A stretch of DNA of 64,000 nucleotides, from assembly GCA_963769425.1 (NCBI GenBank), contig CAVYLP010000006.1, forward strand, positions 32,001 through 96,000. Reading direction: 5' to 3'. Of this stretch, positions 1-64,000 are shown piece after piece. The notes beneath the pieces were generated by a model. That model made no database searches. It saw only the letters and a list, made by a program, of their open reading frames with translations, and was not told the DNA's origin. Both the position numbers and the translations under genes were made by a program. How positions within the stretch are numbered: position 1 is the first letter of the stretch; each line of letters begins with the position of its first letter. The stretch is from Candidatus Bathyarchaeota archaeon (lineage in GTDB: Archaea; Thermoproteota; Bathyarchaeia; TCS64).

Positions 1-312
1 CAAGGGGCAACCCCGAAAATCAACCCACCTAAAAACAACTCCTCAGAATACGACTTGGTTGTTTTAGGCACTCCTGTTTGGGCTGGGAATGTAGCGAGTC
101 CGGTAAGAACGTACCTCAAGGAGCAGGGTTCGGGCATCAAGAAGATTGCTTTCTTTTGCACATCGAACACCACCGATGTTGGGAAAACCTTTGAAGAGAT
201 GAAGAAGCTATGTGGAAAGGAGCCTGTGGCTACGGCAAGATTTGCCTCAAAAGCTATTGGTTCTAATGGTCATCTAAATGATCTTGATGACTTCATAAAG
301 AAAATAAAATAA
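1..312 (+). CDS. flavodoxin family protein (5'-truncated by window)
   Basis: Frame is open from base 1; YDLVVLGTPVWAG and IAFFCT flavodoxin motifs. Confidence 0.8.
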   Translation, partial: QGATPKINPPKNNSSEYDLVVLGTPVWAGNVASPVRTYLKEQGSGIKKIAFFCTSNTTDVGKTFEEMKKLCGKEPVATARFASKAIGSNGHLNDLDDFIKKIK

Positions 313-323
313 CTCTCTCGCTC

Positions 324-569
324 TTAGGTTAGATGAAGATGTTTTTTACGAACGTGGCGTAAATCACGGTACAACGTATAACTTACAACTCCAATGACTG
401 TCACGCCAATTATTAACCAGGAAAGATGGTTATTAACATCTGGTCCACTTGTTGGAGGTCCAAAAACTAAGACGAATATTAGTGACATTGCGAGGAACGC
501 AAAGAATGCAATAATGGTTTCAAGCCGTTTTCCATACGCATTAAGGTGTTTTTTCTCCTCGTCGGTCAT
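324..569 (-). CDS. small two-TM membrane protein
   Basis: 81 aa ORF with two hydrophobic segments. Confidence 0.55.
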   Translation of the reverse strand: MTDEEKKHLNAYGKRLETIIAFFAFLAMSLIFVLVFGPPTSGPDVNNHLSWLIIGVTVIGVVSYTLYRDLRHVRKKHLHLT

Positions 570-845
570 CAGTGAACATTAGCATAGAGCCCCTTATCAT
601 TTATGCGCTAATCGCGCGCTTCTAAGGAACACGCACCTGTGATCGACAGAAAAATAGATGACTGCGCATTTTCAATATAATGCCCAACCTCAATGCAACT
701 CTGACAAGACAGGGCTCTCGTGGATCGGACTGGTCAAAAGGGACATCTTTCAGAAAGTAAATAGCAAATCGAAGATAGCTAGTCGCACGTATCATCAGCC
801 TTATACACCAATAACCCACTGATTTTATTGGTAGTGTGATTTAGT

Positions 846-1451
846 TTGGTTTCATTGTCCCAAGCGAAGATCCTGGGCGAAGTAGGCTCGATTCTGGTCG
901 TTCTAACAGCTATCCCCAGCGCGGGTGGTCTACTCGGCATAGCGGGCTTCATACTCTTACTAATCGCGGTCAAGGAAATCTCGGACCATGTCGGCGATAG
1001 ATCGATCTTCAACAACATGCTGATCTCAGTCGGAGCCGCCATCGTCGGCATAGTCGTTGCAACTATCCTGCTGATTGGTAGCCTCATCAGCTTCTTCTAC
1101 AGCAACGGACTCGTAGGCCAACCACCGAACTTCACAAACGTGCCCCCAAGCGAGTTGGTAGGATTAATCGTGCCCATTCTCGAAGTATTAGCAATCGTCT
1201 GGGTCGCGCTTATCATATCCGCGGTCTTCGTCAGGAGAAGCTACTCCGCTATCGCATCCAAGCTGGGTGTCGGAATGTTCAGGACCGCTGGCTTGGTGTA
1301 CCTGATAGGAGCCGCTACATCGATTGTGATCATCGGGTTCTTCATAATCTTCATAGCTCAGGTACTTCTGATCGTCGCGTTCTTCTCCATCCCCGAGAAA
1401 ACTGCGGAACCGATGGTACCGCCGCCTCCAGCTACGACAACAAGCACATGA
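846..1451 (+). CDS. DUF996-like membrane protein
   Basis: AKILGEVGSIL N-terminus, IFNNML, FRTAGLVYLIGA; multiple TMs. Confidence 0.75.
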   Translation: MVSLSQAKILGEVGSILVVLTAIPSAGGLLGIAGFILLLIAVKEISDHVGDRSIFNNMLISVGAAIVGIVVATILLIGSLISFFYSNGLVGQPPNFTNVPPSELVGLIVPILEVLAIVWVALIISAVFVRRSYSAIASKLGVGMFRTAGLVYLIGAATSIVIIGFFIIFIAQVLLIVAFFSIPEKTAEPMVPPPPATTTST

Positions 1452-1490
1452 TTCGAACCCTCTTTCATATTATTACAGCTTGCAAAGAAG

Positions 1491-1745
1491 CTAGACCTTT
1501 AACGCCTCATCATTCTTATCCTCAACCCACCAGACCCATGCACCTTCATCATTGTGTTTTGCTTTTATTGTGCCGCTGAGCCTCATCATGTTCAAGGCAA
1601 CGACGCTGTCGAATATGCAGAACGGCACTCTCTTGTGAACCTCCTGCTGAAGTTCCTTTGTCGTCAGAGGCTTCTTCGCTTCCCTCAGCACCAGTTTAAT
1701 GAGAGGTGGACCGCCTTTTGGCTCATTTTCAGATATTGCAGTCAT
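1491..1745 (-). CDS. small winged-helix-like protein
   Basis: ATG overlaps upstream stop (ATGA); VLREAKKPLTTKELQQEV...GTIK...WVWWV pattern. Confidence 0.55.
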   Translation of the reverse strand: MTAISENEPKGGPPLIKLVLREAKKPLTTKELQQEVHKRVPFCIFDSVVALNMMRLSGTIKAKHNDEGAWVWWVEDKNDEALKV

Positions 1746-2338
1746 GGGATAGTCATCCTCTTCCTCTCCTTTGTAATCCACCAGATTACTCCTATGACCG
1801 TTAACGGGATACCGAATATTATCAGAAGCCAGACCACCGTCCATAAACTCGTATAGACGAAATAGTCAAAAGTCCAAGTGGATACTGCCACATTCCAGTT
1901 TCCTTCAAGATAAACCCTGATGCTGAAAGCGATCCAGAAAAGTACCGAAAATGCTCCGCCTCCATTGCTCGTGGAGCGTGTGGGTGAGTCAAAGAAGTGA
2001 TACTCATTTCTCTCCTCGATTGGTAGTCTTCTCCACCACCACCAACCTGCTAAGGATGCTATGATCACTGGGATTCCGACTAGGATGAGTTCCAAGTAGA
2101 TCACATGTAGAATGAATGTGACCACGTTATTCATAGTCCATTGACTCAAGATCGATGGGACTAGTCCGGTTGATTGGGCGTTGGCTATGAACCATAGGAA
2201 GACGAAGACGGCGCCAACAGCTACAATGGCAGCCGCCACCACAAATATAGCGAGCATGGGCCAGTGCTTGCTCAGGAACCTTCTCCATCCCTTGGGATCG
2301 TTGTCCAGTGAAGTTTCATTCATCATCTTCTTTCTCAA
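1742..2338 (-). CDS. hypothetical integral membrane protein
   Basis: 198 aa, about 4 TM segments, Trp-rich. Confidence 0.7.
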   Translation of the reverse strand: MRKKMMNETSLDNDPKGWRRFLSKHWPMLAIFVVAAAIVAVGAVFVFLWFIANAQSTGLVPSILSQWTMNNVVTFILHVIYLELILVGIPVIIASLAGWWWWRRLPIEERNEYHFFDSPTRSTSNGGGAFSVLFWIAFSIRVYLEGNWNVAVSTWTFDYFVYTSLWTVVWLLIIFGIPLTVIGVIWWITKERKRMTIP

Positions 2339-2568
2339 CTATTTTAGATTAGTTTGAGCTTTAAACATTATTTTTAAAACTTGATCAAAGTATAGTTTGA
2401 TAGGACAAATGAGAATATGGGGCTTTTTAGCCCCCGGAATGTTGTTATTGCTTCCCCTATTAAAAAAGGAAACAGATCAAACAACTTAATGTGCGCGCGA
2501 AAGAGCGAGAGATAGGTTTCAATCAATTATTTTACCTCATTGCCTAGTGCTCACATAATGTAGTTTAG

Positions 2569-3621
2569 TTAAGCTTCCGACATCGCGTCGCTCACTGTCA
2601 TATTCAAAACTGTCTCCGCGATGTCCGAGCCATACTCAGAGGTCCTTACTATACTCTCCACTATAAGCCTCAACTGTGGAACATCCTCCACAGGAGCCAA
2701 TTTCACAATCTTGTGAATAACCTCCGCTTCCATTCTTCGAATCTCCTCGGCGGAGTACATGATCTTGTCGGCTTCAGTGTAGTTCTCGTCGAGGAGTGCC
2801 TCCATCGCCGTCTCAAACACCTTGATAGCCGACTGACTGATCCCGTTGAGTTCTTTCAGTATCTCCTCGTTTATTGGGACTAGGTGGAGAACTAGGCGGT
2901 TCTCCGCGATGTTGGTAGCGTGGTCGGCCATGCGCTCAATCGACTTGGTAACGAGTCTATATCCCAGACACTGTCTTGTATTTGCAATTCCGCTCACCTT
3001 CAAGACCTGAGCGTCCACGACAGCGACGCTTAACAGCCTCATCACGTAGAAGCTGAAACGGTCAACCTCGTCGTCCATGCCTACCACCTCCTTAGCTATC
3101 CTGGGGTTATCGCTGCTCAGTGTCTGGACTGCATCCCTATGCATGGAGGCAGCGATTATGGACATTCGCCTCAGGGCGTCTTTCACAGAAAGCTCAGCGT
3201 AGCTGAGCAGTATCTGCAGTGTTAGCTCGTTTGGAAGGTCGCTGAGGGTCTCAGTACCAACCAGCTTCTTCCTGACAAAGTCCTTGATCGCGTAGCGAAC
3301 CTCTGGGTCGATTCGTTTCTGAGTTGAGCGTATCTGAATGATGTTGTACCCGCCAAGGTACGAGGATACGAGGTGGCGGACGACACTCTCCGGCTTATCA
3401 CCCTCATTAATGGTAATACTGACCTTCTTGATCCTTTCAGGAGAAATCTGATCCTTAGGCCTGATGTTCAGAGACATGTCGCTGCTCTTAATCATACTCA
3501 CAACGCTGCCCCTTCCAAGGCCCATTTGTTCGACCCATGCTTTAGGCAGAGAGACGATGTAGGTTGAACCGCCTGTGACCTGGATTTTTCTAAGCTCCTC
3601 TAACCCTTCCTCATCAGGCAT
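2569..3621 (-). CDS. phosphate uptake regulator (AbrB N-domain plus PhoU domains)
   Basis: RKIQVTGGSTYIVSLPKAW AbrB motif; DDEVDR and ERMADHA PhoU motifs; divergent from pstS. Confidence 0.9.
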   Translation of the reverse strand: MPDEEGLEELRKIQVTGGSTYIVSLPKAWVEQMGLGRGSVVSMIKSSDMSLNIRPKDQISPERIKKVSITINEGDKPESVVRHLVSSYLGGYNIIQIRSTQKRIDPEVRYAIKDFVRKKLVGTETLSDLPNELTLQILLSYAELSVKDALRRMSIIAASMHRDAVQTLSSDNPRIAKEVVGMDDEVDRFSFYVMRLLSVAVVDAQVLKVSGIANTRQCLGYRLVTKSIERMADHATNIAENRLVLHLVPINEEILKELNGISQSAIKVFETAMEALLDENYTEADKIMYSAEEIRRMEAEVIHKIVKLAPVEDVPQLRLIVESIVRTSEYGSDIAETVLNMTVSDAMSEA

Positions 3622-3809
3622 CTTCTATCCGCCTATCTTCAATTGCATGCAATATAGGATCGCCTCCTTTTTACATTAATCTATGTAGAAAATATATATA
3701 ATATATAACTATGATTTATATTTATATATCGTAGATTAGCCATATAACTTACCTTTATGCATATATTTGGTGAGGATCTCAAAAAAAGTGATCATCAGAA
3801 GGAAAAAAA
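3622..3809. promoter_or_regulatory. AT-rich divergent promoter region of the pst locus
   Basis: Multiple TATA-like runs between the divergent regulator and pstS. Confidence 0.6.
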
Positions 3810-4913
3810 ATGAATAATAAAATCATTGTTGGTGTTGTAGCAGTTGTCGTCATTGTAGCAGCTATATATGGCTACATGACTTTCTTATCACCTCAAACCA
3901 GCCAGACGCCAGAGACATTGACTGGTTCAGGAGCGACGTTTCCGTATCCGTTATTGGACACGATGATTAAGCAGTATCAAACACAGAAAACCAATGTTGA
4001 GATCAATTATCAATCCATTGGAAGTGGAGGCGGCATCTCAGCCCTTGAGGGCAAGACAGTTGACTTTGCGGCATCTGATGCACCTTTAGGCGCCGCAGAC
4101 ATGGCCAAGGCACCAAACTCTCTGCACATCCCAGAAACCATAGGAGCAGTCACAATGGCGTATAATCTCCCTAATGTTCCATCAGGACTCCACCTGACTG
4201 GTAGTGTAATCGCTGACATCTTCTCGGGTAAGGTTACAACATGGAATGACTCTGAGATTCAGAACCTCAACTCAAATGTAACCCTGCCCTCCAACAACAT
4301 ACTCATCGTCCATAGATCAGATGGATCTGGCACAACTTTCATTTTCACAGGATACTTGACCCTATCTAGCGATTCGTGGAAAAATGCACTTGGTCAGGGT
4401 AAGACAGTTGCTTGGCCAGTTGGAATAGGTGCTAACGGTAACACCGGAGTAGCCAGTGTCGTCCAAGGAACTCAATACACAATAGGATACGTCGAGTTGG
4501 CTTACGCTCTACAAAACCAGATGACAGTAGCAGCGATACAGAACCCAGCAGGAAACTGGATTCTACCCACATTAAACACCATCCAGATAGCTGTACAATC
4601 AGCCGCTTCAAAGGGTCTCCCAGCGGGCAACGGAGACTGGTCAGGTGTTAACCTACTAAACGCTCCTGATCCACAGGCATATCCCATAGTCAGCTTCACC
4701 TATCTACTAGTTTACAAGGAACTCAATGTTATTCCGGATATGACTCAGACAAAGGCGACTGCTCTCGTCCAATTTATATGGTGGGTAGTACATGAAGGCC
4801 AGGCTAATGCACCCGGACTTGCATACGTGCAACTCCCAGCAAACGTAGTACAGATAGACGAAGCTTCAATCAAATCGATAACCTTCAACGGTCAACAACT
4901 GCCGACGAGTTGA
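3810..4913 (+). CDS. pstS: phosphate ABC transporter substrate-binding protein
   Basis: GSGATFPYP, SIGSGGG, HRSDGSGTT, IGYVE motifs; N-terminal anchor. Confidence 0.95.
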   Translation: MNNKIIVGVVAVVVIVAAIYGYMTFLSPQTSQTPETLTGSGATFPYPLLDTMIKQYQTQKTNVEINYQSIGSGGGISALEGKTVDFAASDAPLGAADMAKAPNSLHIPETIGAVTMAYNLPNVPSGLHLTGSVIADIFSGKVTTWNDSEIQNLNSNVTLPSNNILIVHRSDGSGTTFIFTGYLTLSSDSWKNALGQGKTVAWPVGIGANGNTGVASVVQGTQYTIGYVELAYALQNQMTVAAIQNPAGNWILPTLNTIQIAVQSAASKGLPAGNGDWSGVNLLNAPDPQAYPIVSFTYLLVYKELNVIPDMTQTKATALVQFIWWVVHEGQANAPGLAYVQLPANVVQIDEASIKSITFNGQQLPTS

Positions 4914-4980
4914 CAGTGATGCCAATCTCGGTATACTATAAAAGATTCCATTTTTTTAGGTTACACAATAAAATCCTAGG

Positions 4981-5934
4981 TTGATTGCATTGAACCAAAA
5001 TACTTCAGCGGATAATTTATTCAAAATTCTAACCGCTGTCCTCGCAGCATCCGCTTTAATTATTCTTGTCATCACCGGATACACACTTCTGAGTGGTTCT
5101 CTACCAGTGCTAGAGAGGTTTGGTATAAGTTTCTTCACAGGGACGCAATGGAACCCCGTTGAGGGAAGAGAAATATTCGGTGCACTTCCATATCTTCTAG
5201 GGACCTTAGCTACTTCTGCGATTGCCCTTTTAATCGGCGTACCACTCAGTATCGGGATAGCGATTTTTTTAGTAGAGATGGCTCCGAGAGCCGTGCGTGT
5301 ACCAATTTCTTACTTCGTAGACATACTTGCTGCGGTCCCTAGCGTGATATACGGGCTGTGGGGGCTCTTCGTACTAAGATACTGGTTAGTCGATTATATC
5401 GAGAAGCCACTATCATCTTACTTTGGGTGGATCCCGATCTTCAGCGGGACCCCCTACGGTCTCGATGTCTTCACCGCCGGTGTAATCTTAGCGATTATGA
5501 TCATACCCACGATATCCTCGGTATCGAGGGAGGTCATCAAAGCTGTTCCCAACTCAATTAGAGAAGGAGCTTACAGCATCGGCGCAACAAGATGGGAGGT
5601 AATTAGTAATTGGGTGCTAAGCTACGGGAGATCTGGGCTATTTGGCGCCGTTATTTTGGGTCTTGGCCGAGCGATAGGAGAAACGATGGCGGTAACAATG
5701 GTCATAGGTAACACCGTTGGACCAGCCGCGATACCAACTTCCCTATTCAAAGGAAGCCAGACAATGTCATCTCTAATTGCCAACGGCTTTCTCGAGGCAA
5801 CCCCTGCCTCCCTTGAATTACCAGCCTACATAGGAGTGGGATTGCTCCTGCTCCTGTTGAGTCTTGCAATTAATGTAATCGCCGAAATCATGGTCAGCCG
5901 AGTCCTTAAGGTAAAGGGAGGCGCAATAGAGTAG
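4981..5934 (+). CDS. pstC: phosphate ABC transporter permease
   Basis: LAAVPSVIYGLWG, LGRAIGETMAV. Confidence 0.95.
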   Translation: MIALNQNTSADNLFKILTAVLAASALIILVITGYTLLSGSLPVLERFGISFFTGTQWNPVEGREIFGALPYLLGTLATSAIALLIGVPLSIGIAIFLVEMAPRAVRVPISYFVDILAAVPSVIYGLWGLFVLRYWLVDYIEKPLSSYFGWIPIFSGTPYGLDVFTAGVILAIMIIPTISSVSREVIKAVPNSIREGAYSIGATRWEVISNWVLSYGRSGLFGAVILGLGRAIGETMAVTMVIGNTVGPAAIPTSLFKGSQTMSSLIANGFLEATPASLELPAYIGVGLLLLLLSLAINVIAEIMVSRVLKVKGGAIE

Positions 5935-6771
5935 TTGAGGAGCTATGCCTATAGAAAATTCAAGGATCAACTATTCTTCGCCCTTTCACTAGCATGCGTA
6001 TTAATCGCTTTGACTCCTCTGGTAAGCATCCTGATCGAGGTCATAATCAGGGGGGCTCCACAACTAAGCATAGAATTTCTAACGCAACCCGCTGGAGTTA
6101 TAGGAGGGTCGTCTGGTGGCATCGGTCCTGCGATTCAAGGGACCCTGATCCTCATCGCACTTACCAGCCTCATGGGCATACCGCTTGGAATCATGTCGGG
6201 AATTTACTTGGCTGAATACGGGAGGAACAAGTACGCCACCTTGATGAGAATGTTCAACAATGTACTAACCGAGTTCCCCTCGATAGTCGTTGGATTAACA
6301 GTATTCATCGTCGTGGTTCTCTCGCTAGGTCACTTCTCACCACTTGCAGGCGCGATCGCCCTCTCATTCATATTGATCCCTGTCGTCGCCAGAACCACCG
6401 AGGAGTCACTGAAGCTGGTTCCTAACTCTGTTCGTGAGGCATCGCTTGCACTCGGCGTTAACAGGTGGAGGACAATTGTAAGCGTCGTTTTACCATCTGC
6501 ACAAGGAGGTTTAGTAACTGGTACCCTCTTGGCGGTCGCCAGGATCGCAGGAGAGACAGCTCCCTTAATCATGACCGTTCTCGGGAACCAGAACTTCTTC
6601 CAGGGTTTTAGTCAACCCATGGATGCTCTCCCCCTTAGAATTTGGAGGGATGCTCTATTACCTTACCCTGAGTTCCAGGCTCAAGGTTGGGGAGCAGCGT
6701 TGATTTTAATTTTAATGGTCCTAAGCATCAATATCAGTGTCAGATGGATCAGCACGAGGTCAGGTAGGTAA
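5935..6771 (+). CDS. pstA: phosphate ABC transporter permease
   Basis: [17 protein letters not shown]. Confidence 0.95.
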
Positions 6772-6778
6772 CAAATAT

Positions 6779-7618
6779 ATGGAGACAAGCTTGGAAAAGA
6801 ATGAGATGACTCCCAGTACATACGACGAGAAATCTTCGAATGAACAACATACGGTGCAATTCGACGATAAGATGAAGAGCGTCAAATTGAGCGCCTGGTT
6901 CGGGGAAAAACAAGCCCTTAAGAACATTGATCTACCGATTCGCACTAATTGTGTCACTGCCATCATCGGCCCATCAGGCTGTGGTAAATCAACCTTTATC
7001 AGGTGCCTCAACAGAATGCATGAGCTTATACCAGATTCTCGGATGACAGGTCAGGTGCTACTGGATGGAAGAGACATCTATTCAAAAGATAGCGACCCGG
7101 TCCAAGTTCGTAGAAGAGTCGGAATGATTTTTCAGAAGCCCAATCCCTTCCCCACGATGTCGATCTACGATAACGTTGCAGCCGGGTTAAGGCTAACGGG
7201 ATTCAACTCTGGGAAGGATCTGGATAGTATCGTAAAAAAGAGCCTAGAACAGGCGACTCTATGGGACGAAGTAAAGGACGACTTGAAGAAACCGGGCACA
7301 AGCATATCGGGTGGGCAACAGCAACGGCTATGCATTGCGAGGGCTATCGCATTAGAGCCCGAAGTTATTCTGATGGACGAGCCTTGTTCTGCTCTAGATC
7401 CTGTGGCTACTGCAAGGATAGAGCAACTGATGATTCAGCTGAAGAGAGACTACACGGTTGTGATTGTTACTCATAACATGCAGCAGGCAGCACGAGTCGC
7501 TGATTTTACTTCCTTTTTTTACCTCGGAGAATTGATCGAGTACGGGCCGACCAAGCAGATCTTTGAGAAGCCTGTTAAGAAGTTGACTGAGAGTTATTTG
7601 ACTGGGAGATTTGGGTAG
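6779..7618 (+). CDS. pstB: phosphate ABC transporter ATPase (start uncertain)
   Basis: [31 protein letters not shown]-terminal YLTGRFG. Confidence 0.95.
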
Positions 7619-7620
7619 GT

Positions 7621-8265
7621 GTGGAAATGTCTAGACTGATGGATCTCGGATTAGAGCAGTTAACGAAAATGATTCTCGATATGTCGAGTTTGACGGAGAA
7701 GACGATCATCAGCTCCCTCGACGCTTATCAAAGGAAGTCTACGGTAACCTCTGACTCAATATTTCAACTATCAAATCAATTAAGCATGCTGAAGGAGAAC
7801 ACGAATGATTTAGCGGTTGAGTTACTAGCAAGATATCAGCCACTGGCCGTTGATCTTAGATACATAAAATCGTGCATCGATATCTCATACGATCTATCAC
7901 GATTTGGGAGATACGCCTATGATATCGCACTTACACCAAGCTGGCTCGGCGATTTATCGTCCTGCGACTTCACCGTTTCTCTGGATATGGCTGACAAGGC
8001 ATTGGCCATGATTAGAAAGAGTATGGTTGCTTTCAAGAATAGGGACGCGGAGCTTGCAAAGACTCTCGCAAGAGACGACGACGTCATCGATCGAATGTAT
8101 AAGGAAACAGTCTCTTCGATTATGAATAGTAAAGAGGCCGAGATGAAGTGCGTGGTGGCGACCTTACTCTTGGTGCGTCATCTTGAACGCATGGCTGACC
8201 ATGCTTGCTATATTGGCGATTCTGTTGTCTACATAATTGAAGGCCAGAAGGTAAATCTGGAATAG
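7621..8265 (+). CDS. phoU: phosphate signalling protein PhoU
   Basis: QPLAVDLR, DDVID, LERMADHA; follows pstB. Confidence 0.9.
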   Translation: MEMSRLMDLGLEQLTKMILDMSSLTEKTIISSLDAYQRKSTVTSDSIFQLSNQLSMLKENTNDLAVELLARYQPLAVDLRYIKSCIDISYDLSRFGRYAYDIALTPSWLGDLSSCDFTVSLDMADKALAMIRKSMVAFKNRDAELAKTLARDDDVIDRMYKETVSSIMNSKEAEMKCVVATLLLVRHLERMADHACYIGDSVVYIIEGQKVNLE

Positions 8266-8313
8266 CCATTTACTTTTTTTCGTGAAATTTATTGTCTGTG
8301 TATAAAGCGTAGC

Positions 8314-9102
8314 TTAAGCTAGTCTAAATTTGGAATCATCCATAGTAAAACGCTCCCCACCGGCGATTATTACTTCAACGCTAATGTATTCCTCAAGCCC
8401 ACTACCCCTGATCTTCGTAGCCAACAGGTTATCAACCTGGAATATCCCAGCTGGGTTCGTCATTTCTATCTTAACCTTAATCGGTTTTTCGACACCCTCC
8501 TCGATACTCACCCTATCGATAGAAAGAGCGGATACTGAGTGAATGTTGATGCGACCCGCCTCATAGGGAATGCGCGCCCTACCCTTCTCCATGTCAAGCG
8601 AATCAGCTACCTTAACAACGCCCGCTTCAAGCGTAAGCGGCCTCTCAGAGGCCTGATGACTGACCACAGCGTGCAAAACCTCACTAGAGACTATCGCCGC
8701 TTCCTCGGGTTTGTAGACTAGAGGTAGACACCTCCGAAGTACCTCCCCGGCTAAACCGACGCTCAGAACCTCGTGTCCATCTCGAATGATGGACATCCCA
8801 AGATCGTGCGTCACTGAAGCGAGGAGAACAACGACCTCGGCGTCATCCACACTCATGCCGTAGTTTACCTTTATGCTTGGCTCGATTTTCCTGGATGTGA
8901 GGATCCTCAGCAGCTTTATTGCTCTATTTGCAACTAACTTCACATGTGTAGGCCCATGATCGCTGTAACCCATACGATCAATTGCGAGTACATTAGCGCA
9001 TCTCCAAAGTGTATGTAGCTCAACGTCTGAGTCGATGAAATCTAACATGGCGCTGAGCTTTGTGTTTCCTTTTATAGGGATGCTGAGGATGTTTTTCGGC
9101 AC
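8314..9102 (-). CDS. HD-domain phosphohydrolase (COG3294-like)
   Basis: GYSDHGPTH, THDLG, VADSLDMEKGRAR. Confidence 0.85.
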   Translation of the reverse strand: MPKNILSIPIKGNTKLSAMLDFIDSDVELHTLWRCANVLAIDRMGYSDHGPTHVKLVANRAIKLLRILTSRKIEPSIKVNYGMSVDDAEVVVLLASVTHDLGMSIIRDGHEVLSVGLAGEVLRRCLPLVYKPEEAAIVSSEVLHAVVSHQASERPLTLEAGVVKVADSLDMEKGRARIPYEAGRINIHSVSALSIDRVSIEEGVEKPIKVKIEMTNPAGIFQVDNLLATKIRGSGLEEYISVEVIIAGGERFTMDDSKFRLA

Positions 9103-9405
9103 CAGTGGTCACCTTAAATCGTGATGAGCGTCTGCTTATTTCAATAATTCTAGACTCGTACGCGCGGTGATCAAGCGACTAAAACTTCCATAATGGTAAG
9201 AATTAGCGCTGTTTGTAAAATCCCTAACTCAAATAGAACCTAGGGTGAGTGATTATTATACCCAGCGAATCAAAGTTCCATAGTGCGTAAATGAGTAACA
9301 TTAGTGCAACTCCTGCGACTATTGAGAAGAGATAAAAACGGTTTCTAATCATCGAAATGTTAGTAGGCAGAGCCTAATAGGTTTTGCAAGAGCATGATTA
9401 GTGGA

Positions 9406-10530
9406 CTATTGTTCAAGATTTTTTTTGATTATTGTCTTTAGCCATTCACGTTGAGCCCACAGAGCGCAGCCGCCGGTGGTCTCAGGCAGTTGTGAGTGCT
9501 TCTCCCTGATCATTGACAGGAATTTGGACCCTAAAGCTTCCCGTAGAGAGGTCACATTCAGATCCGTGTCGGAGTATGGTATGAATGGGCAGGGCTCGAC
9601 GTTACCCACAGCATTGATGTGGACGAATCCTCTCCCCGCCGCTAGGCAGCCACCGACATCCTCTTCGTCGCCAGGTAGGTTAAGGAACACGGCCTTGAAG
9701 CTGCTTCTGAGTTGTTCTCTGATTTGTTTCATCTCGTTCCGCTGGTTGGGGGTGACGACCCAGGACTTTGTTCCCTCAATTATCGGCGTGTACTCATCGT
9801 AGATGAATAGTCTGCAGCCCTTATCGTAAAGTTCACTCACAAAGTTAGCGTCAGTGACGACGGGGAAGTTGTTGTTGGTGACCGTGATGGAGGTTCCCCA
9901 GAATATGTGCCTCTCACTCATTGTCTTGAAGGTGCTCCCAAGTCGCTCGTAGACCCCAGCGCCTCTACGCTCATCGGTCTCGGCTCGGTGACCCTCGAGG
10001 CTGATCAGGGGAACCAAGTTTCTAGTCTTCCTGATCCTCTCGAGGAGCTCGTCGTTTAGCAGTGTCCCGTTTGTGAACATGATGAACATGATGTGTCGGT
10101 TCTCTTCAACGATGTTGAGGATTTCCGGCCTAACAAGGGGTTCGCCCCCGCTCAGAACCATGAATGATACGCCGAGTTCGTCGGCTTCCCCGATGATTCG
10201 CCGCAGTTGGCTCTCGGAAAGCTCCTCTGCGGTGGGTTTACGGAGGGCGTTGTTGAAGCACCCCTTGCAGAGCAGGTTACACCTGTTCGTTATGCTGAAG
10301 ATCATGATTGGCGGTACGTGGAGTCCCTCTTCCTCAAGTCGGTCTCTTTTCTGAGCTGCCCTTCGCTGCCATCTGAGTGTGTTGACATAGAATTTGGCTG
10401 TTGATGGGCTTGTTAACGCTGCCTTTAGCATGTCCCCGAAGAAAATGCCTAGAGAATCGTTGAGTTGTTTGTCGAAGACAATGCGATCAGTGGTGGATTT
10501 TTGAGGTAATTCCACGTTAGTCTCATTCAT
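9406..10530 (-). CDS. radical SAM protein with SPASM/twitch domain
   Basis: CNLLCKGC, SGGEP, C-terminal CLAAG...EPCPF...C. Confidence 0.9.
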   Translation of the reverse strand: MNETNVELPQKSTTDRIVFDKQLNDSLGIFFGDMLKAALTSPSTAKFYVNTLRWQRRAAQKRDRLEEEGLHVPPIMIFSITNRCNLLCKGCFNNALRKPTAEELSESQLRRIIGEADELGVSFMVLSGGEPLVRPEILNIVEENRHIMFIMFTNGTLLNDELLERIRKTRNLVPLISLEGHRAETDERRGAGVYERLGSTFKTMSERHIFWGTSITVTNNNFPVVTDANFVSELYDKGCRLFIYDEYTPIIEGTKSWVVTPNQRNEMKQIREQLRSSFKAVFLNLPGDEEDVGGCLAAGRGFVHINAVGNVEPCPFIPYSDTDLNVTSLREALGSKFLSMIREKHSQLPETTGGCALWAQREWLKTIIKKNLEQ

Positions 10531-10679
10531 CTATGATCGGGCTCCGTTCTTCAGTCTCTCCTGTGACGAGTTGCCATTCCTATTAAGGGTTAGCAATATT
10601 GACTGACGATGTCGACGAGCTAATTTTATATTTTTAAACATTGATGAATAACCAATCCGAGTTGATATTGACCTCTTAG

Positions 10680-11558
10680 CTACACTTTGACTTCGAGTTC
10701 ATCGATTGACGAAGCTCCATAATTAACTACCCCTTCGATCGGGACTCTATGCTCCTTACGTCCCTTGAAGAGACTCACAGTCTGATAGCCCGCACAATTG
10801 ATGGCCCTCAGAGCCTCAGCAATCCTGAACCCAAGAGTCTCTGGTACATGAGTATCGCTGCCCACTGTTACTTTTTTAACACCCGCGTCATGAGCTGCTT
10901 CGATGAACTCGAAAAGTGGGAAGAACTCCCCAGCACCATGTCTCAGGCAGGAAGTGTTTACTTCAAACCCCACGCCATAGTCCGCGAGCGAGTCAATAGG
11001 CTCAGTTGCTGCCTCCCTAATGTCGCTCCAGACTAGTTGCTCTGGCCTAACAAGGTGGAGATACTTTTTGAAGTAATCAGGGTGTGCCATCACGTCGAAT
11101 AGACCACTCTCAACACCCATCTTCCACACCTTGAAATACTCACTAACGGCCTCATGGATGCTTCTCCCACTATAGAAGGCCTCAGCATCTCTACCCGACG
11201 CTATCTCCAACCCATTTACCGTGTGGACGCTTCCGAGAATGAAATCAAAAGGATACTCTGACAGCAGTTCGCCGATGTGTCGCTCCTCCTCCGGGAAATA
11301 ATCCACTTCGAGCCCCGTCCTCAAAACAACGGAAGTTCGACTCTGAGCCTCATAGATGCTTTCCAGATACTCGTCGATCTCACCGATCTTTATCCCGAAC
11401 CCCTTAGACGGACCAGCGGACATGTAATGAGTTGTGAATACAACCTCCTTCACTCCCCTATTTTTCGCGGATTCAACAATGTTATCAACTGTAGTGTGAC
11501 GAGCGTCGCCGCTATGCCTCTCATGAACATGGTAATCTATCAAACGTGTTGGAGACAT
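10680..11558 (-). CDS. PHP-family histidinol-phosphatase-like protein
   Basis: DYHVH, GLEVDY, LGSVH, AHPD, GSDTH. Confidence 0.85.
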   Translation of the reverse strand: MSPTRLIDYHVHERHSGDARHTTVDNIVESAKNRGVKEVVFTTHYMSAGPSKGFGIKIGEIDEYLESIYEAQSRTSVVLRTGLEVDYFPEEERHIGELLSEYPFDFILGSVHTVNGLEIASGRDAEAFYSGRSIHEAVSEYFKVWKMGVESGLFDVMAHPDYFKKYLHLVRPEQLVWSDIREAATEPIDSLADYGVGFEVNTSCLRHGAGEFFPLFEFIEAAHDAGVKKVTVGSDTHVPETLGFRIAEALRAINCAGYQTVSLFKGRKEHRVPIEGVVNYGASSIDELEVKV

Positions 11559-12939
11559 TCCATTATCATTTAGGGAAAGGTCTTCTTATTTATATAGAAA
11601 ACTGATATATTCTATAGCGATAAAATATTCTATATATGTTATTAGTGAGGCAAATTAAAAGTCGGCGCACGCGCTAAAGTGGATCGCCCGGATTAAACCC
11701 ACACGGCACATTTTACGAATATAAAATACCAGTGCTAATCTTAAATTCGCTGATTGAGAAACAGTGTGTGCATATAGAATCAGTAACCATCTTATACTCT
11801 ATATTTTATATGAATTAAGGTGTTGATGTTTTACACAATAAATTACTTCGAATTACCTTATATCAAGGCATACATCAAAAGAACACGCTTCCTTTTTTGC
11901 CAAGTAGAAGCATATAAGCATCGGGGGCTGAAGAAGCCCCATTTTAATTAATAATATAATTGCGAAATTATGGCTAGTAATTAAAAACATAACTAAATAT
12001 TGAATAGATTTCTATATATTCATTAAAAACAATATTAATTATGTCGAGAAGATATAAAAGTAAACGATGGTGTGATTAAATCGATGAAAAATGAGTGGAA
12101 TGGAAATCATGTGGTTTAGAGAATATATGCACGACAAGGAGTCGTTAAACAGAGACGATACAGAAGCCTCGAGGGAGAAAAAACTCGAAATCATGTTAAC
12201 TAGTAACAAGAATGAAAAAATGCGTAAAGCTATCTCTCCTTAAAGAAATTTCTTGACTTTTTGAGATATTCTCCAACGAGGAATCAATCTATTTGCATAC
12301 CTAAGGATGAAAATCCTAAAAGTAAAGCAGATATAACTCTCTAAAAATGCTCCTGAAAGTAGGTTAGTGACCATAATAAATTGTTTATCTAGGTTAGGAG
12401 AAAATATTCCCAACGAGTAGGAGCGATGAATCATATGAGATTATTGTTAAAATTATAGATAATATGTAGATATAGAGTCTTGGGGTATTATTATTAATAT
12501 ATATTTTATTTGGATAAAGGATATAATTAAAAAGTGATATTTATAATCGTGAGATAACTTGAAGATCAACGTCCAGAAAAGGGAGAAAAAAACATCAAAG
12601 AATAAGGAAGACCAATTAATTTCAGCCATATCGTTAACTCTTGAAACAGATTTAATGACAGATGATGATCTGGAATTTATTTCGGCTCAAGCTCATCTTC
12701 TAGACTCGATATTTTATTAACCATCTATTTTAATTCGCGCGAGATCTATCAACGGGAAATTTAGTCCTAGAAATTTTGAACGATGATCAAAGAAAGGCTA
12801 ATCCAGAAAGTATCATTAATCGACACGCCGGCTAGCAACGAAGTGCGCGTTACAAACATTATTTCCGCCAACGAAAAAGAAGTATTTTTGTGAATCTCAG
12901 AGACTTCTTCATTTCTGATGTGAAATAGGCGCACGCGAA

Positions 12940-13150
12940 GATAGAAAAGTTGCCTTCTTCATCTCGACATGCTAGCCGAAGACAAGTACATAAAAGCCAT
13001 GTTAGAAAAGCGTCCCAAACTAAAGCCCGTTACGACTACCCTGCTCGGTGGTAGATTCAAGTTTTTTAGTCGTACTTTTGAATCCGCTACTGGCGTATCC
13101 AATGTTGAGGCTTGGGCAGATGAACTTGGCTCAAAACTTGAAAAATGATT
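12940..13150 (+). pseudogene. decayed flavodoxin-domain (HemG-like) fragment
   Basis: RKVAFFIS followed in another frame by ...KLKPVTTTLLGGRFK...VEAWADELGSKLEK*; no intact N-terminus. Confidence 0.35.
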
Positions 13151-13169
13151 TGAGGCTTTGCAGATTAAG

Positions 13170-13706
13170 CTATTTTACGAAAACAAGTAAGCGATCATCA
13201 AACATACGACTCAATAAAACAAGTTTCTTCGCCTCAGCAAGTTTAACGACCTCATTATAATCTACATGCATCGGGAACACAGTCGCCATTCCCCCAATCT
13301 TGAGAACCCTTCTAACCTCCTCGAACAACGAGTTCTTGTCGGATACTTCCTGAATGACATCTATCAGAAGAACATGGTCGACTGATGCATCACCCAGCTG
13401 TATCTTATCATTCGCTGAAGAGTTCAAAATCCTAATATTTTTCAGGCCCTCTGTTTCGGCTCTTCTCCTCAGTTTGTCTAATGCACCCTCGTCGATGTCA
13501 AGGGCGTATACTGTTCCTGTTTCGCCGACGAGAGTAGCTGAGGGTACCGTGTATGTTCCTGAACCGCAGCCAACGTCTAAGATGTTTTGTCCCTCACTGA
13601 TCCCGATCTCCTTGAGACATGTTAGGGAGTTTCTTGACAGCCATACCTTGAACCTCATTTCGTCTAGGTGGAATAGGAACCTGAGGTGTTTACCAGCGTG
13701 GCTCAT
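13170..13706 (-). CDS. class I SAM-dependent methyltransferase
   Basis: ILDVGCGSG, VYALD, RVLKIGG. Confidence 0.9.
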   Translation of the reverse strand: MSHAGKHLRFLFHLDEMRFKVWLSRNSLTCLKEIGISEGQNILDVGCGSGTYTVPSATLVGETGTVYALDIDEGALDKLRRRAETEGLKNIRILNSSANDKIQLGDASVDHVLLIDVIQEVSDKNSLFEEVRRVLKIGGMATVFPMHVDYNEVVKLAEAKKLVLLSRMFDDRLLVFVK

Positions 13707-13789
13707 GAATCACGAGAAGTATGCCCCACTTATTACACTAATCTAATCTCCAGTAACCGCGAGCCTCAACGACTACAAGGAAGGAGCGA

Positions 13790-14460
13790 CTACTTTCTAT
13801 GGGAAGGAAGTGTCCTTCTTCTCACCCCTCTAACTTCTATCTGCGCGCGTGAGAGAGAACTAGTTCAAGACTTTCTTTCTCCCCGACGGCGACGCCTTCT
13901 TCGACTACACAGTTGCCACCGTGGACTACTACAGGAGATCGCTGAGGGCCCCACCACTAGTGGTAATAAGAATCGATGTAAAAGACCGGAAGACAAGCTT
14001 CCCCAAACACACAAAGTGATACTCCGTTCCGCCTTTCACGAGGTGTCTGAGGGACGAGATCATCCCCTATGTCGACGGACCAGGAAGCCCCACGCATCAT
14101 AAAAAACTCCTTGGACACTCACTGGGAGGTCTCCACGCTCTTGGCTCCATGCTCGAGGGAGACGAACTTTTCAACGCATGGGTCGTATTTAGCCCAAGCT
14201 TGCAACTACGGGCAGCGTAACTGAAAATGCTCTTCGAAACACGCAGGGAGTCGACCTCGGGTTCACTATTTCTTGCATCAGACGGAGACTCGCCCCATGA
14301 TGCTAAGGTTGCTCAGGATCTCATCGAATCACTGGAAGCTAGAAACCATGAGCAGCTGAGAATACGCCATCTCGTCTATCCCGAGCAGACCACTTCACCA
14401 TCTTCGTTAAAGCTTTCCCAGATTCTCTAGAATTCCTCGTACCAGTTATTGCTCATAGAT
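13790..14460 (+). pseudogene. decayed alpha/beta-hydrolase (IroE-like esterase)
   Basis: LGHSLGGLHA...FNAWVVFSPSL at ~14110-14200 among stops and frameshifts. Confidence 0.55.
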
Positions 14461-14842
14461 ATAAAAATGTAAATGGCTGAGAATCTCGCACCGCGTGCGC
14501 GTGTGTATGCTGGCAAGAATGAAGGGTTTTGAACCTTAATGGATTCAGGTCCTGATTAATAGGCTAACAAACAAATGTCCAAAAATACTCAATTATCCGA
14601 AAGTGTAATTTATTGTGTGTGAGGGGTGGGGCACCAACCCGTGTTCTAGTATTGAGAATCCATTTTCAATGAATTGAACCATAGTACGAGTAAGTGGCTT
14701 TGTGTCTGATTTTGCTTGGAAACATTCGTACAACAAAGAAGACTACAAGTCCAGCTACCGCTACGACCAAGGCGCGCTGCCCTGTAATAACGTATATAGT
14801 AGATTTAACAACTGTATCCTTTCACGGAGTCATTAATCCGGA

Positions 14843-15652
14843 TTGATTCGGGATGGTAACATGGCTTCTCCGGAGATAACAGAAAAGGCGTCAATAAACG
14901 ATTCAGCGAATTCATCTGAGATAATCTTGAAAGTGTCTGGCCTTACAAAAAAGTTTGGGGACTTCACGGCGGTCGATCACATTAGCTTCGAGATCCATAA
15001 GGGAGAAGTATTTGGGCTACTCGGTCACAATGGAGCAGGAAAGACAACAACAGTCAACATGCTCGCCGGACTCAAACTCCCAACTGAGGGGACAGCCACC
15101 ATCTCAGGGTTCGATATAAGAAAGAAACCTCTTGATGCCCGGATGAGAATCGGTTTCTTGCCCGATAACCCAGGTAACTACCTCCACCTAACAGCGAAAC
15201 AGAACCTTGAATTCTTCGCCGAACTCTCAGATCTAAAGAAGGAAGTCGCCTCAAAACGAATCTCCGATTTACTTGAGCTGGTTGGGCTAACCGAATGGCG
15301 CGACAAAAAGGTTGGAGTATTTAGCCGGGGTATGAAGCAGCGTCTTGGACTGGCTCAAAGTTTGATGAGGGATCCTGATCTCCTCTTCCTAGATGAGCCC
15401 ACCCTCGGAATCGATCCTGAGGGGACGCGAGAGATGCGTGGCTTAATCAAAAAATTAGCCAGTGAGGGTAAGGGAATCTTAATCTGCAGTCATTTACTGA
15501 GCGAGGTTAGCAGGCTCTGTGACACCATCGCAATTATGAGAAAGGGAAAAATCGTGGTGATAGGCACTATCCCGGAGTTAAGGAAGAAGCTTGGACTGGG
15601 TGACAACATAGATCTCGAAGAGATCTTCATCCAAGTTCACGAGGGTGAATGA
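14843..15652 (+). CDS. ABC-2 type transporter ATP-binding protein
   Basis: GHNGAGKTT, FSRGMKQR, LDEPT. Confidence 0.93.
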   Translation: MIRDGNMASPEITEKASINDSANSSEIILKVSGLTKKFGDFTAVDHISFEIHKGEVFGLLGHNGAGKTTTVNMLAGLKLPTEGTATISGFDIRKKPLDARMRIGFLPDNPGNYLHLTAKQNLEFFAELSDLKKEVASKRISDLLELVGLTEWRDKKVGVFSRGMKQRLGLAQSLMRDPDLLFLDEPTLGIDPEGTREMRGLIKKLASEGKGILICSHLLSEVSRLCDTIAIMRKGKIVVIGTIPELRKKLGLGDNIDLEEIFIQVHEGE

Positions 15653-16624
15653 TTGCCCGGGGTATTGACAATCGCCAAGAAGGAATTCATCGACCACGTC
15701 TCAGACCAGACTTTCCTACTTTGCTTTGGAACCCTGCTCCTTGTAATGGTCGCATCTACCTTCTATCAACTCGACTATATACACACACAGATGGTCAGTT
15801 TAGCAACAAGCTCAGGCTACATAGAGAGTGAACTCTGGAAAGATAACCGGGTCTCCCAGATGCTCCAGACCCTCTTGACAGAGAACATATCCTCTTTGGG
15901 TGCCCTGGTCGCAATAGCCCTGAGCTTCAACTCCATTAATAAGGAAAGGACGGAGGGAAGCCTCCGAGTCCTACTATCTTACCCCATCAGCAAGGCGAAG
16001 ATAATACTCGGCAAACTGCTAGGGGGATTCATAGTCATAGTCATAGTTGTGCTAACCTCGATGGTGATTTCACTCAGCATCGAGATGTACTCGCTGTCAA
16101 TACCCCTTTCAGGTGAGTTCTTTCTGAGGGTAGTTACTATAATTGGCTTAGGGATTGTTCTTCTAGCCTTCTTCCTCTGCCTCGGGACGGCTGTTTCTAT
16201 CGTCATACCCGATCCATCCACATGCCTCATCAGTCTGCTTGTTATCACCACTCTACTTCAAGTCAACACAATAGCCATGATAATAGTAGCTGTGGGTAAT
16301 CTCTTTCCAAGGTCAATATCCATAAACGGTGGCCGAGGTAACCTACAATACGCCCCAAGTACATATAGCTGGCAGAGACCCCCAGTGTTATCGCTGATAA
16401 ATAGAAACTGGCTGAAGGTCTCACCTGTCCTTTCCTATCGTACGGTCTCGGACAATATCTTCCATTTTCAAAACACATTCTCAACAGGTCACATACTAAT
16501 AATACCAATTGAATTCACATGGCTTCTTCCCAGAAACATCGATCTCATGTGGACACCCGTGATCTACCTAGCATTTGCGTTCGTAGCTTGCTTCATACTA
16601 TTTCAATTGAGGGACATCGATTGA
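15653..16624 (+). CDS. ABC-2 family permease
   Basis: IAKKEF, FNSINKERTEGSLRVLLSYP. Confidence 0.88.
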   Translation: MPGVLTIAKKEFIDHVSDQTFLLCFGTLLLVMVASTFYQLDYIHTQMVSLATSSGYIESELWKDNRVSQMLQTLLTENISSLGALVAIALSFNSINKERTEGSLRVLLSYPISKAKIILGKLLGGFIVIVIVVLTSMVISLSIEMYSLSIPLSGEFFLRVVTIIGLGIVLLAFFLCLGTAVSIVIPDPSTCLISLLVITTLLQVNTIAMIIVAVGNLFPRSISINGGRGNLQYAPSTYSWQRPPVLSLINRNWLKVSPVLSYRTVSDNIFHFQNTFSTGHILIIPIEFTWLLPRNIDLMWTPVIYLAFAFVACFILFQLRDID

Positions 16625-16665
16625 ACACATTAAAAATCAGCTGTCTTAAAACGAGGGAACCATAG

Positions 16666-17568
16666 ATGCCGGGGATATTCACGATTATCAAGAAAGAGGT
16701 CTCAGATGCTATTACGAATCGATCATTTCTGCTCTCATTTGGGATCCTCCTTTTATGCATGGTTTTAGCTGGCTTCGCAGCAGGAAACGCATTCAACTCC
16801 CAACGCATGGCAGCATCCAGAGACCGACTGCTCATCCTAAGCGATATCGCTCCAATAATCACACTACTCGGAGCATTAGTCGCAGTAGCTCTAGGGTTCA
16901 ACTCAATAAACAAGGAGAGGCCTGAAGGGAGTCTCAAAGTCATGTTATCCTACCCAATCTACCGAGACCAGATTATACTTGGAAAACTCATGGGTAACCT
17001 CATTATAACCACACTCGCCACAACCGCATCCACGGCAATATCTCTCGCCTTCTATCTTCAAATTACTAAAATCTTGTTTGACCCTGAGATGTTGATCCGC
17101 TACACGACTTTGACCCTTCTTGCTATTCTGCTACTAGGTGGTTACCTAGGGCTGAGTATCCTTCTATCAGCCTACTTCAACGATCCTAAGACGACTCTCT
17201 TAGTCACATTCCTATTTCTAGGTGTATTCAACTCGGAGACTCTTTATTCGTATGGTCAGATTTTATCCAATCTCGTATATGGAAATCAATTACGGGTTTT
17301 TGGGCCCGGGGGATCAGTACCCACGTATCCACCAGCAAAAGCGGTTCAAGATTTTATTTCAAGCCTCTCCCCAGCTTGGGACTTCAATACATTCTCTACA
17401 AACCTTGGAAATTATCTACAACCCTACACCACTAACAATATCGTTATTAACGCACGTTTCTGGGATCTTGTAACAAATAATCTGGTATACCTCCCCGTTT
17501 TAATATTACTACCACTTGCAACCTTCATCGGTTGCTACATATTATTCACTAAGACAGACATCGATTAA
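16666..17568 (+). CDS. ABC-2 family permease (paralog)
   Basis: FNSINKERPEGSLKVMLSYPIYRD. Confidence 0.88.
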   Translation: MPGIFTIIKKEVSDAITNRSFLLSFGILLLCMVLAGFAAGNAFNSQRMAASRDRLLILSDIAPIITLLGALVAVALGFNSINKERPEGSLKVMLSYPIYRDQIILGKLMGNLIITTLATTASTAISLAFYLQITKILFDPEMLIRYTTLTLLAILLLGGYLGLSILLSAYFNDPKTTLLVTFLFLGVFNSETLYSYGQILSNLVYGNQLRVFGPGGSVPTYPPAKAVQDFISSLSPAWDFNTFSTNLGNYLQPYTTNNIVINARFWDLVTNNLVYLPVLILLPLATFIGCYILFTKTDID

Positions 17569-17627
17569 TTTTCAGGAGACTCACAGTAATCAAGCTATGC
17601 AAACTTGTAAATAACCAATTTACAACC

Positions 17628-19439
17628 ATGCTCATTATGGGTTTCTCGAAGAGTTTCATTCAATCCGATCATGGTCTAGGAATAAAAATCCAAAAAGTGT
17701 TAGCTCTTCTCTTTCTACTATCGATGGTGTTTCAAATTACGGCCCTAATAAGGGCTGAATCCTATAACTTTCATGGTGTAATAGTCGATGATGCCGGTAA
17801 CCCGATCCCCAACGCCGAAATTCAGGTCTATGACCTGCTAAAGGTATCGAGCCAGAATTACCAGAACGGCTACTATGTAACAACAGCTTCAACTCAAAGC
17901 GATGGCTCCTACAACATACCACTATATCTTGGAACCTTCAAACTACTATACGCTAAGGCAGGTTATGAGAAGCAGACTAAGATACTGGGTTTCACGATAG
18001 CTCAGGACGTCGACCTCGGCGAGACAATGATGACGAGAAGTGTCTCGATCAGTTTGACCTTCACCGAGAGAACAATTTCACCCGGTACTATTCTTACTGT
18101 GCCAATGACTATCATTAACGTTGGGGATCAGGATGAGTCCGTCCAGTTGCAGACTTTCAACAATGCAACCTTGGAAACGACGATTCTGGATAACGTAGGT
18201 GAGGTGGACGCTATGACGGTGAAAGCCGGAGCAGCTGTACAGCTTAACTTAAGAGTAATCATCCCATTAAACGCAAAAGGTGCCGCTATAGTCACTGTTA
18301 CCACGTTAGGCGCCGCTACATCCAAGTCGAGTCTAAAGATCACTATCGCTGGGGAACAACCTCATTTTGTCAGTTGTCAGTACCCATCGAGAGATACCTC
18401 CCCAGGAGCCGAGGTATCATTCAAGGTACAAGTTACAAACCCTTATCCCAACCAAGTTGAAGCAAATTTCACACTGAAAGGTATCTCAAATGAATGGAAT
18501 CCTTTGATTCTAAACGATGCGAAGGCTCAGATCCGATCAATGAATATACCCGGTAGTGGGTCTAGCGAAATCACAATCGTAGTCGATGTACCACAGACGA
18601 TAAAAGCGAATACTACACTCACAGCGGAGCTTCAGACAAACCTCGGAGGACTCATTGATACAACACCTCTTAACATCTTTGTTCAACATAGACTTTTGGC
18701 ATTGGGGATAAAAACAAGTTATCCTGTTCAGACAGTTGAACTCGGTAAATCAGCTTCATTTCCGATCACACTATCTAACCCTGGGGAGACCGATGAGACG
18801 TTAAGCCTTTCAATGGATTATCTCCCGGCAAAATGGATTGGAACATTCACAACGGATTCCGGAGGAGCAATCCAGTCGATACTCATCAATGCGCGTTCGA
18901 GTGTGAATCTTTTCGCCGTATTCAAACCTAATGTCGACGCTAAACCTTTAGTTTATAATATGTTAGTTAAAGCGATTTCCACGAATCTTAATGGAACCCT
19001 CGCTCTTAGAGTCGAGCTGGTCGGCAGTACGAACATGAGCCTAAAGGTTGCTAATCTCTATGGCCAGATGAACGTGGGTGAAACTAAGGATATTCAGGTT
19101 ACGCTTGAAAACACGGGCTATTCCACAATAACATATCCAACACTACTTATTGATCCTTCTGTCAACACAATTGTAGTTGAGTATTCTCCAATCGACGTGA
19201 TTGCGATTCTGCCTGGTCAGTCGCAGGTATTCACACTTCACGTGACAGCGCAGGAGGGAACCGCTCAGGGAGATTATATCATTAATATTAAAGGGTATAG
19301 CCCCGAATTTCTAACTGATCCCGTGGATATTCGAATGACGGTAGCGGCGAGTGGCTCACAAACGTTGATTATTGTAGGCGTATTAGTCGTTGCTTTTATG
19401 TCAATAATTGTCGTATATAGAAGATTTAGGAGAAGGTAA
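17628..19439 (+). CDS. surface protein with carboxypeptidase-regulatory-like and NEW3/COG1470 Ig-like repeats
   Basis: Signal peptide, GVIVDDAGNPIPNA, repeated N-G beta-sandwich units, C-terminal TM plus RRFRRR. Confidence 0.8.
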   Translation: MLIMGFSKSFIQSDHGLGIKIQKVLALLFLLSMVFQITALIRAESYNFHGVIVDDAGNPIPNAEIQVYDLLKVSSQNYQNGYYVTTASTQSDGSYNIPLYLGTFKLLYAKAGYEKQTKILGFTIAQDVDLGETMMTRSVSISLTFTERTISPGTILTVPMTIINVGDQDESVQLQTFNNATLETTILDNVGEVDAMTVKAGAAVQLNLRVIIPLNAKGAAIVTVTTLGAATSKSSLKITIAGEQPHFVSCQYPSRDTSPGAEVSFKVQVTNPYPNQVEANFTLKGISNEWNPLILNDAKAQIRSMNIPGSGSSEITIVVDVPQTIKANTTLTAELQTNLGGLIDTTPLNIFVQHRLLALGIKTSYPVQTVELGKSASFPITLSNPGETDETLSLSMDYLPAKWIGTFTTDSGGAIQSILINARSSVNLFAVFKPNVDAKPLVYNMLVKAISTNLNGTLALRVELVGSTNMSLKVANLYGQMNVGETKDIQVTLENTGYSTITYPTLLIDPSVNTIVVEYSPIDVIAILPGQSQVFTLHVTAQEGTAQGDYIINIKGYSPEFLTDPVDIRMTVAASGSQTLIIVGVLVVAFMSIIVVYRRFRRR

Positions 19440-19759
19440 GATATCACTAACAGATGTTAAACTATCGGAACTTATTCGCTTGCGTATTACATTAAGCAAG
19501 GATTGAGCGCGAGTAGTTTGTTGTGTGCGCAACATGGCGCCTATACAAGACTGGATGCAAACTTCAAGAACGTAGGCATATTCGATCTGTCCCCGAGGGT
19601 TGACAGGTATCATGAGTCATTAGTTTTCAGAAGGTGGCAAGCACTGACAAGACTTAGCAGGTGGAGTGGGACCATAACGGATATGTTTTGGACGTTTACT
19701 CTGGTTGGTTTTTCAGTGTGAGGACGTATCAATAGGAAGCAGTATCCTAATCAAAATGA

Positions 19760-19980
19760 GGAAACAAGTTCGCTCATGTATTCGATGCTTGGAGTTTTTG
19801 GCGCGCGCTCAGAGACCTGCCTGAAAGCTATGCACTCTTTGATCTTCTCGGGATCCATCAAGTCACAGCAATTCGCAACAGCCTTGAGCGAATATATAGC
19901 TGTCCCAATCGTTGACTCCCTATAACCCTAGTTCTTTAACCAGAAACTGTGCTCAAGAATTAGAACAACCTGCTGATCAT
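19760..19980 (-). pseudogene. N-terminal remnant of a tyrosine recombinase/integrase
   Basis: Minus frame LEHSFWLKN*GYRESTIGTAIYSLKAVANCCDLMDPEKIKECIA resembles archaeal integrase N-domains; adjoins a tRNA 3'-like fragment. Confidence 0.5.
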
Positions 19981-20024
19981 AGCTCTGCTCGGAAACCCCA
20001 GATAGCAGCACTGAGTTCAGAGGT

Positions 20025-20081
20025 TGGTGGGATCGAAGGGACTTAAACCTATGTGGGTTCAAGTCATACCAGTCTCCACCA
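20025..20081. other. two back-to-back tRNA 3'-end-like fragments (att-site scars)
   Basis: Minus AGGTTTAAGTCCCTTCGATCCCACCA (20025-20050); plus GTGGGTTCAAGTCATACCAGTCTCCACCA (20053-20081). Confidence 0.5.
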
Positions 20082-20125
20082 ACTATTTTTACTGTATGTA
20101 TATGCACCTTATCAATTGAAAATCC

Positions 20126-22486
20126 CTAAGAAAGCTCCTCGCGGAGTTTCTTCCTCGCGCCCTCATCGATCGGCCCCTCCCCGTCAATGATGTCGTTGAA
20201 GGTCTTGAAGACCCTCTCCAGCTTCCTCCAGTCGGGGACGTAGACCCTGCTGAACCACATCCTGCTGCTGTCTACGCCGTGGTCCTCAAGGGCCCACCTG
20301 TACTCATCCGCCCTCTCCTCAGCAAGCACGTGGGCGTGCCCGTACGGACCTTCATGCGCCGGTGCCTCGAGCAGCATAACCCCGTCCGCCCCGTAGGCGA
20401 AGGCGTAGAGCAGGTGCTCCAGCTTTAGCCTCGCCATCGTCGGCAACGGGATGATCCGGATGCTGCTCGGGTAGGGCAGCCTCGCCAACCCGGCGAGGTC
20501 AACCGCCGTGTACGCGACCTCCTTCTCGACGAAGGCGATTATCTTCAGCTCCGCCTTCGACCCCTCGAGGGCGCCCCTGATCTGGGCCTTGATCTGGGCC
20601 TCGCCTAGACCCTGCTGGTCGAGCGCATTCCTTGGGCAGGAGGGGATGCATGCTCCGCAGCCTGTGCACATGATCTCGTTGACCACTGGCTTTCCCTCCG
20701 AGAGGGTTATCGCCGACTCGGGGCACGGCTCTACACACTTCCCACAACCATCGCATAGTTCAGGGTGCGCTAGCCACGCCTTGTTGGGCTCGATGACCCT
20801 GTCTACGTGGAGGAAGTTCACGACCTTCATGGCAGCGCCCTCCGCCTCAGCAGTTGTAGACTGGATATCCTTTGGACCCACAACGGTGCCAGCAGCGAAT
20901 ATTCCGTCCCGCTTCGTAGCCATCGGGTCGAGCTTCGGATGCCTCTCGAGGACGAACTGGTCCTCATCCACCGGTACGCGCAGCATCTCCGCCAGCTTCA
21001 ACGTCTCCGGCGTCGTCACAATTGGCGGCGCCAACACGACGAGGTCGCTCTGGTACTCAATCATCCTATTGAGCATCATGTCTTCGCTGCGTACTAGCAC
21101 CTGCTCGCCGTCGGGGACGATCTCCGTCACTTTACCCTTCACGAAGTTTGCGCCCTTCTCCTGCGTCGTCCTATAGAACTCCTCGTAGCGTCTACCTGGC
21201 GACCTGATGTCGATGTAGTGTATCCACACGTCGACACCACGATCCCTGAGGAGCTGAGCCTGCTTCATGCTATATAGGCAGCAGACGCGGCTGCAGTGGC
21301 TGCGACCGACCTCGGTGTCCCTGCTTCCCGCGCAGAGGACGAAGGTCACGGTCTTCACCTGCCTACCTGTCTTCGGGACTATGAGCTGGCTCCCCGTTGG
21401 CCCGTTGACGTCGAGTATCCTCTCCATCTCGAGGCTCGTCACCACGTTCGGGTACCGTCCGTAGCCATACTGGATGAGACCCGAGAGGTCGAATAGCTCG
21501 AAGCCCGTCGCCATCACGATGGCGCCTACTTTCAGCTCCTTGGACGATCCCGGGTCATCTAAGTCGATGCACTGGCGTGGGCAGACCTTCGCGCAGGCTC
21601 CGCAGCGGACACAATGTTCGAAGTCAATGGTGTAGACGCTTGGCACACTCTGGGGGAAGGGGATGTACGCGGCCTTGCGCATACCCAGACCCTGATCGTG
21701 CTCGGCGGGCACCTTTGTTGGGCAGACCCGACCACAGGCACCACACCCAATACACTTGGAGATGTCTACGCCGCGTGGGTTGAGCCTGATCTTAGCCTTG
21801 AAGTCACCGGGAACCCCCGTGACCTCCTCCACCTCGGCGTATGTGATGAGGTCAATGTTCCTACTCTGGCTCACCGACGCCATCTTCGGCGTCAGTATGC
21901 ACTGGCTGCAGTCGAGTGTCGGGAAGACCTTCGGGTACTGTATCATGTGACCCCCGATGCTTGGGCGCTTCTCGACGAGGTGGACCTTCATCCCGAACTC
22001 GCTGAGGCGCAGGCTCGTCGTGATACCCGCGACGCCTCCGCCGATGACGAGAGCCTCTGGGACGACCTTCATCCTCTTCGACTCGAGCGCCACCGACTCC
22101 TTCGCGCGGGCGACCGCCCCCCTGATGAGGTCCATCGTCTTCAGAGTCGCGCCCTCGTGGTCCTCCTTATGTACCCAGCTACACTGCTCACGGACGTTCA
22201 CCATCTCAAGGAATGCGGGGTTGACCCCCTTCTCCGCGAGATTGCTTAGGAACGTCTCCCTGTGCATCTTCGGCGTACAGCAGGCGAGCACGACTCTGTC
22301 GAGGTGCTGCTTCTCGACGGCGTCCTTGATGGCGTCGACGCTCGGCTTACTGCATAGGTACCTCTCCTTCTTAATGTAGGCGACTTCGGGTTTCAACGTC
22401 TCAACGACGCGGTCTGTCTCGACAACGTCACCGATGTTTCCGCCGCACTCGCAGAGCCAGACGCCAATCCTAGGCGAATCAGTCAT
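20126..22486 (-). CDS. hdrA: heterodisulfide reductase subunit A fused to a cysteine-less MvhD-like domain
   Basis: N-terminal CECG/EQCSWVH, IGGGVAG FAD site, FPTLDCSQC, CSRVCC, two ferredoxin domains, C-terminal AGLARLPYP...GADGV MvhD fold. Confidence 0.92.
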   Translation of the reverse strand: MTDSPRIGVWLCECGGNIGDVVETDRVVETLKPEVAYIKKERYLCSKPSVDAIKDAVEKQHLDRVVLACCTPKMHRETFLSNLAEKGVNPAFLEMVNVREQCSWVHKEDHEGATLKTMDLIRGAVARAKESVALESKRMKVVPEALVIGGGVAGITTSLRLSEFGMKVHLVEKRPSIGGHMIQYPKVFPTLDCSQCILTPKMASVSQSRNIDLITYAEVEEVTGVPGDFKAKIRLNPRGVDISKCIGCGACGRVCPTKVPAEHDQGLGMRKAAYIPFPQSVPSVYTIDFEHCVRCGACAKVCPRQCIDLDDPGSSKELKVGAIVMATGFELFDLSGLIQYGYGRYPNVVTSLEMERILDVNGPTGSQLIVPKTGRQVKTVTFVLCAGSRDTEVGRSHCSRVCCLYSMKQAQLLRDRGVDVWIHYIDIRSPGRRYEEFYRTTQEKGANFVKGKVTEIVPDGEQVLVRSEDMMLNRMIEYQSDLVVLAPPIVTTPETLKLAEMLRVPVDEDQFVLERHPKLDPMATKRDGIFAAGTVVGPKDIQSTTAEAEGAAMKVVNFLHVDRVIEPNKAWLAHPELCDGCGKCVEPCPESAITLSEGKPVVNEIMCTGCGACIPSCPRNALDQQGLGEAQIKAQIRGALEGSKAELKIIAFVEKEVAYTAVDLAGLARLPYPSSIRIIPLPTMARLKLEHLLYAFAYGADGVMLLEAPAHEGPYGHAHVLAEERADEYRWALEDHGVDSSRMWFSRVYVPDWRKLERVFKTFNDIIDGEGPIDEGARKKLREELS

Positions 22487-22494
22487 TCAGATCC

Positions 22495-24150
22495 CTACAG
22501 TATGTTCAACTTATGCTCGAGCGTCTTCTTGCCCCTGTACTCAGGTAGCAGTATTGGCGCCTTCCGTGTAGTCTTGATTCCGGCCTCCTTTAGCCACCTG
22601 TCGTAGCGGTCGAGGTGTGCGAGTGTTAGCTTCCCCACATGCGCAGTCTTCGCACGCTCTGCAGCATTCTTGCCAGCCCTGCGCCCGAATACGTAGAGGT
22701 CAAGCTGGCTGTTACCCATGAGCCTGTTCTTCCCGTGGACACCTCCGCAGACCTCCCCGGCGCATAACAGCCCAGGGACATTCGTCTCAGTGTTGGGATT
22801 GATCTCTACCCCGCCATTCTGGTAGTGGAGGGTCGGGAAGACGAGTATGGGTTCCTTCCTGATGTCGATGCCGAATTTTTTGTAGTTGCGGAACATTGCA
22901 GCGAATTCTTTCTCTACAGTGCCTGGTCCCGTGACTATCTCGATCATAGGGGTGTCGAGCCAGACAGCGCGCATACCCGTAGGGGTAACTATGCCGTTGT
23001 TCCTCTCGTAGCACTCCCTAATGAAATTCGATGACTCTATGTCGCGGGGCTCGAGGTGGTAGACGAAGAGTTCACCGTCCTTGTTGACGGGCAGCGCGCC
23101 CCTACCGCGGAGCTTCTCAGTAGCGAGCTGACCAACTATCTGCTCGGGGTAAGCTGCTCCTGTAGGGTGATACTGTGTTGAGTCAAGGTCCCTCAGGATC
23201 GCGCCCGTGCGGTAAGCCATGACTATTCCGTCGCCTGTCGCGCCGTAGTGATTCGTGGTTGGGAAGCCTTGTATGTGGAGTCTACCGAAGCCGCCTGTGG
23301 CTAGCACAGTGGACTTCGCCCTAGCGATTCGGTACTCCTCAGTCTCCATGTCAAGCAGGATAGCGCCAGCGACCTGATCCTTATCATCCATGAGGAAGTC
23401 CACAGCGCTTGTGAACTCAACATTACTAATGCCACGGTTGATGAACTCGTCGACGAGTACGCGTGTGATCTCCAAGCCGGTGTAATCCTTGCAGCTGTGC
23501 ATGCGCCTCCGACTGGTGCCCCCACCCGCTATCTCGAGCAGGGAACCGTCAGGGTTCTTGTCGTACATGACGCCGAGCTCCTCATGCCACTTGATCACGT
23601 CTGGGGCGTCTTTGACGAGTGCTTCGACTAGATCCGGCTTATTCGCGTAGTGACCTCCACCTATGACGTCTAGGTAGTGGATCGAGGGGTTGTCGATGGG
23701 TGAGTCTGCGGCCTGAATACCGCCTTGGCTCATCTTCGAGTTGGCGTCGCCGAGTCTTAGCTTCTGGACCATCAGAATCTGGTCCACTGGAACGCCGCTC
23801 TCTTGCGCGAGTAGCGCCGCGCTAAGACCCGCCCCGCCCGCGCCGATTATAAGCACGTCGACGTCGTAGTCAATGTGGCTTAGGTCGATTTCCTTGGGGT
23901 TTATGACTGAGTGCGACTCGATGATGTCGGCGACCTCGTTAGGGACGATCATCCCCTTGCTTGGGCCGATGGCTACTGCGCGTTTGAAGTTGGGTTTCCA
24001 GTCTGGGTGGAAGTGCTCGAGGATAGACTGGCGCTCTTCCGCTGTCATCGCCGGGATGCCGTGGGATTTGATGTTGCTAGCCCGTTTCTCGGCGACCATC
24101 CGGAGGGATTCCTGCATGTACTCGGGGTATCCTGTTGTGTAGCCGCTCAT
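22495..24150 (-). CDS. fumarate reductase/succinate dehydrogenase flavoprotein-like subunit (TfrA-like, non-covalent FAD)
   Basis: IGAGGAG, ANSKMSQGG (no flavinylated His), QYHPTG, EPRD, HYQNGG, NRLMGNS. Confidence 0.88.
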   Translation of the reverse strand: MSGYTTGYPEYMQESLRMVAEKRASNIKSHGIPAMTAEERQSILEHFHPDWKPNFKRAVAIGPSKGMIVPNEVADIIESHSVINPKEIDLSHIDYDVDVLIIGAGGAGLSAALLAQESGVPVDQILMVQKLRLGDANSKMSQGGIQAADSPIDNPSIHYLDVIGGGHYANKPDLVEALVKDAPDVIKWHEELGVMYDKNPDGSLLEIAGGGTSRRRMHSCKDYTGLEITRVLVDEFINRGISNVEFTSAVDFLMDDKDQVAGAILLDMETEEYRIARAKSTVLATGGFGRLHIQGFPTTNHYGATGDGIVMAYRTGAILRDLDSTQYHPTGAAYPEQIVGQLATEKLRGRGALPVNKDGELFVYHLEPRDIESSNFIRECYERNNGIVTPTGMRAVWLDTPMIEIVTGPGTVEKEFAAMFRNYKKFGIDIRKEPILVFPTLHYQNGGVEINPNTETNVPGLLCAGEVCGGVHGKNRLMGNSQLDLYVFGRRAGKNAAERAKTAHVGKLTLAHLDRYDRWLKEAGIKTTRKAPILLPEYRGKKTLEHKLNIL

Positions 24151-24836
24151 TTGATCTTCATCTCCCTAGTGTTGTACTTCTTTGAGATCGTTGCCTTGTC
24201 CATCTTCTTCATTTCCTCGATCTCTGCATCGTACTTGCCCTCCTTCACTTCCTCGCACCTCTTAAGGACGTGTTCGGTTGGCCCCTCGAGGTACTTCGAC
24301 TCGAGGCGGCGAGCCAGCTGCCCAACATTATAGGGAACTATCTCAGCCGGGCACCTCATCGCACAGAGTCCACAACCTAGGCAGTCGAAACTGAGCTTCG
24401 CCGCTTGGGCGATGTCACCGCGCAGAGCCGCCTGGACGTAGTCCATGACCATGATGTCCTGCGGGCACGCCTTCGTGCAGGTGTTGCACGCGAGGCACCT
24501 AGCGATCTCAGGATAGTATTCCAGGAAAGTGTTCGCCTCGGCCTTGAGTTCGTTGATCTTGTAGGTCACCTTCTCCTGTGGGCTGAAGGGGATTTGTGCT
24601 ATGATCATGCCTTCCTCGACTATCTTCTGGCAGGCGAGGGCACCTTGTAGCTTGTAGCTTCCTCTCTTCCTGTAGACGGTGGCGCATGCGCCACAGAAGC
24701 CTCCCCTGCACCCAGCGCCCCTCCTGAACTGGTGGCCAGAGTACTCCATAGCCTTCATTATAGTTAGGTCCGCCGGGACTCTCTGCTTCTTGCCCATCAC
24801 GTAGATGGTGACCAACTTGATGTCATTCTCAGTCAT
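24147..24836 (-). CDS. FrdB/TfrB-like iron-sulfur subunit
   Basis: CRGGFCGAC...LAC [2Fe-2S]; CLACNTCTKACP and CLGCGLCAMRCP. Confidence 0.85.
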   Translation of the reverse strand: MTENDIKLVTIYVMGKKQRVPADLTIMKAMEYSGHQFRRGAGCRGGFCGACATVYRKRGSYKLQGALACQKIVEEGMIIAQIPFSPQEKVTYKINELKAEANTFLEYYPEIARCLACNTCTKACPQDIMVMDYVQAALRGDIAQAAKLSFDCLGCGLCAMRCPAEIVPYNVGQLARRLESKYLEGPTEHVLKRCEEVKEGKYDAEIEEMKKMDKATISKKYNTREMKIK

Positions 24837-24837
24837 T

Positions 24838-25731
24838 CTAAATCAGCCCCTTCTCCCTGAGCAGAGGCCTCGGGTCGGGCTTGTTCATCCCGAGAGCCGT
24901 CTCATCCTCCCCGAGGCCGAAGGCGAGAGCCATCAGCTGGGTGAAATAAACGATCGGTATACCGTTGAACTTTGGATACTTCTTAGCGACCTCGGTCTGC
25001 CTGTTGCCGAGGTTGAACTCGCATAGCGGGCACGCAGTAGCCACGATATCAGCACCAGCGGCCTGTGCCTGCGTCAAGATCCTGTTGCTCAGATCCGCCA
25101 CCACGTCGACCATGTGGACGGTGTGGTAACTCCCGCAGCACTTCTGCTTGTAGCCGAACTCGACGACGTCTGCGCCGAGGGCCTTGAGCAGGTCCTCGAA
25201 GATGCGTGGGTTGTCAGCGTTGTCTATCCCTATGCCGCGGGGCCTTAGCAGGAGGCATCCGTAGTAGGGGGCGACCTTCAAACCTTTCAGGGGCTTGGAG
25301 ACGCGTGCCTGGACCTTGTCCCAGCCATGGACGCGCAGCGTCTCCAGCAGGTGCTCTACTTCGACCTGTCCGCTGTAGACGCTCGCCTCGTTGTTCATGC
25401 TCTCTCTGACCTTCCCCGCCTTGTCCGAGTCGGCGTTGAAGGCCTGGTTACTCCTCTTCAGTGTGTTGTAGCACATCGCGCAGAGGGCGACAACCTTCTT
25501 CTCGTCAACAATACCACTCTGCTGCGCCTCCTCAACCCGAAGCAGGTTCCTCAAGGGCGCTAGGTGGTGCATCACGTCGTCCTTCGCGAGGGCGTGGACG
25601 GTTCCGCAGCAGTTCCAGCGGGGGAGCTCGACGAGGTTTATGCCCAGCGCCTTAGTTGAGGCCCTGGTGCTTATGTCGAACTCCTTCGCCGTCGTCTTCA
25701 ACGTGCAGCCTGGATAATATGCGACATTCAT
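24838..25731 (-). CDS. hdrB: heterodisulfide reductase subunit B
   Basis: YYPGC, WNCCG, CAMC, YYGC, KCCG, CPLC: two CCG domains. Confidence 0.92.
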   Translation of the reverse strand: MNVAYYPGCTLKTTAKEFDISTRASTKALGINLVELPRWNCCGTVHALAKDDVMHHLAPLRNLLRVEEAQQSGIVDEKKVVALCAMCYNTLKRSNQAFNADSDKAGKVRESMNNEASVYSGQVEVEHLLETLRVHGWDKVQARVSKPLKGLKVAPYYGCLLLRPRGIGIDNADNPRIFEDLLKALGADVVEFGYKQKCCGSYHTVHMVDVVADLSNRILTQAQAAGADIVATACPLCEFNLGNRQTEVAKKYPKFNGIPIVYFTQLMALAFGLGEDETALGMNKPDPRPLLREKGLI

Positions 25732-25738
25732 GGCATGA

Positions 25739-26221
25739 TCACGCGGTTAGCTTCCTTAGACTACTGATGATCGCGACTTGTGGCAACTCTCTCAGCTGCT
25801 CGTCGCTGAGTTCATCAAGCGCTACACGGTCGTACTTCTTCCTCAGAACAAGTTGGCGAAGAGACTCCATTACGTTGGCGATGTCGATACCGCGGGGGCA
25901 CCTGACCTCGCAGTTGAAACATGTCGTGCAGACCCAAATCGTCTTAGAATCCAATGCCTCCTCGAGGCCAAGCTGCACCATTCGGATTACCTTGCTTGGA
26001 AGGTAGTCCATCTCCTGAGTCATGGGGCAGCCTGAGCTACAGGCACCGCATTGGAAGCAGAGCTCGACCTTCTCGCCACTCAGCTCCTTCACCCGGTCCC
26101 TGAAGACCTTGTTTTCGGGGGTCGGGTGAATGAAGAGTCCCTGTTTTTCCGAAGACATCTCAGAAGCTATTACGCTGTGTATATTATACCTTTTCTTAGA
26201 AATGACACGGATAGGCTTCAT
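25739..26221 (-). CDS. hdrC: heterodisulfide reductase subunit C (start probably ~26158)
   Basis: CFQCGACSSGCP, IWVCTTCFNCEVRCPRGID. Confidence 0.9.
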   Translation of the reverse strand: MKPIRVISKKRYNIHSVIASEMSSEKQGLFIHPTPENKVFRDRVKELSGEKVELCFQCGACSSGCPMTQEMDYLPSKVIRMVQLGLEEALDSKTIWVCTTCFNCEVRCPRGIDIANVMESLRQLVLRKKYDRVALDELSDEQLRELPQVAIISSLRKLTA

Positions 26222-26248
26222 TAAAATGGGTTATTAGTTGGGCTCTAT

Positions 26249-26929
26249 TTACTGCCCGGAGCTGAATTGGGGGTTTTCGAAGACCATATTGAAGCCCTCA
26301 GATCCCCAGCCATCGGTTATCCTATGGGCTGTGGCGGTGATGCCGTAGTCTTGTCCACTGAAGGAGTAACCTATGATATAGTTGAATGGGCTTTCGTCGA
26401 CCGAGAAACCCACACGATCCTCTTGGACCTCGATGTCGTAATGATGCTTCAATTCGTCATTCTGAAATAGGTCAACCTCTTTGAGGATATAGTTCTGACC
26501 ATTGGGCGTGTAGATTATGTAGCCCATGACCTTGCCATCACTTACACTCATCCTGATGCCGAACTCGAACTTGTTGTAAGGCTGGACGGATGCAAAGACC
26601 GCGTACTCATCAAGCCTGTTCTTACCCCCGGAACCGACCATCGCAACATCAAACGAGAGTTTTTCGATTGAATAGATGCTTTTAGTGCAAACATCTGAGA
26701 CTGTAAGTTGCTCTCGGGGACGTGTGTGAGATGGCATAGCGAGCATCCAGCTGTCCACAGGGGTACTCTGAAGACGAGGCCTCGGGGCAAGGGCTGACCA
26801 ACTGGCAAAATCCGAGGCGGGGATATTCGTCATAGATTCTCTAGTGGCTGTGACTGAATCTGAAGTAGTTATGTTTGCGTTAATGGATGAGCCTTCGAGG
26901 ATGACTGTCATGAAGAGTAGGATGATCAT
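26249..26929 (-). CDS. hypothetical secreted beta-rich protein
   Basis: Hydrophobic N-terminus, beta-strand-like composition (HHYDIEV...FSVD). Confidence 0.55.
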   Translation of the reverse strand: MIILLFMTVILEGSSINANITTSDSVTATRESMTNIPASDFASWSALAPRPRLQSTPVDSWMLAMPSHTRPREQLTVSDVCTKSIYSIEKLSFDVAMVGSGGKNRLDEYAVFASVQPYNKFEFGIRMSVSDGKVMGYIIYTPNGQNYILKEVDLFQNDELKHHYDIEVQEDRVGFSVDESPFNYIIGYSFSGQDYGITATAHRITDGWGSEGFNMVFENPQFSSGQ

Positions 26930-27180
26930 CGCGTGGAAGGTGCTTGATAGAGCCTTCGAGTCCCTCCTAAGTTTATCAGCCTCTCTTTGATAGTTTAACC
27001 CAATCTCCTCTTAAAAAATTGATTTTTCCTTAAGAACTTCACTTGAGTAATCTAAATATTTTATCGATCAACAATCCGTATACATCATCAATAAGTAACA
27101 CTAACTCTTGTTTTACCTAGCTGATAATGATTATTCATCCGCCTCATGTTTTAAATCGGCGCTGGTTGGTGTTCATCTGA

Positions 27181-27789
27181 GTGAGAAGGGGTTTGGAGTA
27201 TCACCTCAAAACACCGGTCCCCGAGGCTGAGCTGAGGAAGCTCAAAGTCGGAGACGTAATCTACCTAACCGGGACCGTGATAACGGCGCGGGACGAGGCA
27301 CATAGCAAGGCCTTAGAACTGCATGATGAGGGAAAGAAGCCGCCAGTGGACTTCCGGGGGGTCGGCGTCTTCCACTGCGGCCCAATAATGAGGAAGAATG
27401 GGAAGATTTGGGAAGTGGTCGCCGCGGGTCCCACTACGAGCACGAGGATGGAGATATTCGAGGACAAGTTCATTGAGGCGTTCAGGCCCGCGGTCATAAT
27501 CGGTAAAGGCGGCATGGGGGAGAGAACCTCTAAGGCGTGCCAGAAGTTCGGTTGCGTCTACGCCGCTTTCACTGGTGGGGCAGCCCTCCTAGCGGCTAAG
27601 GGGATAAAGAAGGTCAGGGACGTCTTTTGGCTGGAGGAGTTGGGGATGCCAGAGTGCCTATGGGTGTACGACGCGGAGGACTTCGGCCCCCTCATCGTGG
27701 CCATCGACTCTCACGGCGGTAACCTCACCGCTGATGTTGGCAAGAAGGTGAACGCCAACAGGGACAGGATCATCGCGGAGATGAAGTGA
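27181..27789 (+). CDS. class I fumarate hydratase/tartrate dehydratase beta subunit
   Basis: LKVGDVIYLTG, TARDEAH, AGPTTSTRME, GKGGM, VAIDSHG. Confidence 0.92.
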   Translation: MRRGLEYHLKTPVPEAELRKLKVGDVIYLTGTVITARDEAHSKALELHDEGKKPPVDFRGVGVFHCGPIMRKNGKIWEVVAAGPTTSTRMEIFEDKFIEAFRPAVIIGKGGMGERTSKACQKFGCVYAAFTGGAALLAAKGIKKVRDVFWLEELGMPECLWVYDAEDFGPLIVAIDSHGGNLTADVGKKVNANRDRIIAEMK

Positions 27790-28659
27790 ATGTTAGACAA
27801 GGTAGTTGAAGACACGGCCGTTGAGCTCCTGCGGATCGCCGCCACTGAACTTCCCGTTGAGTATGTGCGTGAGATGGAGAGGCTCATGAAGGGGACGAAG
27901 GGCGCAACGGGGAAGGCGCAGCTGAAGAGCATACTGGACGACGCCTCACTGGCGAGGAAGAATAGTTGGCCAATGTGCCAGGACACGGGGGTCGTCGCCT
28001 TCATGGTCAAGGTTGGGGACAAGTTCCCACTCAAGTCGGAGCTGAAGGAGATACTCACGAAGGCCACGAAGCGGGCGACGGAGGAGATACCTATACGGCC
28101 CAACGCCGTCGACATGCTGAAGGGCAATACGAACGACAACACCGGCGCCTTCATCCCGATAATCAACTGGGAGATGGTCCCTGGCAACGAGCTTGAGATC
28201 ATCGCCATGCCAAAGGGGGGTGGTAGCAGTAACGTCGCCAACCACCGGATGCTCAAGCCCGGCCTAGGGATGAAAGGTGTGAAACAGTTCGTCATCGAGG
28301 CGGTCGCAGCGGCTGGGTCGCAGGGGTGCCCGCCCTACTTCGTCGGCGTGGGCATCGGGGGCAGCGAGGACCTCTGCATGCTCCTCGCGAAGAAGGCGCT
28401 CCTCAAGCCCTTCAAGGTTAGGAACCCGGATCCAAAGCTGGCGGCCATCGAGGAAGAGCTTCTGGGGAAAGTGAACGAGTTGGGCATAGGCGCTATGGGC
28501 CTCGGTGAGGGGCCGACAGCCCTCGATCTCCACATCGAGATGGCAGCGAGGCACCCAGCGTCCCTGCCCGTGGGTATAGTCATCAGCTGCTGGGCCCTCC
28601 GCCACGCGAAGGCAACCATAGGCCCACGCGGCGGAGTCAAGATAGACAAGAGCGCCTAG
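27790..28659 (+). CDS. class I fumarate hydratase/tartrate dehydratase alpha subunit
   Basis: PMCQDTG, KGGGS, GCPPY, HPASLPV, SCWA. Confidence 0.92.
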   Translation: MLDKVVEDTAVELLRIAATELPVEYVREMERLMKGTKGATGKAQLKSILDDASLARKNSWPMCQDTGVVAFMVKVGDKFPLKSELKEILTKATKRATEEIPIRPNAVDMLKGNTNDNTGAFIPIINWEMVPGNELEIIAMPKGGGSSNVANHRMLKPGLGMKGVKQFVIEAVAAAGSQGCPPYFVGVGIGGSEDLCMLLAKKALLKPFKVRNPDPKLAAIEEELLGKVNELGIGAMGLGEGPTALDLHIEMAARHPASLPVGIVISCWALRHAKATIGPRGGVKIDKSA

Positions 28660-28839
28660 GCTCCTAATTGTCTCGTTTTGGTATATAATCAACGGTTAAC
28701 TGGTTATTTTTATAGCTTCTTTCGGCTATCAGCTTAGTTTTCGGGCTCCGATTGGGTACACTCTTCCCCTTTTGTAGAGATAGCGACCTGTGCCTAGCAA
28801 TCTTTAACGAGGCAAACCCATCCTAGGATCAGTCGAATC

Positions 28840-29565
28840 GTGCTGGAGTTGTCTCAAATGGAAAAGGGGGGAAAGGGGAGATACGTCACCTCCGTCATCC
28901 CATCCCTGATCGGGTTAGTCCTCCTAATAGGGCTCTCACTCGGTTACTCCTCGCAGACACTCCCACTCCAGAGTGAAATCTTCACTCTGGTTTTCATCAC
29001 GATCTGTGCGCTCGGGGCGGTGGCGGGACAGTATCCATCGCAAATTAAAAGGGTGTTCAGGAGGACGCCTAAAAGAAATGAGGCGGGACCCGGCTACATC
29101 GGTCACCACCCCTCATGTGGTCGATTCGATGCGCATGTCATAAGGTTTAGGGGGAAGACCCTCTGCGCTGGTTGCACCGGTTTGACCATCGGAGCAGCCG
29201 CGGCTGTAACGATGAGCCTCTATACATTGTTCTATCCGATCCAAGCGCCTGCCCTAATCACACTCATCGTCGGGGTAGCACTAGCAGCCGTAGGAATACT
29301 CCAGCACGCCCTCGGCAGGGAACCACGATTACACCTCGCCCTCAACGTTGCCCTCGTCACTGGGGTCGCTGTGGCCCGCATCGGCGCAAATCAGCTTAAC
29401 GGCGGCATAGCCGTTGACGCCTACGCCCTCGCACTCTCCCTGTACCTCATCTTGGCACGCATCGATTTGTCGAGGGATGATCACGAGACCATCTGTGGTT
29501 CTTGTATCGAGCTCTGTGATCGCTCATACGCTGCTAATCGCAACCTTTCTATAAGCGACGGCTAG
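28840..29565 (+). CDS. membrane protein with His/Cys motifs (DUF2085-like)
   Basis: GHHPSC...LCAGCTG plus TMs. Confidence 0.6.
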   Translation: MLELSQMEKGGKGRYVTSVIPSLIGLVLLIGLSLGYSSQTLPLQSEIFTLVFITICALGAVAGQYPSQIKRVFRRTPKRNEAGPGYIGHHPSCGRFDAHVIRFRGKTLCAGCTGLTIGAAAAVTMSLYTLFYPIQAPALITLIVGVALAAVGILQHALGREPRLHLALNVALVTGVAVARIGANQLNGGIAVDAYALALSLYLILARIDLSRDDHETICGSCIELCDRSYAANRNLSISDG

Positions 29566-29586
29566 ACACACGATCGGTGTAGATCG

Positions 29587-29880
29587 ATGGTCTACTGTAC
29601 GAAGTGCGGCACGCAGAACCCGGACGACGCCGTGAATTGCTCGAATTGCGGTGCTCCCCTAAGGGATACGCCGAACAGGGAGTACAGGAGGTATAGGTAT
29701 GAGGAGGACATGTGTTTCGGTGGTAGGAGCCACATCTGGGGGATACTGATCGGGATCTTCATAATACTCATCGGGGTGGCGAGCCTCCTCGGCGGCAACA
29801 TCTGGAATGAGATCTGGCCAGCGTTCATAATCCTGGTTGGGTTAGTTATAGTAGCGAACGCCTTCATGAGAAGACGTTAA
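29587..29880 (+). CDS. zinc-ribbon membrane protein
   Basis: YCTKCG...CSNCGAPL plus two TMs. Confidence 0.85.
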   Translation: MVYCTKCGTQNPDDAVNCSNCGAPLRDTPNREYRRYRYEEDMCFGGRSHIWGILIGIFIILIGVASLLGGNIWNEIWPAFIILVGLVIVANAFMRRR

Positions 29881-29890
29881 GCCCTAACAT

Positions 29891-30148
29891 TCAGGTGCTG
29901 TTTGTTAGAATCACCCTTACTTTCTCAAGGTTATCCACCAGCTGGGGGACAAAGGTCCTGTAACCAGCGATCTGGTTGCACATCGAGCAACTCATCGTAT
30001 AGGCCTCAGGGACCCTCCCCTCCCTGACAAGTTTCTCTAGATTATCGAGCTGGGCGATACCGTCTATGATCATTTTCCCGTAGATCTTGTATGGTTCAAG
30101 AAACTTCCTCGACTCATCGATGAGTTTTAAGGCGTCTTCGAGGCTCAT
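29891..30148 (-). CDS. hypothetical protein
   Basis: 85 aa helical ORF filling the gap. Confidence 0.6.
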   Translation of the reverse strand: MSLEDALKLIDESRKFLEPYKIYGKMIIDGIAQLDNLEKLVREGRVPEAYTMSCSMCNQIAGYRTFVPQLVDNLEKVRVILTNST

Positions 30149-30238
30149 GGGCTTCCCTGATGGCCCTCCGTTTAAGGACCTTTCCCCGGCTCGATGGTTT
30201 TCGTAGTGATTTTAAGGCAGCTAGAGTCTGGTTGTGGT

Positions 30239-30671
30239 ATGGCTAGCGAGTCGATGGGGCGGAGAAGGTTCTCGGCGCTCGCTGAGGGGTGTGAGCCCCT
30301 CTGGCTCCTCCACATGGAGGCGGATTACATAGGCTTCATGGTGAGCATCGAGACAGAGATTAGGCTGCTTGAACACATCGACTCCTGTCGAGCTTGCATG
30401 GACAAGCTAGCTGAGGTCTCTAACAAGGTCCGCGACCCCGCGGATGAGTTGGAGGAACTATTTGCAGTAGACCTACCCGAGAAACTAGCGGATAAGCCAG
30501 GTTCCGAGGACTGCCCGATCCGGGATAATTTCTCCGACGCAGACGCTTACCATCAAGGCGAGGATAAGTTGGCGGGTAAAGAGACTGAAAAAGCTCCTAT
30601 CCGACGCTGAGCTTGAACTCGGCCATCTCAGCGGTAGGATAAGGGAAGAGGGAAAGAAGTCTACTCCTTGA
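30239..30671 (+). CDS. hypothetical protein with HxxxCxxC motif (probable frameshift ~30550)
   Basis: EHIDSCRAC; a helical continuation exists in an adjacent frame. Confidence 0.5.
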
Positions 30672-31113
30672 GTTCCGCGACCATCCAGGCCTCGACCGCT
30701 ATCCAGCCAGGGTGGTGGAGTGGAAGAGCCGTCCTAGCTGGCTTCCCCTCGGGGTCACCGTAGAGGTTCACGAGTAGATCGGTGAAACCGTTCAGCACCT
30801 TGGGCTGGTCCATGAACCCCTCGGCGCTGTTTATGAAGCCGACGACCTGAAGCACCTGCTTGATCCTGTCGAGGTTCCCGAGTTGCCTCTTCAGCTGGCT
30901 GAGGCAGTTGAGCCCGACCTCCTGAGCGGCCTTGTAGCCCTCCTCGAGTGTAAGCTCCTTGCCAACCATGCCTCGCTTTGTCGTCTGGAATGGGCCTTGC
31001 CCGCAGCTGAAGACTATGTTGTTGGCCCACTTGGCGCCTATGTAGTTGCCCTTGTAGTTTGGTGGAGGTGGTAGCTCTAGTCCTAGTTTCTTTAACTTGG
31101 CTTCAATTGACAT
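30661..31113 (-). CDS. RidA/YjgF family protein
   Basis: LGLELP, GQGP, GFINSAEGFMDQPKVLNGFTDLL, ARTA. Confidence 0.88.
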   Translation of the reverse strand: MSIEAKLKKLGLELPPPPNYKGNYIGAKWANNIVFSCGQGPFQTTKRGMVGKELTLEEGYKAAQEVGLNCLSQLKRQLGNLDRIKQVLQVVGFINSAEGFMDQPKVLNGFTDLLVNLYGDPEGKPARTALPLHHPGWIAVEAWMVAELKE

Positions 31114-31205
31114 GAGTCTACAAAGGGTTAACATAGGTTTTAACGGTTGTCGGTGGAGACTGCGGTGTACTCTTTATTATCGAGACCAGTATCTCCCTGT
31201 GAGAT

Positions 31206-32423
31206 ATGACGCCGAGCATCATCGAGAAGGGCATTGGATTCGTCAAGAAGCAACAGAACCCCTTCAAGGTGAATATGGCGAAGAACATTGTCCAGAACTT
31301 CAGCCTCGGCCTCACTCAGCAGTACCAATCCATCTACATCACTGCGCTGGGGGCGACAGCACTCGAACTCGGCTACGTGACGAGCATCGGCGGCATAGCA
31401 TTCGCGCTAATTACTTTACCAGTTGGCATCTTGGCTGACAAGTATGGCATAAGGCGGATTCTAATGGCCGCCCTTCTCCTCATGGCGGGCGGCTATGCTA
31501 TCTTTGGTGGCTCAACAACCTGGGAGATGACTGCAGCGGCTCTCATCCTAACGAGTATCTCTTGGGAGATGACAATGAACGTCTGCCCCATGATCTGCGG
31601 GGCTAGTCTCGAAAGTGTCGAACGTGTAACGGGGATGCAGCTTTGCGATACTGTGGCTGCCTTACCCAGGCTCTTTGCCCCCATTGTTGCCGCCTTCCTG
31701 ATAACCCAATTTGGGGGCCTAAACGTTGAGGGAATCAGGCCACTCTACTGGATTGAAGTGGGGGGCATACTCGTTGCCTTCGGGATCATTTGGAAGTATT
31801 TCACTAACCCACCCCGCATTATGGGGAGCAGGGGGATAACAATCAATGACGGTATAGGGCGTGTATTCAAGGAGGGGGTGAACATCAAGCGTTGGCTTCT
31901 CTATAGCGCAGCGAACATGTTTCCAACCTACATGGCTATCTACATCCCACTCTTCGCGAAGACGATGCGCGGGGCGCAGCCCTACAGCCTTGGGCTCATG
32001 GACGCCGTCTACTGGGGCATCGTTGTGGTGCTCGCGATGCCTGTCGGCCTCTCCGCCGACAGATTCGGTAGGAAGAACCTCATCACGCTGATGTGCCCGC
32101 TCTACGCACTCGGGCTATTAGTACTGGCCTATGTTCCAGGTGAGTTAACACTGATCGCTGTGGGCCTTCTAACTGGGTTCATTCAGCTCGCGGGTGTAAC
32201 AAGTGGGTCTATCTCTGTTGAGCTCGTTCCAAAGGAGCTGCTCGGGTCATGGTACGGGATCATAGGGATGGCTAGGAGCCTTTCAAGCATCATCTCACCG
32301 CTCATAGGTGGGCTGATCTGGAATAGCCTAGGGCCCGTCTATGTCCTCTACTTCCTTGCTGTGACTCAGCTGCTGAAGCTGGTCATCCTCTGGACGATGC
32401 CGAAGACTACGAAATATAGCTAG
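31206..32423 (+). CDS. MFS transporter
   Basis: GILADKYGIRR and ADRFGRK motifs, ~12 TMs. Confidence 0.9.
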   Translation: MTPSIIEKGIGFVKKQQNPFKVNMAKNIVQNFSLGLTQQYQSIYITALGATALELGYVTSIGGIAFALITLPVGILADKYGIRRILMAALLLMAGGYAIFGGSTTWEMTAAALILTSISWEMTMNVCPMICGASLESVERVTGMQLCDTVAALPRLFAPIVAAFLITQFGGLNVEGIRPLYWIEVGGILVAFGIIWKYFTNPPRIMGSRGITINDGIGRVFKEGVNIKRWLLYSAANMFPTYMAIYIPLFAKTMRGAQPYSLGLMDAVYWGIVVVLAMPVGLSADRFGRKNLITLMCPLYALGLLVLAYVPGELTLIAVGLLTGFIQLAGVTSGSISVELVPKELLGSWYGIIGMARSLSSIISPLIGGLIWNSLGPVYVLYFLAVTQLLKLVILWTMPKTTKYS

Positions 32424-32452
32424 GCTCCGGTAATTTTTCAGTAAAATGAAGG

Positions 32453-32584
32453 TGCCCAAGCATTTCTCCTCTTCTCGGTGAGGTCTCTCGGAGCCTAAGC
32501 CCCTGGAGCCTTTAGGCCCACCGTTCCGAGTCAGCTTCGGGGTTCTTCGTGCCTTTTCGATCCCCGGTCGCTGTTGCTTGGGCA
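32453..32584 (-). ncRNA. candidate structured non-coding RNA
   Basis: 10-bp closing stem TGCCCAAGCA/TGCTTGGGCA, nested stems, G-U pair favouring the minus strand, TATA-like element ~25 nt upstream. Confidence 0.45.
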
Positions 32585-32780
32585 GACTTAACATCTGTAT
32601 GTAAAGTATTTACACTTGTGATGCATCATAGGGGCAAGTAGGAGTGTGATTTCTAGGCTAAGGTCCCTATTATTGACACATATTAGTTAATAACGTCTCA
32701 AGACACTGGGACGATAACCAGATTATACACCATGATTAAAGATCCCATTAATTAGATCACCCGCTTTTAATGTCTAATTC

Positions 32781-32950
32781 GCCACTGCTCCCGATTCGGA
32801 TCTGGGCAAATGTTATTTCCCCAAGATCCCGGGTTTGATCAAGGCGGGAGGATAAACCACTCTGAAGTTGAGTGAAATCGTCCAGCACCCTTTCCTAAAC
32901 ACTTCTCTTCTCGTTCCTCGCGCCTTCGAATCGCCTTCGGTGGTGGCCAA
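32781..32950 (+). promoter_or_regulatory. candidate structured 5' leader of the nuclease-like gene
   Basis: Stems CTCCCG/CGGGAG, GGATCT/AGATCC, CACTC/GAGTG, GCCAC/GTGGC. Confidence 0.4.
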
Positions 32951-33448
32951 TTGAAGATACTCAGAGACGAGTCCGGTTTCGTGATCAGGGGGGAGAGGTT
33001 CGTTAGCTACCAGGAGGTCCAGTGCTTCAGGTACCTGCAGTGGCTGGGGTTAACGCCTGAAGACATGAATCACGAGTATCATGTGGGTCGTTGTAGCTTC
33101 GACTTCTTCCCGCTCAGTAAGGTGTTCTGGGAACACCACCCCATATCCATGAGGAGTGGCGAGGACCTCTATCAATACGGCAAGAGGAGGAGACGCGTGT
33201 TGAACACATCCGGCTACTCAAAGATCCCGCTAGTTGTCTCCGACTCGATGTTTAGGGATCAGTGGGAGGTCTGCGACCTGATGAATGACTATGAGGTCGA
33301 CTTCAAGAGGGGTAGGGTGAAGGGGGACCCGACCATCTGCTTCGTCCGCGATTATGGTAGGGAATTTGAGCTACCGAACGGTGAGGCGTTGAAGGAATCG
33401 ATCGCCGGCGAATACACTATTCCAGAACAACTGCTCGGTGCGTACTGA
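32951..33448 (+). CDS. small PD-(D/E)xK/Vsr-DUF559-like nuclease-fold protein
   Basis: SYQE...L..LG...HEYHVG..SFDFF....FWEHH pattern. Confidence 0.55.
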   Translation: MKILRDESGFVIRGERFVSYQEVQCFRYLQWLGLTPEDMNHEYHVGRCSFDFFPLSKVFWEHHPISMRSGEDLYQYGKRRRRVLNTSGYSKIPLVVSDSMFRDQWEVCDLMNDYEVDFKRGRVKGDPTICFVRDYGREFELPNGEALKESIAGEYTIPEQLLGAY

Positions 33449-33517
33449 TCTCGGAGGGTAACCAATCGGGGAGTCTATACTTTTTTAAACCCTGCGACAT
33501 CTTCTATTTGATCCAAC

Positions 33518-33844
33518 ATGACAGAGGACAGCATCATCTACATCGGCAGCAAACCTGTAATGACCTACGTAATGGCAGTTCTGACGGCCTTCAACCAGAA
33601 GGGTGCGGACGGCGTCGTTCTCAAGGCTAGGGGTCAAGCAATTAGTAGCGCAGTTGACGTAGCTGAGGTCTGCAGGAACCGCTTCATCGCGGGGTTAAGC
33701 AAGCCCGAGATCGAGATCGGGACGGAGGAGCTCGAGGGGCAGGATGGCGGGAAGAGAAATGTCTCCACTATCGCAATAAGCATGCGGAAGGAAGAGGAGG
33801 CTGAGGAAAAGAAACCCGCTAAGAAGAAGAAGGAAGAAGAGTAA
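33518..33844 (+). CDS. albA: DNA/RNA-binding protein Alba
   Basis: IYIGSKPVMTYV, KARGQAISSAVDVAE, RNVSTIAI. Confidence 0.95.
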   Translation: MTEDSIIYIGSKPVMTYVMAVLTAFNQKGADGVVLKARGQAISSAVDVAEVCRNRFIAGLSKPEIEIGTEELEGQDGGKRNVSTIAISMRKEEEAEEKKPAKKKKEEE

Positions 33845-33935
33845 GCTCCTCAACACATACTAAAGATTTCTATTTGCATTCTCAACCTAGTAGACGTTAT
33901 ATCGTGTATTCCTCACCCTACTAGGCGAGATAGCT

Positions 33936-34697
33936 ATGTTGAACAGGGTTAAGGAGAAACTATCTAAGAAGGGCACAGCCGTCGGTTCCTGGATGAGCAT
34001 ATTGAATGAGGACGTCTCGTCCTCTATGGGTAACTCGGGGCTCGACTGGGTGCTCTACGACCTTGAGCACGGTCCCGCCTCGATTGAGACCGCGAGCAAG
34101 CTCGTCAGGGCGACTGGTACGAAGGGGGCGCTCCCCTTCGTCAGGCCTGTGTGGAACGACATGAATGCTATCAAGCAGGCACTCGACACGGGGGCCTGGG
34201 GACTCGTCATACCCTGGGTGAATGATGTGGAGCAGGCGAAGAGGGCGGTCAGCTACACGCGGTACATGCCCGAGGGGCAGCGTGGCTGCGCCGCGGGGAG
34301 ACCGGCCTCCGCTTGGGGTCTGACTCCGGTGGATTACATGAATGTCGCCAACGACGAGATAGTCGTCGCTGTCCAGATTGAGACAGAGGAGGCTGTGAAG
34401 AACATCGAGTCTATATGCTCGGTGGATGGCGTGGACGCGACCTTCATCGGGCCTAGTGACCTCTCAGCCTCGATGGGTTATAGGGGGCAGTTCTGGCACC
34501 CGAAGGTCGTCAAAGCGATGGATCGGGTGTTGGAAGTTTGTCGGGACTCGAAGGTGGCGCCGGGTATCGCCTTCGGTAAGGGGGTCGACCACTGCGTCGA
34601 GTTAGTTAATCAGGGGTGGCGCTTCCTATGTGTGGGCTCCGACACGGAGTTCCTCAAGACGGGGGTCAAGGTGAGCCTCGAGAAGTTCGGTCGATAA
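33936..34697 (+). CDS. HpcH/HpaI class II aldolase (GarL-like)
   Basis: DLEHG, LDTGA, VQIET, FIGPSDLS. Confidence 0.9.
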   Translation: MLNRVKEKLSKKGTAVGSWMSILNEDVSSSMGNSGLDWVLYDLEHGPASIETASKLVRATGTKGALPFVRPVWNDMNAIKQALDTGAWGLVIPWVNDVEQAKRAVSYTRYMPEGQRGCAAGRPASAWGLTPVDYMNVANDEIVVAVQIETEEAVKNIESICSVDGVDATFIGPSDLSASMGYRGQFWHPKVVKAMDRVLEVCRDSKVAPGIAFGKGVDHCVELVNQGWRFLCVGSDTEFLKTGVKVSLEKFGR

Positions 34698-35271
34698 TCG
34701 TTTTCGCAAATTCCGTTGTTTTATCAACTATGCCTAGTAGTGTTTCTTCTAGTTCAGGCGTCGTGTACTTAGCGACTATTAGGATGGTTACGGCGACGCC
34801 TACGACGCCGAAGGCGAAGCTTATCGGGTAGTGGTAGGTCTCGAGGCTCCGCCCCGCTAGGAGGGTGAAGGGCCACGTGTCGTAGGCGGTGAGGTAGAGG
34901 GTGAGGGCGATGCGTGGTACATTTAGGATGAAGAGGAGCGCCCCGGAGAGAGCGACGCCGGATAGTCGCTTGACCCAGCTCGCCCTAAGTGGTAATATGA
35001 GGCCCGCCATTACGCCGAGCACGTTCAGGGCCGTGCACTCACGAATGATTGTGACGGTGACGACGCGCTGCCCAATGAGTGTGAGGACGGTTACTCCCCC
35101 TAGCTGATCCCAACTCGTAGAGTGACCGAAGATCATTAAGGCCCAAGCTGAGGTCTGGGCGGTCAGCGCCTCCACGGAGTCGGAGGGGATCATGTAGAAG
35201 ACCAGGAGGATGGCTGCGAAGGAGACCACATATAGGATGACGTACTTCAATGTCGGCTCCTGGTTGGCCAT
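34666..35271 (-). CDS. archaeosortase/exosortase family protein
   Basis: ECTAL (Cys), NVPRI (Arg), YHYP (His) triad; multiple TMs. Confidence 0.8.
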   Translation of the reverse strand: MANQEPTLKYVILYVVSFAAILLVFYMIPSDSVEALTAQTSAWALMIFGHSTSWDQLGGVTVLTLIGQRVVTVTIIRECTALNVLGVMAGLILPLRASWVKRLSGVALSGALLFILNVPRIALTLYLTAYDTWPFTLLAGRSLETYHYPISFAFGVVGVAVTILIVAKYTTPELEETLLGIVDKTTEFAKTIIDRTSRGSP

Positions 35272-35305
35272 AGTGTTTGTATCCGCTGCCCGGGTAAAAA
35301 GGTGA

Positions 35306-35770
35306 TTAGCGTCTCCTTCCGAGGACGAGGGCTGCGGCGACTGCTAACAGGATACCCGCCCCGACGGCTTCAGTTGGATAGCCAGGTACACCACCGCTAG
35401 TGGTTGTGACGGCTGCGCCTTCAGTGTAATATGAGCCAGGTCCGTGGAGGTTACAGACTGCTTGGGCCTTTATCGTCTTCGGGTTTGCTGAGCCGATGTT
35501 CAGCGTGAATGTGTACTGAGTCGTGGTGGCCTTGGGGAGGTCTTTGAAGGTTTGTATTGTTCCGTCGAGGTCGAGGTTGATCTGCATGATGTAGTGGTTT
35601 GTCGTGGGGTCGGCGTGTCTCACTAGGACGTCGATGAGAGTGTTGCCAGAGTCCGTTCGACGAGTAATGCTTAGAACGGACGGTATATCCGCTCGGACGG
35701 TTGTGGCTGGTATTGTTAGGGTGAGAGTGATGAGTATCAGGAGGCTGATTTTAGTACTCATGCGCAGCAA
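35306..35770 (-). CDS. secreted protein with SOR/desulfoferrodoxin-like metal motif and C-terminal sorting signal
   Basis: Signal peptide; HADPTTNHYI and CNLHG; VPGYPTEA-TM-RRR. Confidence 0.75.
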   Translation of the reverse strand: MLRMSTKISLLILITLTLTIPATTVRADIPSVLSITRRTDSGNTLIDVLVRHADPTTNHYIMQINLDLDGTIQTFKDLPKATTTQYTFTLNIGSANPKTIKAQAVCNLHGPGSYYTEGAAVTTTSGGVPGYPTEAVGAGILLAVAAALVLGRRR

Positions 35771-35824
35771 TTGGGAGTCGTGTTATTTGAATTTAGATAA
35801 TTTTTAAGTGTTTAGTGTGTGGTC

Positions 35825-36076
35825 GAAAAGGAGCTGTTTTCAAGTCTCCCTTGTAACCAGTAGGGGGGTATAAGAGAAAAAAATAGCCCATCGATCCTAC
35901 TCATTCAGTCAAAGGGCAGAGCATGAAAAGGAGCTTTTCTCAAGCCTCCCTTATGACTGGTAGCATATCATAATTGAAAAAAATCCATGTGTCTTCCCAA
36001 TCAGTATATTCGGAATGATTAGGAGCGTGTTTTATTCTCTCCCTAATACCGATGGCATAGTATATTGAAAAAAACA
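35825..36076. repeat. three imperfect ~60-bp direct repeats
   Basis: AGGAGC..TT....CTCCCT...A-run units near 35825, 35925 and 36017. Confidence 0.7.
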
Positions 36077-36159
36077 GTTACCTTCCCTGTCTCAAGCCTA
36101 GAAGCACTTGCTAGTAACTAGATGAATAGCTAAACATGAACGGATAATTTTAAGGGGCT

Positions 36160-37554
36160 TCAGGGGTGGATGTCCGGGTGGCGGCTATGCCAATCTGTTA
36201 GGCTTTGGTAGGAGCGTGCGATGGCTAAAATGGTGTTCTCCTCGTACGGCTTCCCCATAAACTGGATGCCTGTTGGTAGGCCTTGGCTCGTGAAGCCATT
36301 GGGGACACTGATTGCGGGGAGGCCGCACCCGTTGCCGACAGCGCCCATCACGTCCTTGGTGGCTCCTGGGGCGACCTTTCTGAATTCCTCGGTAATTGGG
36401 GTAGCGGGCTTCTTGCTGCTGGGCGCGATAAGCGCATCGTAGGGCTCCATGGCTGTGGTGACGGCTTTGACCATCTTGCCGCGGAGGCGCGTTGCTCGGA
36501 GGTAGTCGGTTGCGAGTAGGGCGGTTCGGGCGTAGGGGCCCCAGTGGTCCTCGGGCGCGGTGAGGTGCTGGGTGAGGCCTGAGTCAACGAGGTCCTCGAA
36601 GGCGCTCGCTGCCTCGGCGTTTAGGATGGTGCGGGTTATGGCCTCGTAGGGGAGGTCGGGGAGCTCGATCTCGTCTACGTCCGCGTATCCGCGTATGGTC
36701 TTCAGGGCTTTGTCGAAGTTGTCCTTGACCTCGGGGTTTGCGTCGTCGGCGACTCCTCGCAGAAACGCGAGGCGGGGTCTGCGCCTCATGGGGCGTGGAT
36801 TGTAGAGCCATGGCTTCTGAATGGTTGTGGGGTCCTCCGGGTCGGGCCCGGCGATGGCTTGGAGTATTGTTCCGCAGTCGTCGGCTGTCTGGGCGAGGGG
36901 GCCGAGTTTGTCGAGTGTCCAGCAGAGAGCCATTGCTCCATGGCGGCTGACTCGGCCATATGTTGGGCGAAGACCCGAGACGCCGCAGTTGTTGGCGGGG
37001 CTTAGGATGCTGCCCCAGGTTTCGCTTCCTATTGCGAAGGGGATGAGTCCGGCTGCGACGGAGGCGCCTGAACCGCTTGATGATCCTCCGGCCCAGGTGT
37101 CGGGGTTCCAGGGGTTCCGTGGAGGACCGGTTAGACTGGCGTTGGGTTGGCGGTAGCCCATGCCCCCTGCGAACTCAATCATGGCAAGTTTGGCGCAGAG
37201 GATGGCGCCCGCGTCTCGTAGCTTCTTCACAGCTGTTGCGTCAGTGTCGATAATCCGTTCTCGGAAGGGTTCGGCGCCCCAGGTTGTTGGTATGCCTCGG
37301 GTGGAGAGGAGGTCCTTTGCGCCCCAAGGGACGCCGTGGAGGGGGCCTCGGTAGTTGCCCTCCTCTATCTCCTTCTCGGCCTTCCTAGCTTGCTTGAGGG
37401 CGAGGCTTCGGGTGATGGTGACGACGGCGTTGAGACGGGGGCCGATTGTCTCGAGGCGGTTGAGAAAGACCTCGGTGAGTTCGACGGGGGATACTTTGCC
37501 GTTCTTGATCTGTTTCGATAGCTCAGATATGGGGCGGTGGATGGGTGACTTCAT
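36160..37554 (-). CDS. amidase signature family enzyme
   Basis: GAKDL, GGSSSGS, GSETWGSI, GLRPTYGRVS. Confidence 0.92.
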   Translation of the reverse strand: MKSPIHRPISELSKQIKNGKVSPVELTEVFLNRLETIGPRLNAVVTITRSLALKQARKAEKEIEEGNYRGPLHGVPWGAKDLLSTRGIPTTWGAEPFRERIIDTDATAVKKLRDAGAILCAKLAMIEFAGGMGYRQPNASLTGPPRNPWNPDTWAGGSSSGSGASVAAGLIPFAIGSETWGSILSPANNCGVSGLRPTYGRVSRHGAMALCWTLDKLGPLAQTADDCGTILQAIAGPDPEDPTTIQKPWLYNPRPMRRRPRLAFLRGVADDANPEVKDNFDKALKTIRGYADVDEIELPDLPYEAITRTILNAEAASAFEDLVDSGLTQHLTAPEDHWGPYARTALLATDYLRATRLRGKMVKAVTTAMEPYDALIAPSSKKPATPITEEFRKVAPGATKDVMGAVGNGCGLPAISVPNGFTSQGLPTGIQFMGKPYEENTILAIARSYQSLTDWHSRHPDIHP

Positions 37555-37751
37555 TTTTCTTCACCGCTTGGCTTGAAGAATTGGTAGGGCTCGTCCCCGT
37601 TCTCGAGCTTAATCGCGTGCATGGCCTTAGCGGATTCGAGGATCGCGTCGAGTCCTTTTCGTATCTCTTCTAGCTCTTCGGGGGTTACGCGGTCTCCGTA
37701 ACTCGTCTCGACGAGGTTGAAGAGTATTTCAGCCTCGCTCTTCTTTGTCAT
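37551..37751 (-). CDS. small GatC/AtzG-like amidase partner
   Basis: 66 aa, overlaps amidase start, ends LENGDEP..F. Confidence 0.6.
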   Translation of the reverse strand: MTKKSEAEILFNLVETSYGDRVTPEELEEIRKGLDAILESAKAMHAIKLENGDEPYQFFKPSGEEK

Positions 37752-37850
37752 GGTCCTTTATTGGGGCGCCTTTATTTTAGGTCTAGCTCGGTGTTTCATC
37801 ATTTTCCTTTTCTTGTTATCTTCAGAATATTTTTGGCATGAAAGATATTA

Positions 37851-38249
37851 TTATTTCGTCGTACGTTTACCGTAGGGTTTGGTGAGCCATTGGAGTATCT
37901 CGAGGGTGTAGCCTTCAGGATCCTTGAAGAGCATGGTCTTCATGTGGAGGTAGTCGGCCTCCTTCGGGCCCAGTTCGATCTCGACGCCTGCTTGGATGAG
38001 TTTGCGGTGCCACGCCTCGATGTCGTCGGTGAACCAGCTCAGCATGACGGGTTTGTTCTCTGCGGTTTTGAGGTAGCCCTTGCTTGAGTCGACGATTCCT
38101 ATGTGGATGTTGTCGGTGGCTTTGAAGACCCTGGCGAATCCGACGTCTATCACCTTGGGAAAGCCGAGGGTGTCCGCGTAGAAACGTTCGGCGCGGTCGA
38201 TGTCTCGATAGTAGAAGAACGTGATGGTTCCGTACAGGTCTGGGTTCAT
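37851..38249 (-). CDS. VOC/glyoxalase family protein
   Basis: DIDRAERFYADTLGF, FKDPEGYTLEI. Confidence 0.88.
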   Translation of the reverse strand: MNPDLYGTITFFYYRDIDRAERFYADTLGFPKVIDVGFARVFKATDNIHIGIVDSSKGYLKTAENKPVMLSWFTDDIEAWHRKLIQAGVEIELGPKEADYLHMKTMLFKDPEGYTLEILQWLTKPYGKRTTK

Positions 38250-38440
38250 GGTGGTTTAGGGGGTCCTTGGTGTATTAGGTGGTTACGACGAGGGGTCGAT
38301 CTAATTGAACGCTATTACAATCAGTTGGAAGTGAGGATAAGACTATTGAAAGCTGGATTAATTTCTCTATGATGCACGCGCTAGAGATCTAGCGTAATTC
38401 CCTAAACATATTAACCGTTACTGCGAAGGAAGAAAGTGGC

Positions 38441-39224
38441 ATGAACAGACTACAGGGAAAAACCGCACTGATCACAGGAGCGGGTTCAGGAATCGGCAGG
38501 GCCACAGCCATCCTATTCGCAGCAGAGGGCGCCAAAGTCGCAGTAAACGACATCAGCGATGAGGGCGGTAACGAAACCGTACGGATGATAAAAGAAGCAA
38601 AAGGAGAAGCCACATTCTACAAGGCGAACGTGACGAAGTGGCCAGAGGTGAAGACCCTGGTCAGCTAAAGTACGTGATCGCTATGACGGCATCGATATCC
38701 TGCACAACAACGTGGGAGGATGGCAGAGGGAAAACAATGACACCGTCGTTAACGATTCCGAGGAGGAGTGGGACAGGCTCATCAACCTGAACCTGCGCGG
38801 GGTGTTCCTCGTGTCAAAGGAGGTAGTCCCGATTATGATCAAAAAGGGTGGTGGATCGATTATTAACACCATCACAACGAATGCCTACATGAATTATGTG
38901 GGAAATCACGCATACGGCGCGTCGAAGGGGGGTGTGAAGGAGTTGACGAGATCGATGTGCCTGGATTACGCTAAATACAACATCAGGGTCAACGGGTTGG
39001 TCCCCGGTGAGACGATAACACCTCAGTGGACGGCATCGATGGAGAGTGGCCCAAACCCAGAGGAGTCGAAGAGCCTCCTTCTGAAGAAGATACCGATGGG
39101 GCGGTTTGCTATGCCCGAAGATGTAGCTTTAGGGGCGCTCTTCCTCGCATCCGATGACTCAAGGTATGTTAATGGTCACATTCTCTTCGTCGATGGTGGA
39201 TTGACCGCTGGATTCTACGGATAA
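38441..39224 (+). CDS. SDR oxidoreductase (frameshift ~38665)
   Basis: [27 protein letters not shown] split over two frames. Confidence 0.85.
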
Positions 39225-39667
39225 GTGAAGGAGGGAGCTGGGGGAGGTTGGAGGATCGTCAGTTGCCGTGGTTCTATCTCTGTAAGATGTGTGTGCGGTT
39301 GAGTATCAGGTTGTACTAAGGATGAGGACGCGCACGATCATTTAATCCAGGTTATATTTGTTTCCAAGCTAAATTTTTCACCATCACTGATGGTGCCTGA
39401 TATTATAATGTCTGGACCAAAAGGAAACTGTTCTAGTCTTTTGTACATGAATGACATTGTCTAGAACATATGACTATATTGGTTAGCTTTACTCACATTA
39501 AATATTTTAACTATTTATATATATTAAAAATTGACTTAGCAGGTGGTAGTATGAATTATCTATTTAGCTTGATATTAAATTCCTCGTTCACTGGAAGAAT
39601 ATTTTATTGGGACTTGATAGTCTAGTGTGTTAATGGATGAGAGAAAGATATTATACCTGATGACACA

Positions 39668-39900
39668 ATGAAACGTACTCGTTTAACATGAGAATCGATA
39701 TGCTATTCACAATCGCACGTGGGAAAAAAATAATAAATATGTAACTCAATACGTAGGAAAATTGGAGTATTTCGTATGATAGTTCAATACATTAGGTACG
39801 ATACTTAGTTTTTATCGAAGTGCTGCATTTTATGGTTAGCATCTAAATTATCAAATCAACTAAAAAACTAAGAAATTATTAGTATATCAGGTGGAGCTGA
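39668..39900 (+). pseudogene. possible decayed winged-HTH regulator
   Basis: MKRTRL/MRIDMLFTIARG fragments in AT-rich DNA. Confidence 0.25.
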
Positions 39901-39943
39901 GGATAAGACTACTGATTAATTAAAGCGAGTCTATAACTAGGGT

Positions 39944-41319
39944 TTAATCCCATTTTAAACCGCAGTCCTTGAACTCGGCTTTAACCTTGGTTATGAGCGA
40001 TTCGTACTCGGGCTCGGTCTATGTTTTTGCAGGTCGTAGCACTCAGTGATGAGCTTTCCCTTCTCAGGGGTCGGGGATGTCGTCAACTTTTCGATTATAC
40101 CCTTAAACATTGGGTAGACATCGCCCCTCTTTACGCCAGCTCTTATCGCTGCATCTGAGGCATCTATCATCAACTCCACGTCCGCCGGGGTCTGCCCCCC
40201 GTTCATCCGGCTCCTGCTGACCCTCGGCGTGTATAGATTAGCGCCATTCACAGCTGCTTCAACACTGCGTAGAATCAGCTCCTCCAAGTGACTCTCTGTG
40301 CAGAGCTCGGATACGGGTATGGGCCAATGCATTGGGATGCCCTTACAGTTACGTATCGTTGCCTGGTAGACGACTGACCTTGCGAAGTTCACGGGGAACA
40401 TTGCGCGCTTCATGCCACTGATGTGGTTGAAGTGCTCTACCCCGTTGTAGTAGAGATTGTCGCGGTAGACCATCCAGGCAATAATCGTCTTAGCCAGGCT
40501 CTCGATTATAGCTCCACCTGGCCCCCCTGCAAATCCGCCCACTATCCCGAAGCTACCGCTTATTCCGAAGTATCCGTGGCTTTGAAGAATAAGGGCCGCG
40601 GTGATCAGGTCGTATTGGACCTTCACATCAGGTAGAACCGATAGAAGGACGCCGTCTGTTGGCCTTAGCCCAGCTACGGGGTCGATGGTGGCGAGGAATG
40701 AGGAGGCCTCCGTGCTGATTGGGTAGTAGACTATGGCTGCGCCTGGTCTCCCTGCTTTCCTGATTCCCTCTCTGAGCCACGCCACCTGACGCTTAGAGGC
40801 ATAGGCCTCCAGTGGCTCCCCGTATAACTCGTATCCATCGATGGCGGGGAGGTTGAAGCCTTCGAGGAAGTCGAGTCGGGGGATCATCGCGAAGTTCTGG
40901 ACGACGATGTTAGCCAGGTCCTCGGTGAAGGGCGCGTGGTGGCCCGGCGCGATGTTGAGGGGCTCCTTTCCTTCGATCTTGTGCTGGTGCCAGATCCTCG
41001 CGTCTTTTCCCTCGCCCATTATGACCTCGCTCTGCATAGCTTTTATGGCTTCATTCACCTCTTCCTCTGAGAACCTGACAACTCGCTCGCTGTCTATGCA
41101 TAGGCAGCCTACATCGACCACGAACCGTACAGCTGCTTGCCACGCCGAGTCGGCTAAGCTGTTGTCTACGTTCAGCCAGTTAGACGGGTCGTTTGGAATA
41201 TCTATTTTATACTCTTTCTCCAGTTCCTGCATTTTCTTGAAGAGGGCGATGTCCCAATCCTTGATTGTCTTCTTGGGCCCTCTCCGCATACGATCAACGA
41301 CTTCAACCAGGCTGATCAT
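39944..41319 (-). CDS. MtmB-family (monomethylamine:corrinoid-like) methyltransferase, pyrrolysine-free; frameshift ~40010
   Basis: AGRPG, GGFAGGP, GKLITECYDL; alternative frame restores EYESLITKVKAEFKDCGLKWD*. Confidence 0.85.
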
Positions 41320-41462
41320 TATACTCAAATCAATATCCATGTTCGACTTAATAGCATTAGATGAAGCATCATCTAATTCACATAGAAGAATCCTATTTGA
41401 GAGCTTCACTTACCCGTTAATATGAAATACGGATTCGATTGTTAGACTGTCAGTGAGACTTC

Positions 41463-42134
41463 TTGACTGGTGAGGAACAGGTTCTGCAGAAACTGTATGA
41501 GGCAGTGTTAAACTTCGACTCCACAGCCGCAGAGAATGCCGCGAAGGAGGCTATGGCCCTGAACATGGATCCGATCAAGGCCATCGAGGACGGACTTGCC
41601 AAGGGGCTCAGGGAGATTGGCGACAAGTTTGAGCGTGGCGAACTCTACCTCCCCCACCTCATCATGGGCGCGGACGCTATGGAAGCGGCCATCAAGATCC
41701 TAGAGGGGCACATGACTCAAGCTGGTTTAGATGCAACAAGCAGAGGAACAGTCGTTATCGGAACCGTGGAGGGTGACATCCACGACCTAGGTCTCCGCAT
41801 AGTCTCATCGATGCTTCGGGCCAACGGTTTCAAGGTCTACGATCTGGGCTTCAACACGAAGAGTCTAGACTTCATTGAGAAGGCGAAGGAGGTCAACGCG
41901 GACATAATCGCGGTCTCATCGCTGATGACGACCACCATGCCTTTCATGAAAGACCTCATCGAGTCGCTGGAGGCTTCCGGGCTCCGGAGCAAGTTTTTGG
42001 TGGTCGTTGGTGGTGGTCCAGTCACAGAGCAGTGGGCGAAGGAGATCGGCGCAGACGGATATGGACGAGACGCAGCTGAGGCAGTTCGGGCTGCGAGAGA
42101 GTTGATGAAGCGCAAGAGGGGATCGGCACCTTGA
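41463..42134 (+). CDS. corrinoid protein (MtmC/MtaC-like)
   Basis: GTVEGDIHDLG, SSLMTTT, VGGGP, IGADGY. Confidence 0.95.
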   Translation: MTGEEQVLQKLYEAVLNFDSTAAENAAKEAMALNMDPIKAIEDGLAKGLREIGDKFERGELYLPHLIMGADAMEAAIKILEGHMTQAGLDATSRGTVVIGTVEGDIHDLGLRIVSSMLRANGFKVYDLGFNTKSLDFIEKAKEVNADIIAVSSLMTTTMPFMKDLIESLEASGLRSKFLVVVGGGPVTEQWAKEIGADGYGRDAAEAVRAARELMKRKRGSAP

Positions 42135-43546
42135 CTTCACCTAACCTTTGGGAGGTCCTTGACAGGGCATGCAACACCGGTCCGGTTATGCCCGGCAAGG
42201 ACTTCGACATGAAGCTATTCCATACTACCACGAGACTCGTCAAGGAACACGACATCAAGTACGACCCGAATACTCCTGTGACGAGCGACGACGGACTAGC
42301 CGACGAGGCCTGGAATGCCGGACTGGAATTGTTCGAGGAGATTGGGTCATACTGCATCAACTCGGGCAGAGTCATCAAGTTTGAGCCCTCCGAGATCAGG
42401 GATGGACTAAGGGACCTACGCGGAGATGCAGTGGTCGGCGATGGGGCCGAGAGGAGGGTTCTAACCCTCAGGGGTGTTGAGGACAAGCGGCCTCCCTCAA
42501 TCGTAGCTGGTGGTGTGATAGAGAGTGACTTCCCCGAGGGCGAGAACTTCGTAAAGCTCTATCAGAGCATTGCTCAAGAGCCCCTCATCGACGGATTCTA
42601 TGTTGGTCCTCCTCTGCACACATCTGAGGGACGACTCGTTAGATCAGGGACTCCGCTCGAGATGCATAGTGGGAAGTCGATGGCTACTTGGGTTCGCGAA
42701 GCTGTTAGGCGTGCAGGTAGGCCGGGGCTCCACTTCGTCTCAGCGTGCACCCCATCTATCGCGAATGTAGCGGCATCTGATCCAATCGAAGGCATTAGGC
42801 GCACGGACGGCATTGTGGCGACGATCATGCCTGAGCTGAAGACTGACTACGAGAACCTGAACAAGGTCACATTTGCACATGACTACGGCTGCATTAAACA
42901 CATCTACAACGGCGGGATGATCGGCGGATGGGCGGGTGGACCCGAGGGAGCCCTCATCGCTTCGATTGCTAACGCCTTGATGGCTGTCATGGTCTACAAG
43001 ATTAATGTAGGCTCCTCCTACAATGCGTTGGGATACCTAAGGGCTTCTGCTCCAAACTACAGTGCCTTCGTCACCCGCCCCTGCATCTGGGGTTCGTCTA
43101 TTGGCAGCCAGGCTCTCTCAAGGAACACGAGGATCATCAACACTGGGCTCGCCATGACCAACGCGGGGCCAGGCACGGAGATGCAGTTCCAGGAGATGGC
43201 CGCTGCCCAATGCGCCGCAATCCCATGCGGCAGGGAGGGTCTATCGCAGGGTGCGAGAAGGTTCAAGGTCAGGCCTCTACTAGGCAGCGGTCTCGAGAAC
43301 AGGTTCTGGTCTGAGTTAGGCTACGCCATGGCGGGGGTGAAGAGAGACCTTGCCAATACCATCGCAAATTCACTGCTTCCAAGGTACGAAAACAAAATCA
43401 CCAGAGAATCTGATGGAGGCCCACCCGGACACACCTTCGACGAGATATACGACTTGACGACTCTGAAACCTAGGCAACAGTTCCTAGATATTTACGAAAA
43501 GGTGAAGAAGGACCTGGAGGACCTCGGCCTAGAATTCAGATGTTAA
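42131..43546 (+). CDS. MtmB-family methyltransferase, pyrrolysine-free
   Basis: AGRPG, ELKTD, GGWAGGPEG, AGPGTEM, KKDLEDLGLEF; no in-frame TAG. Confidence 0.9.
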   Translation: MTSPNLWEVLDRACNTGPVMPGKDFDMKLFHTTTRLVKEHDIKYDPNTPVTSDDGLADEAWNAGLELFEEIGSYCINSGRVIKFEPSEIRDGLRDLRGDAVVGDGAERRVLTLRGVEDKRPPSIVAGGVIESDFPEGENFVKLYQSIAQEPLIDGFYVGPPLHTSEGRLVRSGTPLEMHSGKSMATWVREAVRRAGRPGLHFVSACTPSIANVAASDPIEGIRRTDGIVATIMPELKTDYENLNKVTFAHDYGCIKHIYNGGMIGGWAGGPEGALIASIANALMAVMVYKINVGSSYNALGYLRASAPNYSAFVTRPCIWGSSIGSQALSRNTRIINTGLAMTNAGPGTEMQFQEMAAAQCAAIPCGREGLSQGARRFKVRPLLGSGLENRFWSELGYAMAGVKRDLANTIANSLLPRYENKITRESDGGPPGHTFDEIYDLTTLKPRQQFLDIYEKVKKDLEDLGLEFRC

Positions 43547-43574
43547 CTGCACCGGACAACAACAATACTGTTAA

Positions 43575-45496
43575 ATGGAAAAATGTCTTGGACTCATTAA
43601 CTTGAGTCCTTCAACTAAGGTGCTCTTTGAACCGATTGGAAAGAAGATTGACGCCTCAGCCAACGAAACCATTCTCGAAATTGCGACTCGAGCAGGCATA
43701 GGTATCAGATCGGAGTGCGGTGGAGTCCAGACTTGCGGGAAATGTCGAGTCGTGGTGAAGAATAGGAAAGGGTTAACGAGCCTGACGGAGAAGGAGAGGC
43801 AGATCCTTTCCCAGGAAAATATCTCCGAGGGAAATCGTCTGGCGTGTGCTGCAAAAATAGTCGCAGGCTTGGAGCACTTGACGATCACGCTTCCGCCAAA
43901 TAGCCTCGTTAGAGAACGAAAATTCATGGAGGAAGGAATCGAAGGGAAGGTGAAGCTCGACCCTGCATTTAGAAAACTTGTTGTTACCGTGTCCAAACCC
44001 GCTATAGGTGATCGGAGATCTGACGAAGTCAGGCTCTTGGACAGCCTCAGTGAGAGATATGGATTGAGACTCTTATCAGTTGACTACTCTGTTCTGAAGG
44101 ATCTCCCCAACCACCTCTACTCTACTGATGCTGTAACAGCAGTTGTTTGGGATGAATCCCAATTGATCTCTCTCGAAAAAGGAGATACAAGCAGCATACA
44201 GTATGCTTTAGCCATCGACGTTGGTACCTCGAGAATCACTTGCTCACTTGTAGATACTTCAACCGGAAGTAGGCTCGCACGGAAATCGATAGAGAATCCA
44301 CAGATCACGTACGGCGAGGATGTCATGACCCGTGCCTCCTTCTCTCAAGCGAGCGTCGAAAATCGAGATCTATTGCAGCAAACAGTTGTCGAGGGGATCA
44401 ACCAGCTCATAAAAACCCTCTGCGCTGAGAGCCACATCTCACCGTCTAACATCTACGAGGCCGTCGTGGTGGGCAACACAGTCATGCACCATATGCTTCT
44501 CGGCATAGAGACGAGACATCTTGCGATGTCCCCATTTGAGCCAGCGACTAAAGCCTCGATCCACCTAAAATCAGGAGAATTGGGGCTAAATATGAATCAC
44601 GGGGGAATTGTAACTCTACTGCCGATAATTGATGTTTTTGTCGGATCTGATGCGGTCGGAGACATCATCTCAACAGGGTTGTATCGATGCAGAAAGCCTA
44701 GCCTCCTTCTAGACATAGGGACAAACACCGAAGTCATGCTAAACCACAATGGAATCGTATCTGCCTGCTCCTGTGCATCTGGTCCAGCCTTCGAGGGTGT
44801 GCACATCGAACACGGGATGAAAGCGGTAACTGGAGCGATCGAAAGCCTTCGAATAAGTGGCGTAGACCTCGAATTGAGCTACGATGTAATAGGGGGAGAC
44901 AAACCCATCGGTCTCTGCGGATCAGGAATAGTTGATGCCGTAGCTCAGCTTCTTTCAATGGGGATCATTGACAGAGTTGGCAGGTTTAACACCTCATCCG
45001 AAACGCCGAGGCTGAAGAAGCAAAACGGAGTCATCAAGTTCGTGGTGGCTTGGAGCGAGGAAAGTGGAACAGGTAGCGAGATCACAATTTCCCAGAAGGA
45101 TATAACCGAGGTCATTCTCGCAAAGGCGGCTATCTACTCTGCCTGCGCTTCTCTAATGGCGATGAAGAAGTTAGGAACCAAGGACATAAACAAAATTATG
45201 GTGGCGGGGGCTTTTGGCAGCCACCTGGATAAGAACAACGCTAAGGCAATAGGGCTGTTGCCGGCGGTAGATAACCATAGGATTCTTTTCGTGGGTAACT
45301 CGGCTTTGGCGGGTGCTGAGATGGCGCTCAGATCAAGGAGTAGTCGACTCCTATCTAATAGGGTATCAGAGAGCACTGAATACGTGGAGCTGGCTACAAG
45401 CAACGACTTCGACAGGGAGTTCACGGGAGCGCTCTGGCTGCCCCATCGTGACCTAAACAGATTCCATGTGGAAGCAATAACAAGAATTTGGATTAA
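43575..45496 (+). CDS. ASKHA-domain reductive activator of corrinoid proteins (COG3894; probable C-terminal frameshift ~45465)
   Basis: CGGVQTCGKC...RLAC [2Fe-2S]; IDVGT, NPQITYGEDV, DIGTNTE, ASGPAFEG, GLCGSG. Confidence 0.9.
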
Positions 45497-45562
45497 CCTG
45501 TTTATTATCTTTTTTTCAGAAAAATTCATCGCGAATCCACGGTGCGCCGAGGCTGAATCACG

Positions 45563-46853
45563 ATGGGTTTACTCAACAGGATGAGGGCGAGACCGCTCCC
45601 GGTCATTCTCTTCACAGTCTTCGTTGACCTAATAGGCTATGGGATAGTCTTACCGATTGAGCCCCTACTGCTCGCCGACCCCTCATCGAAGTATTACCTG
45701 ATTCCGCAGGGGCTGACCGTAAATGAGGGGTACATCATCCTCGGACTCCTGATCGGCGCGTACTCGATCGCGCAGTTCATCACCACCCCGATCATTGGGC
45801 AGGTCTCGGATCACAGGGGGAGAAAGAACCTTCTACTGTTCTCGCTCGCGGGGATAGGTGTCTCTTACCTCATGTTCGTCGTAGGCATCTCCCTGAGGAG
45901 CATCCCCCTCCTATTTGTGGCGCGTATAATTATGGGGGCGACGGGTGGGGACGTCGCCATCGTCCAGGCGGCGACAGCCGACATCAGCAGGCCGGAGGAT
46001 AGGGTGAAGAACTTCGCACTCGTGGGCGCCGCGTTTGGACTGGGCTTCGTAGTCGGACCCGTCCTCGGCGGGATCCTCTCCGACTCGACCCTCGTTAGCT
46101 GGTTCGACGCGACTACGCCGTTCTGGTTCGCGGCTGGTCTGAGCGTTGCGAACATCGTCTCGGTCCTCGTTCTCTTCCCCGAGACACTGAAGACGTTGAA
46201 AAAGGATTCACGCGTCATCTGGCGGCGCGCGCTCGTCGACATAGTTCACGCCTTCTCGATAGGGGAGCTAAAGATACTCTACGCTTCGGCGCTCCTATTT
46301 TACGCTGGCTTCGCCTTCTTCGCAACCTTCGCCTCCGTCTTCCTCATAAATAAGTTCGGTTTCACTCAGACGGGGATCGGGACCTTTTTCGCCTGGGTGG
46401 GGGCATGGATAACGATCTCGCAGGTCCTAATCACGGGCAGGCTCTCGCGGCGCTTCACGGAGTATCAGGTCCTTAAGATTCAGCCTCGTCGCGATGGGGG
46501 TTCTTCTTCTACTCTTCAACCTGCCGACGCAAGGCTGGGAGCTATACCTTCTCGTGCCCTTCTTCTCGACGCTGATCGGACTCTCATTCGCCAACAACGT
46601 CTCCATAGTGAGCCGCTCGGTGGGCCCCGAGATTCAGGGAGAGGTACTCGGAATCAATGCTAGTGTTAGGTCCCTTGGCATGGGCATCCCGCCCCTCCTT
46701 TCAGGGTTCATCGCGGCCAGCCTGACCCCCGAGGCACCCGTGATCGTCTCAGGCATCGTGGCGCTGATATCGGGGCTCATCTTCCTCGTCTTCTATAAGC
46801 CAAGCCCTGATCAGAGAAAGATTTCCAGGAGTAAAAAAAACTCAGGTAAATGA
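45563..46853 (+). CDS. MFS efflux transporter (TetA-like; frameshift ~46478)
   Basis: GQVSDHRGRK, GFVVGPVLGG; last TMs lie in the 46494-46853 frame. Confidence 0.85.
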
Positions 46854-46892
46854 ATCTAAAAGGGTTTAAAATGAGGCGGCGAGCGGAGCCGC

Positions 46893-47300
46893 TTACTGGG
46901 TCTTGTAGTGGGCGTCGTAGTAGGCGCTGAGGTCGTCGAGGACGGCCTTGCGCGTCTTCATCGACTCTAAGCCCGCCTTGAGGTGCATCCTACCCTCCTC
47001 TGTGAGGGTGTAGACGCGCCTGTCTGGCCCCGCCTCCTTCTCCTGCCACTCGCTGGACAGGAGGCCGCGATGCTCCATGCGGCGGAGTACCGTGTAGACG
47101 GCCCCTGGCTCGATCTTCTCGGGCTGGGCTAACCCGCGCTTGTTAAGCTCCTCCATGAGCTGGTATCCATGCATGGGCTTCTCGTCGAGGAGGCGCAGGA
47201 AGATTATCCCTACCCAGCCGCGCTGGGGGTGGTGCATCTGGTGGTGTACCTCGGCTTCGCCGCCGTGGCAGCCACACTCTCTACCTTCGTGACCGTTCAT
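46893..47300 (-). CDS. PadR family transcriptional regulator
   Basis: PMHGYQLM, PGAVYTVLRRME, RRVYTLTEEG; His/Cys-rich N-terminus. Confidence 0.9.
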   Translation of the reverse strand: MNGHEGRECGCHGGEAEVHHQMHHPQRGWVGIIFLRLLDEKPMHGYQLMEELNKRGLAQPEKIEPGAVYTVLRRMEHRGLLSSEWQEKEAGPDRRVYTLTEEGRMHLKAGLESMKTRKAVLDDLSAYYDAHYKTQ

Positions 47301-47423
47301 AGTGATCAATGTATAGGTAACAATGTTACATATAAACAATTACATTACCTAAGGTCAGAGCGCGTTCGAGTGTTTGGTTGTTCTAATCTCTGGTTTGATA
47401 TGGGCAGGGGTTGCTGTTTGTGT

Positions 47424-48182
47424 ATGGCGGGTCAGTCTTCGCTGTATGGGGCGATCCTGGCGTTCTCGGTTGTGTTCGCGGGTTTTTCGGTGCTGTGCGT
47501 GTGGACGCCGGCGGGTGTTCCCCTCGGCGCTGTCTGGGGGCACGGACTGGTCCAAGATGTAGTATTCGAGCGTGACTATAAGGCGCTGGAGATTGTTCGG
47601 GCGGGGCTCGTTTACAGGAACCCTTCAGATAGTGCGGTGTCCTTCTACCTGTATTACCCGGTTAGCTATTCGGTCTACGTCGACGGTGTGTTCGATAGGA
47701 GTGGCGGGGAGGGGGTAGAGGGGGAGTGGAAGATAGTGACGGTCCCGGCGGGGGGAGAAGTGGCAGTGAACCACGTAGACTTCCAGCCGGAAGCGGCGGG
47801 CTGGTACGAGGTCGAGTGGGGTGGCGTAAGGAGGGGGATCGAGGTGGCGCCATGCGACGCCGTGGCGAGGATAGTGACCGACAAGGAGTGGTACGAGGAG
47901 GGGGAGAACGGGCACGCCACGCTGGAGTACTACAACGCGAGGACCTATAACGTGACTATCGGCCTTCCTAGCCGCGTTAGGTTCGCCAGCGTCTATCCGG
48001 ATGGAAAACGGGATTCGGTGGATGGGGGCTTCATAGACTGGGCTTACGCCAGCCGCACGCTCGCGCCGGGGGAGGTGCTGAGGGTCACCGAGTTCTACTT
48101 CAAGACGTCGAGGGCGGGTAGCTTCATGCTAGAGGGGATGGGGGCGAAGGCGACAGTATGCGTCCTGCCTGCGTCGCCGTAG
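47424..48182 (+). CDS. membrane-anchored Ig-like surface protein, paralog 1
   Basis: N-terminal TM; VTDKEWYEEGE...YYN...IDW...PGE. Confidence 0.7.
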   Translation: MAGQSSLYGAILAFSVVFAGFSVLCVWTPAGVPLGAVWGHGLVQDVVFERDYKALEIVRAGLVYRNPSDSAVSFYLYYPVSYSVYVDGVFDRSGGEGVEGEWKIVTVPAGGEVAVNHVDFQPEAAGWYEVEWGGVRRGIEVAPCDAVARIVTDKEWYEEGENGHATLEYYNARTYNVTIGLPSRVRFASVYPDGKRDSVDGGFIDWAYASRTLAPGEVLRVTEFYFKTSRAGSFMLEGMGAKATVCVLPASP

Positions 48183-48288
48183 GGCCGCGCGAACTTTCGC
48201 TACCATAGAAAAGCGTTTTTTTTCTGCTGGGGGTGTTCTAATGTCTGGTTATAAATGGAGTGTCGCATGTTTATTTTGTGTTGAGGGT

Positions 48289-48738
48289 ATGTCGGGCTGG
48301 TGGCGGGGACTCGGGCGGGTTCCGAGGGGGTTCCTTCAGGGCGCTGGGTTCCTAGCCTTCGTCGTGCTTCTGGTGGTCCTCGTAGACTCGGCGGCACCGT
48401 TCGGGGGTAGGCTCGACCCTGTGCTCGTAACGGATAGAGATGTCTACACAGTGGGGGAGACGATACGCGTCGAGACTTCGTATGTCAACCCCTACCACTA
48501 CGTCGTCTCGTTCTCGCCCCCCTCCTCGCTTCCCGGCGTCTCAGGGCGCTACGATGGCGAGGCGTCCACGTCCCAATCAATGGTAAACATCAGCTGGGTG
48601 GCGCGGAGCTTCCCTGTGGAGCCCGGGGGCTCATTCATCATGTTCAGGGAGGAGTTCGCGGCGACGAGGGAGGGAAGCTTCGTGGTCAGGTGGATGGGAC
48701 TGAGCAAGACGGTTCAGGTCCTCCGGGGTCCTAGCTGA
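48289..48738 (+). CDS. membrane-anchored Ig-like surface protein, paralog 2
   Basis: VTDRDVYTVGE...YVNP...ISW...PGG. Confidence 0.7.
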   Translation: MSGWWRGLGRVPRGFLQGAGFLAFVVLLVVLVDSAAPFGGRLDPVLVTDRDVYTVGETIRVETSYVNPYHYVVSFSPPSSLPGVSGRYDGEASTSQSMVNISWVARSFPVEPGGSFIMFREEFAATREGSFVVRWMGLSKTVQVLRGPS

Positions 48739-48786
48739 GTGTTCTAATCTCTGGTTTGATAAGCGTGGCCTCTCAGATTATCCTGC

Positions 48787-49536
48787 ATGTCGGGCTCCTC
48801 TTGGGCCGCGTTCCTCGCTTTCACCTTGGCCCTGGCGGGTTTCTCGGGGCTCAGCCTGACCGCCCCCGTCGGGTATCCAGAGGGTTCGCGGTTGGAGAAT
48901 GGCCTCGTCAAGATTGTGATGTTTGAGCCGGTGGATTACAGGAGCCCCTGCTTCGTCTGGGGGCGGCTCGTCTACGTGAACCCGACCGACGTGGACCTCA
49001 GCCTCGACCTCTCGTACCCGATCCCATATGATGTATTCTATGTATCGGGGCGCATCGAGTCTGGGGGACTTGGCGGTGGGCCGACGAGGGTGAAGGTGCC
49101 AGCGCATGGTGAGTATCCGGCCGCATCAATCAGCTTCCAGGCCATGGCACCGGGCCACTATGAGGTTGAGTGTGGTGGGGTTAGTGGTGGCGTTGACGTG
49201 AGGGTTGGAGATGTCGTCATGAGGTTGGTGACGGACAAGCAGCTCTACCAACAGTTCGAAGGAGGAAAAGTAACGTTCGAGTTCTACAACCCCGGTTCTA
49301 GCCCGGCCTCGGCAACTCCACCGTCGCAGATCGAGCTCGGGTTTGAGATCAACGGTGTGAAGCAAGAAAATGGGCAGGGGGTCAACATCGACTGGGTCTC
49401 AGCCAACTTCACTGTGCCACCGGGGGGAACGTTCAAAATATTCACATTTACATTCACGACCTCAAAGGTGGGGCAGCTGACCCTGACTGGGATGGGGCTG
49501 AGGAAGACCGTGAAAGTTCTGCCCCTCGAGCCATAA
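48787..49536 (+). CDS. membrane-anchored Ig-like surface protein, paralog 3
   Basis: VTDKQLYQQFE...FYNP...IDW...PGG. Confidence 0.7.
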   Translation: MSGSSWAAFLAFTLALAGFSGLSLTAPVGYPEGSRLENGLVKIVMFEPVDYRSPCFVWGRLVYVNPTDVDLSLDLSYPIPYDVFYVSGRIESGGLGGGPTRVKVPAHGEYPAASISFQAMAPGHYEVECGGVSGGVDVRVGDVVMRLVTDKQLYQQFEGGKVTFEFYNPGSSPASATPPSQIELGFEINGVKQENGQGVNIDWVSANFTVPPGGTFKIFTFTFTTSKVGQLTLTGMGLRKTVKVLPLEP

Positions 49537-49545
49537 TCTGCTGGA

Positions 49546-50172
49546 TCATCGCCTGTGTGGTGGCGGGTACTTGGGGTAGGCGACGCGACTGTGCCTCAGG
49601 TGGAGGTGCGCCATGGCCTCCGCGATCTCGAGGCTCGCCTCGGCGGGGTCGATAACGGGTAGGTGGATTGACTCGCGCAGGGGGTGGCCCATTGCGAACA
49701 TTCCGAGGCAGTCGAGGTAGAAGGCGTCGTGCCCCTTCGCTTCGAGCTCCCGAATCGTCTTTTCGGTGAGGCGCATGGTCTTCGCCGTGTCCTTTCTCAG
49801 GTCGAGGACGGGGAGGGGGGCGGGGACCGCGACCGGGTTCCTTCCGAGGAGCTGGGAGAGCAGGCGCATAGACTCCCCTGGGCCGACGACGGGGACGTCG
49901 ACGAGCGTGCGCGCCGCCTCCAACCCGGGGTCGCCGGCGCACCAGACGATGATCGCGTCCGCTCCCGACTTCTCAGCGGGGCCGACGAGCTTGAGGACCT
50001 CGGCGGCGGCCTGCGTGTGATCGACGGGGCTCTCTATGGCCAGTGGCCCTTCCCGCACACGCGAATATGTGATCTCGGTGCCCGAGCGGGCAATTGAGGT
50101 GAGGAAGTCGGTGCGGAGTCTTATGGCGGCGTCGTCGAGGCCCGTGATGGGGACGGCGAGATGAATCCTCAA
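49546..50172 (-). CDS. Asp/Glu/hydantoin racemase family protein
   Basis: GPLAIES, WCAGDPG, VPVVGPGE, LDCLGM. Confidence 0.85.
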   Translation of the reverse strand: MRIHLAVPITGLDDAAIRLRTDFLTSIARSGTEITYSRVREGPLAIESPVDHTQAAAEVLKLVGPAEKSGADAIIVWCAGDPGLEAARTLVDVPVVGPGESMRLLSQLLGRNPVAVPAPLPVLDLRKDTAKTMRLTEKTIRELEAKGHDAFYLDCLGMFAMGHPLRESIHLPVIDPAEASLEIAEAMAHLHLRHSRVAYPKYPPPHRR

Positions 50173-50295
50173 CGTAGATCAGTGAGTGTTGGGGTTGCAG
50201 GTGTATATCGCGCTTATGGCTTGCTACTGCTCATAACGAAAAAATACTTTTCGCATTTTTTCGGGGACTCATAAAAAAGATATGAGAAAAATAGT

Positions 50296-52558
50296 TTAAA
50301 TTGTGACGCGGTAGCGGTCCATGAGCTCCTGGCGCTTGCCCTCGTTCCAACCCGTCACGTCCGTGTAGTAACCCGTTATCCTGCTCCACCACCTCACGTC
50401 CTCAGAGCCACACGACGGGCACGTCTTCAACATACCCGCCGTAGTGTGCTGGCACTTGCTGCACACCGTCAGGTCCTTCGTGTAGCTGAAGTACCCGATC
50501 TGGCTGTTCCTGCAGATGCGCTGCGTGAGCTTGTAGAGCGCCTCGGGGTCCGAGCACGCCTCGCCTAGCCAGGCGTGGAAGATGTTGCCGCCGCTGAGTA
50601 TGGGGAAGAACTTGTGTTCTATGTCGATCTTCGTCCCGAGTGGGATGTGTGCCCCCACGTAGGTATGCGTACCGTTGCTATAGTAGACGGGGAGGTCCCT
50701 CTTCCCCTTCAACAGCGCTGCGGCCCCCTCCATGTCGCCCTTTACCGTACCGACGGCATGCTTCTTGTACGTCGGGGAGACGAGGTCCGCGATAGCGAAG
50801 GTCTGCGCAGTCGACTCAGCGGGCGTCCTCGCCAACATGATCTTGAACCCGTTCCTCATCTCGAGCCCCTTCCGGTACTTCTCCATGTCCAGCAGGAGCC
50901 TGATGGCGAGGCGCACCGAGTCAGGGTCCTCGTGCAGCTGCTTACCCGTGAAGTGCTGCACCATCTCGTTGACGCCGACGACGCCGATGACGTTCACGAG
51001 CTCCGAGAAGTCCACCGCGGGTGGCCCCAGCTGTCCCGTGTGGGGGTCCCTGGGGGTCTGGGTCGCGAAGGGCACCATCTTGTTTGCGAGGGCCTTCTTC
51101 ATCCAGTGCTGTTTCGTCTTGAAGACGTCAACCGCCATCCGCATGTTCTCCTGCGCTGCCTCGAGCAGCTTGTCGTAGTCGCCGTTGGCGCGGTACGCCA
51201 TCCTCGGCATGTTGAGGCTGACGACCTGCCAGCCGCCCATGCTGAAGTGCTGCCCGCCCTCGAAGTAGAGTTTCTCGTTGAAGTGGGGGTCAGTCTCCGG
51301 TGTGTTCGCGAACTGGTACGCGCAGCACTGGTAGCAGCTTATGCCGTTGCCGTAGCCGCGGTAGGTCGGGAGCATGTTGTCGAAGTAGGGTGCCCCGAAC
51401 TTGCTCACGCTACTCGTGGACGAGCAGCCAGAGGTCATCGTACTCAGGCTTGAAGAACTCGGGCGAGACGTAGTTCTCGTTCTTGGGGAAGTTGAAGGGC
51501 TTGCCCCAGTAGTCCCCCTCGAGCGCCACCTCGGTGATGGCGCGGAAGAACATCTGGACCTCGTCCTCGTAGCTGCCGTAGGTGTCCGGCCCGACCCTGC
51601 CCTTCATGACGACTGGCACGTCGCGCCAGATCTTCGGCACACCCATCGGGAGCTGGATGTTACTGAACACCAGCTGCCCGCCACGCGTGACGTAGGTCTG
51701 CGTAAGCTCGTAGAACATCATCTGGGCGAGCTGCTTCACCTTCTCGTAGGGCAACCCCCTGAGGAAGGGCGCGAGGAACATCGTGTAGTACATGAAGCCC
51801 TGCCCACCGCTGAAGTTCGTCTGCCCCGCGGCCAACACCTTCACGCTGTGGAGGATGGCCACCTCCGGCTGCTTCGCCGGGCCCGCGACGCTGCTGCGGA
51901 AGCCCGAGCCGTCGGGGATGAGGCCGTAGTAGAGGAAATAGCGGAGGTCCCAGTCCTGGCAGAAGGGACGAGATCCAAAGTACTCCAGAGTATGGATGTG
52001 GATGTCACCCTGGTGGTGCGCCGTCGCAAGCGTCGGGTCCATCAGAAGCAGATACTGCTCCTTGCTGAGCCTGTCCGCCTTCTTCTTGTGAACCGTCTCA
52101 GGGTTCGGCTGAAGGTTCGCGTTCTCCTTCGCCTCAAAGCCACTGCCCGTGTCAATCTCATACGCGTCCACCACAGGCACACCGACACGCGTCAGGATGT
52201 TCCTGTAGATCTGGAGTTCGGGGGCGCTCTCCGACTCGCTCCACTCGAGGAGCACGTTGTTCGTGATCTCCCTCACCATCGGGCCGGAGACGACCTTGGG
52301 CTTGAAGAGCTTGATGCGCCTCTCGACCTCCTGGCTGAGCTTCTCCGCCCTCATGTTGCTCATGGGCTTCAGCCCGAACATCGTCTCAGCGAGCTCAGTC
52401 TCACGTACCAGTTGGTCGACTATGCGCGACTTGTTCCACTCCACGAGGTAGCCGTCGGTGGTGCGCACCATCGGCATACCCCTGTAGAGGCGCTCCGCTT
52501 TGTAGAACTGGTCTATGAACGTCTGGCCCTCGGGAAGATCCCTACCCCTCTTTAACAT
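50296..52558 (-). CDS. nrdD: class III anaerobic ribonucleotide reductase with ATP cone (frameshift ~51410)
   Basis: ATP cone, QTNFSGGQG, YQCCAY, TPAES, YSNGTH, CxxC/CxxC, RITGYY glycyl-radical motif. Confidence 0.92.
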
Positions 52559-52826
52559 TCAGCACATCCCTCACTACGCCCTCGCTCATCACCCCACCGG
52601 GGAACATCTCCTCAGACGACGCGCACCGGTCCCCCACCTCAAGTATCGGTGGGTTACCGAACATGTTCCTCATGACGAACTCCGTCTGCGCCTCCGTGTC
52701 GAACCACTTCGCCTCAAAGGCCACGTGGCGCTCCTTCATCCATTCCTTCAGCTGCTCACACTTTTTACAATCCGGAAGGGAGTAGACCCTTGCGACGGAG
52801 TTCGATGCACTCATACCAAACATCAC
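52542..52826 (-). CDS. glutaredoxin/NrdH-like redoxin
   Basis: VYSLPDCKKC, PPIL; overlaps the nrdD start. Confidence 0.8.
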   Translation of the reverse strand: MMFGMSASNSVARVYSLPDCKKCEQLKEWMKERHVAFEAKWFDTEAQTEFVMRNMFGNPPILEVGDRCASSEEMFPGGVMSEGVVRDVLNVKEG

Positions 52827-53068
52827 CGATGGAGATCGCTAGTTTAGATGATGCATGCTCAACCCGCGCTGTATAAGAACGTAGTCACGTGATTCATAAT
52901 ACTTCGAATAACGAATTTATTGGACAATCCTCTTTTCACTCACAATATATATAATTGTCTCAAAAAATATGAATCATACTAATGTATTACCAAATATCTA
53001 CAATAGTTTATATATTCAGACATACCAAGTTACATTCCGTAAAAGATTCAAAGAAAACGGGCTTAAAC

Positions 53069-53866
53069 ATGACAATCATAGTCTGCCTCGTCGGCACCCA
53101 CTTCCGCCGCCCCTTCGACGGCATACGCTACTGGAGCAAACACCATGGCATAACCAAGCTCTACCTGCTATACAGCAACGCCAAGGCCACAGATGAAACC
53201 GCGGTATTCAGCTACATGAGCCAGAAGAACGCCGAGGAGTTACGTAACAAGCTCGAGATCCTCGACCCTGAGCTCGTCGGCTTCGATCCGATGGACCACC
53301 GGAGCGCATTCAAAGCGATCTATAGTGTAGTAAGTAAGGCACGAGCCAGCGGCGAAGAGGTCCTCATCGACGTCACCAGCACCACCGACATTTCCCAAGG
53401 TGTAGCCCTTACTGTCGCCCTCATGTTCAGAAATGCCCGCGTTTACAGCGTTCCACCCGAGAAATCTGCCTGGTACGTCACTGGAAAGGTCGGTGATCCT
53501 CAGTTTGAGAAGTGGTTCGAGAACGCCCGCAATCAAAGCAGCAAGGAGCCTAAGGAAATACAGCTCCCAGGCTACCGCTTAGAGCCTAATACGAAGCATG
53601 AGGAGAAAGAGTGGGACCGCGAGAAGAAACTTTTAGTCCTACTACGTGAGAACGGCGGCGAGGCCGAGTCGATTAGCGATATTATCCGCTGGTTCGGCCA
53701 CAAAGCGGCCAGCTCCACCCTTCGAAACAAGTTTAGTCGCATAGTAACTAAGCTCGAGATGAAGGGACTCATCGACGCTGAGAAGGGGAGCAAGATGAAG
53801 GTCATAAGCCTCACCGAGTTCGGTGAAATATTCGCGGAGGCGCTCGCGGAGCAGAGCGCAGTATAA
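53069..53866 (+). CDS. CARF-like (Csa3/DUF6293-type) domain plus winged-HTH regulator
   Basis: IVCLVG, KLYLLY, VLIDVTSTT Rossmann-like N-domain; RIVTKLEMKGLI...LTEFG wHTH. Confidence 0.7.
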   Translation: MTIIVCLVGTHFRRPFDGIRYWSKHHGITKLYLLYSNAKATDETAVFSYMSQKNAEELRNKLEILDPELVGFDPMDHRSAFKAIYSVVSKARASGEEVLIDVTSTTDISQGVALTVALMFRNARVYSVPPEKSAWYVTGKVGDPQFEKWFENARNQSSKEPKEIQLPGYRLEPNTKHEEKEWDREKKLLVLLRENGGEAESISDIIRWFGHKAASSTLRNKFSRIVTKLEMKGLIDAEKGSKMKVISLTEFGEIFAEALAEQSAV

Positions 53867-54129
53867 CGCTGGGTACCCGCGTACTGCAACACTTTACAGC
53901 GTAGAGTGAATAACTGATCCTCAGCATGGGTCCAGTTTTCCGTTTACCTCAATATGTAGTCGCCCACTCGCAAATGACCTGCGTAATATGTGATATTATT
54001 ATTCGGATTATGTATTAGGGCATTCTCCTTTAGCTGAGGCGGAAAATAATCACCCCTAAACGCGCTCGGATTTAGCTAAGTTTTTAAACCAATCGCCCCG
54101 AGGCTACCATAAGAATCGAGGGATTATGC

Positions 54130-54906
54130 TTGCTAGCTGAGGTAGTTCTCACCCCATCAGAGGGGAAGAGGCTGATCGCTAAGGCGATAGCCCATATGGA
54201 GATAGTCAAACTCGCAAAGGAGAACGGTACCGTCATCGTCGCGACCAGCACGACGAACGCCTACGTCCTCGAGGAACTCCTAGGGAAGGAGATCAAGGAG
54301 AAGGGCATGTTCACGGCGGGCGTCGTGACAAAAGATGGGCTCCAGATCACAGAGGCAAAGGGTAGGGGTGATCACACAGTCATACAGAAGGGCAAGGTCA
54401 AGACCGTCAAGGTCCCCGAGCTCGGCGACATCCTCAAGGATATGGGCCCCGGCGACATCTTCATCAAAGGCGCGAACGCCATCGACCCCTTCGGCCAGGC
54501 TGGCATCCTCCTCGGAGGAAGCGGCGGAGGGACCATCGGCGCGGCATGGGGCTACCTCACGAGCAACGGGATAACAACCATCATCGCGGCGGGCCTCGAG
54601 AAGCTCGTCCCCATTAACCTCACCGACGCTGTCAACCGCATGGGCATCATGAAGGTCGACACCGCCCTAGATGTGAAGTGCGGTATGATGGTCATCGGCG
54701 GTTACATAATCACCGAGATGGAATCCTTTAAGGAGCTTTTCGGAGTCGACGTCGTACCAATCGGTGGGGGCGGCATCGATGGCGCTGAGGGCGCCAAGAT
54801 CTTCCTCCTCGACGGCGAGGACGAAGCGGTGAAAGAGGCGGTCGCGATGGTAAAGTCCATACGCGGCGAGCCAAAGCTCACCACCCGCACCATCAAGCAG
54901 AAGTAG
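54130..54906 (+). CDS. conserved hypothetical protein (NagB/RpiA/CoA-transferase-like)
   Basis: LTPSEGKRLIAKA, FIKGANAID, GGTIG, GLEKL, GGIDGAEG. Confidence 0.65.
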   Translation: MLAEVVLTPSEGKRLIAKAIAHMEIVKLAKENGTVIVATSTTNAYVLEELLGKEIKEKGMFTAGVVTKDGLQITEAKGRGDHTVIQKGKVKTVKVPELGDILKDMGPGDIFIKGANAIDPFGQAGILLGGSGGGTIGAAWGYLTSNGITTIIAAGLEKLVPINLTDAVNRMGIMKVDTALDVKCGMMVIGGYIITEMESFKELFGVDVVPIGGGGIDGAEGAKIFLLDGEDEAVKEAVAMVKSIRGEPKLTTRTIKQK

Positions 54907-56107
54907 GCGCCTTTTCCAAGCGCCACTCAATCTTCTCCGCCCCGTTGAAGCGGGCGAAATCATCCAGTGTCTTTTGGAACTCGTTCTCGTACACCTCATC
55001 GGGCTTGAACCCGTCCTCGTACCAGAGACCGCGAACGATGAGCTTCTTCTCCTTCCTATCCAGCTTCGGGTCGAGGCGCCCCACGAATCTATCACCATAT
55101 AGTATGGGAGTCGTGAAGTAGCCGTACTTCCTCTGCTCCGGCTTCAGGTAGACCTCCAGCGCCCGCTCGAAGCCGAAGAGTGTGTCGAGCCTATCGGCGT
55201 GCCAGAGGAGGCTGTCGAAGTAGTTGGCGAAGCGGACGCCATCGTAGCTCCAATCCTTTTCCAACTCCCCAAGGCGCGGCGTGTCATCCGCGAGGCAGTA
55301 GTAGGGGGTCTTCAGTCCATCGACGTTCAACCTCGCGGCGGCGCCCTCCTCAACGAGCCCATCGAGGAGAGCCTGAATCTGTTTCGTCGACAACCCGAGC
55401 TTGACGCACCACGTGTGATAATAGGATTTTACGTCGGCAGGTTTCGTGGCGCCGAGGCTGCCGAGGGTCCGAGTGGCAAAGAACCTGTTCCTCTCATCCT
55501 CCGTGGGCTCCGAGGCATCTATCCATGAAGGCAGCACCCTCTCAGTGAGGTCGTATATCCTCTGGAAGCCGTCACGGCGGGTCACCATGAGGTCCCCCGC
55601 GCTGAAGAGGGCCTCAAGAGCACGCTTCGAGGGTTTCCACCCCCACCATCCGCTGCTTGGCTTCTTCCCCTCGAAGTCGGCGCTTCCCAAGGGGCCCTCC
55701 TTCCTGACCCGCTCAAGGGCGGAGTCGACGAGGGCGGGGTCGACGCGGCTGAACCAGCCCGTGTGTATGACCTTACTCTTGGCCCTCTCCTTATTGGCGG
55801 CGATGAGATATCTCCAGTGGTCCATCGGCATGTAGCACATGGCGTGGCCCCACCCCTCGAAGATGCGCCTATCCTCGTACGCGAGGGAGTGAAGATCAGC
55901 TTTCTTGTATTGCCCTAGTCGGGTCCAGAGCGTGAAGTAGTGGGCTCGCTCCACGACGTTTATCGTGTCAATCTGGACACATCCAAGGCGCCCGATGGTC
56001 TCCTCAACCCTCCGCTTCGTCGCCCTCCCCGGCGGGTCGCCTATGCCCTGCTTCTCCAGCTGGAGCCTCCTCGCGGCGTCCACGGAGACATTCAGCTCTG
56101 AGACCAT
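54893..56107 (-). CDS. YcaQ/AlkZ-family crosslink-repair DNA glycosylase (HTH_42)
   Basis: VQIDTINVVERAHY, RRDGFQRIYDL, RKYGYF, VGRLD. Confidence 0.85.
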   Translation of the reverse strand: MVSELNVSVDAARRLQLEKQGIGDPPGRATKRRVEETIGRLGCVQIDTINVVERAHYFTLWTRLGQYKKADLHSLAYEDRRIFEGWGHAMCYMPMDHWRYLIAANKERAKSKVIHTGWFSRVDPALVDSALERVRKEGPLGSADFEGKKPSSGWWGWKPSKRALEALFSAGDLMVTRRDGFQRIYDLTERVLPSWIDASEPTEDERNRFFATRTLGSLGATKPADVKSYYHTWCVKLGLSTKQIQALLDGLVEEGAAARLNVDGLKTPYYCLADDTPRLGELEKDWSYDGVRFANYFDSLLWHADRLDTLFGFERALEVYLKPEQRKYGYFTTPILYGDRFVGRLDPKLDRKEKKLIVRGLWYEDGFKPDEVYENEFQKTLDDFARFNGAEKIEWRLEKAPTSA

Positions 56108-56201
56108 CCTAACACCTTTCAGACAAGCGCTTGATTAAGGATTCCATTTTTCACATAGATTTAAACCACTAAGGGTGAAGGGGAGATACAGGTACCTAAA
56201 A

Positions 56202-56490
56202 GTGGCTCCGGACCTTGTGGGGCAGATCGAGTTCTGGGGGATAGTGCTTTCACTCATTCTCCTCCCGGTACTCTGGATCCCGATAAGATAAGGAAAAGCC
56301 ACGGATCATGAAAGACGCGACAAACTGCCCCTGGAACTCACCGAAGGAGCCAAGAAGGCTGGGCTACCGGGCATAGACTACAATGTGGTCTCCACTGAGG
56401 TATGAGCACCCTGACCTCAGGTAGTACGAGGAGAAGGTAAGGAAAGAGGCCGAGGAGCAGGCGAAGAAGAAGAGCGGGAAACCCGCCTGA
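56202..56490 (+). pseudogene. interrupted small membrane-protein ORF
   Basis: TM-like FWGIVLSLILLPVLWIP then several stops; charged tail in another frame. Confidence 0.3.
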
Positions 56491-56552
56491 AGGGATTAGT
56501 CCCCCTGCAACACGCTTAAAGACCCGGGCATAGAATCACGTGGGGATAAACG

Positions 56553-57533
56553 ATGCCGGAGCAACCCGCCTGGGAGATAAAAAAGACCATTTACACACGC
56601 GCCGAGGAAGAACACGACCCCAGCCTCGGCCTCCCACCCGAGGACCGAAACCTCCAGCAGATGCTCAAGCGCGGCGTCGTCATCGTCGACAAGGTCCCCG
56701 GACCCACGAGCCACGAAGTAGTCGCTTGGGTAAAGAAGCTCATGGAGTTAGACCACGTCGGCCACGGCGGCACCCTCGACCCGAAGGTTACCGGCGTCCT
56801 ACCCGTCACCCTGGAGGACTCGACCAAATGTGTCCAGGCCCTACTCGACTCCGGGAAGCAGTACGTCACCATAATGCGCACCCACGAGGACGTGGAGGAG
56901 AAGCATCTCGTGGAGACCCTGAAGCAGTTCGAGGGAGAAATCTACCAGAGGCCACCGCTCCGCTCGGCGGTCAGCAGGCGCCTCCGCACACGCTACATCT
57001 ACAAGATAGAGTACATCGAGGGGGACGGCAGGAACTGGCTCTTCAAGGTCGACTGCCAGAGCGGGACGTATATCAGAAAGCTCTGCAGCGACGTCGGTGA
57101 GGTCCTCGGCGGCGGCGCCCACATGCACGAGCTACGCCGAACACGCAGCGGCCCATTCGTCGAAGCGCAGGCCGTCACGCTCTACGATATCGCGGACGCG
57201 ATGGACCAGCACAGAGAGGGAAATGATGCGGCGCTGATGAAGATACTCCACCCCGTTGAGGAGGCGTTGGCCCTCCTCCCCCATATCTGGGTGAGGGACT
57301 CCGCGGTCGAGGCACTTTGCACGGGAGCCCAACTCGCAGTCCCCGGCATCCTCCGGCTGGAGTCGGGGATAGAGCCTAAGAGTCTCATCGCCATCATGAC
57401 ACAGCGCAACGAGGCCGTCGCCCTGATGAAGGCGGAGATGAACACCGACACCATCCTCAAGGAGGAGCACGGCATCGCCGCCATACCCGAGCGCGTCATC
57501 ATGATCAGGGGCACCTACCCGAAGTCATGGTAG
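56553..57533 (+). CDS. cbf5: H/ACA pseudouridine synthase Cbf5
   Basis: GPTSHEVV, GHGGTLDPKVTGVLP, YQRPP, GTYIRKLC, PUA domain. Confidence 0.96.
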   Translation: MPEQPAWEIKKTIYTRAEEEHDPSLGLPPEDRNLQQMLKRGVVIVDKVPGPTSHEVVAWVKKLMELDHVGHGGTLDPKVTGVLPVTLEDSTKCVQALLDSGKQYVTIMRTHEDVEEKHLVETLKQFEGEIYQRPPLRSAVSRRLRTRYIYKIEYIEGDGRNWLFKVDCQSGTYIRKLCSDVGEVLGGGAHMHELRRTRSGPFVEAQAVTLYDIADAMDQHREGNDAALMKILHPVEEALALLPHIWVRDSAVEALCTGAQLAVPGILRLESGIEPKSLIAIMTQRNEAVALMKAEMNTDTILKEEHGIAAIPERVIMIRGTYPKSW

Positions 57534-58350
57534 GCGCAACCAAACATTTTTCAGGTGTTCCATGCGGGTGCATCCACTCGAGCACTTGACAGTCAAACCC
57601 TTATCCCCCTATTACTGCCTCGATTAAATTCTAATCGAAGAGGTCAGGGAAATGAGCGAGGCCGCGCGTTGCCTTGTCCCTAAATTGATAAAAGACGGTC
57701 TAAAATGGTCCTAAACACCATTATGCCAAATAAGGCTACCAAGTAGACCCTTCTTTCATCGAGATCCTGTTCCAACACACTCAGCTATATATAGCGACGT
57801 CATCGGGGACACGTCGCCGGAACCATCTGAAACGCGTTGAAAACCATTGAATATCGATTGAAAACCGTTGCATTCCGTGTGCCTTCAACATCATTGAAGG
57901 GCGTGGATCGCGGTTCATTGAACGATGTGAATGGAGGCGGGGGAAGTGGACTGCTATTTAATCGAAGGCGTAACCCAGTCTAGATGTATTCAGTCATCGG
58001 TGTGAAGGGTGTCCCGTGGAAACACCTTATTAGTGGTTACCACTTATGGGAAACATCGTTGCAAACGGGTTGACGAAGGCTGAGGAGACATTGAGTGATC
58101 CTCTCAGCCGGTGATGGGGGTTATGACCGTTTAAAACCGGTATAATAATAAGGGGACAAGACAGCGCGCGGAGGTCCTCGCCCTGATACCCCACGCGGCT
58201 TATCACCTCGGTGCCATCCGCCAAATCGCTTTGTTGACCAAACAGCCGCATAAAAATGTAAAATAAGGCGAATACGTCGGTAATACTACGTTTATTTCCG
58301 AACAAATCTTATCTATTAGATTGAGAGAAATATTAAATGTGGGATGTGGG

Positions 58351-58503
58351 TTGAGTGCGATAGGACCGGCCAGGGTGGAACTGATTGAGAACAAGTTGAT
58401 CGAGTTGGAAAAGGAGGTCGAGGAACTGAGAAGGATCATTATATTGTCTCGACTGAAGGTTCGCTCGATCAAGTCTGAGATAAACGTGAGTGATAATAAG
58501 TAA
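58351..58503 (+). CDS. small coiled-coil protein
   Basis: RVELIENKLIELEKEVEELRR heptad pattern. Confidence 0.4.
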   Translation: MSAIGPARVELIENKLIELEKEVEELRRIIILSRLKVRSIKSEINVSDNK

Positions 58504-58598
58504 GAGACTGGCTCGCGATCCTCGATTCTTCCATCATCGTTTCTTTTTCAAACCCAAAACGGATAGCCTAAAAAACGCATCATTTCGCTTACCCTAGT

Positions 58599-59198
58599 GT
58601 GTCAGAACACTACTTCTCGGAGAGCCCGACCTCCCCCGAGGAGAGGGGCCTCATAAGGACGAAGCTTAGGGGCATCGACTTCGAGTTCGAGACAAGCTCG
58701 GGAGTTTTCAGCCACAAGCGCGTCGACTCGGGGACACGCCTGCTCGTAGAATCCATGACGCTACCGGAGAGGGGCAGGATCCTCGACCTCGGTTGCGGCA
58801 TCGGCGTAGTCGGGATAGTAGCCGCGAAGCTCAACCCCGTCCTGGAGGTCTGGATGACGGACGTGAACAGCCGGGCGGTCTCCCTGGCGGAGTCTAACAC
58901 GAGACGCAACAGCGTGAAGGCCACCGTGAGGCAGGGCAGCCTCTACGAGCCGGTCAAGGGTGTCAAATTCGACCTCATAATCACCAACCCACCAATGTCG
59001 GCGGGGATAGACGCCGTCGTGAGGCCCATGATAGAGGGTGCCCCTGCGCATCTCGTTGAGGGCGGAGCCTTTCAGTTGGTCGTCCAGTCAAACAAGGGCG
59101 GAAGAACCCTCTCTGGGATAATCGAGGAGGCTTTCGGGAACATCGAGGTCACCTCTAGGGGCGGAGGATTCAGGGTCTTCACCGCGAAGCGGCCCTAA
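58599..59198 (+). CDS. RsmC-like class I SAM methyltransferase
   Basis: EHYFSE, GVFS, DSGTRLL, LDLGCG, TNPP. Confidence 0.9.
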   Translation: MSEHYFSESPTSPEERGLIRTKLRGIDFEFETSSGVFSHKRVDSGTRLLVESMTLPERGRILDLGCGIGVVGIVAAKLNPVLEVWMTDVNSRAVSLAESNTRRNSVKATVRQGSLYEPVKGVKFDLIITNPPMSAGIDAVVRPMIEGAPAHLVEGGAFQLVVQSNKGGRTLSGIIEEAFGNIEVTSRGGGFRVFTAKRP

Positions 59199-59213
59199 AG
59201 AATTGAAAAACGG

Positions 59214-60446
59214 TTAGTCCTGCTGGGAGTAGGCCTCCTCGCCGTGCTCGGCGAGGTCTAGTCCCTTCTCTTCGTCCTCGGGGGAGACCCTGAGGGGAGA
59301 GAAGATGTTGATGAACTTGAGGAGCAGGTAGGAGCCGAAGAATGAGTAGGCGGCGATCACCACGACGGCGATGATCTGCGCAGTGAGTAGGTGGGTGTTT
59401 CCGAAGAGGAAGCCGTTTACCGAGGTCGGGTTGATGAGAACCGTGGCGAAGAGGCCGGTGGCGATGGAGCCCCAGATACCGCTCATGCCGTGGCAGGAGA
59501 AGACGTCGAGGGTGTCGTCGATCCTCGTCCTCGTCGCCCTCCAGTTAGACATCAGGTTCGAGAGCACTCCGGCGACGGCGCCGATTATGAGTGCCGAGAT
59601 CACGTTGACGTAACCGGAGGCGGGCGTGATGGCGACTAGGCCACAGACCGCGCCAACCGCCATGCCGACCGCCGAGGGCTTGCCCTTCATGATCCAGTCG
59701 ACCGCCATCCACGTGACGGCGGCGGCCGCGGCGGCGAGGTTCGTGTTCACAAGCGCAAAGACCATTATCGAGTCGGCCCCGAGGGCGCTGCCCGCGTTGA
59801 AGCCGAACCAGCCGAACCAGAGCAGCGCAGCCCCCAGGATGACGTAGGGGATGTTGCTCGGCTTCAGGGTCTCCTTCTTCTCAATGTCCTTCCTCCGCCC
59901 GATGACGATGGCGGCGGCTAAGGCGGAGAGACCCGCTGTGATGTGGACGACTAGCCCACCAGCGAAGTCAATCGCCCCGATGGCCTTGAGCCACCCGTCG
60001 GTGTTCCACACCCAGTGCGCCACGGGGCTGTAGATGAGCGTGGACCAGAGGATGATGAAGATGAGGAGGGACCGGAAGTGTATCCTCTCCGCGAAGGCCC
60101 CGATGATGAGAGCAGGGGTGATCGCGGCGAACTTGAGCTGGAAAGCGAAGAAGAGCAACTCGGGGATGAGCGGGGCGTAGGCCATGTTGGGCGCGGCGCC
60201 TATCCCGTTGAGCCCGGCCCACGAGAGGTCGCCGATGATGCCGTGGATGCTCGGCCCGAAGACAAGGCTATAACCCCAGAGGGTCCAGACGATGCTCACA
60301 ACGGCGAAGATTATTAGACACTGAACCAGCGTCGATAGGAGGTTTTTCCTCCTGACAAGCCCCGCGTAGAAGAATCCCAGTGCGGGGGTCATTAGCATAA
60401 CGAGAGCGGTGGCTACCGCAACCCAGGCGATGTCACCCGGATTCAA
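59214..60446 (-). CDS. amt: ammonium transporter
   Basis: LMTPALGFFYAG, DFAGGLVVH, WFGWFGFNAGS, DDTLDVFSCHG. Confidence 0.96.
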   Translation of the reverse strand: MNPGDIAWVAVATALVMLMTPALGFFYAGLVRRKNLLSTLVQCLIIFAVVSIVWTLWGYSLVFGPSIHGIIGDLSWAGLNGIGAAPNMAYAPLIPELLFFAFQLKFAAITPALIIGAFAERIHFRSLLIFIILWSTLIYSPVAHWVWNTDGWLKAIGAIDFAGGLVVHITAGLSALAAAIVIGRRKDIEKKETLKPSNIPYVILGAALLWFGWFGFNAGSALGADSIMVFALVNTNLAAAAAAVTWMAVDWIMKGKPSAVGMAVGAVCGLVAITPASGYVNVISALIIGAVAGVLSNLMSNWRATRTRIDDTLDVFSCHGMSGIWGSIATGLFATVLINPTSVNGFLFGNTHLLTAQIIAVVVIAAYSFFGSYLLLKFINIFSPLRVSPEDEEKGLDLAEHGEEAYSQQD

Positions 60447-60704
60447 TCAGTCAAACACCTTCACGGAAAGACGAAAAACAACGTATTTGAGGTTTATCCA
60501 CCTAAAATAATGGATTATACTCCTAAATGTTCAGTGAATTGATGCAATAAATAGACGTTATAAGCTGAATTAACCCATTTTTACGTACATATTATGGGCC
60601 TTAGACGGGGGTTAATCCTAGTTTATCTTATTTTATGAGGTAATTTAGTCAGAAAATCTGTATATTAAGAATATTTGTTGATGATTACGGATTATGTCCG
60701 GTTT

Positions 60705-61163
60705 TTAGATGATGAAATATTTGGGGCAGACCTCAGCTCCGCCCGCCCACAGGGCGGTCTGGATGTTCTTAACGCCAGGTATGGCCGCTATCTCGCCGCC
60801 GAGCTTCATGAGGTGGCTGAAGTCGTGTATGACGCCGACGGCGAGGAGGTCGTGGTCGCCGACGGTCTTTGTGGCGACGATTATGTTTGGCATCTTGATG
60901 AGTGACCTAAGAATGCTGGTGGAGTCGGTCTTGGCGCCTCCGCTAGTGGAGACGTCTATATGGAAGGCAGCCATCCCCTCGTACCCTATCCTCCCCGGCT
61001 CAACGACTATGGTAGAGCCCCGGATCAGGCCCTCCTCCCTGAGCCTCTCATATCGCTTGATTACCGTGTCAGGGCTCTTGCCGAGGTCCTTGGCCATCTG
61101 ACGGAAGCTGGTCCTCGCGTCCTTGGTGAGCATCTCCACAATCTTCTCGTCTATCTCGTCCAT
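60705..61163 (-). CDS. Lrp/AsnC family regulator
   Basis: MDEIDEKIVEMLTKDARTSF HTH plus RAM domain. Confidence 0.88.
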   Translation of the reverse strand: MDEIDEKIVEMLTKDARTSFRQMAKDLGKSPDTVIKRYERLREEGLIRGSTIVVEPGRIGYEGMAAFHIDVSTSGGAKTDSTSILRSLIKMPNIIVATKTVGDHDLLAVGVIHDFSHLMKLGGEIAAIPGVKNIQTALWAGGAEVCPKYFII

Positions 61164-61636
61164 CACGGCGTAGCCCCCTTGACTCCCTCTAGCTCGAAGT
61201 TCTCGGGGCATAGGAGTATGTCCTCAGCCCAGATACTCGTGGTGACCACCTTGACGTCGGGGTGCGCCTTGGTCCTCTCTATGAAGGCGTTTAGCTCGTT
61301 CACGTTCCCGAAGGCGACGATGGCGAAGACGTTCTGCATCCCGACGCTTGGGGTGCAGAAGATGACCCCCGGCTCCCCTCGCAGGCTGTGTACGACCTCA
61401 TCGACGCGCTTGGGGTCGACGCCTATCTCGAGGCTGGCGGCACACTCGAGGCCGAGGTGTCGGGGGTCGAGGAGAATTGTTGTCCCTTTGACGATGCCGG
61501 TCCTCTTGAGGCGTTGGAAGCGCTTGATTATGGTGTCGACGCTGACGTCGCACTCCACGGCGATGTCGGCGAAGTTTGTCCGTGCGTCCCGCTGGAGGCT
61601 CCGGATGACCCGGATGTCTGTCTCGTCGAACTTCAT
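61163..61636 (-). CDS. Lrp/AsnC family regulator
   Basis: DETDIRVIRSLQRDARTNFADIA. Confidence 0.88.
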   Translation of the reverse strand: MKFDETDIRVIRSLQRDARTNFADIAVECDVSVDTIIKRFQRLKRTGIVKGTTILLDPRHLGLECAASLEIGVDPKRVDEVVHSLRGEPGVIFCTPSVGMQNVFAIVAFGNVNELNAFIERTKAHPDVKVVTTSIWAEDILLCPENFELEGVKGATP

Positions 61637-61684
61637 GCCGCGGCTCGGATGTTGATCGGGCGTTCTTGCCTAAAAGTTTGACCT

Positions 61685-61963
61685 TTATTCGGACGTTTCC
61701 GGGTTTTCCCGGTAGAAAATGGCGACGTTGCCGATGACGTCTACGAGAGCGGAGCTTGTGGCGCCTGCTATCTCCTCGCTTAGTTCATTGCGGGTCTCCT
61801 TGAAGCCGAGGAACTTGACCTTGATGAGCTGGTGGTCGGTTAGCGCCTTGTCTATGTGTGCGAGGGATTCGGGTGTGACGCCGTACTTTCCTATGTGGGC
61901 GACGGGGTCGAGTTCGTGTGCCTTCGCCTTGAGTTCGGCGCGCCTCTTGGAGGTGAGTTCCAT
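61685..61963 (-). CDS. YhbY/CRM RNA-binding protein
   Basis: LTSKRRAELKAKAH, IGKYG, LIKVK, IGNVAIFYR. Confidence 0.9.
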   Translation of the reverse strand: MELTSKRRAELKAKAHELDPVAHIGKYGVTPESLAHIDKALTDHQLIKVKFLGFKETRNELSEEIAGATSSALVDVIGNVAIFYRENPETSE

Positions 61964-62059
61964 CGTTGCACCTCCTCTAGAATTGGTTGTGGGGTATTTG
62001 GGTTTAGCCCTGTTTTGGTTAAGGCTTTATAGAGTTGAGCGTGTGGTATTGGATGCTGG

Positions 62060-62132
62060 AGCCCGGTCGTCTAGTGGACAAGGATGGAGGGCTTTGGACC
62101 CTTAGACCGGAGTTCGAATCTCCGCCGGGCTA
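62060..62132 (+). tRNA. tRNA-Gln (TTG), intronless, CCA not encoded
   Basis: AGCCCGG/CCGGGCT acceptor stem, GAGGG-CTTTGGA-CCCTT anticodon arm, CGGAG-TTCGAAT-CTCCG T arm. Confidence 0.95.
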
Positions 62133-62263
62133 CAGTATAAATCATCAATTACTTACGTTTCAAGTAAAAAATGATAGTAATTAGGATCAAACCACAGAAG
62201 ATGATCTCCGGCGAATAGGCGGGTATTCCCTCAGCCGGCGCTATATCAGGAGGCTTAACTGAA

Positions 62264-63388
62264 CTAGTGAGGCATCCGCTGTTCCCAGGTCCCGCTTGAT
62301 CCACTATAACTAAGGGCCCAGGTGTCGCCGTAGGATTGAAAGTCGGGCGGAGACCCAGTGATTCCTCCGAATAGAATCATTTTGTGATTGACTCGGTCGT
62401 ATGCCATCGACGTGTCCAGTCGGGATGGAGGCCGAGCACTGCTTGTTATTTCAGTCCATCTGTTGGAGGCGTAGTCGTAACTCCAGGTGTCGTTTCGTAT
62501 AGTTGCAGTGAAGCCATCGAAGCCACCGTATATAATCAGTTTGCCTTGATCCGAGTCGTATGCAGCCGCGAGCCAGTAGCGCTCATCTGGTTTTACGGGT
62601 GTCTCCCGCATCGACCAGATCATTCGACGCTAGGTCGTAGACCCAAACGTCGTTTGAGTAGCCATGGGTCGAGTTGCCGAAACCCTGCTTGGTAACCCAG
62701 TGCCCCCCGAACATGAGGAGCTTCCCGTTCCGAGTATCATACACCATGCTCGAACCATACTCACCGATCGCCCCGCTTGGTAGCGGCTTACTGGCGGGAT
62801 TCATCTCAGTCCACACGTTAGTGGAAGGGTCGAAGACCCATGTATCCCCGAGGATGACGTCGTTCTGCCCGTATCCGCCGAACATCACTACCTTCTTGTT
62901 TGCCTCGTCGTACGCCATGGCGGCGGATTGCCGGGCCGGGGGCCTCACCGCGGGCGTGATCTGCGTCCAAGTTTTCGCTCTGATGTCGAATATCCACGTG
63001 TCGTCGAACCGCGCTTCCCCCCACCCCCGAAGAGGACGAGCCTCTGGAGGTCGGGCACATACGCGACCGAGTAGAGGAACTTCGTCGGGGAGTAGGAACT
63101 CGTGGCAACCTGCGTCCAGGTGTTCGCCGCGTAGTCGTATGACCAGAGATCGCTGTAGCCCTTCCAGTCGCCCCCCTCCTGTATCCCCCCGCCGTAGAGC
63201 AGAGTCCTCCCCGACGCCTGATCGAACACCAGACGCATAGCCTCCCGCTTCGAGGGCGAGGCATCGGCAGATCCTGCAGGAGGGAGCGCCAGGGTCGAGG
63301 AATAGATGAGTAGAAATACAAGGCCCAGACGCAGAAGCGCAGCTAGCTTGTGCAGTGGAACAGGTACCTGCACCACCATCTCTCGCAC
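62264..63388 (-). CDS. secreted Kelch/beta-propeller protein (several frameshifts)
   Basis: Repeated MAYD...LFGG...DTW.YD...W units across three ORF pieces; signal peptide. Confidence 0.8.
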
Positions 63389-63460
63389 CTCCTGTAGAAC
63401 TCACCGATCCTCCTCACGGCAGGATCATTCGCCAACTTGAATATCATAGCCTCAACATCA

Positions 63461-64000
63461 TCAAAACCCATGTGTTCTCACCACGCGTCTAATACCGAAC
63501 AGAATCACCAACCCCACACCGAGGACCGCGGCCTCGATGGGAAACCCGGGCACCGCCCCCTGACCCGATTTATCCCCGGGTAAAGTACCTTCACTCGGGG
63601 CTTCACCCAACCTCACCGGGTACCTGTCGACCGAGTTCACTGACCCATCGATCTTGTACCCACCCGCTCCACCGTAGTCGGACCACAGCGTTCCCCAACT
63701 TCAGCTCCTCGCTGAACCAGGCGTTCCCGACTCCCTCGTCGAGCGCCTGACTACCCACCTCGAAGTGGTAGATGGAGTCCCAGTCGTAGGATTCTATGCC
63801 AGCGTTGTCGATGAGGGTGTTGTTGTAGATGAGGTTCCCCTGGGAGGAGCGGATGACGAAGACGCCGTGGGCTCCGTTGCCGACGATCGTGTTGTTGACC
63901 ACCACGTTCCCGTTGGAAAAGCGAAGGCTTACCCCGTGGTACCCGTTGTGACTCAGGTCGTTCCCGGCTATGACGCAATCATCGGAGTAGTTCGTGTGGA
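63461..64000 (-). CDS. NosD/parallel beta-helix surface protein, 3' part, with VPGFP sorting signal (frameshift ~63690)
   Basis: NNTIVGN..HG, NLIYNN, WSDY, DRYP, then AVPGFPIEAA-TM-RR. Confidence 0.75.

What the first reader, a model, noticed from the sequence alone, without database searches (positions are those of the whole stretch)
20126..28659. HdrABC operon with an embedded fumarate reductase module and adjacent fumarase
Seen: tightly packed hdrC-hdrB-frdB-like-frdA-like-hdrA, with no hydrogenase, Fdh or Flx gene and no Sdh membrane anchor. A two-subunit class I fumarase lies about 1 kb away. The flavoprotein keeps the dicarboxylate-site residues (HPT, PRD, HY, RL.GNS) but lacks the FAD-linking His. 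The Fe-S subunit has [2Fe-2S] plus two four-Cys clusters and no CCG domain. Known: HdrA performs flavin-based bifurcation; methanogen thiol:fumarate reductase has CCG domains fused to TfrB; related sdh-like genes occur near some bacterial hdr-flx clusters. Inference: a soluble Hdr-fumarate reductase complex linking the fumarate/succinate couple to thiol-disulfide and ferredoxin chemistry in a probable non-methanogen.
Basis: partly seen in the sequence, partly recalled or inferred. Interest (0 to 1): 0.75.

Follow-up and report, generated by a model that had tools for sequence, protein, structure and literature searches.

The report
Hdr-linked soluble fumarate reductase operon
An uncultured sediment archaeon (Bathyarchaeia) encodes a membrane-free fumarate reductase wired into a heterodisulfide-reductase-type electron-splitting module, a widespread enzyme system that has been proposed in genome papers but never tested at the bench.

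Summary
Five tightly packed minus-strand genes (hdrC, hdrB, an SdhB-like Fe-S gene, an FrdA-like flavoprotein gene, and hdrA fused to mvhD) face a divergent two-subunit class I fumarase. The genome is a Bathyarchaeia MAG in which McrA was not found.

The order is kept in 18 of 18 relatives' loci as far as contigs reach. The Fe-S/flavoprotein pair recurs in 79 of 80 loci from many archaeal and bacterial phyla. It usually sits with HdrB/HdrC, often with fumarase or TCA genes, and with varying donor modules (Flx, Mvh, NfnB-like).

The flavoprotein keeps all FrdA catalytic residues. It lacks the covalent-FAD His and the C-terminal domain, carries a conserved ~95-aa N-extension, and falls outside the NadB and FrdA/SdhA clades. 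A natural Fe-S–flavoprotein fusion exists. A complex model docks the Fe-S subunit on HdrB's N-terminal CCG motif (0.82; best control 0.00).

Best reading: a soluble, probably electron-bifurcating fumarate reductase whose donor is unknown here.

The idea is already in print (P. thermosuccinogenes 'succinate operon', tubeworm symbionts, Ca. Celaenobacter), and this scan has found the system at least eight times on other DNA. I found no biochemical test. This is a new variant of a known kind, of moderate interest.

The parts
25739..26221 (-). hdrC-like gene (160 aa; two [4Fe-4S] motifs). The true start may lie downstream, because distant orthologues align only from about residue 36.
   Evidence: C55, 58, 61, 65, 98, 101, 104 and 108 are invariant in 56 orthologues. 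The C-terminal tail (135-159) touches the Fe-S subunit in the complex model.
24838..25731 (-). hdrB-like gene (297 aa; two CCG motifs, the ligands of two non-cubane [4Fe-4S] clusters in solved HdrB)
   Evidence: TIGR03288 scores 155 bits and the MFR SdhE model NF042965 scores 162 bits, both below cut-off. All ten Cys (9, 41, 42, 84, 87, 159, 198, 199, 234, 237) are invariant in 56 orthologues. Residues around C9 and C41/42 contact the Fe-S subunit in the model.
24147..24836 (-). SdhB/FrdB-like Fe-S subunit (229 aa; [2Fe-2S] plus two 4-Cys ferredoxin motifs; no CCG domain)
   Evidence: Twelve Cys are invariant. The profile matches E. coli FrdB only distantly (1kf6_B, E 3e-5). The gene lies within 1.2 kb upstream of the flavoprotein gene in 79 of 80 loci and is fused to the flavoprotein in P0122.
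22495..24150 (-). FrdA-like flavoprotein (551 aa). It has a conserved ~95-aa N-terminal extension, the FAD/capping domains with the full fumarate-site residues, no covalent-FAD His and no C-terminal helical domain.
   Evidence: The AF2 model has pLDDT 92.6 and pTM 0.91. The best fold match is E. coli FrdA 1kf6_A (E 3.1e-36, TMq 0.69).
20126..22486 (-). hdrA fused to mvhD (786 aa; HdrA2-type architecture)
   Evidence: NF040770 HdrA2 scores 805 bits (cut-off 1100), aligned over 6-771 of 786. FlpD domain at 649-767. In the loci examined, the fusion accompanies the Frd module only in Bathyarchaeia.
27181..27789 (+). class I fumarate hydratase, beta subunit (202 aa), divergent from the hdr-frd operon
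   Evidence: PF05683; TIGR00723 scores 218 bits, above cut-off. Adjacent and divergent in 14 of 18 relatives' loci; 3 of the other 4 stop at a contig end.
27790..28659 (+). class I fumarate hydratase, alpha subunit (289 aa)
   Evidence: PF05681; NF004885 scores 304 bits, above cut-off.
26249..26929 (-). ORF226 in the enlarged hdrC-fumB spacer. It is an accessory ORF or not a gene, and is not part of the conserved system.
   Evidence: No Pfam or NCBIfam hit. No match in the 18 relatives' loci. Found in only 1 of 40 other genomes searched (G006, 58% identity).

Best explanation
The five genes encode one soluble iron-sulfur flavoprotein complex that reduces fumarate to succinate. The fumarate is made next door from malate by the class I fumarase.

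Shown by sequence: the 551-aa flavoprotein has the complete FrdA-type fumarate site with non-covalent FAD, and its partner is an SdhB-like [2Fe-2S]+2x[4Fe-4S] protein.

Inferred wiring: flavoprotein FAD <- Fe-S subunit <- HdrB (two non-cubane clusters) <- HdrC <- FAD of HdrA. In this wiring the fumarate/succinate couple (about +30 mV, recalled textbook value) takes the place of, or sits directly behind, the heterodisulfide as the high-potential acceptor of an HdrA-type flavin-based electron bifurcation. The other electron goes to ferredoxin.

Net reaction (inferred): 2 DH2 + fumarate + Fd(ox) -> 2 D + succinate + Fd(red).

The donor D is not encoded in the operon. Three candidates stand:
- F420H2 or NAD(P)H acting directly on the HdrA-MvhD fusion, as reported for HdrA2B2C2 of Methanosarcina.
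- H2 through the Mvh-type hydrogenase that is encoded next to this operon in relatives.

Physiologically the unit most likely serves as an electron sink. It may also be an entry to succinyl-CoA in malate, fumarate or aspartate metabolism. Fumarase flanks one side, and in most relatives a malic enzyme gene follows hdrA.
For: (1) Anatomy and residues.

(2) Fold: the AF2 model has pLDDT 92.6, and the top Foldseek hit is E. coli FrdA (1kf6_A, E 3.1e-36, TMq 0.69).

(3) Conservation in relatives:
- An orthologue is present in 27 of 33 genomes of the same order and in 0 of 8 genomes of other orders of the class.
- The five-gene order holds in 18 of 18 loci as far as contigs reach, with fumarase adjacent in 14 of 18.
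- A malic enzyme gene lies directly after hdrA in 7 of 8 relatives checked.

(4) Wider distribution, over 80 loci from Bathyarchaeia, Theionarchaea, Thermoplasmatota, Desulfurococcales, Chloroflexota, Fibrobacterota, Spirochaetota, WOR-3, Bipolaricaulota, Deltaproteobacteria, Nitrospira and many gut Clostridia:
- The Fe-S gene lies upstream of the flavoprotein gene in 79 of 80.
- HdrB and HdrC are both present at >=70% coverage in 48 of 80.
- Fumarase is present in 24 of 80.

(5) Context is always C4-dicarboxylate or TCA metabolism:
- mdh and fumAB plus an Asp-Al_Ex transporter (L062).
- sucCD plus korAB (L074).
- aconitase and IDH with sucCD (Nitrospira, L114).
- korABG (L041).
- malic enzyme (L046).
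- methylmalonyl-CoA epimerase and carboxyltransferase (L042).

(6) Donor modules vary around a constant hdrC-hdrB-FeS-flavoprotein core:
- Flx-like NAD-binding proteins (L062, L074).
- MvhD with an MvhG-like protein (L046).
- PyrK-like plus NfnB/GltD-like proteins (L051).
- No donor module at all (L039).
This is the pattern expected of a bifurcating Hdr with a fixed acceptor branch.

(7) Co-inheritance:
- The window's HdrB is 37-48% identical to Frd-linked HdrB of other phyla, but only 26-31% to the three HdrB paralogues tested in its own genome.
- HdrC is 38-46% against 31-36%.
- HdrA is about 41-42% identical to both groups.

(8) Physical link: in P0122 (727 aa) the Fe-S subunit is fused to the flavoprotein.

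(9) Complex model, with the Fe-S subunit as partner against HdrB, HdrC and HdrA 560-786:
- Score 0.82, best of 3 controls 0.00. That mark was reached by 116 of 157 solved complexes and 2 of 215 mismatched pairs. These counts hold only roughly, because my own alignments and four chains were used.
- The runs agree in at least 76% of contacts, and the partner's pLDDT is at least 76.
- Replacing HdrB with an unrelated protein gave 0.00.
- Contacts join the loop carrying the first Cys motif of the Fe-S subunit (residues 112-118, 160, 163) to HdrB residues 8-9 and 38-43, which hold C9 and C41/C42.
- Sequence search found no solved like complex. HdrB matches only methanogen HdrB chains, and the Fe-S subunit matches PDB chains only distantly.

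(10) All cluster-ligand Cys are invariant in 56 orthologues of each of the three Fe-S proteins.
Against: - No enzyme of this kind has been purified, as far as the searches show. Direction, donor and coupling to ferredoxin are therefore all inferred.
- HdrB keeps both complete CCG motifs in every orthologue. That would also fit an obligatory thiol/disulfide intermediate.
- The operon has no donor module. In canonical Mvh-Hdr the MvhD cluster is the entry for the mid-potential donor, and here nothing is seen to feed it.
- F420 status is unclear: CofD was found but CofH was not (genome 91% complete).
- In the complex model HdrA's C-terminal part makes only 3 confident contacts with the Fe-S subunit. 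The model therefore says nothing on how HdrA joins.
- The complex job is unlike its calibration set.
- The malic enzyme neighbour would equally fit an oxidative route (succinate -> fumarate -> malate -> pyruvate).
- The genome also holds a canonical SdhA and a TfrA-like paralogue, so this need not be its only fumarate/succinate enzyme.
Confidence: 0.55

Rival explanations
1. A split thiol:fumarate reductase combined with a disulfide reductase. HdrB's CCG site oxidises a dithiol and passes the electrons through the Fe-S subunit to fumarate, as in the Tfr reaction. The dithiol could be an unknown low-molecular-weight thiol pair or a lipoylated GcvH-like protein. HdrA and HdrC then re-reduce the disulfide by bifurcation. 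The thiol/disulfide is an obligatory free or protein-bound intermediate, not merely a wire.
For: - The Fe-S N-terminus, HdrC and HdrB together tile the TfrB model NF004898: 20-83 to 23-86, 28-131 to 122-222, and 2-249 to 263-471.
- All ten CCG Cys are invariant.
- In Theionarchaea locus L039 the four genes occur with no hdrA nearby.
- GcvH and a lipoate ligase sit beside the Mvh/HdrD/HdrA cluster of this genome.
- Genome papers call such pairs 'thiol:fumarate reductase' (PMC6315080, PMC8542988; passages read).
Against: - CoM and CoB are cofactors of methanogens, and McrA was not found here.
- The same module occurs in Clostridia, Nitrospira and Chloroflexota, for which I know of no CoM/CoB (recalled).
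- The model puts a cluster loop of the Fe-S subunit directly against the N-terminal CCG cluster region, which would allow direct electron transfer.
- The scores against TfrA (313 bits, cut-off 718) and TfrB (31 bits, cut-off 385) are far below their cut-offs.
Confidence: 0.2
2. The complex works in the oxidative direction. It acts as a soluble succinate dehydrogenase in which reduced ferredoxin helps (confurcation) to push electrons from succinate onto a mid-potential acceptor. This would feed succinate -> fumarate -> malate -> pyruvate during amino-acid or 2-oxoglutarate catabolism.
For: - Fumarase and, in 7 of 8 relatives, a malic enzyme flank the operon.
- SucC is present in the genome.
- The Culexarchaeia paper proposes such an oxidative route through TfrA, FumAB and MaeA (PMC9723716; passages read).
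- Hdr-type bifurcation is reversible in principle (established knowledge).
Against: - Thermodynamics, from my own estimate with recalled standard potentials: the mean of +30 mV (succinate) and about -450 mV (ferredoxin) is about -210 mV. That is too positive to reduce NAD+, F420 or protons under ordinary conditions.
- In bacteria the same module sits in succinate-forming or reductive-TCA contexts: L062 with mdh and an exporter-type permease, and Nitrospira L114.
- The P. thermosuccinogenes operon belongs to a succinate producer (PMC7282089; passages read).
Confidence: 0.12
3. The flavoprotein is not a fumarate/succinate enzyme. It is instead an L-aspartate oxidase (NadB) or a reductase for another enoate, so the fumarase neighbourhood is misleading.
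For: The NadB model TIGR00551 scores 264 bits, the same as the SdhA/FrdA model TIGR01812. NadB shares the His/Arg active-site residues (established knowledge). E. coli NadB 1knp is a strong fold match (rank 42, E 4.8e-31).
Against: - In the tree (86 rows, LG+G4, quick search) a branch with SH-aLRT 100 separates the N-extension clade from the side that holds the E. coli NadB clade (12 rows, 99) and the FrdA/SdhA clade.
- All NadB models score below their cut-offs.
- NadA was not found in the 91% complete genome.
- NadB needs no Fe-S partner, yet here the partner is fused in P0122 and adjacent in 79 of 80 loci.
- The context is fumarase, TCA and dicarboxylate-transporter genes.
Confidence: 0.05
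4. The genes are neighbours, but the Hdr module and the Frd pair do not form one complex. They would be two independent enzymes under one promoter.
For: Neighbouring genes alone are weak evidence for binding. The complex score comes from a model, not a measurement. Some loci have the Fe-S/flavoprotein pair without Hdr genes in reach (Nitrospira L114 and L115).
Against: - HdrB and HdrC are co-inherited with the Frd pair across domains.
- The genes overlap or abut.
- The complex model scored 0.82 against a best control of 0.00.
- The Frd pair has no other predicted electron entry: no anchor, no NAD-binding domain.
Confidence: 0.06

Closest known systems
'Succinate operon' of Pseudoclostridium thermosuccinogenes: fumarate hydratase, Flx-Hdr and a two-gene 'novel fumarate reductase' proposed to bifurcate (PMC7282089, passages read). 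That paper cites the preprint 10.20944/preprints201912.0288.v1, which I did not see.
   Same: Both have a soluble two-subunit fumarate reductase next to HdrABC and class I fumarase, and both are proposed to couple fumarate reduction to ferredoxin reduction. Clostridial loci with that layout (for example L062) hold orthologues of all five window proteins: flavoprotein 50-56% identical, Fe-S subunit 44-53%, HdrB/C/A about 28-45%.
   Different: The window has no FlxABCD (NADH input) genes. MvhD is fused to HdrA. The gene order is hdrC-hdrB-FeS-flavoprotein-hdrA rather than hdrB-hdrC-hdrA-flx...-FeS-flavoprotein. The host is an archaeon. I did not hold the P. thermosuccinogenes sequences themselves, so orthology to that strain is inferred from the published description.
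tfrAB genes interspersed with flxABCD-hdrABC (and korABCD) in reductive-TCA clusters of tubeworm symbionts and Thioflavicoccus mobilis (PMC6315080). Also the TFR + OGOR + fumarase + SucCD + Mvh + Hdr cluster of Ca. Celaenobacter (PMC8542988). Passages of both were read.
   Same: An Hdr module and a membrane-free fumarate reductase lie in one cluster, and the authors propose a functional link or a shared complex. The same kinds of context are seen here in L041, L046, L074 and L114.
   Different: Those clusters carry donor modules (Flx or Mvh) and further TCA genes. The Bathyarchaeia unit is a minimal five-gene operon plus fumarase, and in relatives a malic enzyme. No paper that I found describes the Bathyarchaeia form.
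Thiol:fumarate reductase TfrAB of Methanothermobacter (Heim et al. 1998; not read, recalled and seen only in reference lists)
   Same: It is a soluble fumarate reductase whose electron-input side is built from a [2Fe-2S] domain, 2x[4Fe-4S] and two CCG domains. The Fe-S N-terminus, HdrC and HdrB of the window tile the TfrB model.
   Different: TfrB is a single polypeptide. Here the same parts are split over three proteins, with two extra [4Fe-4S] clusters, and HdrA is added. The TfrA model scores 313 bits against a cut-off of 718, and the flavoprotein lacks the C-terminal domain that the model covers (matched positions 6-410 of 546).
HdrA2B2C2 of Methanosarcina acetivorans (PMC5296606; abstract and passages read)
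   Same: HdrA is fused to MvhD, with HdrB and HdrC and no hydrogenase or Fdh partner. The best NCBIfam hit of the window's HdrA is the HdrA2 model, aligned end to end. A plain hdrC-hdrB-hdrA(mvhD) paralogue operon exists in this genome (L120).
   Different: The score is below the model cut-off (805 against 1100). Two extra genes (Fe-S subunit and flavoprotein) are inserted between hdrB and hdrA. [quoted passage not shown] Neither is established here.
Type E succinate:quinone oxidoreductase / methylmenaquinol:fumarate reductase (SdhA-SdhB-SdhE). Known to me from the NCBIfam model names and from recall.
   Same: A flavoprotein and an Fe-S subunit hand electrons to, or take them from, a CCG-domain (HdrB-like) subunit. 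The window's HdrB scores slightly higher on the SdhE model NF042965 (162 bits) than on HdrB TIGR03288 (155 bits). The complex model puts the Fe-S subunit on HdrB.
   Different: All scores are far below cut-off (500 bits for SdhE). No quinone or membrane link is expected. HdrC and HdrA are present.
SdhA gene co-located with HdrA2B2C2, Ehe hydrogenase, CdhA and GcvH in Culexarchaeia (PMC9723716; passages read)
   Same: A TACK archaeon with an SdhA-like gene next to an HdrA2-type Hdr. GcvH is suggested as a disulfide carrier, and a GcvH gene also lies near the Mvh/Hdr cluster of this genome.
   Different: That cluster is built around a membrane-bound hydrogenase and was read as succinate or CO oxidation. 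I did not compare sequences.

Membership tests
Thiol:fumarate reductase TfrAB | TfrA-type flavoprotein (NCBIfam NF004900, cut-off 718 bits) | tested here: not met
   313 bits. The match covers only model positions 6-410 of 546, so the C-terminal part is missing.
Thiol:fumarate reductase TfrAB | TfrB: one polypeptide with [2Fe-2S], 2x[4Fe-4S] and two CCG domains (NF004898, cut-off 385 bits) | tested here: not met
   The parts are split over three proteins: Fe-S subunit 30.8 bits, HdrC 41.9 bits, HdrB 40.7 bits, each on a different part of the model.
Thiol:fumarate reductase TfrAB | Uses CoM-SH plus CoB-SH as electron donor | not testable with these tools
McrA was not found in the genome. CoM/CoB biosynthesis was not examined.
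HdrABC / HdrA2B2C2 heterodisulfide reductase | HdrA with FAD domain, Fe-S domains and (for HdrA2) a fused MvhD | tested here: inconclusive
   The architecture is met: NF040770 aligns 6-771 to 1-772 of 777, and FlpD lies at 649-767. The score of 805 bits is below the 1100 cut-off.
HdrABC / HdrA2B2C2 heterodisulfide reductase | HdrB with two complete CCG motifs (ten Cys) | tested here: met
   C9, 41, 42, 84, 87, 159, 198, 199, 234 and 237 are present and invariant in 56 orthologues. The family models nevertheless score below cut-off (TIGR03288: 155 against 345).
HdrABC / HdrA2B2C2 heterodisulfide reductase | Reduces a heterodisulfide | not testable with these tools
Flx-Hdr-linked 'novel fumarate reductase' (P. 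thermosuccinogenes type) | Two-subunit soluble Frd (flavoprotein with N-extension, plus Fe-S subunit) encoded with HdrABC and fumarase | tested here: met
   Clostridial loci of that layout hold orthologues of all five proteins.
Flx-Hdr-linked 'novel fumarate reductase' (P. thermosuccinogenes type) | FlxABCD NADH-input module in the operon | tested here: not met
   There is no NAD_binding_1/FAD_binding_6 or Fer4_22 protein in the operon, in the flanking ORFs or among the 47 other window ORFs scanned. MvhD is fused to HdrA.
Complex II flavoprotein (SdhA/FrdA) | Covalent-FAD histidine | tested here: not met
   Asn aligns with E. coli FrdA His44. The position carries no His anywhere in the N-extension clade (alignment A1).
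Complex II flavoprotein (SdhA/FrdA) | C-terminal domain PF02910, and family score TIGR01812 of at least 567 bits | tested here: not met
   There is no PF02910 hit. TIGR01812 scores 264 bits. In the tree the protein falls on the other side of a branch with SH-aLRT 100.
Complex II flavoprotein (SdhA/FrdA) | Catalytic His/Arg/Thr-Glu residues of the dicarboxylate site | tested here: met
   The equivalents of H232, T244/E245, R287, H355 and R390 are kept. H328, E345, R348, R369, H442 and R476 are invariant in 101 sequences.
L-aspartate oxidase NadB | Family score (TIGR00551, cut-off 452.75 bits) and clade membership | tested here: not met
   264 bits. The protein lies outside the E. coli NadB clade. 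NadA was not found in the genome.
Type E SQR / MFR (SdhABE) | SdhE-type CCG subunit (NF042965, cut-off 500 bits) | tested here: not met
   162 bits. This is a resemblance in wiring only.

The most novel reading that the evidence does not exclude
In Bathyarchaeia, and by extension in the many non-methanogens that carry this module, fumarate rather than any disulfide is the physiological high-potential acceptor of HdrA-type electron bifurcation. HdrB's two non-cubane clusters would act as a through-wire from HdrC to an SdhB-like subunit docked on the N-terminal CCG domain. The five-subunit Bathyarchaeia complex, with MvhD fused to HdrA, would then be a self-contained machine without a donor module. 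It would take F420H2 or NAD(P)H directly at HdrA and make reduced ferredoxin while dumping electrons on fumarate.
Probability: 0.35. Interest if true: 0.7.

Novelty: new variant of a known kind. Interest (0 to 1): 0.45.

Why it matters
Hdr-type genes are abundant in non-methanogenic anaerobes, and their acceptor is mostly unknown. If fumarate is the acceptor, abundant sediment archaea and many gut and rumen Clostridia could gain reduced ferredoxin, and so energy or CO2-fixing power, from a membrane-free fumarate reduction. That would change how succinate formation and reductive TCA branches are budgeted.

The Bathyarchaeia form is the smallest version seen here: five subunits and no separate donor module. 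That makes it a convenient target for heterologous expression and structure work.

The value is tempered. The concept is already in print, and this scan has already met it on other DNA.

Tried and rejected
Readings rejected
- ORF226 (26249-26929) as a sixth operon gene. It has no family hit, no match in 18 relatives' loci, and was found in only 1 of 40 other genomes.
- NadB reading.

Steps that led nowhere
- Trees: two runs of the full 113-row set with the mixture model did not finish. The tree I report uses 86 rows. I dropped 27 of the 55 unnamed representatives (every second one) and used LG+G4 with the quick search, so it carries SH-aLRT support only.
- TfrA reference: I could not obtain a bona fide methanogen TfrA sequence. 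The control genomes of the genome search give no loci. The TfrA comparison therefore rests on the HMM score and on an in-genome TfrA-like paralogue.
- RNA evidence: no RNA holder was listed.
- The search of earlier findings by place returned nothing.

Literature searches with no useful hit
- 'thiol fumarate reductase' + 'heterodisulfide reductase' + 'archaea': 0 papers.
- 'bifurcating fumarate reductase': 0 papers.
- 'thermosuccinogenes' + 'fumarate reductase' + 'bifurcat': only PMC7282089.
- The 2020+ search for 'fumarate reductase' + 'electron-bifurcating' + 'HdrABC' + 'succinate' listed 14 papers, none of which by title or abstract start reports a purified enzyme.
- PMC10579422 (passages) was irrelevant. 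PMC5861303 and PMC7325909 (passages) hold nothing on this arrangement.

Limits of the literature check
- Supplements of the cited papers were not opened. Text S1 and Fig. S5 of PMC6315080 may hold more on the proposed Flx-Hdr-Tfr complex.
- Appel et al. 2021 (BBA) and Ramos et al. 2015 were seen only as references.

Full report
WHAT IS THERE

On the minus strand of the window lie five genes with gaps of 7, 1, -4 and 8 nt:
- an hdrC-like gene (25739-26221),
- an hdrB-like gene (24838-25731),
- a 229-aa Fe-S protein gene (24147-24836),
- a 551-aa flavoprotein gene (22495-24150),
- a 786-aa hdrA gene (20126-22486).

Pfam and NCBIfam give the following:
- HdrC has 2x[4Fe-4S].
- HdrB has two CCG domains.
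- The Fe-S protein has a plant-type [2Fe-2S] domain plus two ferredoxin 4-Cys motifs and no CCG domain.
- The flavoprotein has FAD_binding_2 at residues 98-481 and no Succ_DH_flav_C domain.
- HdrA aligns end to end with the HdrA2 model. This includes a C-terminal MvhD/FlpD domain (649-767).

Divergently, 960 bp away, lie the beta (27181-27789) and alpha (27790-28659) subunits of a class I fumarase.

Aligned to E. coli FrdA, the flavoprotein has Asn in place of the covalent-FAD His44. It keeps H232, T244/E245, R287, H355 and R390.

WHOSE GENOME

The closest homologues of the flavoprotein (73-96% identical, 546-551 aa) are all labelled Bathyarchaeota/Bathyarchaeia where a name exists. McrA was not found in the 91% complete assembly, so a non-methanogen is likely.

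CONSERVATION IN RELATIVES

- An orthologue-grade match (at least 61% identity) is present in 27 of 33 genomes of the same order, G000 included. The six without it are 62-85% complete. None was found in 8 genomes of other orders of the class.
- In 18 loci fetched from relatives, the order hdrC-hdrB-FeS-flavoprotein-hdrA holds in 18 of 18 as far as the contigs reach.
- The divergent fumarase pair is adjacent in 14 of 18. Three of the other four stop at a contig end.
- In 7 of 8 relatives checked, a malic enzyme gene follows hdrA in the same direction.
- In G000 that malic enzyme gene lies about 28 kb away, next to further hdrB/hdrC genes. The intervening DNA, which includes window 1-20125, has lower G+C (0.40-0.48 against 0.57-0.60). 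This suggests an insertion or rearrangement in this lineage.
- ORF226, in the enlarged hdrC-fumB spacer, is not conserved and is not part of the system.

THE FLAVOPROTEIN IS A FAMILY OF ITS OWN

- It scores below every curated cut-off: TfrA 313 of 718, SdhA/FrdA 264 of 567, NadB 264 of 453.
- Its ~95-aa N-terminal extension is conserved from Bathyarchaeia to bacteria. H48, P49 and D50 of an 'HPD' motif are invariant or nearly so in 101 sequences.
- The extension folds with high confidence in an AlphaFold2 model (pLDDT 92.6, pTM 0.91).
- The best fold match is E. coli FrdA (1kf6_A, E 3.1e-36, TMq 0.69, 33% identity). NadB 1knp comes at rank 42.
- In a tree of 86 rows (452 columns, LG+G4, quick search, SH-aLRT only), a branch with support 100 separates two sides. 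One side has 50 rows: all 38 N-extension proteins plus 12 of 14 short (~400 aa) relatives. The other side has 36 rows. It holds the E. coli NadB clade, the E. coli FrdA/SdhA clade and the two other paralogues of this genome.
- The tree lacks an authentic methanogen TfrA, which I could not obtain.
- NadA was not found in the genome.
- The genome also has a true SdhA (TIGR01812, 744 bits) beside an aspartate ammonia-lyase, and a TfrA-like 528-aa protein.

DISTRIBUTION AND CONTEXT ELSEWHERE

A scan of one genome per species with an alignment of the N-extension family returned 80 loci at 46-72% identity. They come from Bathyarchaeia, Theionarchaea, Thermoplasmatota, Desulfurococcales, Chloroflexota, Fibrobacterota, Spirochaetota, Aminicenantes, WOR-3, Bipolaricaulota, Deltaproteobacteria, Nitrospira and many gut or rumen Clostridia.

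- The Fe-S gene lies within 1.2 kb upstream of the flavoprotein gene in 79 of 80. The exception starts inside the gene.
- HdrB and HdrC are both present at 70% coverage or more in 48 of 80.
- Fumarase is present in 24 of 80. Many of the loci without these genes are short contigs.

Pfam annotation of ten representative loci shows a constant hdrC-hdrB-FeS-flavoprotein core with varying additions:
- Acutalibacteraceae (L062): mdh, hdrB, hdrC, hdrA, mvhD, two Fe-S proteins, a PyrK-like NAD/FAD/[2Fe-2S] protein (together an Flx-like set), FeS, flavoprotein, fumA, fumB, an Asp-Al_Ex permease and an H+-PPase.
- Desulfurococcales (L046): fumarase, hdrA, mvhD, an MvhG-like protein, hdrC, hdrB, FeS, flavoprotein and malic enzyme.
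- Thermoplasmatales (L051): PyrK-like and NfnB/GltD-like proteins, a ferredoxin, hdrA, FeS and flavoprotein.
- Chloroflexaceae (L041): a double HdrA, mvhD, hdrC, hdrB, FeS, flavoprotein and korABG.
- Fibrobacterota (L042): methylmalonyl-CoA epimerase and carboxyltransferase in front.
- Deltaproteobacteria (L074): Flx-like genes, sucCD and korAB.
- Nitrospira (L114): aconitase, IDH, FeS, flavoprotein and sucCD.
- Theionarchaea (L039): the four core genes only.

The metabolic context is always C4-dicarboxylate or TCA chemistry, while the donor modules are interchangeable. MvhD fused to HdrA accompanies this module only in the Bathyarchaeia loci.

EVIDENCE FOR ONE COMPLEX

(i) P0122 (727 aa) is a natural fusion of the Fe-S subunit to the flavoprotein.

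(ii) The window's HdrB is 37-48% identical to Frd-linked HdrB of other phyla and domains, but only 26-31% to the three HdrB paralogues tested in its own genome. HdrC is 38-46% against 31-36%. HdrA is about 41-42% identical to both groups. HdrB, HdrC, the Fe-S subunit and the flavoprotein therefore travel together, while HdrA is generic. A plain hdrC-hdrB-hdrA(mvhD) operon also exists in this genome (L120). The window operon looks like that unit with the Frd pair inserted.

(iii) All cluster-ligand cysteines are invariant in 56 orthologues of each Fe-S protein.

(iv) A complex model was run with the Fe-S subunit as partner against HdrB, HdrC and HdrA 560-786.
- It scored 0.82, with the best of 3 controls at 0.00. 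That mark was reached by 116 of 157 solved complexes and 2 of 215 mismatched pairs. The counts hold only roughly here, since my own alignments and four chains were used.
- The runs agree in at least 76% of contacts, and the partner's pLDDT is at least 76.
- With HdrB replaced by an unrelated protein the score was 0.00.
- The confident contacts join the Fe-S subunit's first Cys-motif loop (112-118, 160, 163) and residues 131-141 to HdrB 8-14, 38-43 and 54-61, which lie around C9 and C41/C42 of the N-terminal CCG motif. They also reach the conserved C-terminal tail of HdrC (135-159). Only three residues of the HdrA C-terminal part are involved.
- By sequence search there is no solved like complex. 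HdrB matches only methanogen HdrB chains, and the Fe-S profile matches PDB chains only distantly.
- This supports binding but does not show it.

HOW IT MOST LIKELY WORKS

Shown: a complete FrdA-type site with non-covalent FAD, an SdhB-like partner, intact HdrB, HdrC and HdrA cofactor motifs, and a dicarboxylate context.

Inferred: electrons run from HdrA-FAD to HdrC, to the HdrB non-cubane clusters, to the Fe-S subunit, to the flavoprotein FAD and on to fumarate. HdrA sends the second electron to ferredoxin.

This resembles type E succinate:quinone reductase wiring (SdhA-SdhB-SdhE). The window's HdrB scores marginally higher on the SdhE model than on the HdrB model (162 against 155 bits, both below cut-off). 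It also resembles a TfrAB that has been split and enlarged.

With recalled standard potentials (fumarate +30 mV, ferredoxin about -450 mV) and donor potentials given in PMC5861303 (F420 -360 mV), the forward reaction is exergonic and the reverse is not. I therefore favour fumarate reduction.

The donor is open.
- HdrA2 of M. acetivorans takes F420H2 directly, and its authors suggest NADH for non-methanogens (PMC5296606, passages).
- This genome has CofD and one FrhB homologue, but CofH was not found.
- It also has Mvh-type hydrogenase genes, two free MvhD genes, an HdrD-like gene, GcvH and a lipoate ligase at C6:5.5-22.4 kb. In relatives, HdrA-like, MvhD and further hdrB/hdrC genes sit a few kb from this operon.

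With fumarase on one side and malic enzyme on the other, a plausible physiology is dismutation of malate, fumarate or aspartate-derived fumarate. Malic enzyme would supply reducing equivalents, and this complex would be the sink that also yields reduced ferredoxin. This is my inference.

RIVALS

- An obligatory thiol intermediate, i.e. a split Tfr plus Hdr (0.20).
- The oxidative direction with confurcation (0.12).
- Another substrate, or NadB (0.05).
- No common complex (0.06).

Evidence for and against each is given in the Rival explanations section.

WHAT IS KNOWN

- The bacterial form is in print as a hypothesis. PMC7282089 (passages read) describes the P. thermosuccinogenes 'succinate operon': fumarate hydratase, Flx-Hdr, a two-gene fumarate reductase and a putative transporter. 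[quoted passage not shown]
- PMC6315080 (passages) reports tfrAB interspersed with flxABCD-hdrABC and korABCD in rTCA clusters and suggests one complex.
- PMC8542988 (passages) reports TFR, OGOR, fumarase, SucCD, Mvh and Hdr in one cluster in Ca. Celaenobacter.
- PMC9635834 (passages) notes a Tfr syntenic to an Hdr-like complex in Mnemosynellales.
- PMC9723716 (passages) notes SdhA beside HdrA2B2C2 in Culexarchaeia.
- The HdrA preprint 10.1101/2024.09.26.615249 (passages) lists succinate dehydrogenase among STRING partners of HdrA in Firmicutes.
- I found no paper on the Bathyarchaeia form and no biochemical characterisation of any form. The library does not cover most subscription journals.
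- This scan's own notebook holds at least eight earlier findings of the same system on other genomes, with the same prior art. I reached my reading before seeing them. One of them gave me the Celaenobacter lead, which I then checked.

VERDICT

This is a real, strongly conserved operon.
- Kind: known as a published, untested hypothesis.
- This form: a new variant. It is minimal at five genes, has MvhD fused to HdrA, has no donor module, and occurs in an abundant archaeal class.
- Interest: moderate (0.45).

Noticed in passing
window 1-20125, and upstream to G000:C6:23833: About 28 kb of lower-G+C DNA (0.40-0.48 against 0.57-0.60) separates hdrA from the malic enzyme gene, which follows hdrA directly in 7 of 8 relatives. 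The stretch holds a pst/PhoU phosphate transporter, ABC-2 transporters, a 603-aa CARDB/CarboxypepD_reg protein and radical SAM genes. It looks like an insertion or rearrangement in this lineage. The closest relative, G008, also lacks the malic enzyme gene after hdrA.
   Followed up: partly
window 26249-26929 (-): ORF226 fills an enlarged hdrC-fumB spacer (960 bp, against about 30-420 bp in relatives). It has no family hit and was found in only one other genome of 40 (G006, 58% identity, split in two there).
   Followed up: yes
window 39991-46663: A methyltransferase set: two MtmB-family proteins (472 and 471 aa, with no in-frame stop under table 11), a B12-binding corrinoid protein, a RACo-type reductive activase and an MFS transporter. 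This may be a non-pyrrolysine MtmB-like methyl-transfer system in a non-methanogen.
   Followed up: no
G000:C6:5523-22442 (locus L119): A large redox cluster: lipoate-protein ligase, GcvH, HycI protease, MvhA-like and MvhG-like hydrogenase subunits, an HdrD-like CCG protein, two MvhD genes, HdrA-like proteins (898 and 435 aa), two hdrB/hdrC pairs and a malic enzyme. GcvH plus a lipoate ligase beside Hdr genes hints at a lipoyl-protein disulfide as an Hdr substrate.
   Followed up: partly
G000:C4:306313-309521 (locus L011, 6313-9521): A canonical SdhA-type flavoprotein (573 aa; TIGR01812 at 744 bits, above cut-off) lies directly beside an aspartate ammonia-lyase. No SdhB gene stands directly downstream of it. 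This may be an aspartate -> fumarate -> succinate pair.
   Followed up: no
P0122 (727 aa): A natural fusion of the [2Fe-2S]+2x[4Fe-4S] subunit to the N-extension flavoprotein. Its origin is unknown, because the library holds no names.
   Followed up: partly
tree (loci L043/L044, L046/L074/L090, L051/L083): Archaeal and bacterial flavoproteins are interleaved with high support. For example, Thermoplasmata pairs with Spirochaetaceae (100), and Desulfurococcales with Deltaproteobacteria (95). The module seems to move between domains.
   Followed up: no
P0145, P0152, P0156 and 9 further ~400-aa proteins: A sister group of short flavoproteins lacks both the N-extension and the C-terminal tail. The three aligned have 'PET' where FrdA and the window protein have 'TE(K/G)'. 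Their function and context are unknown.
   Followed up: no
window 50296-51438 (-): An NrdD-family ORF of 380 aa matches only positions 232-560 of the 562-position anaerobic ribonucleotide reductase model. It may be truncated or split.
   Followed up: no
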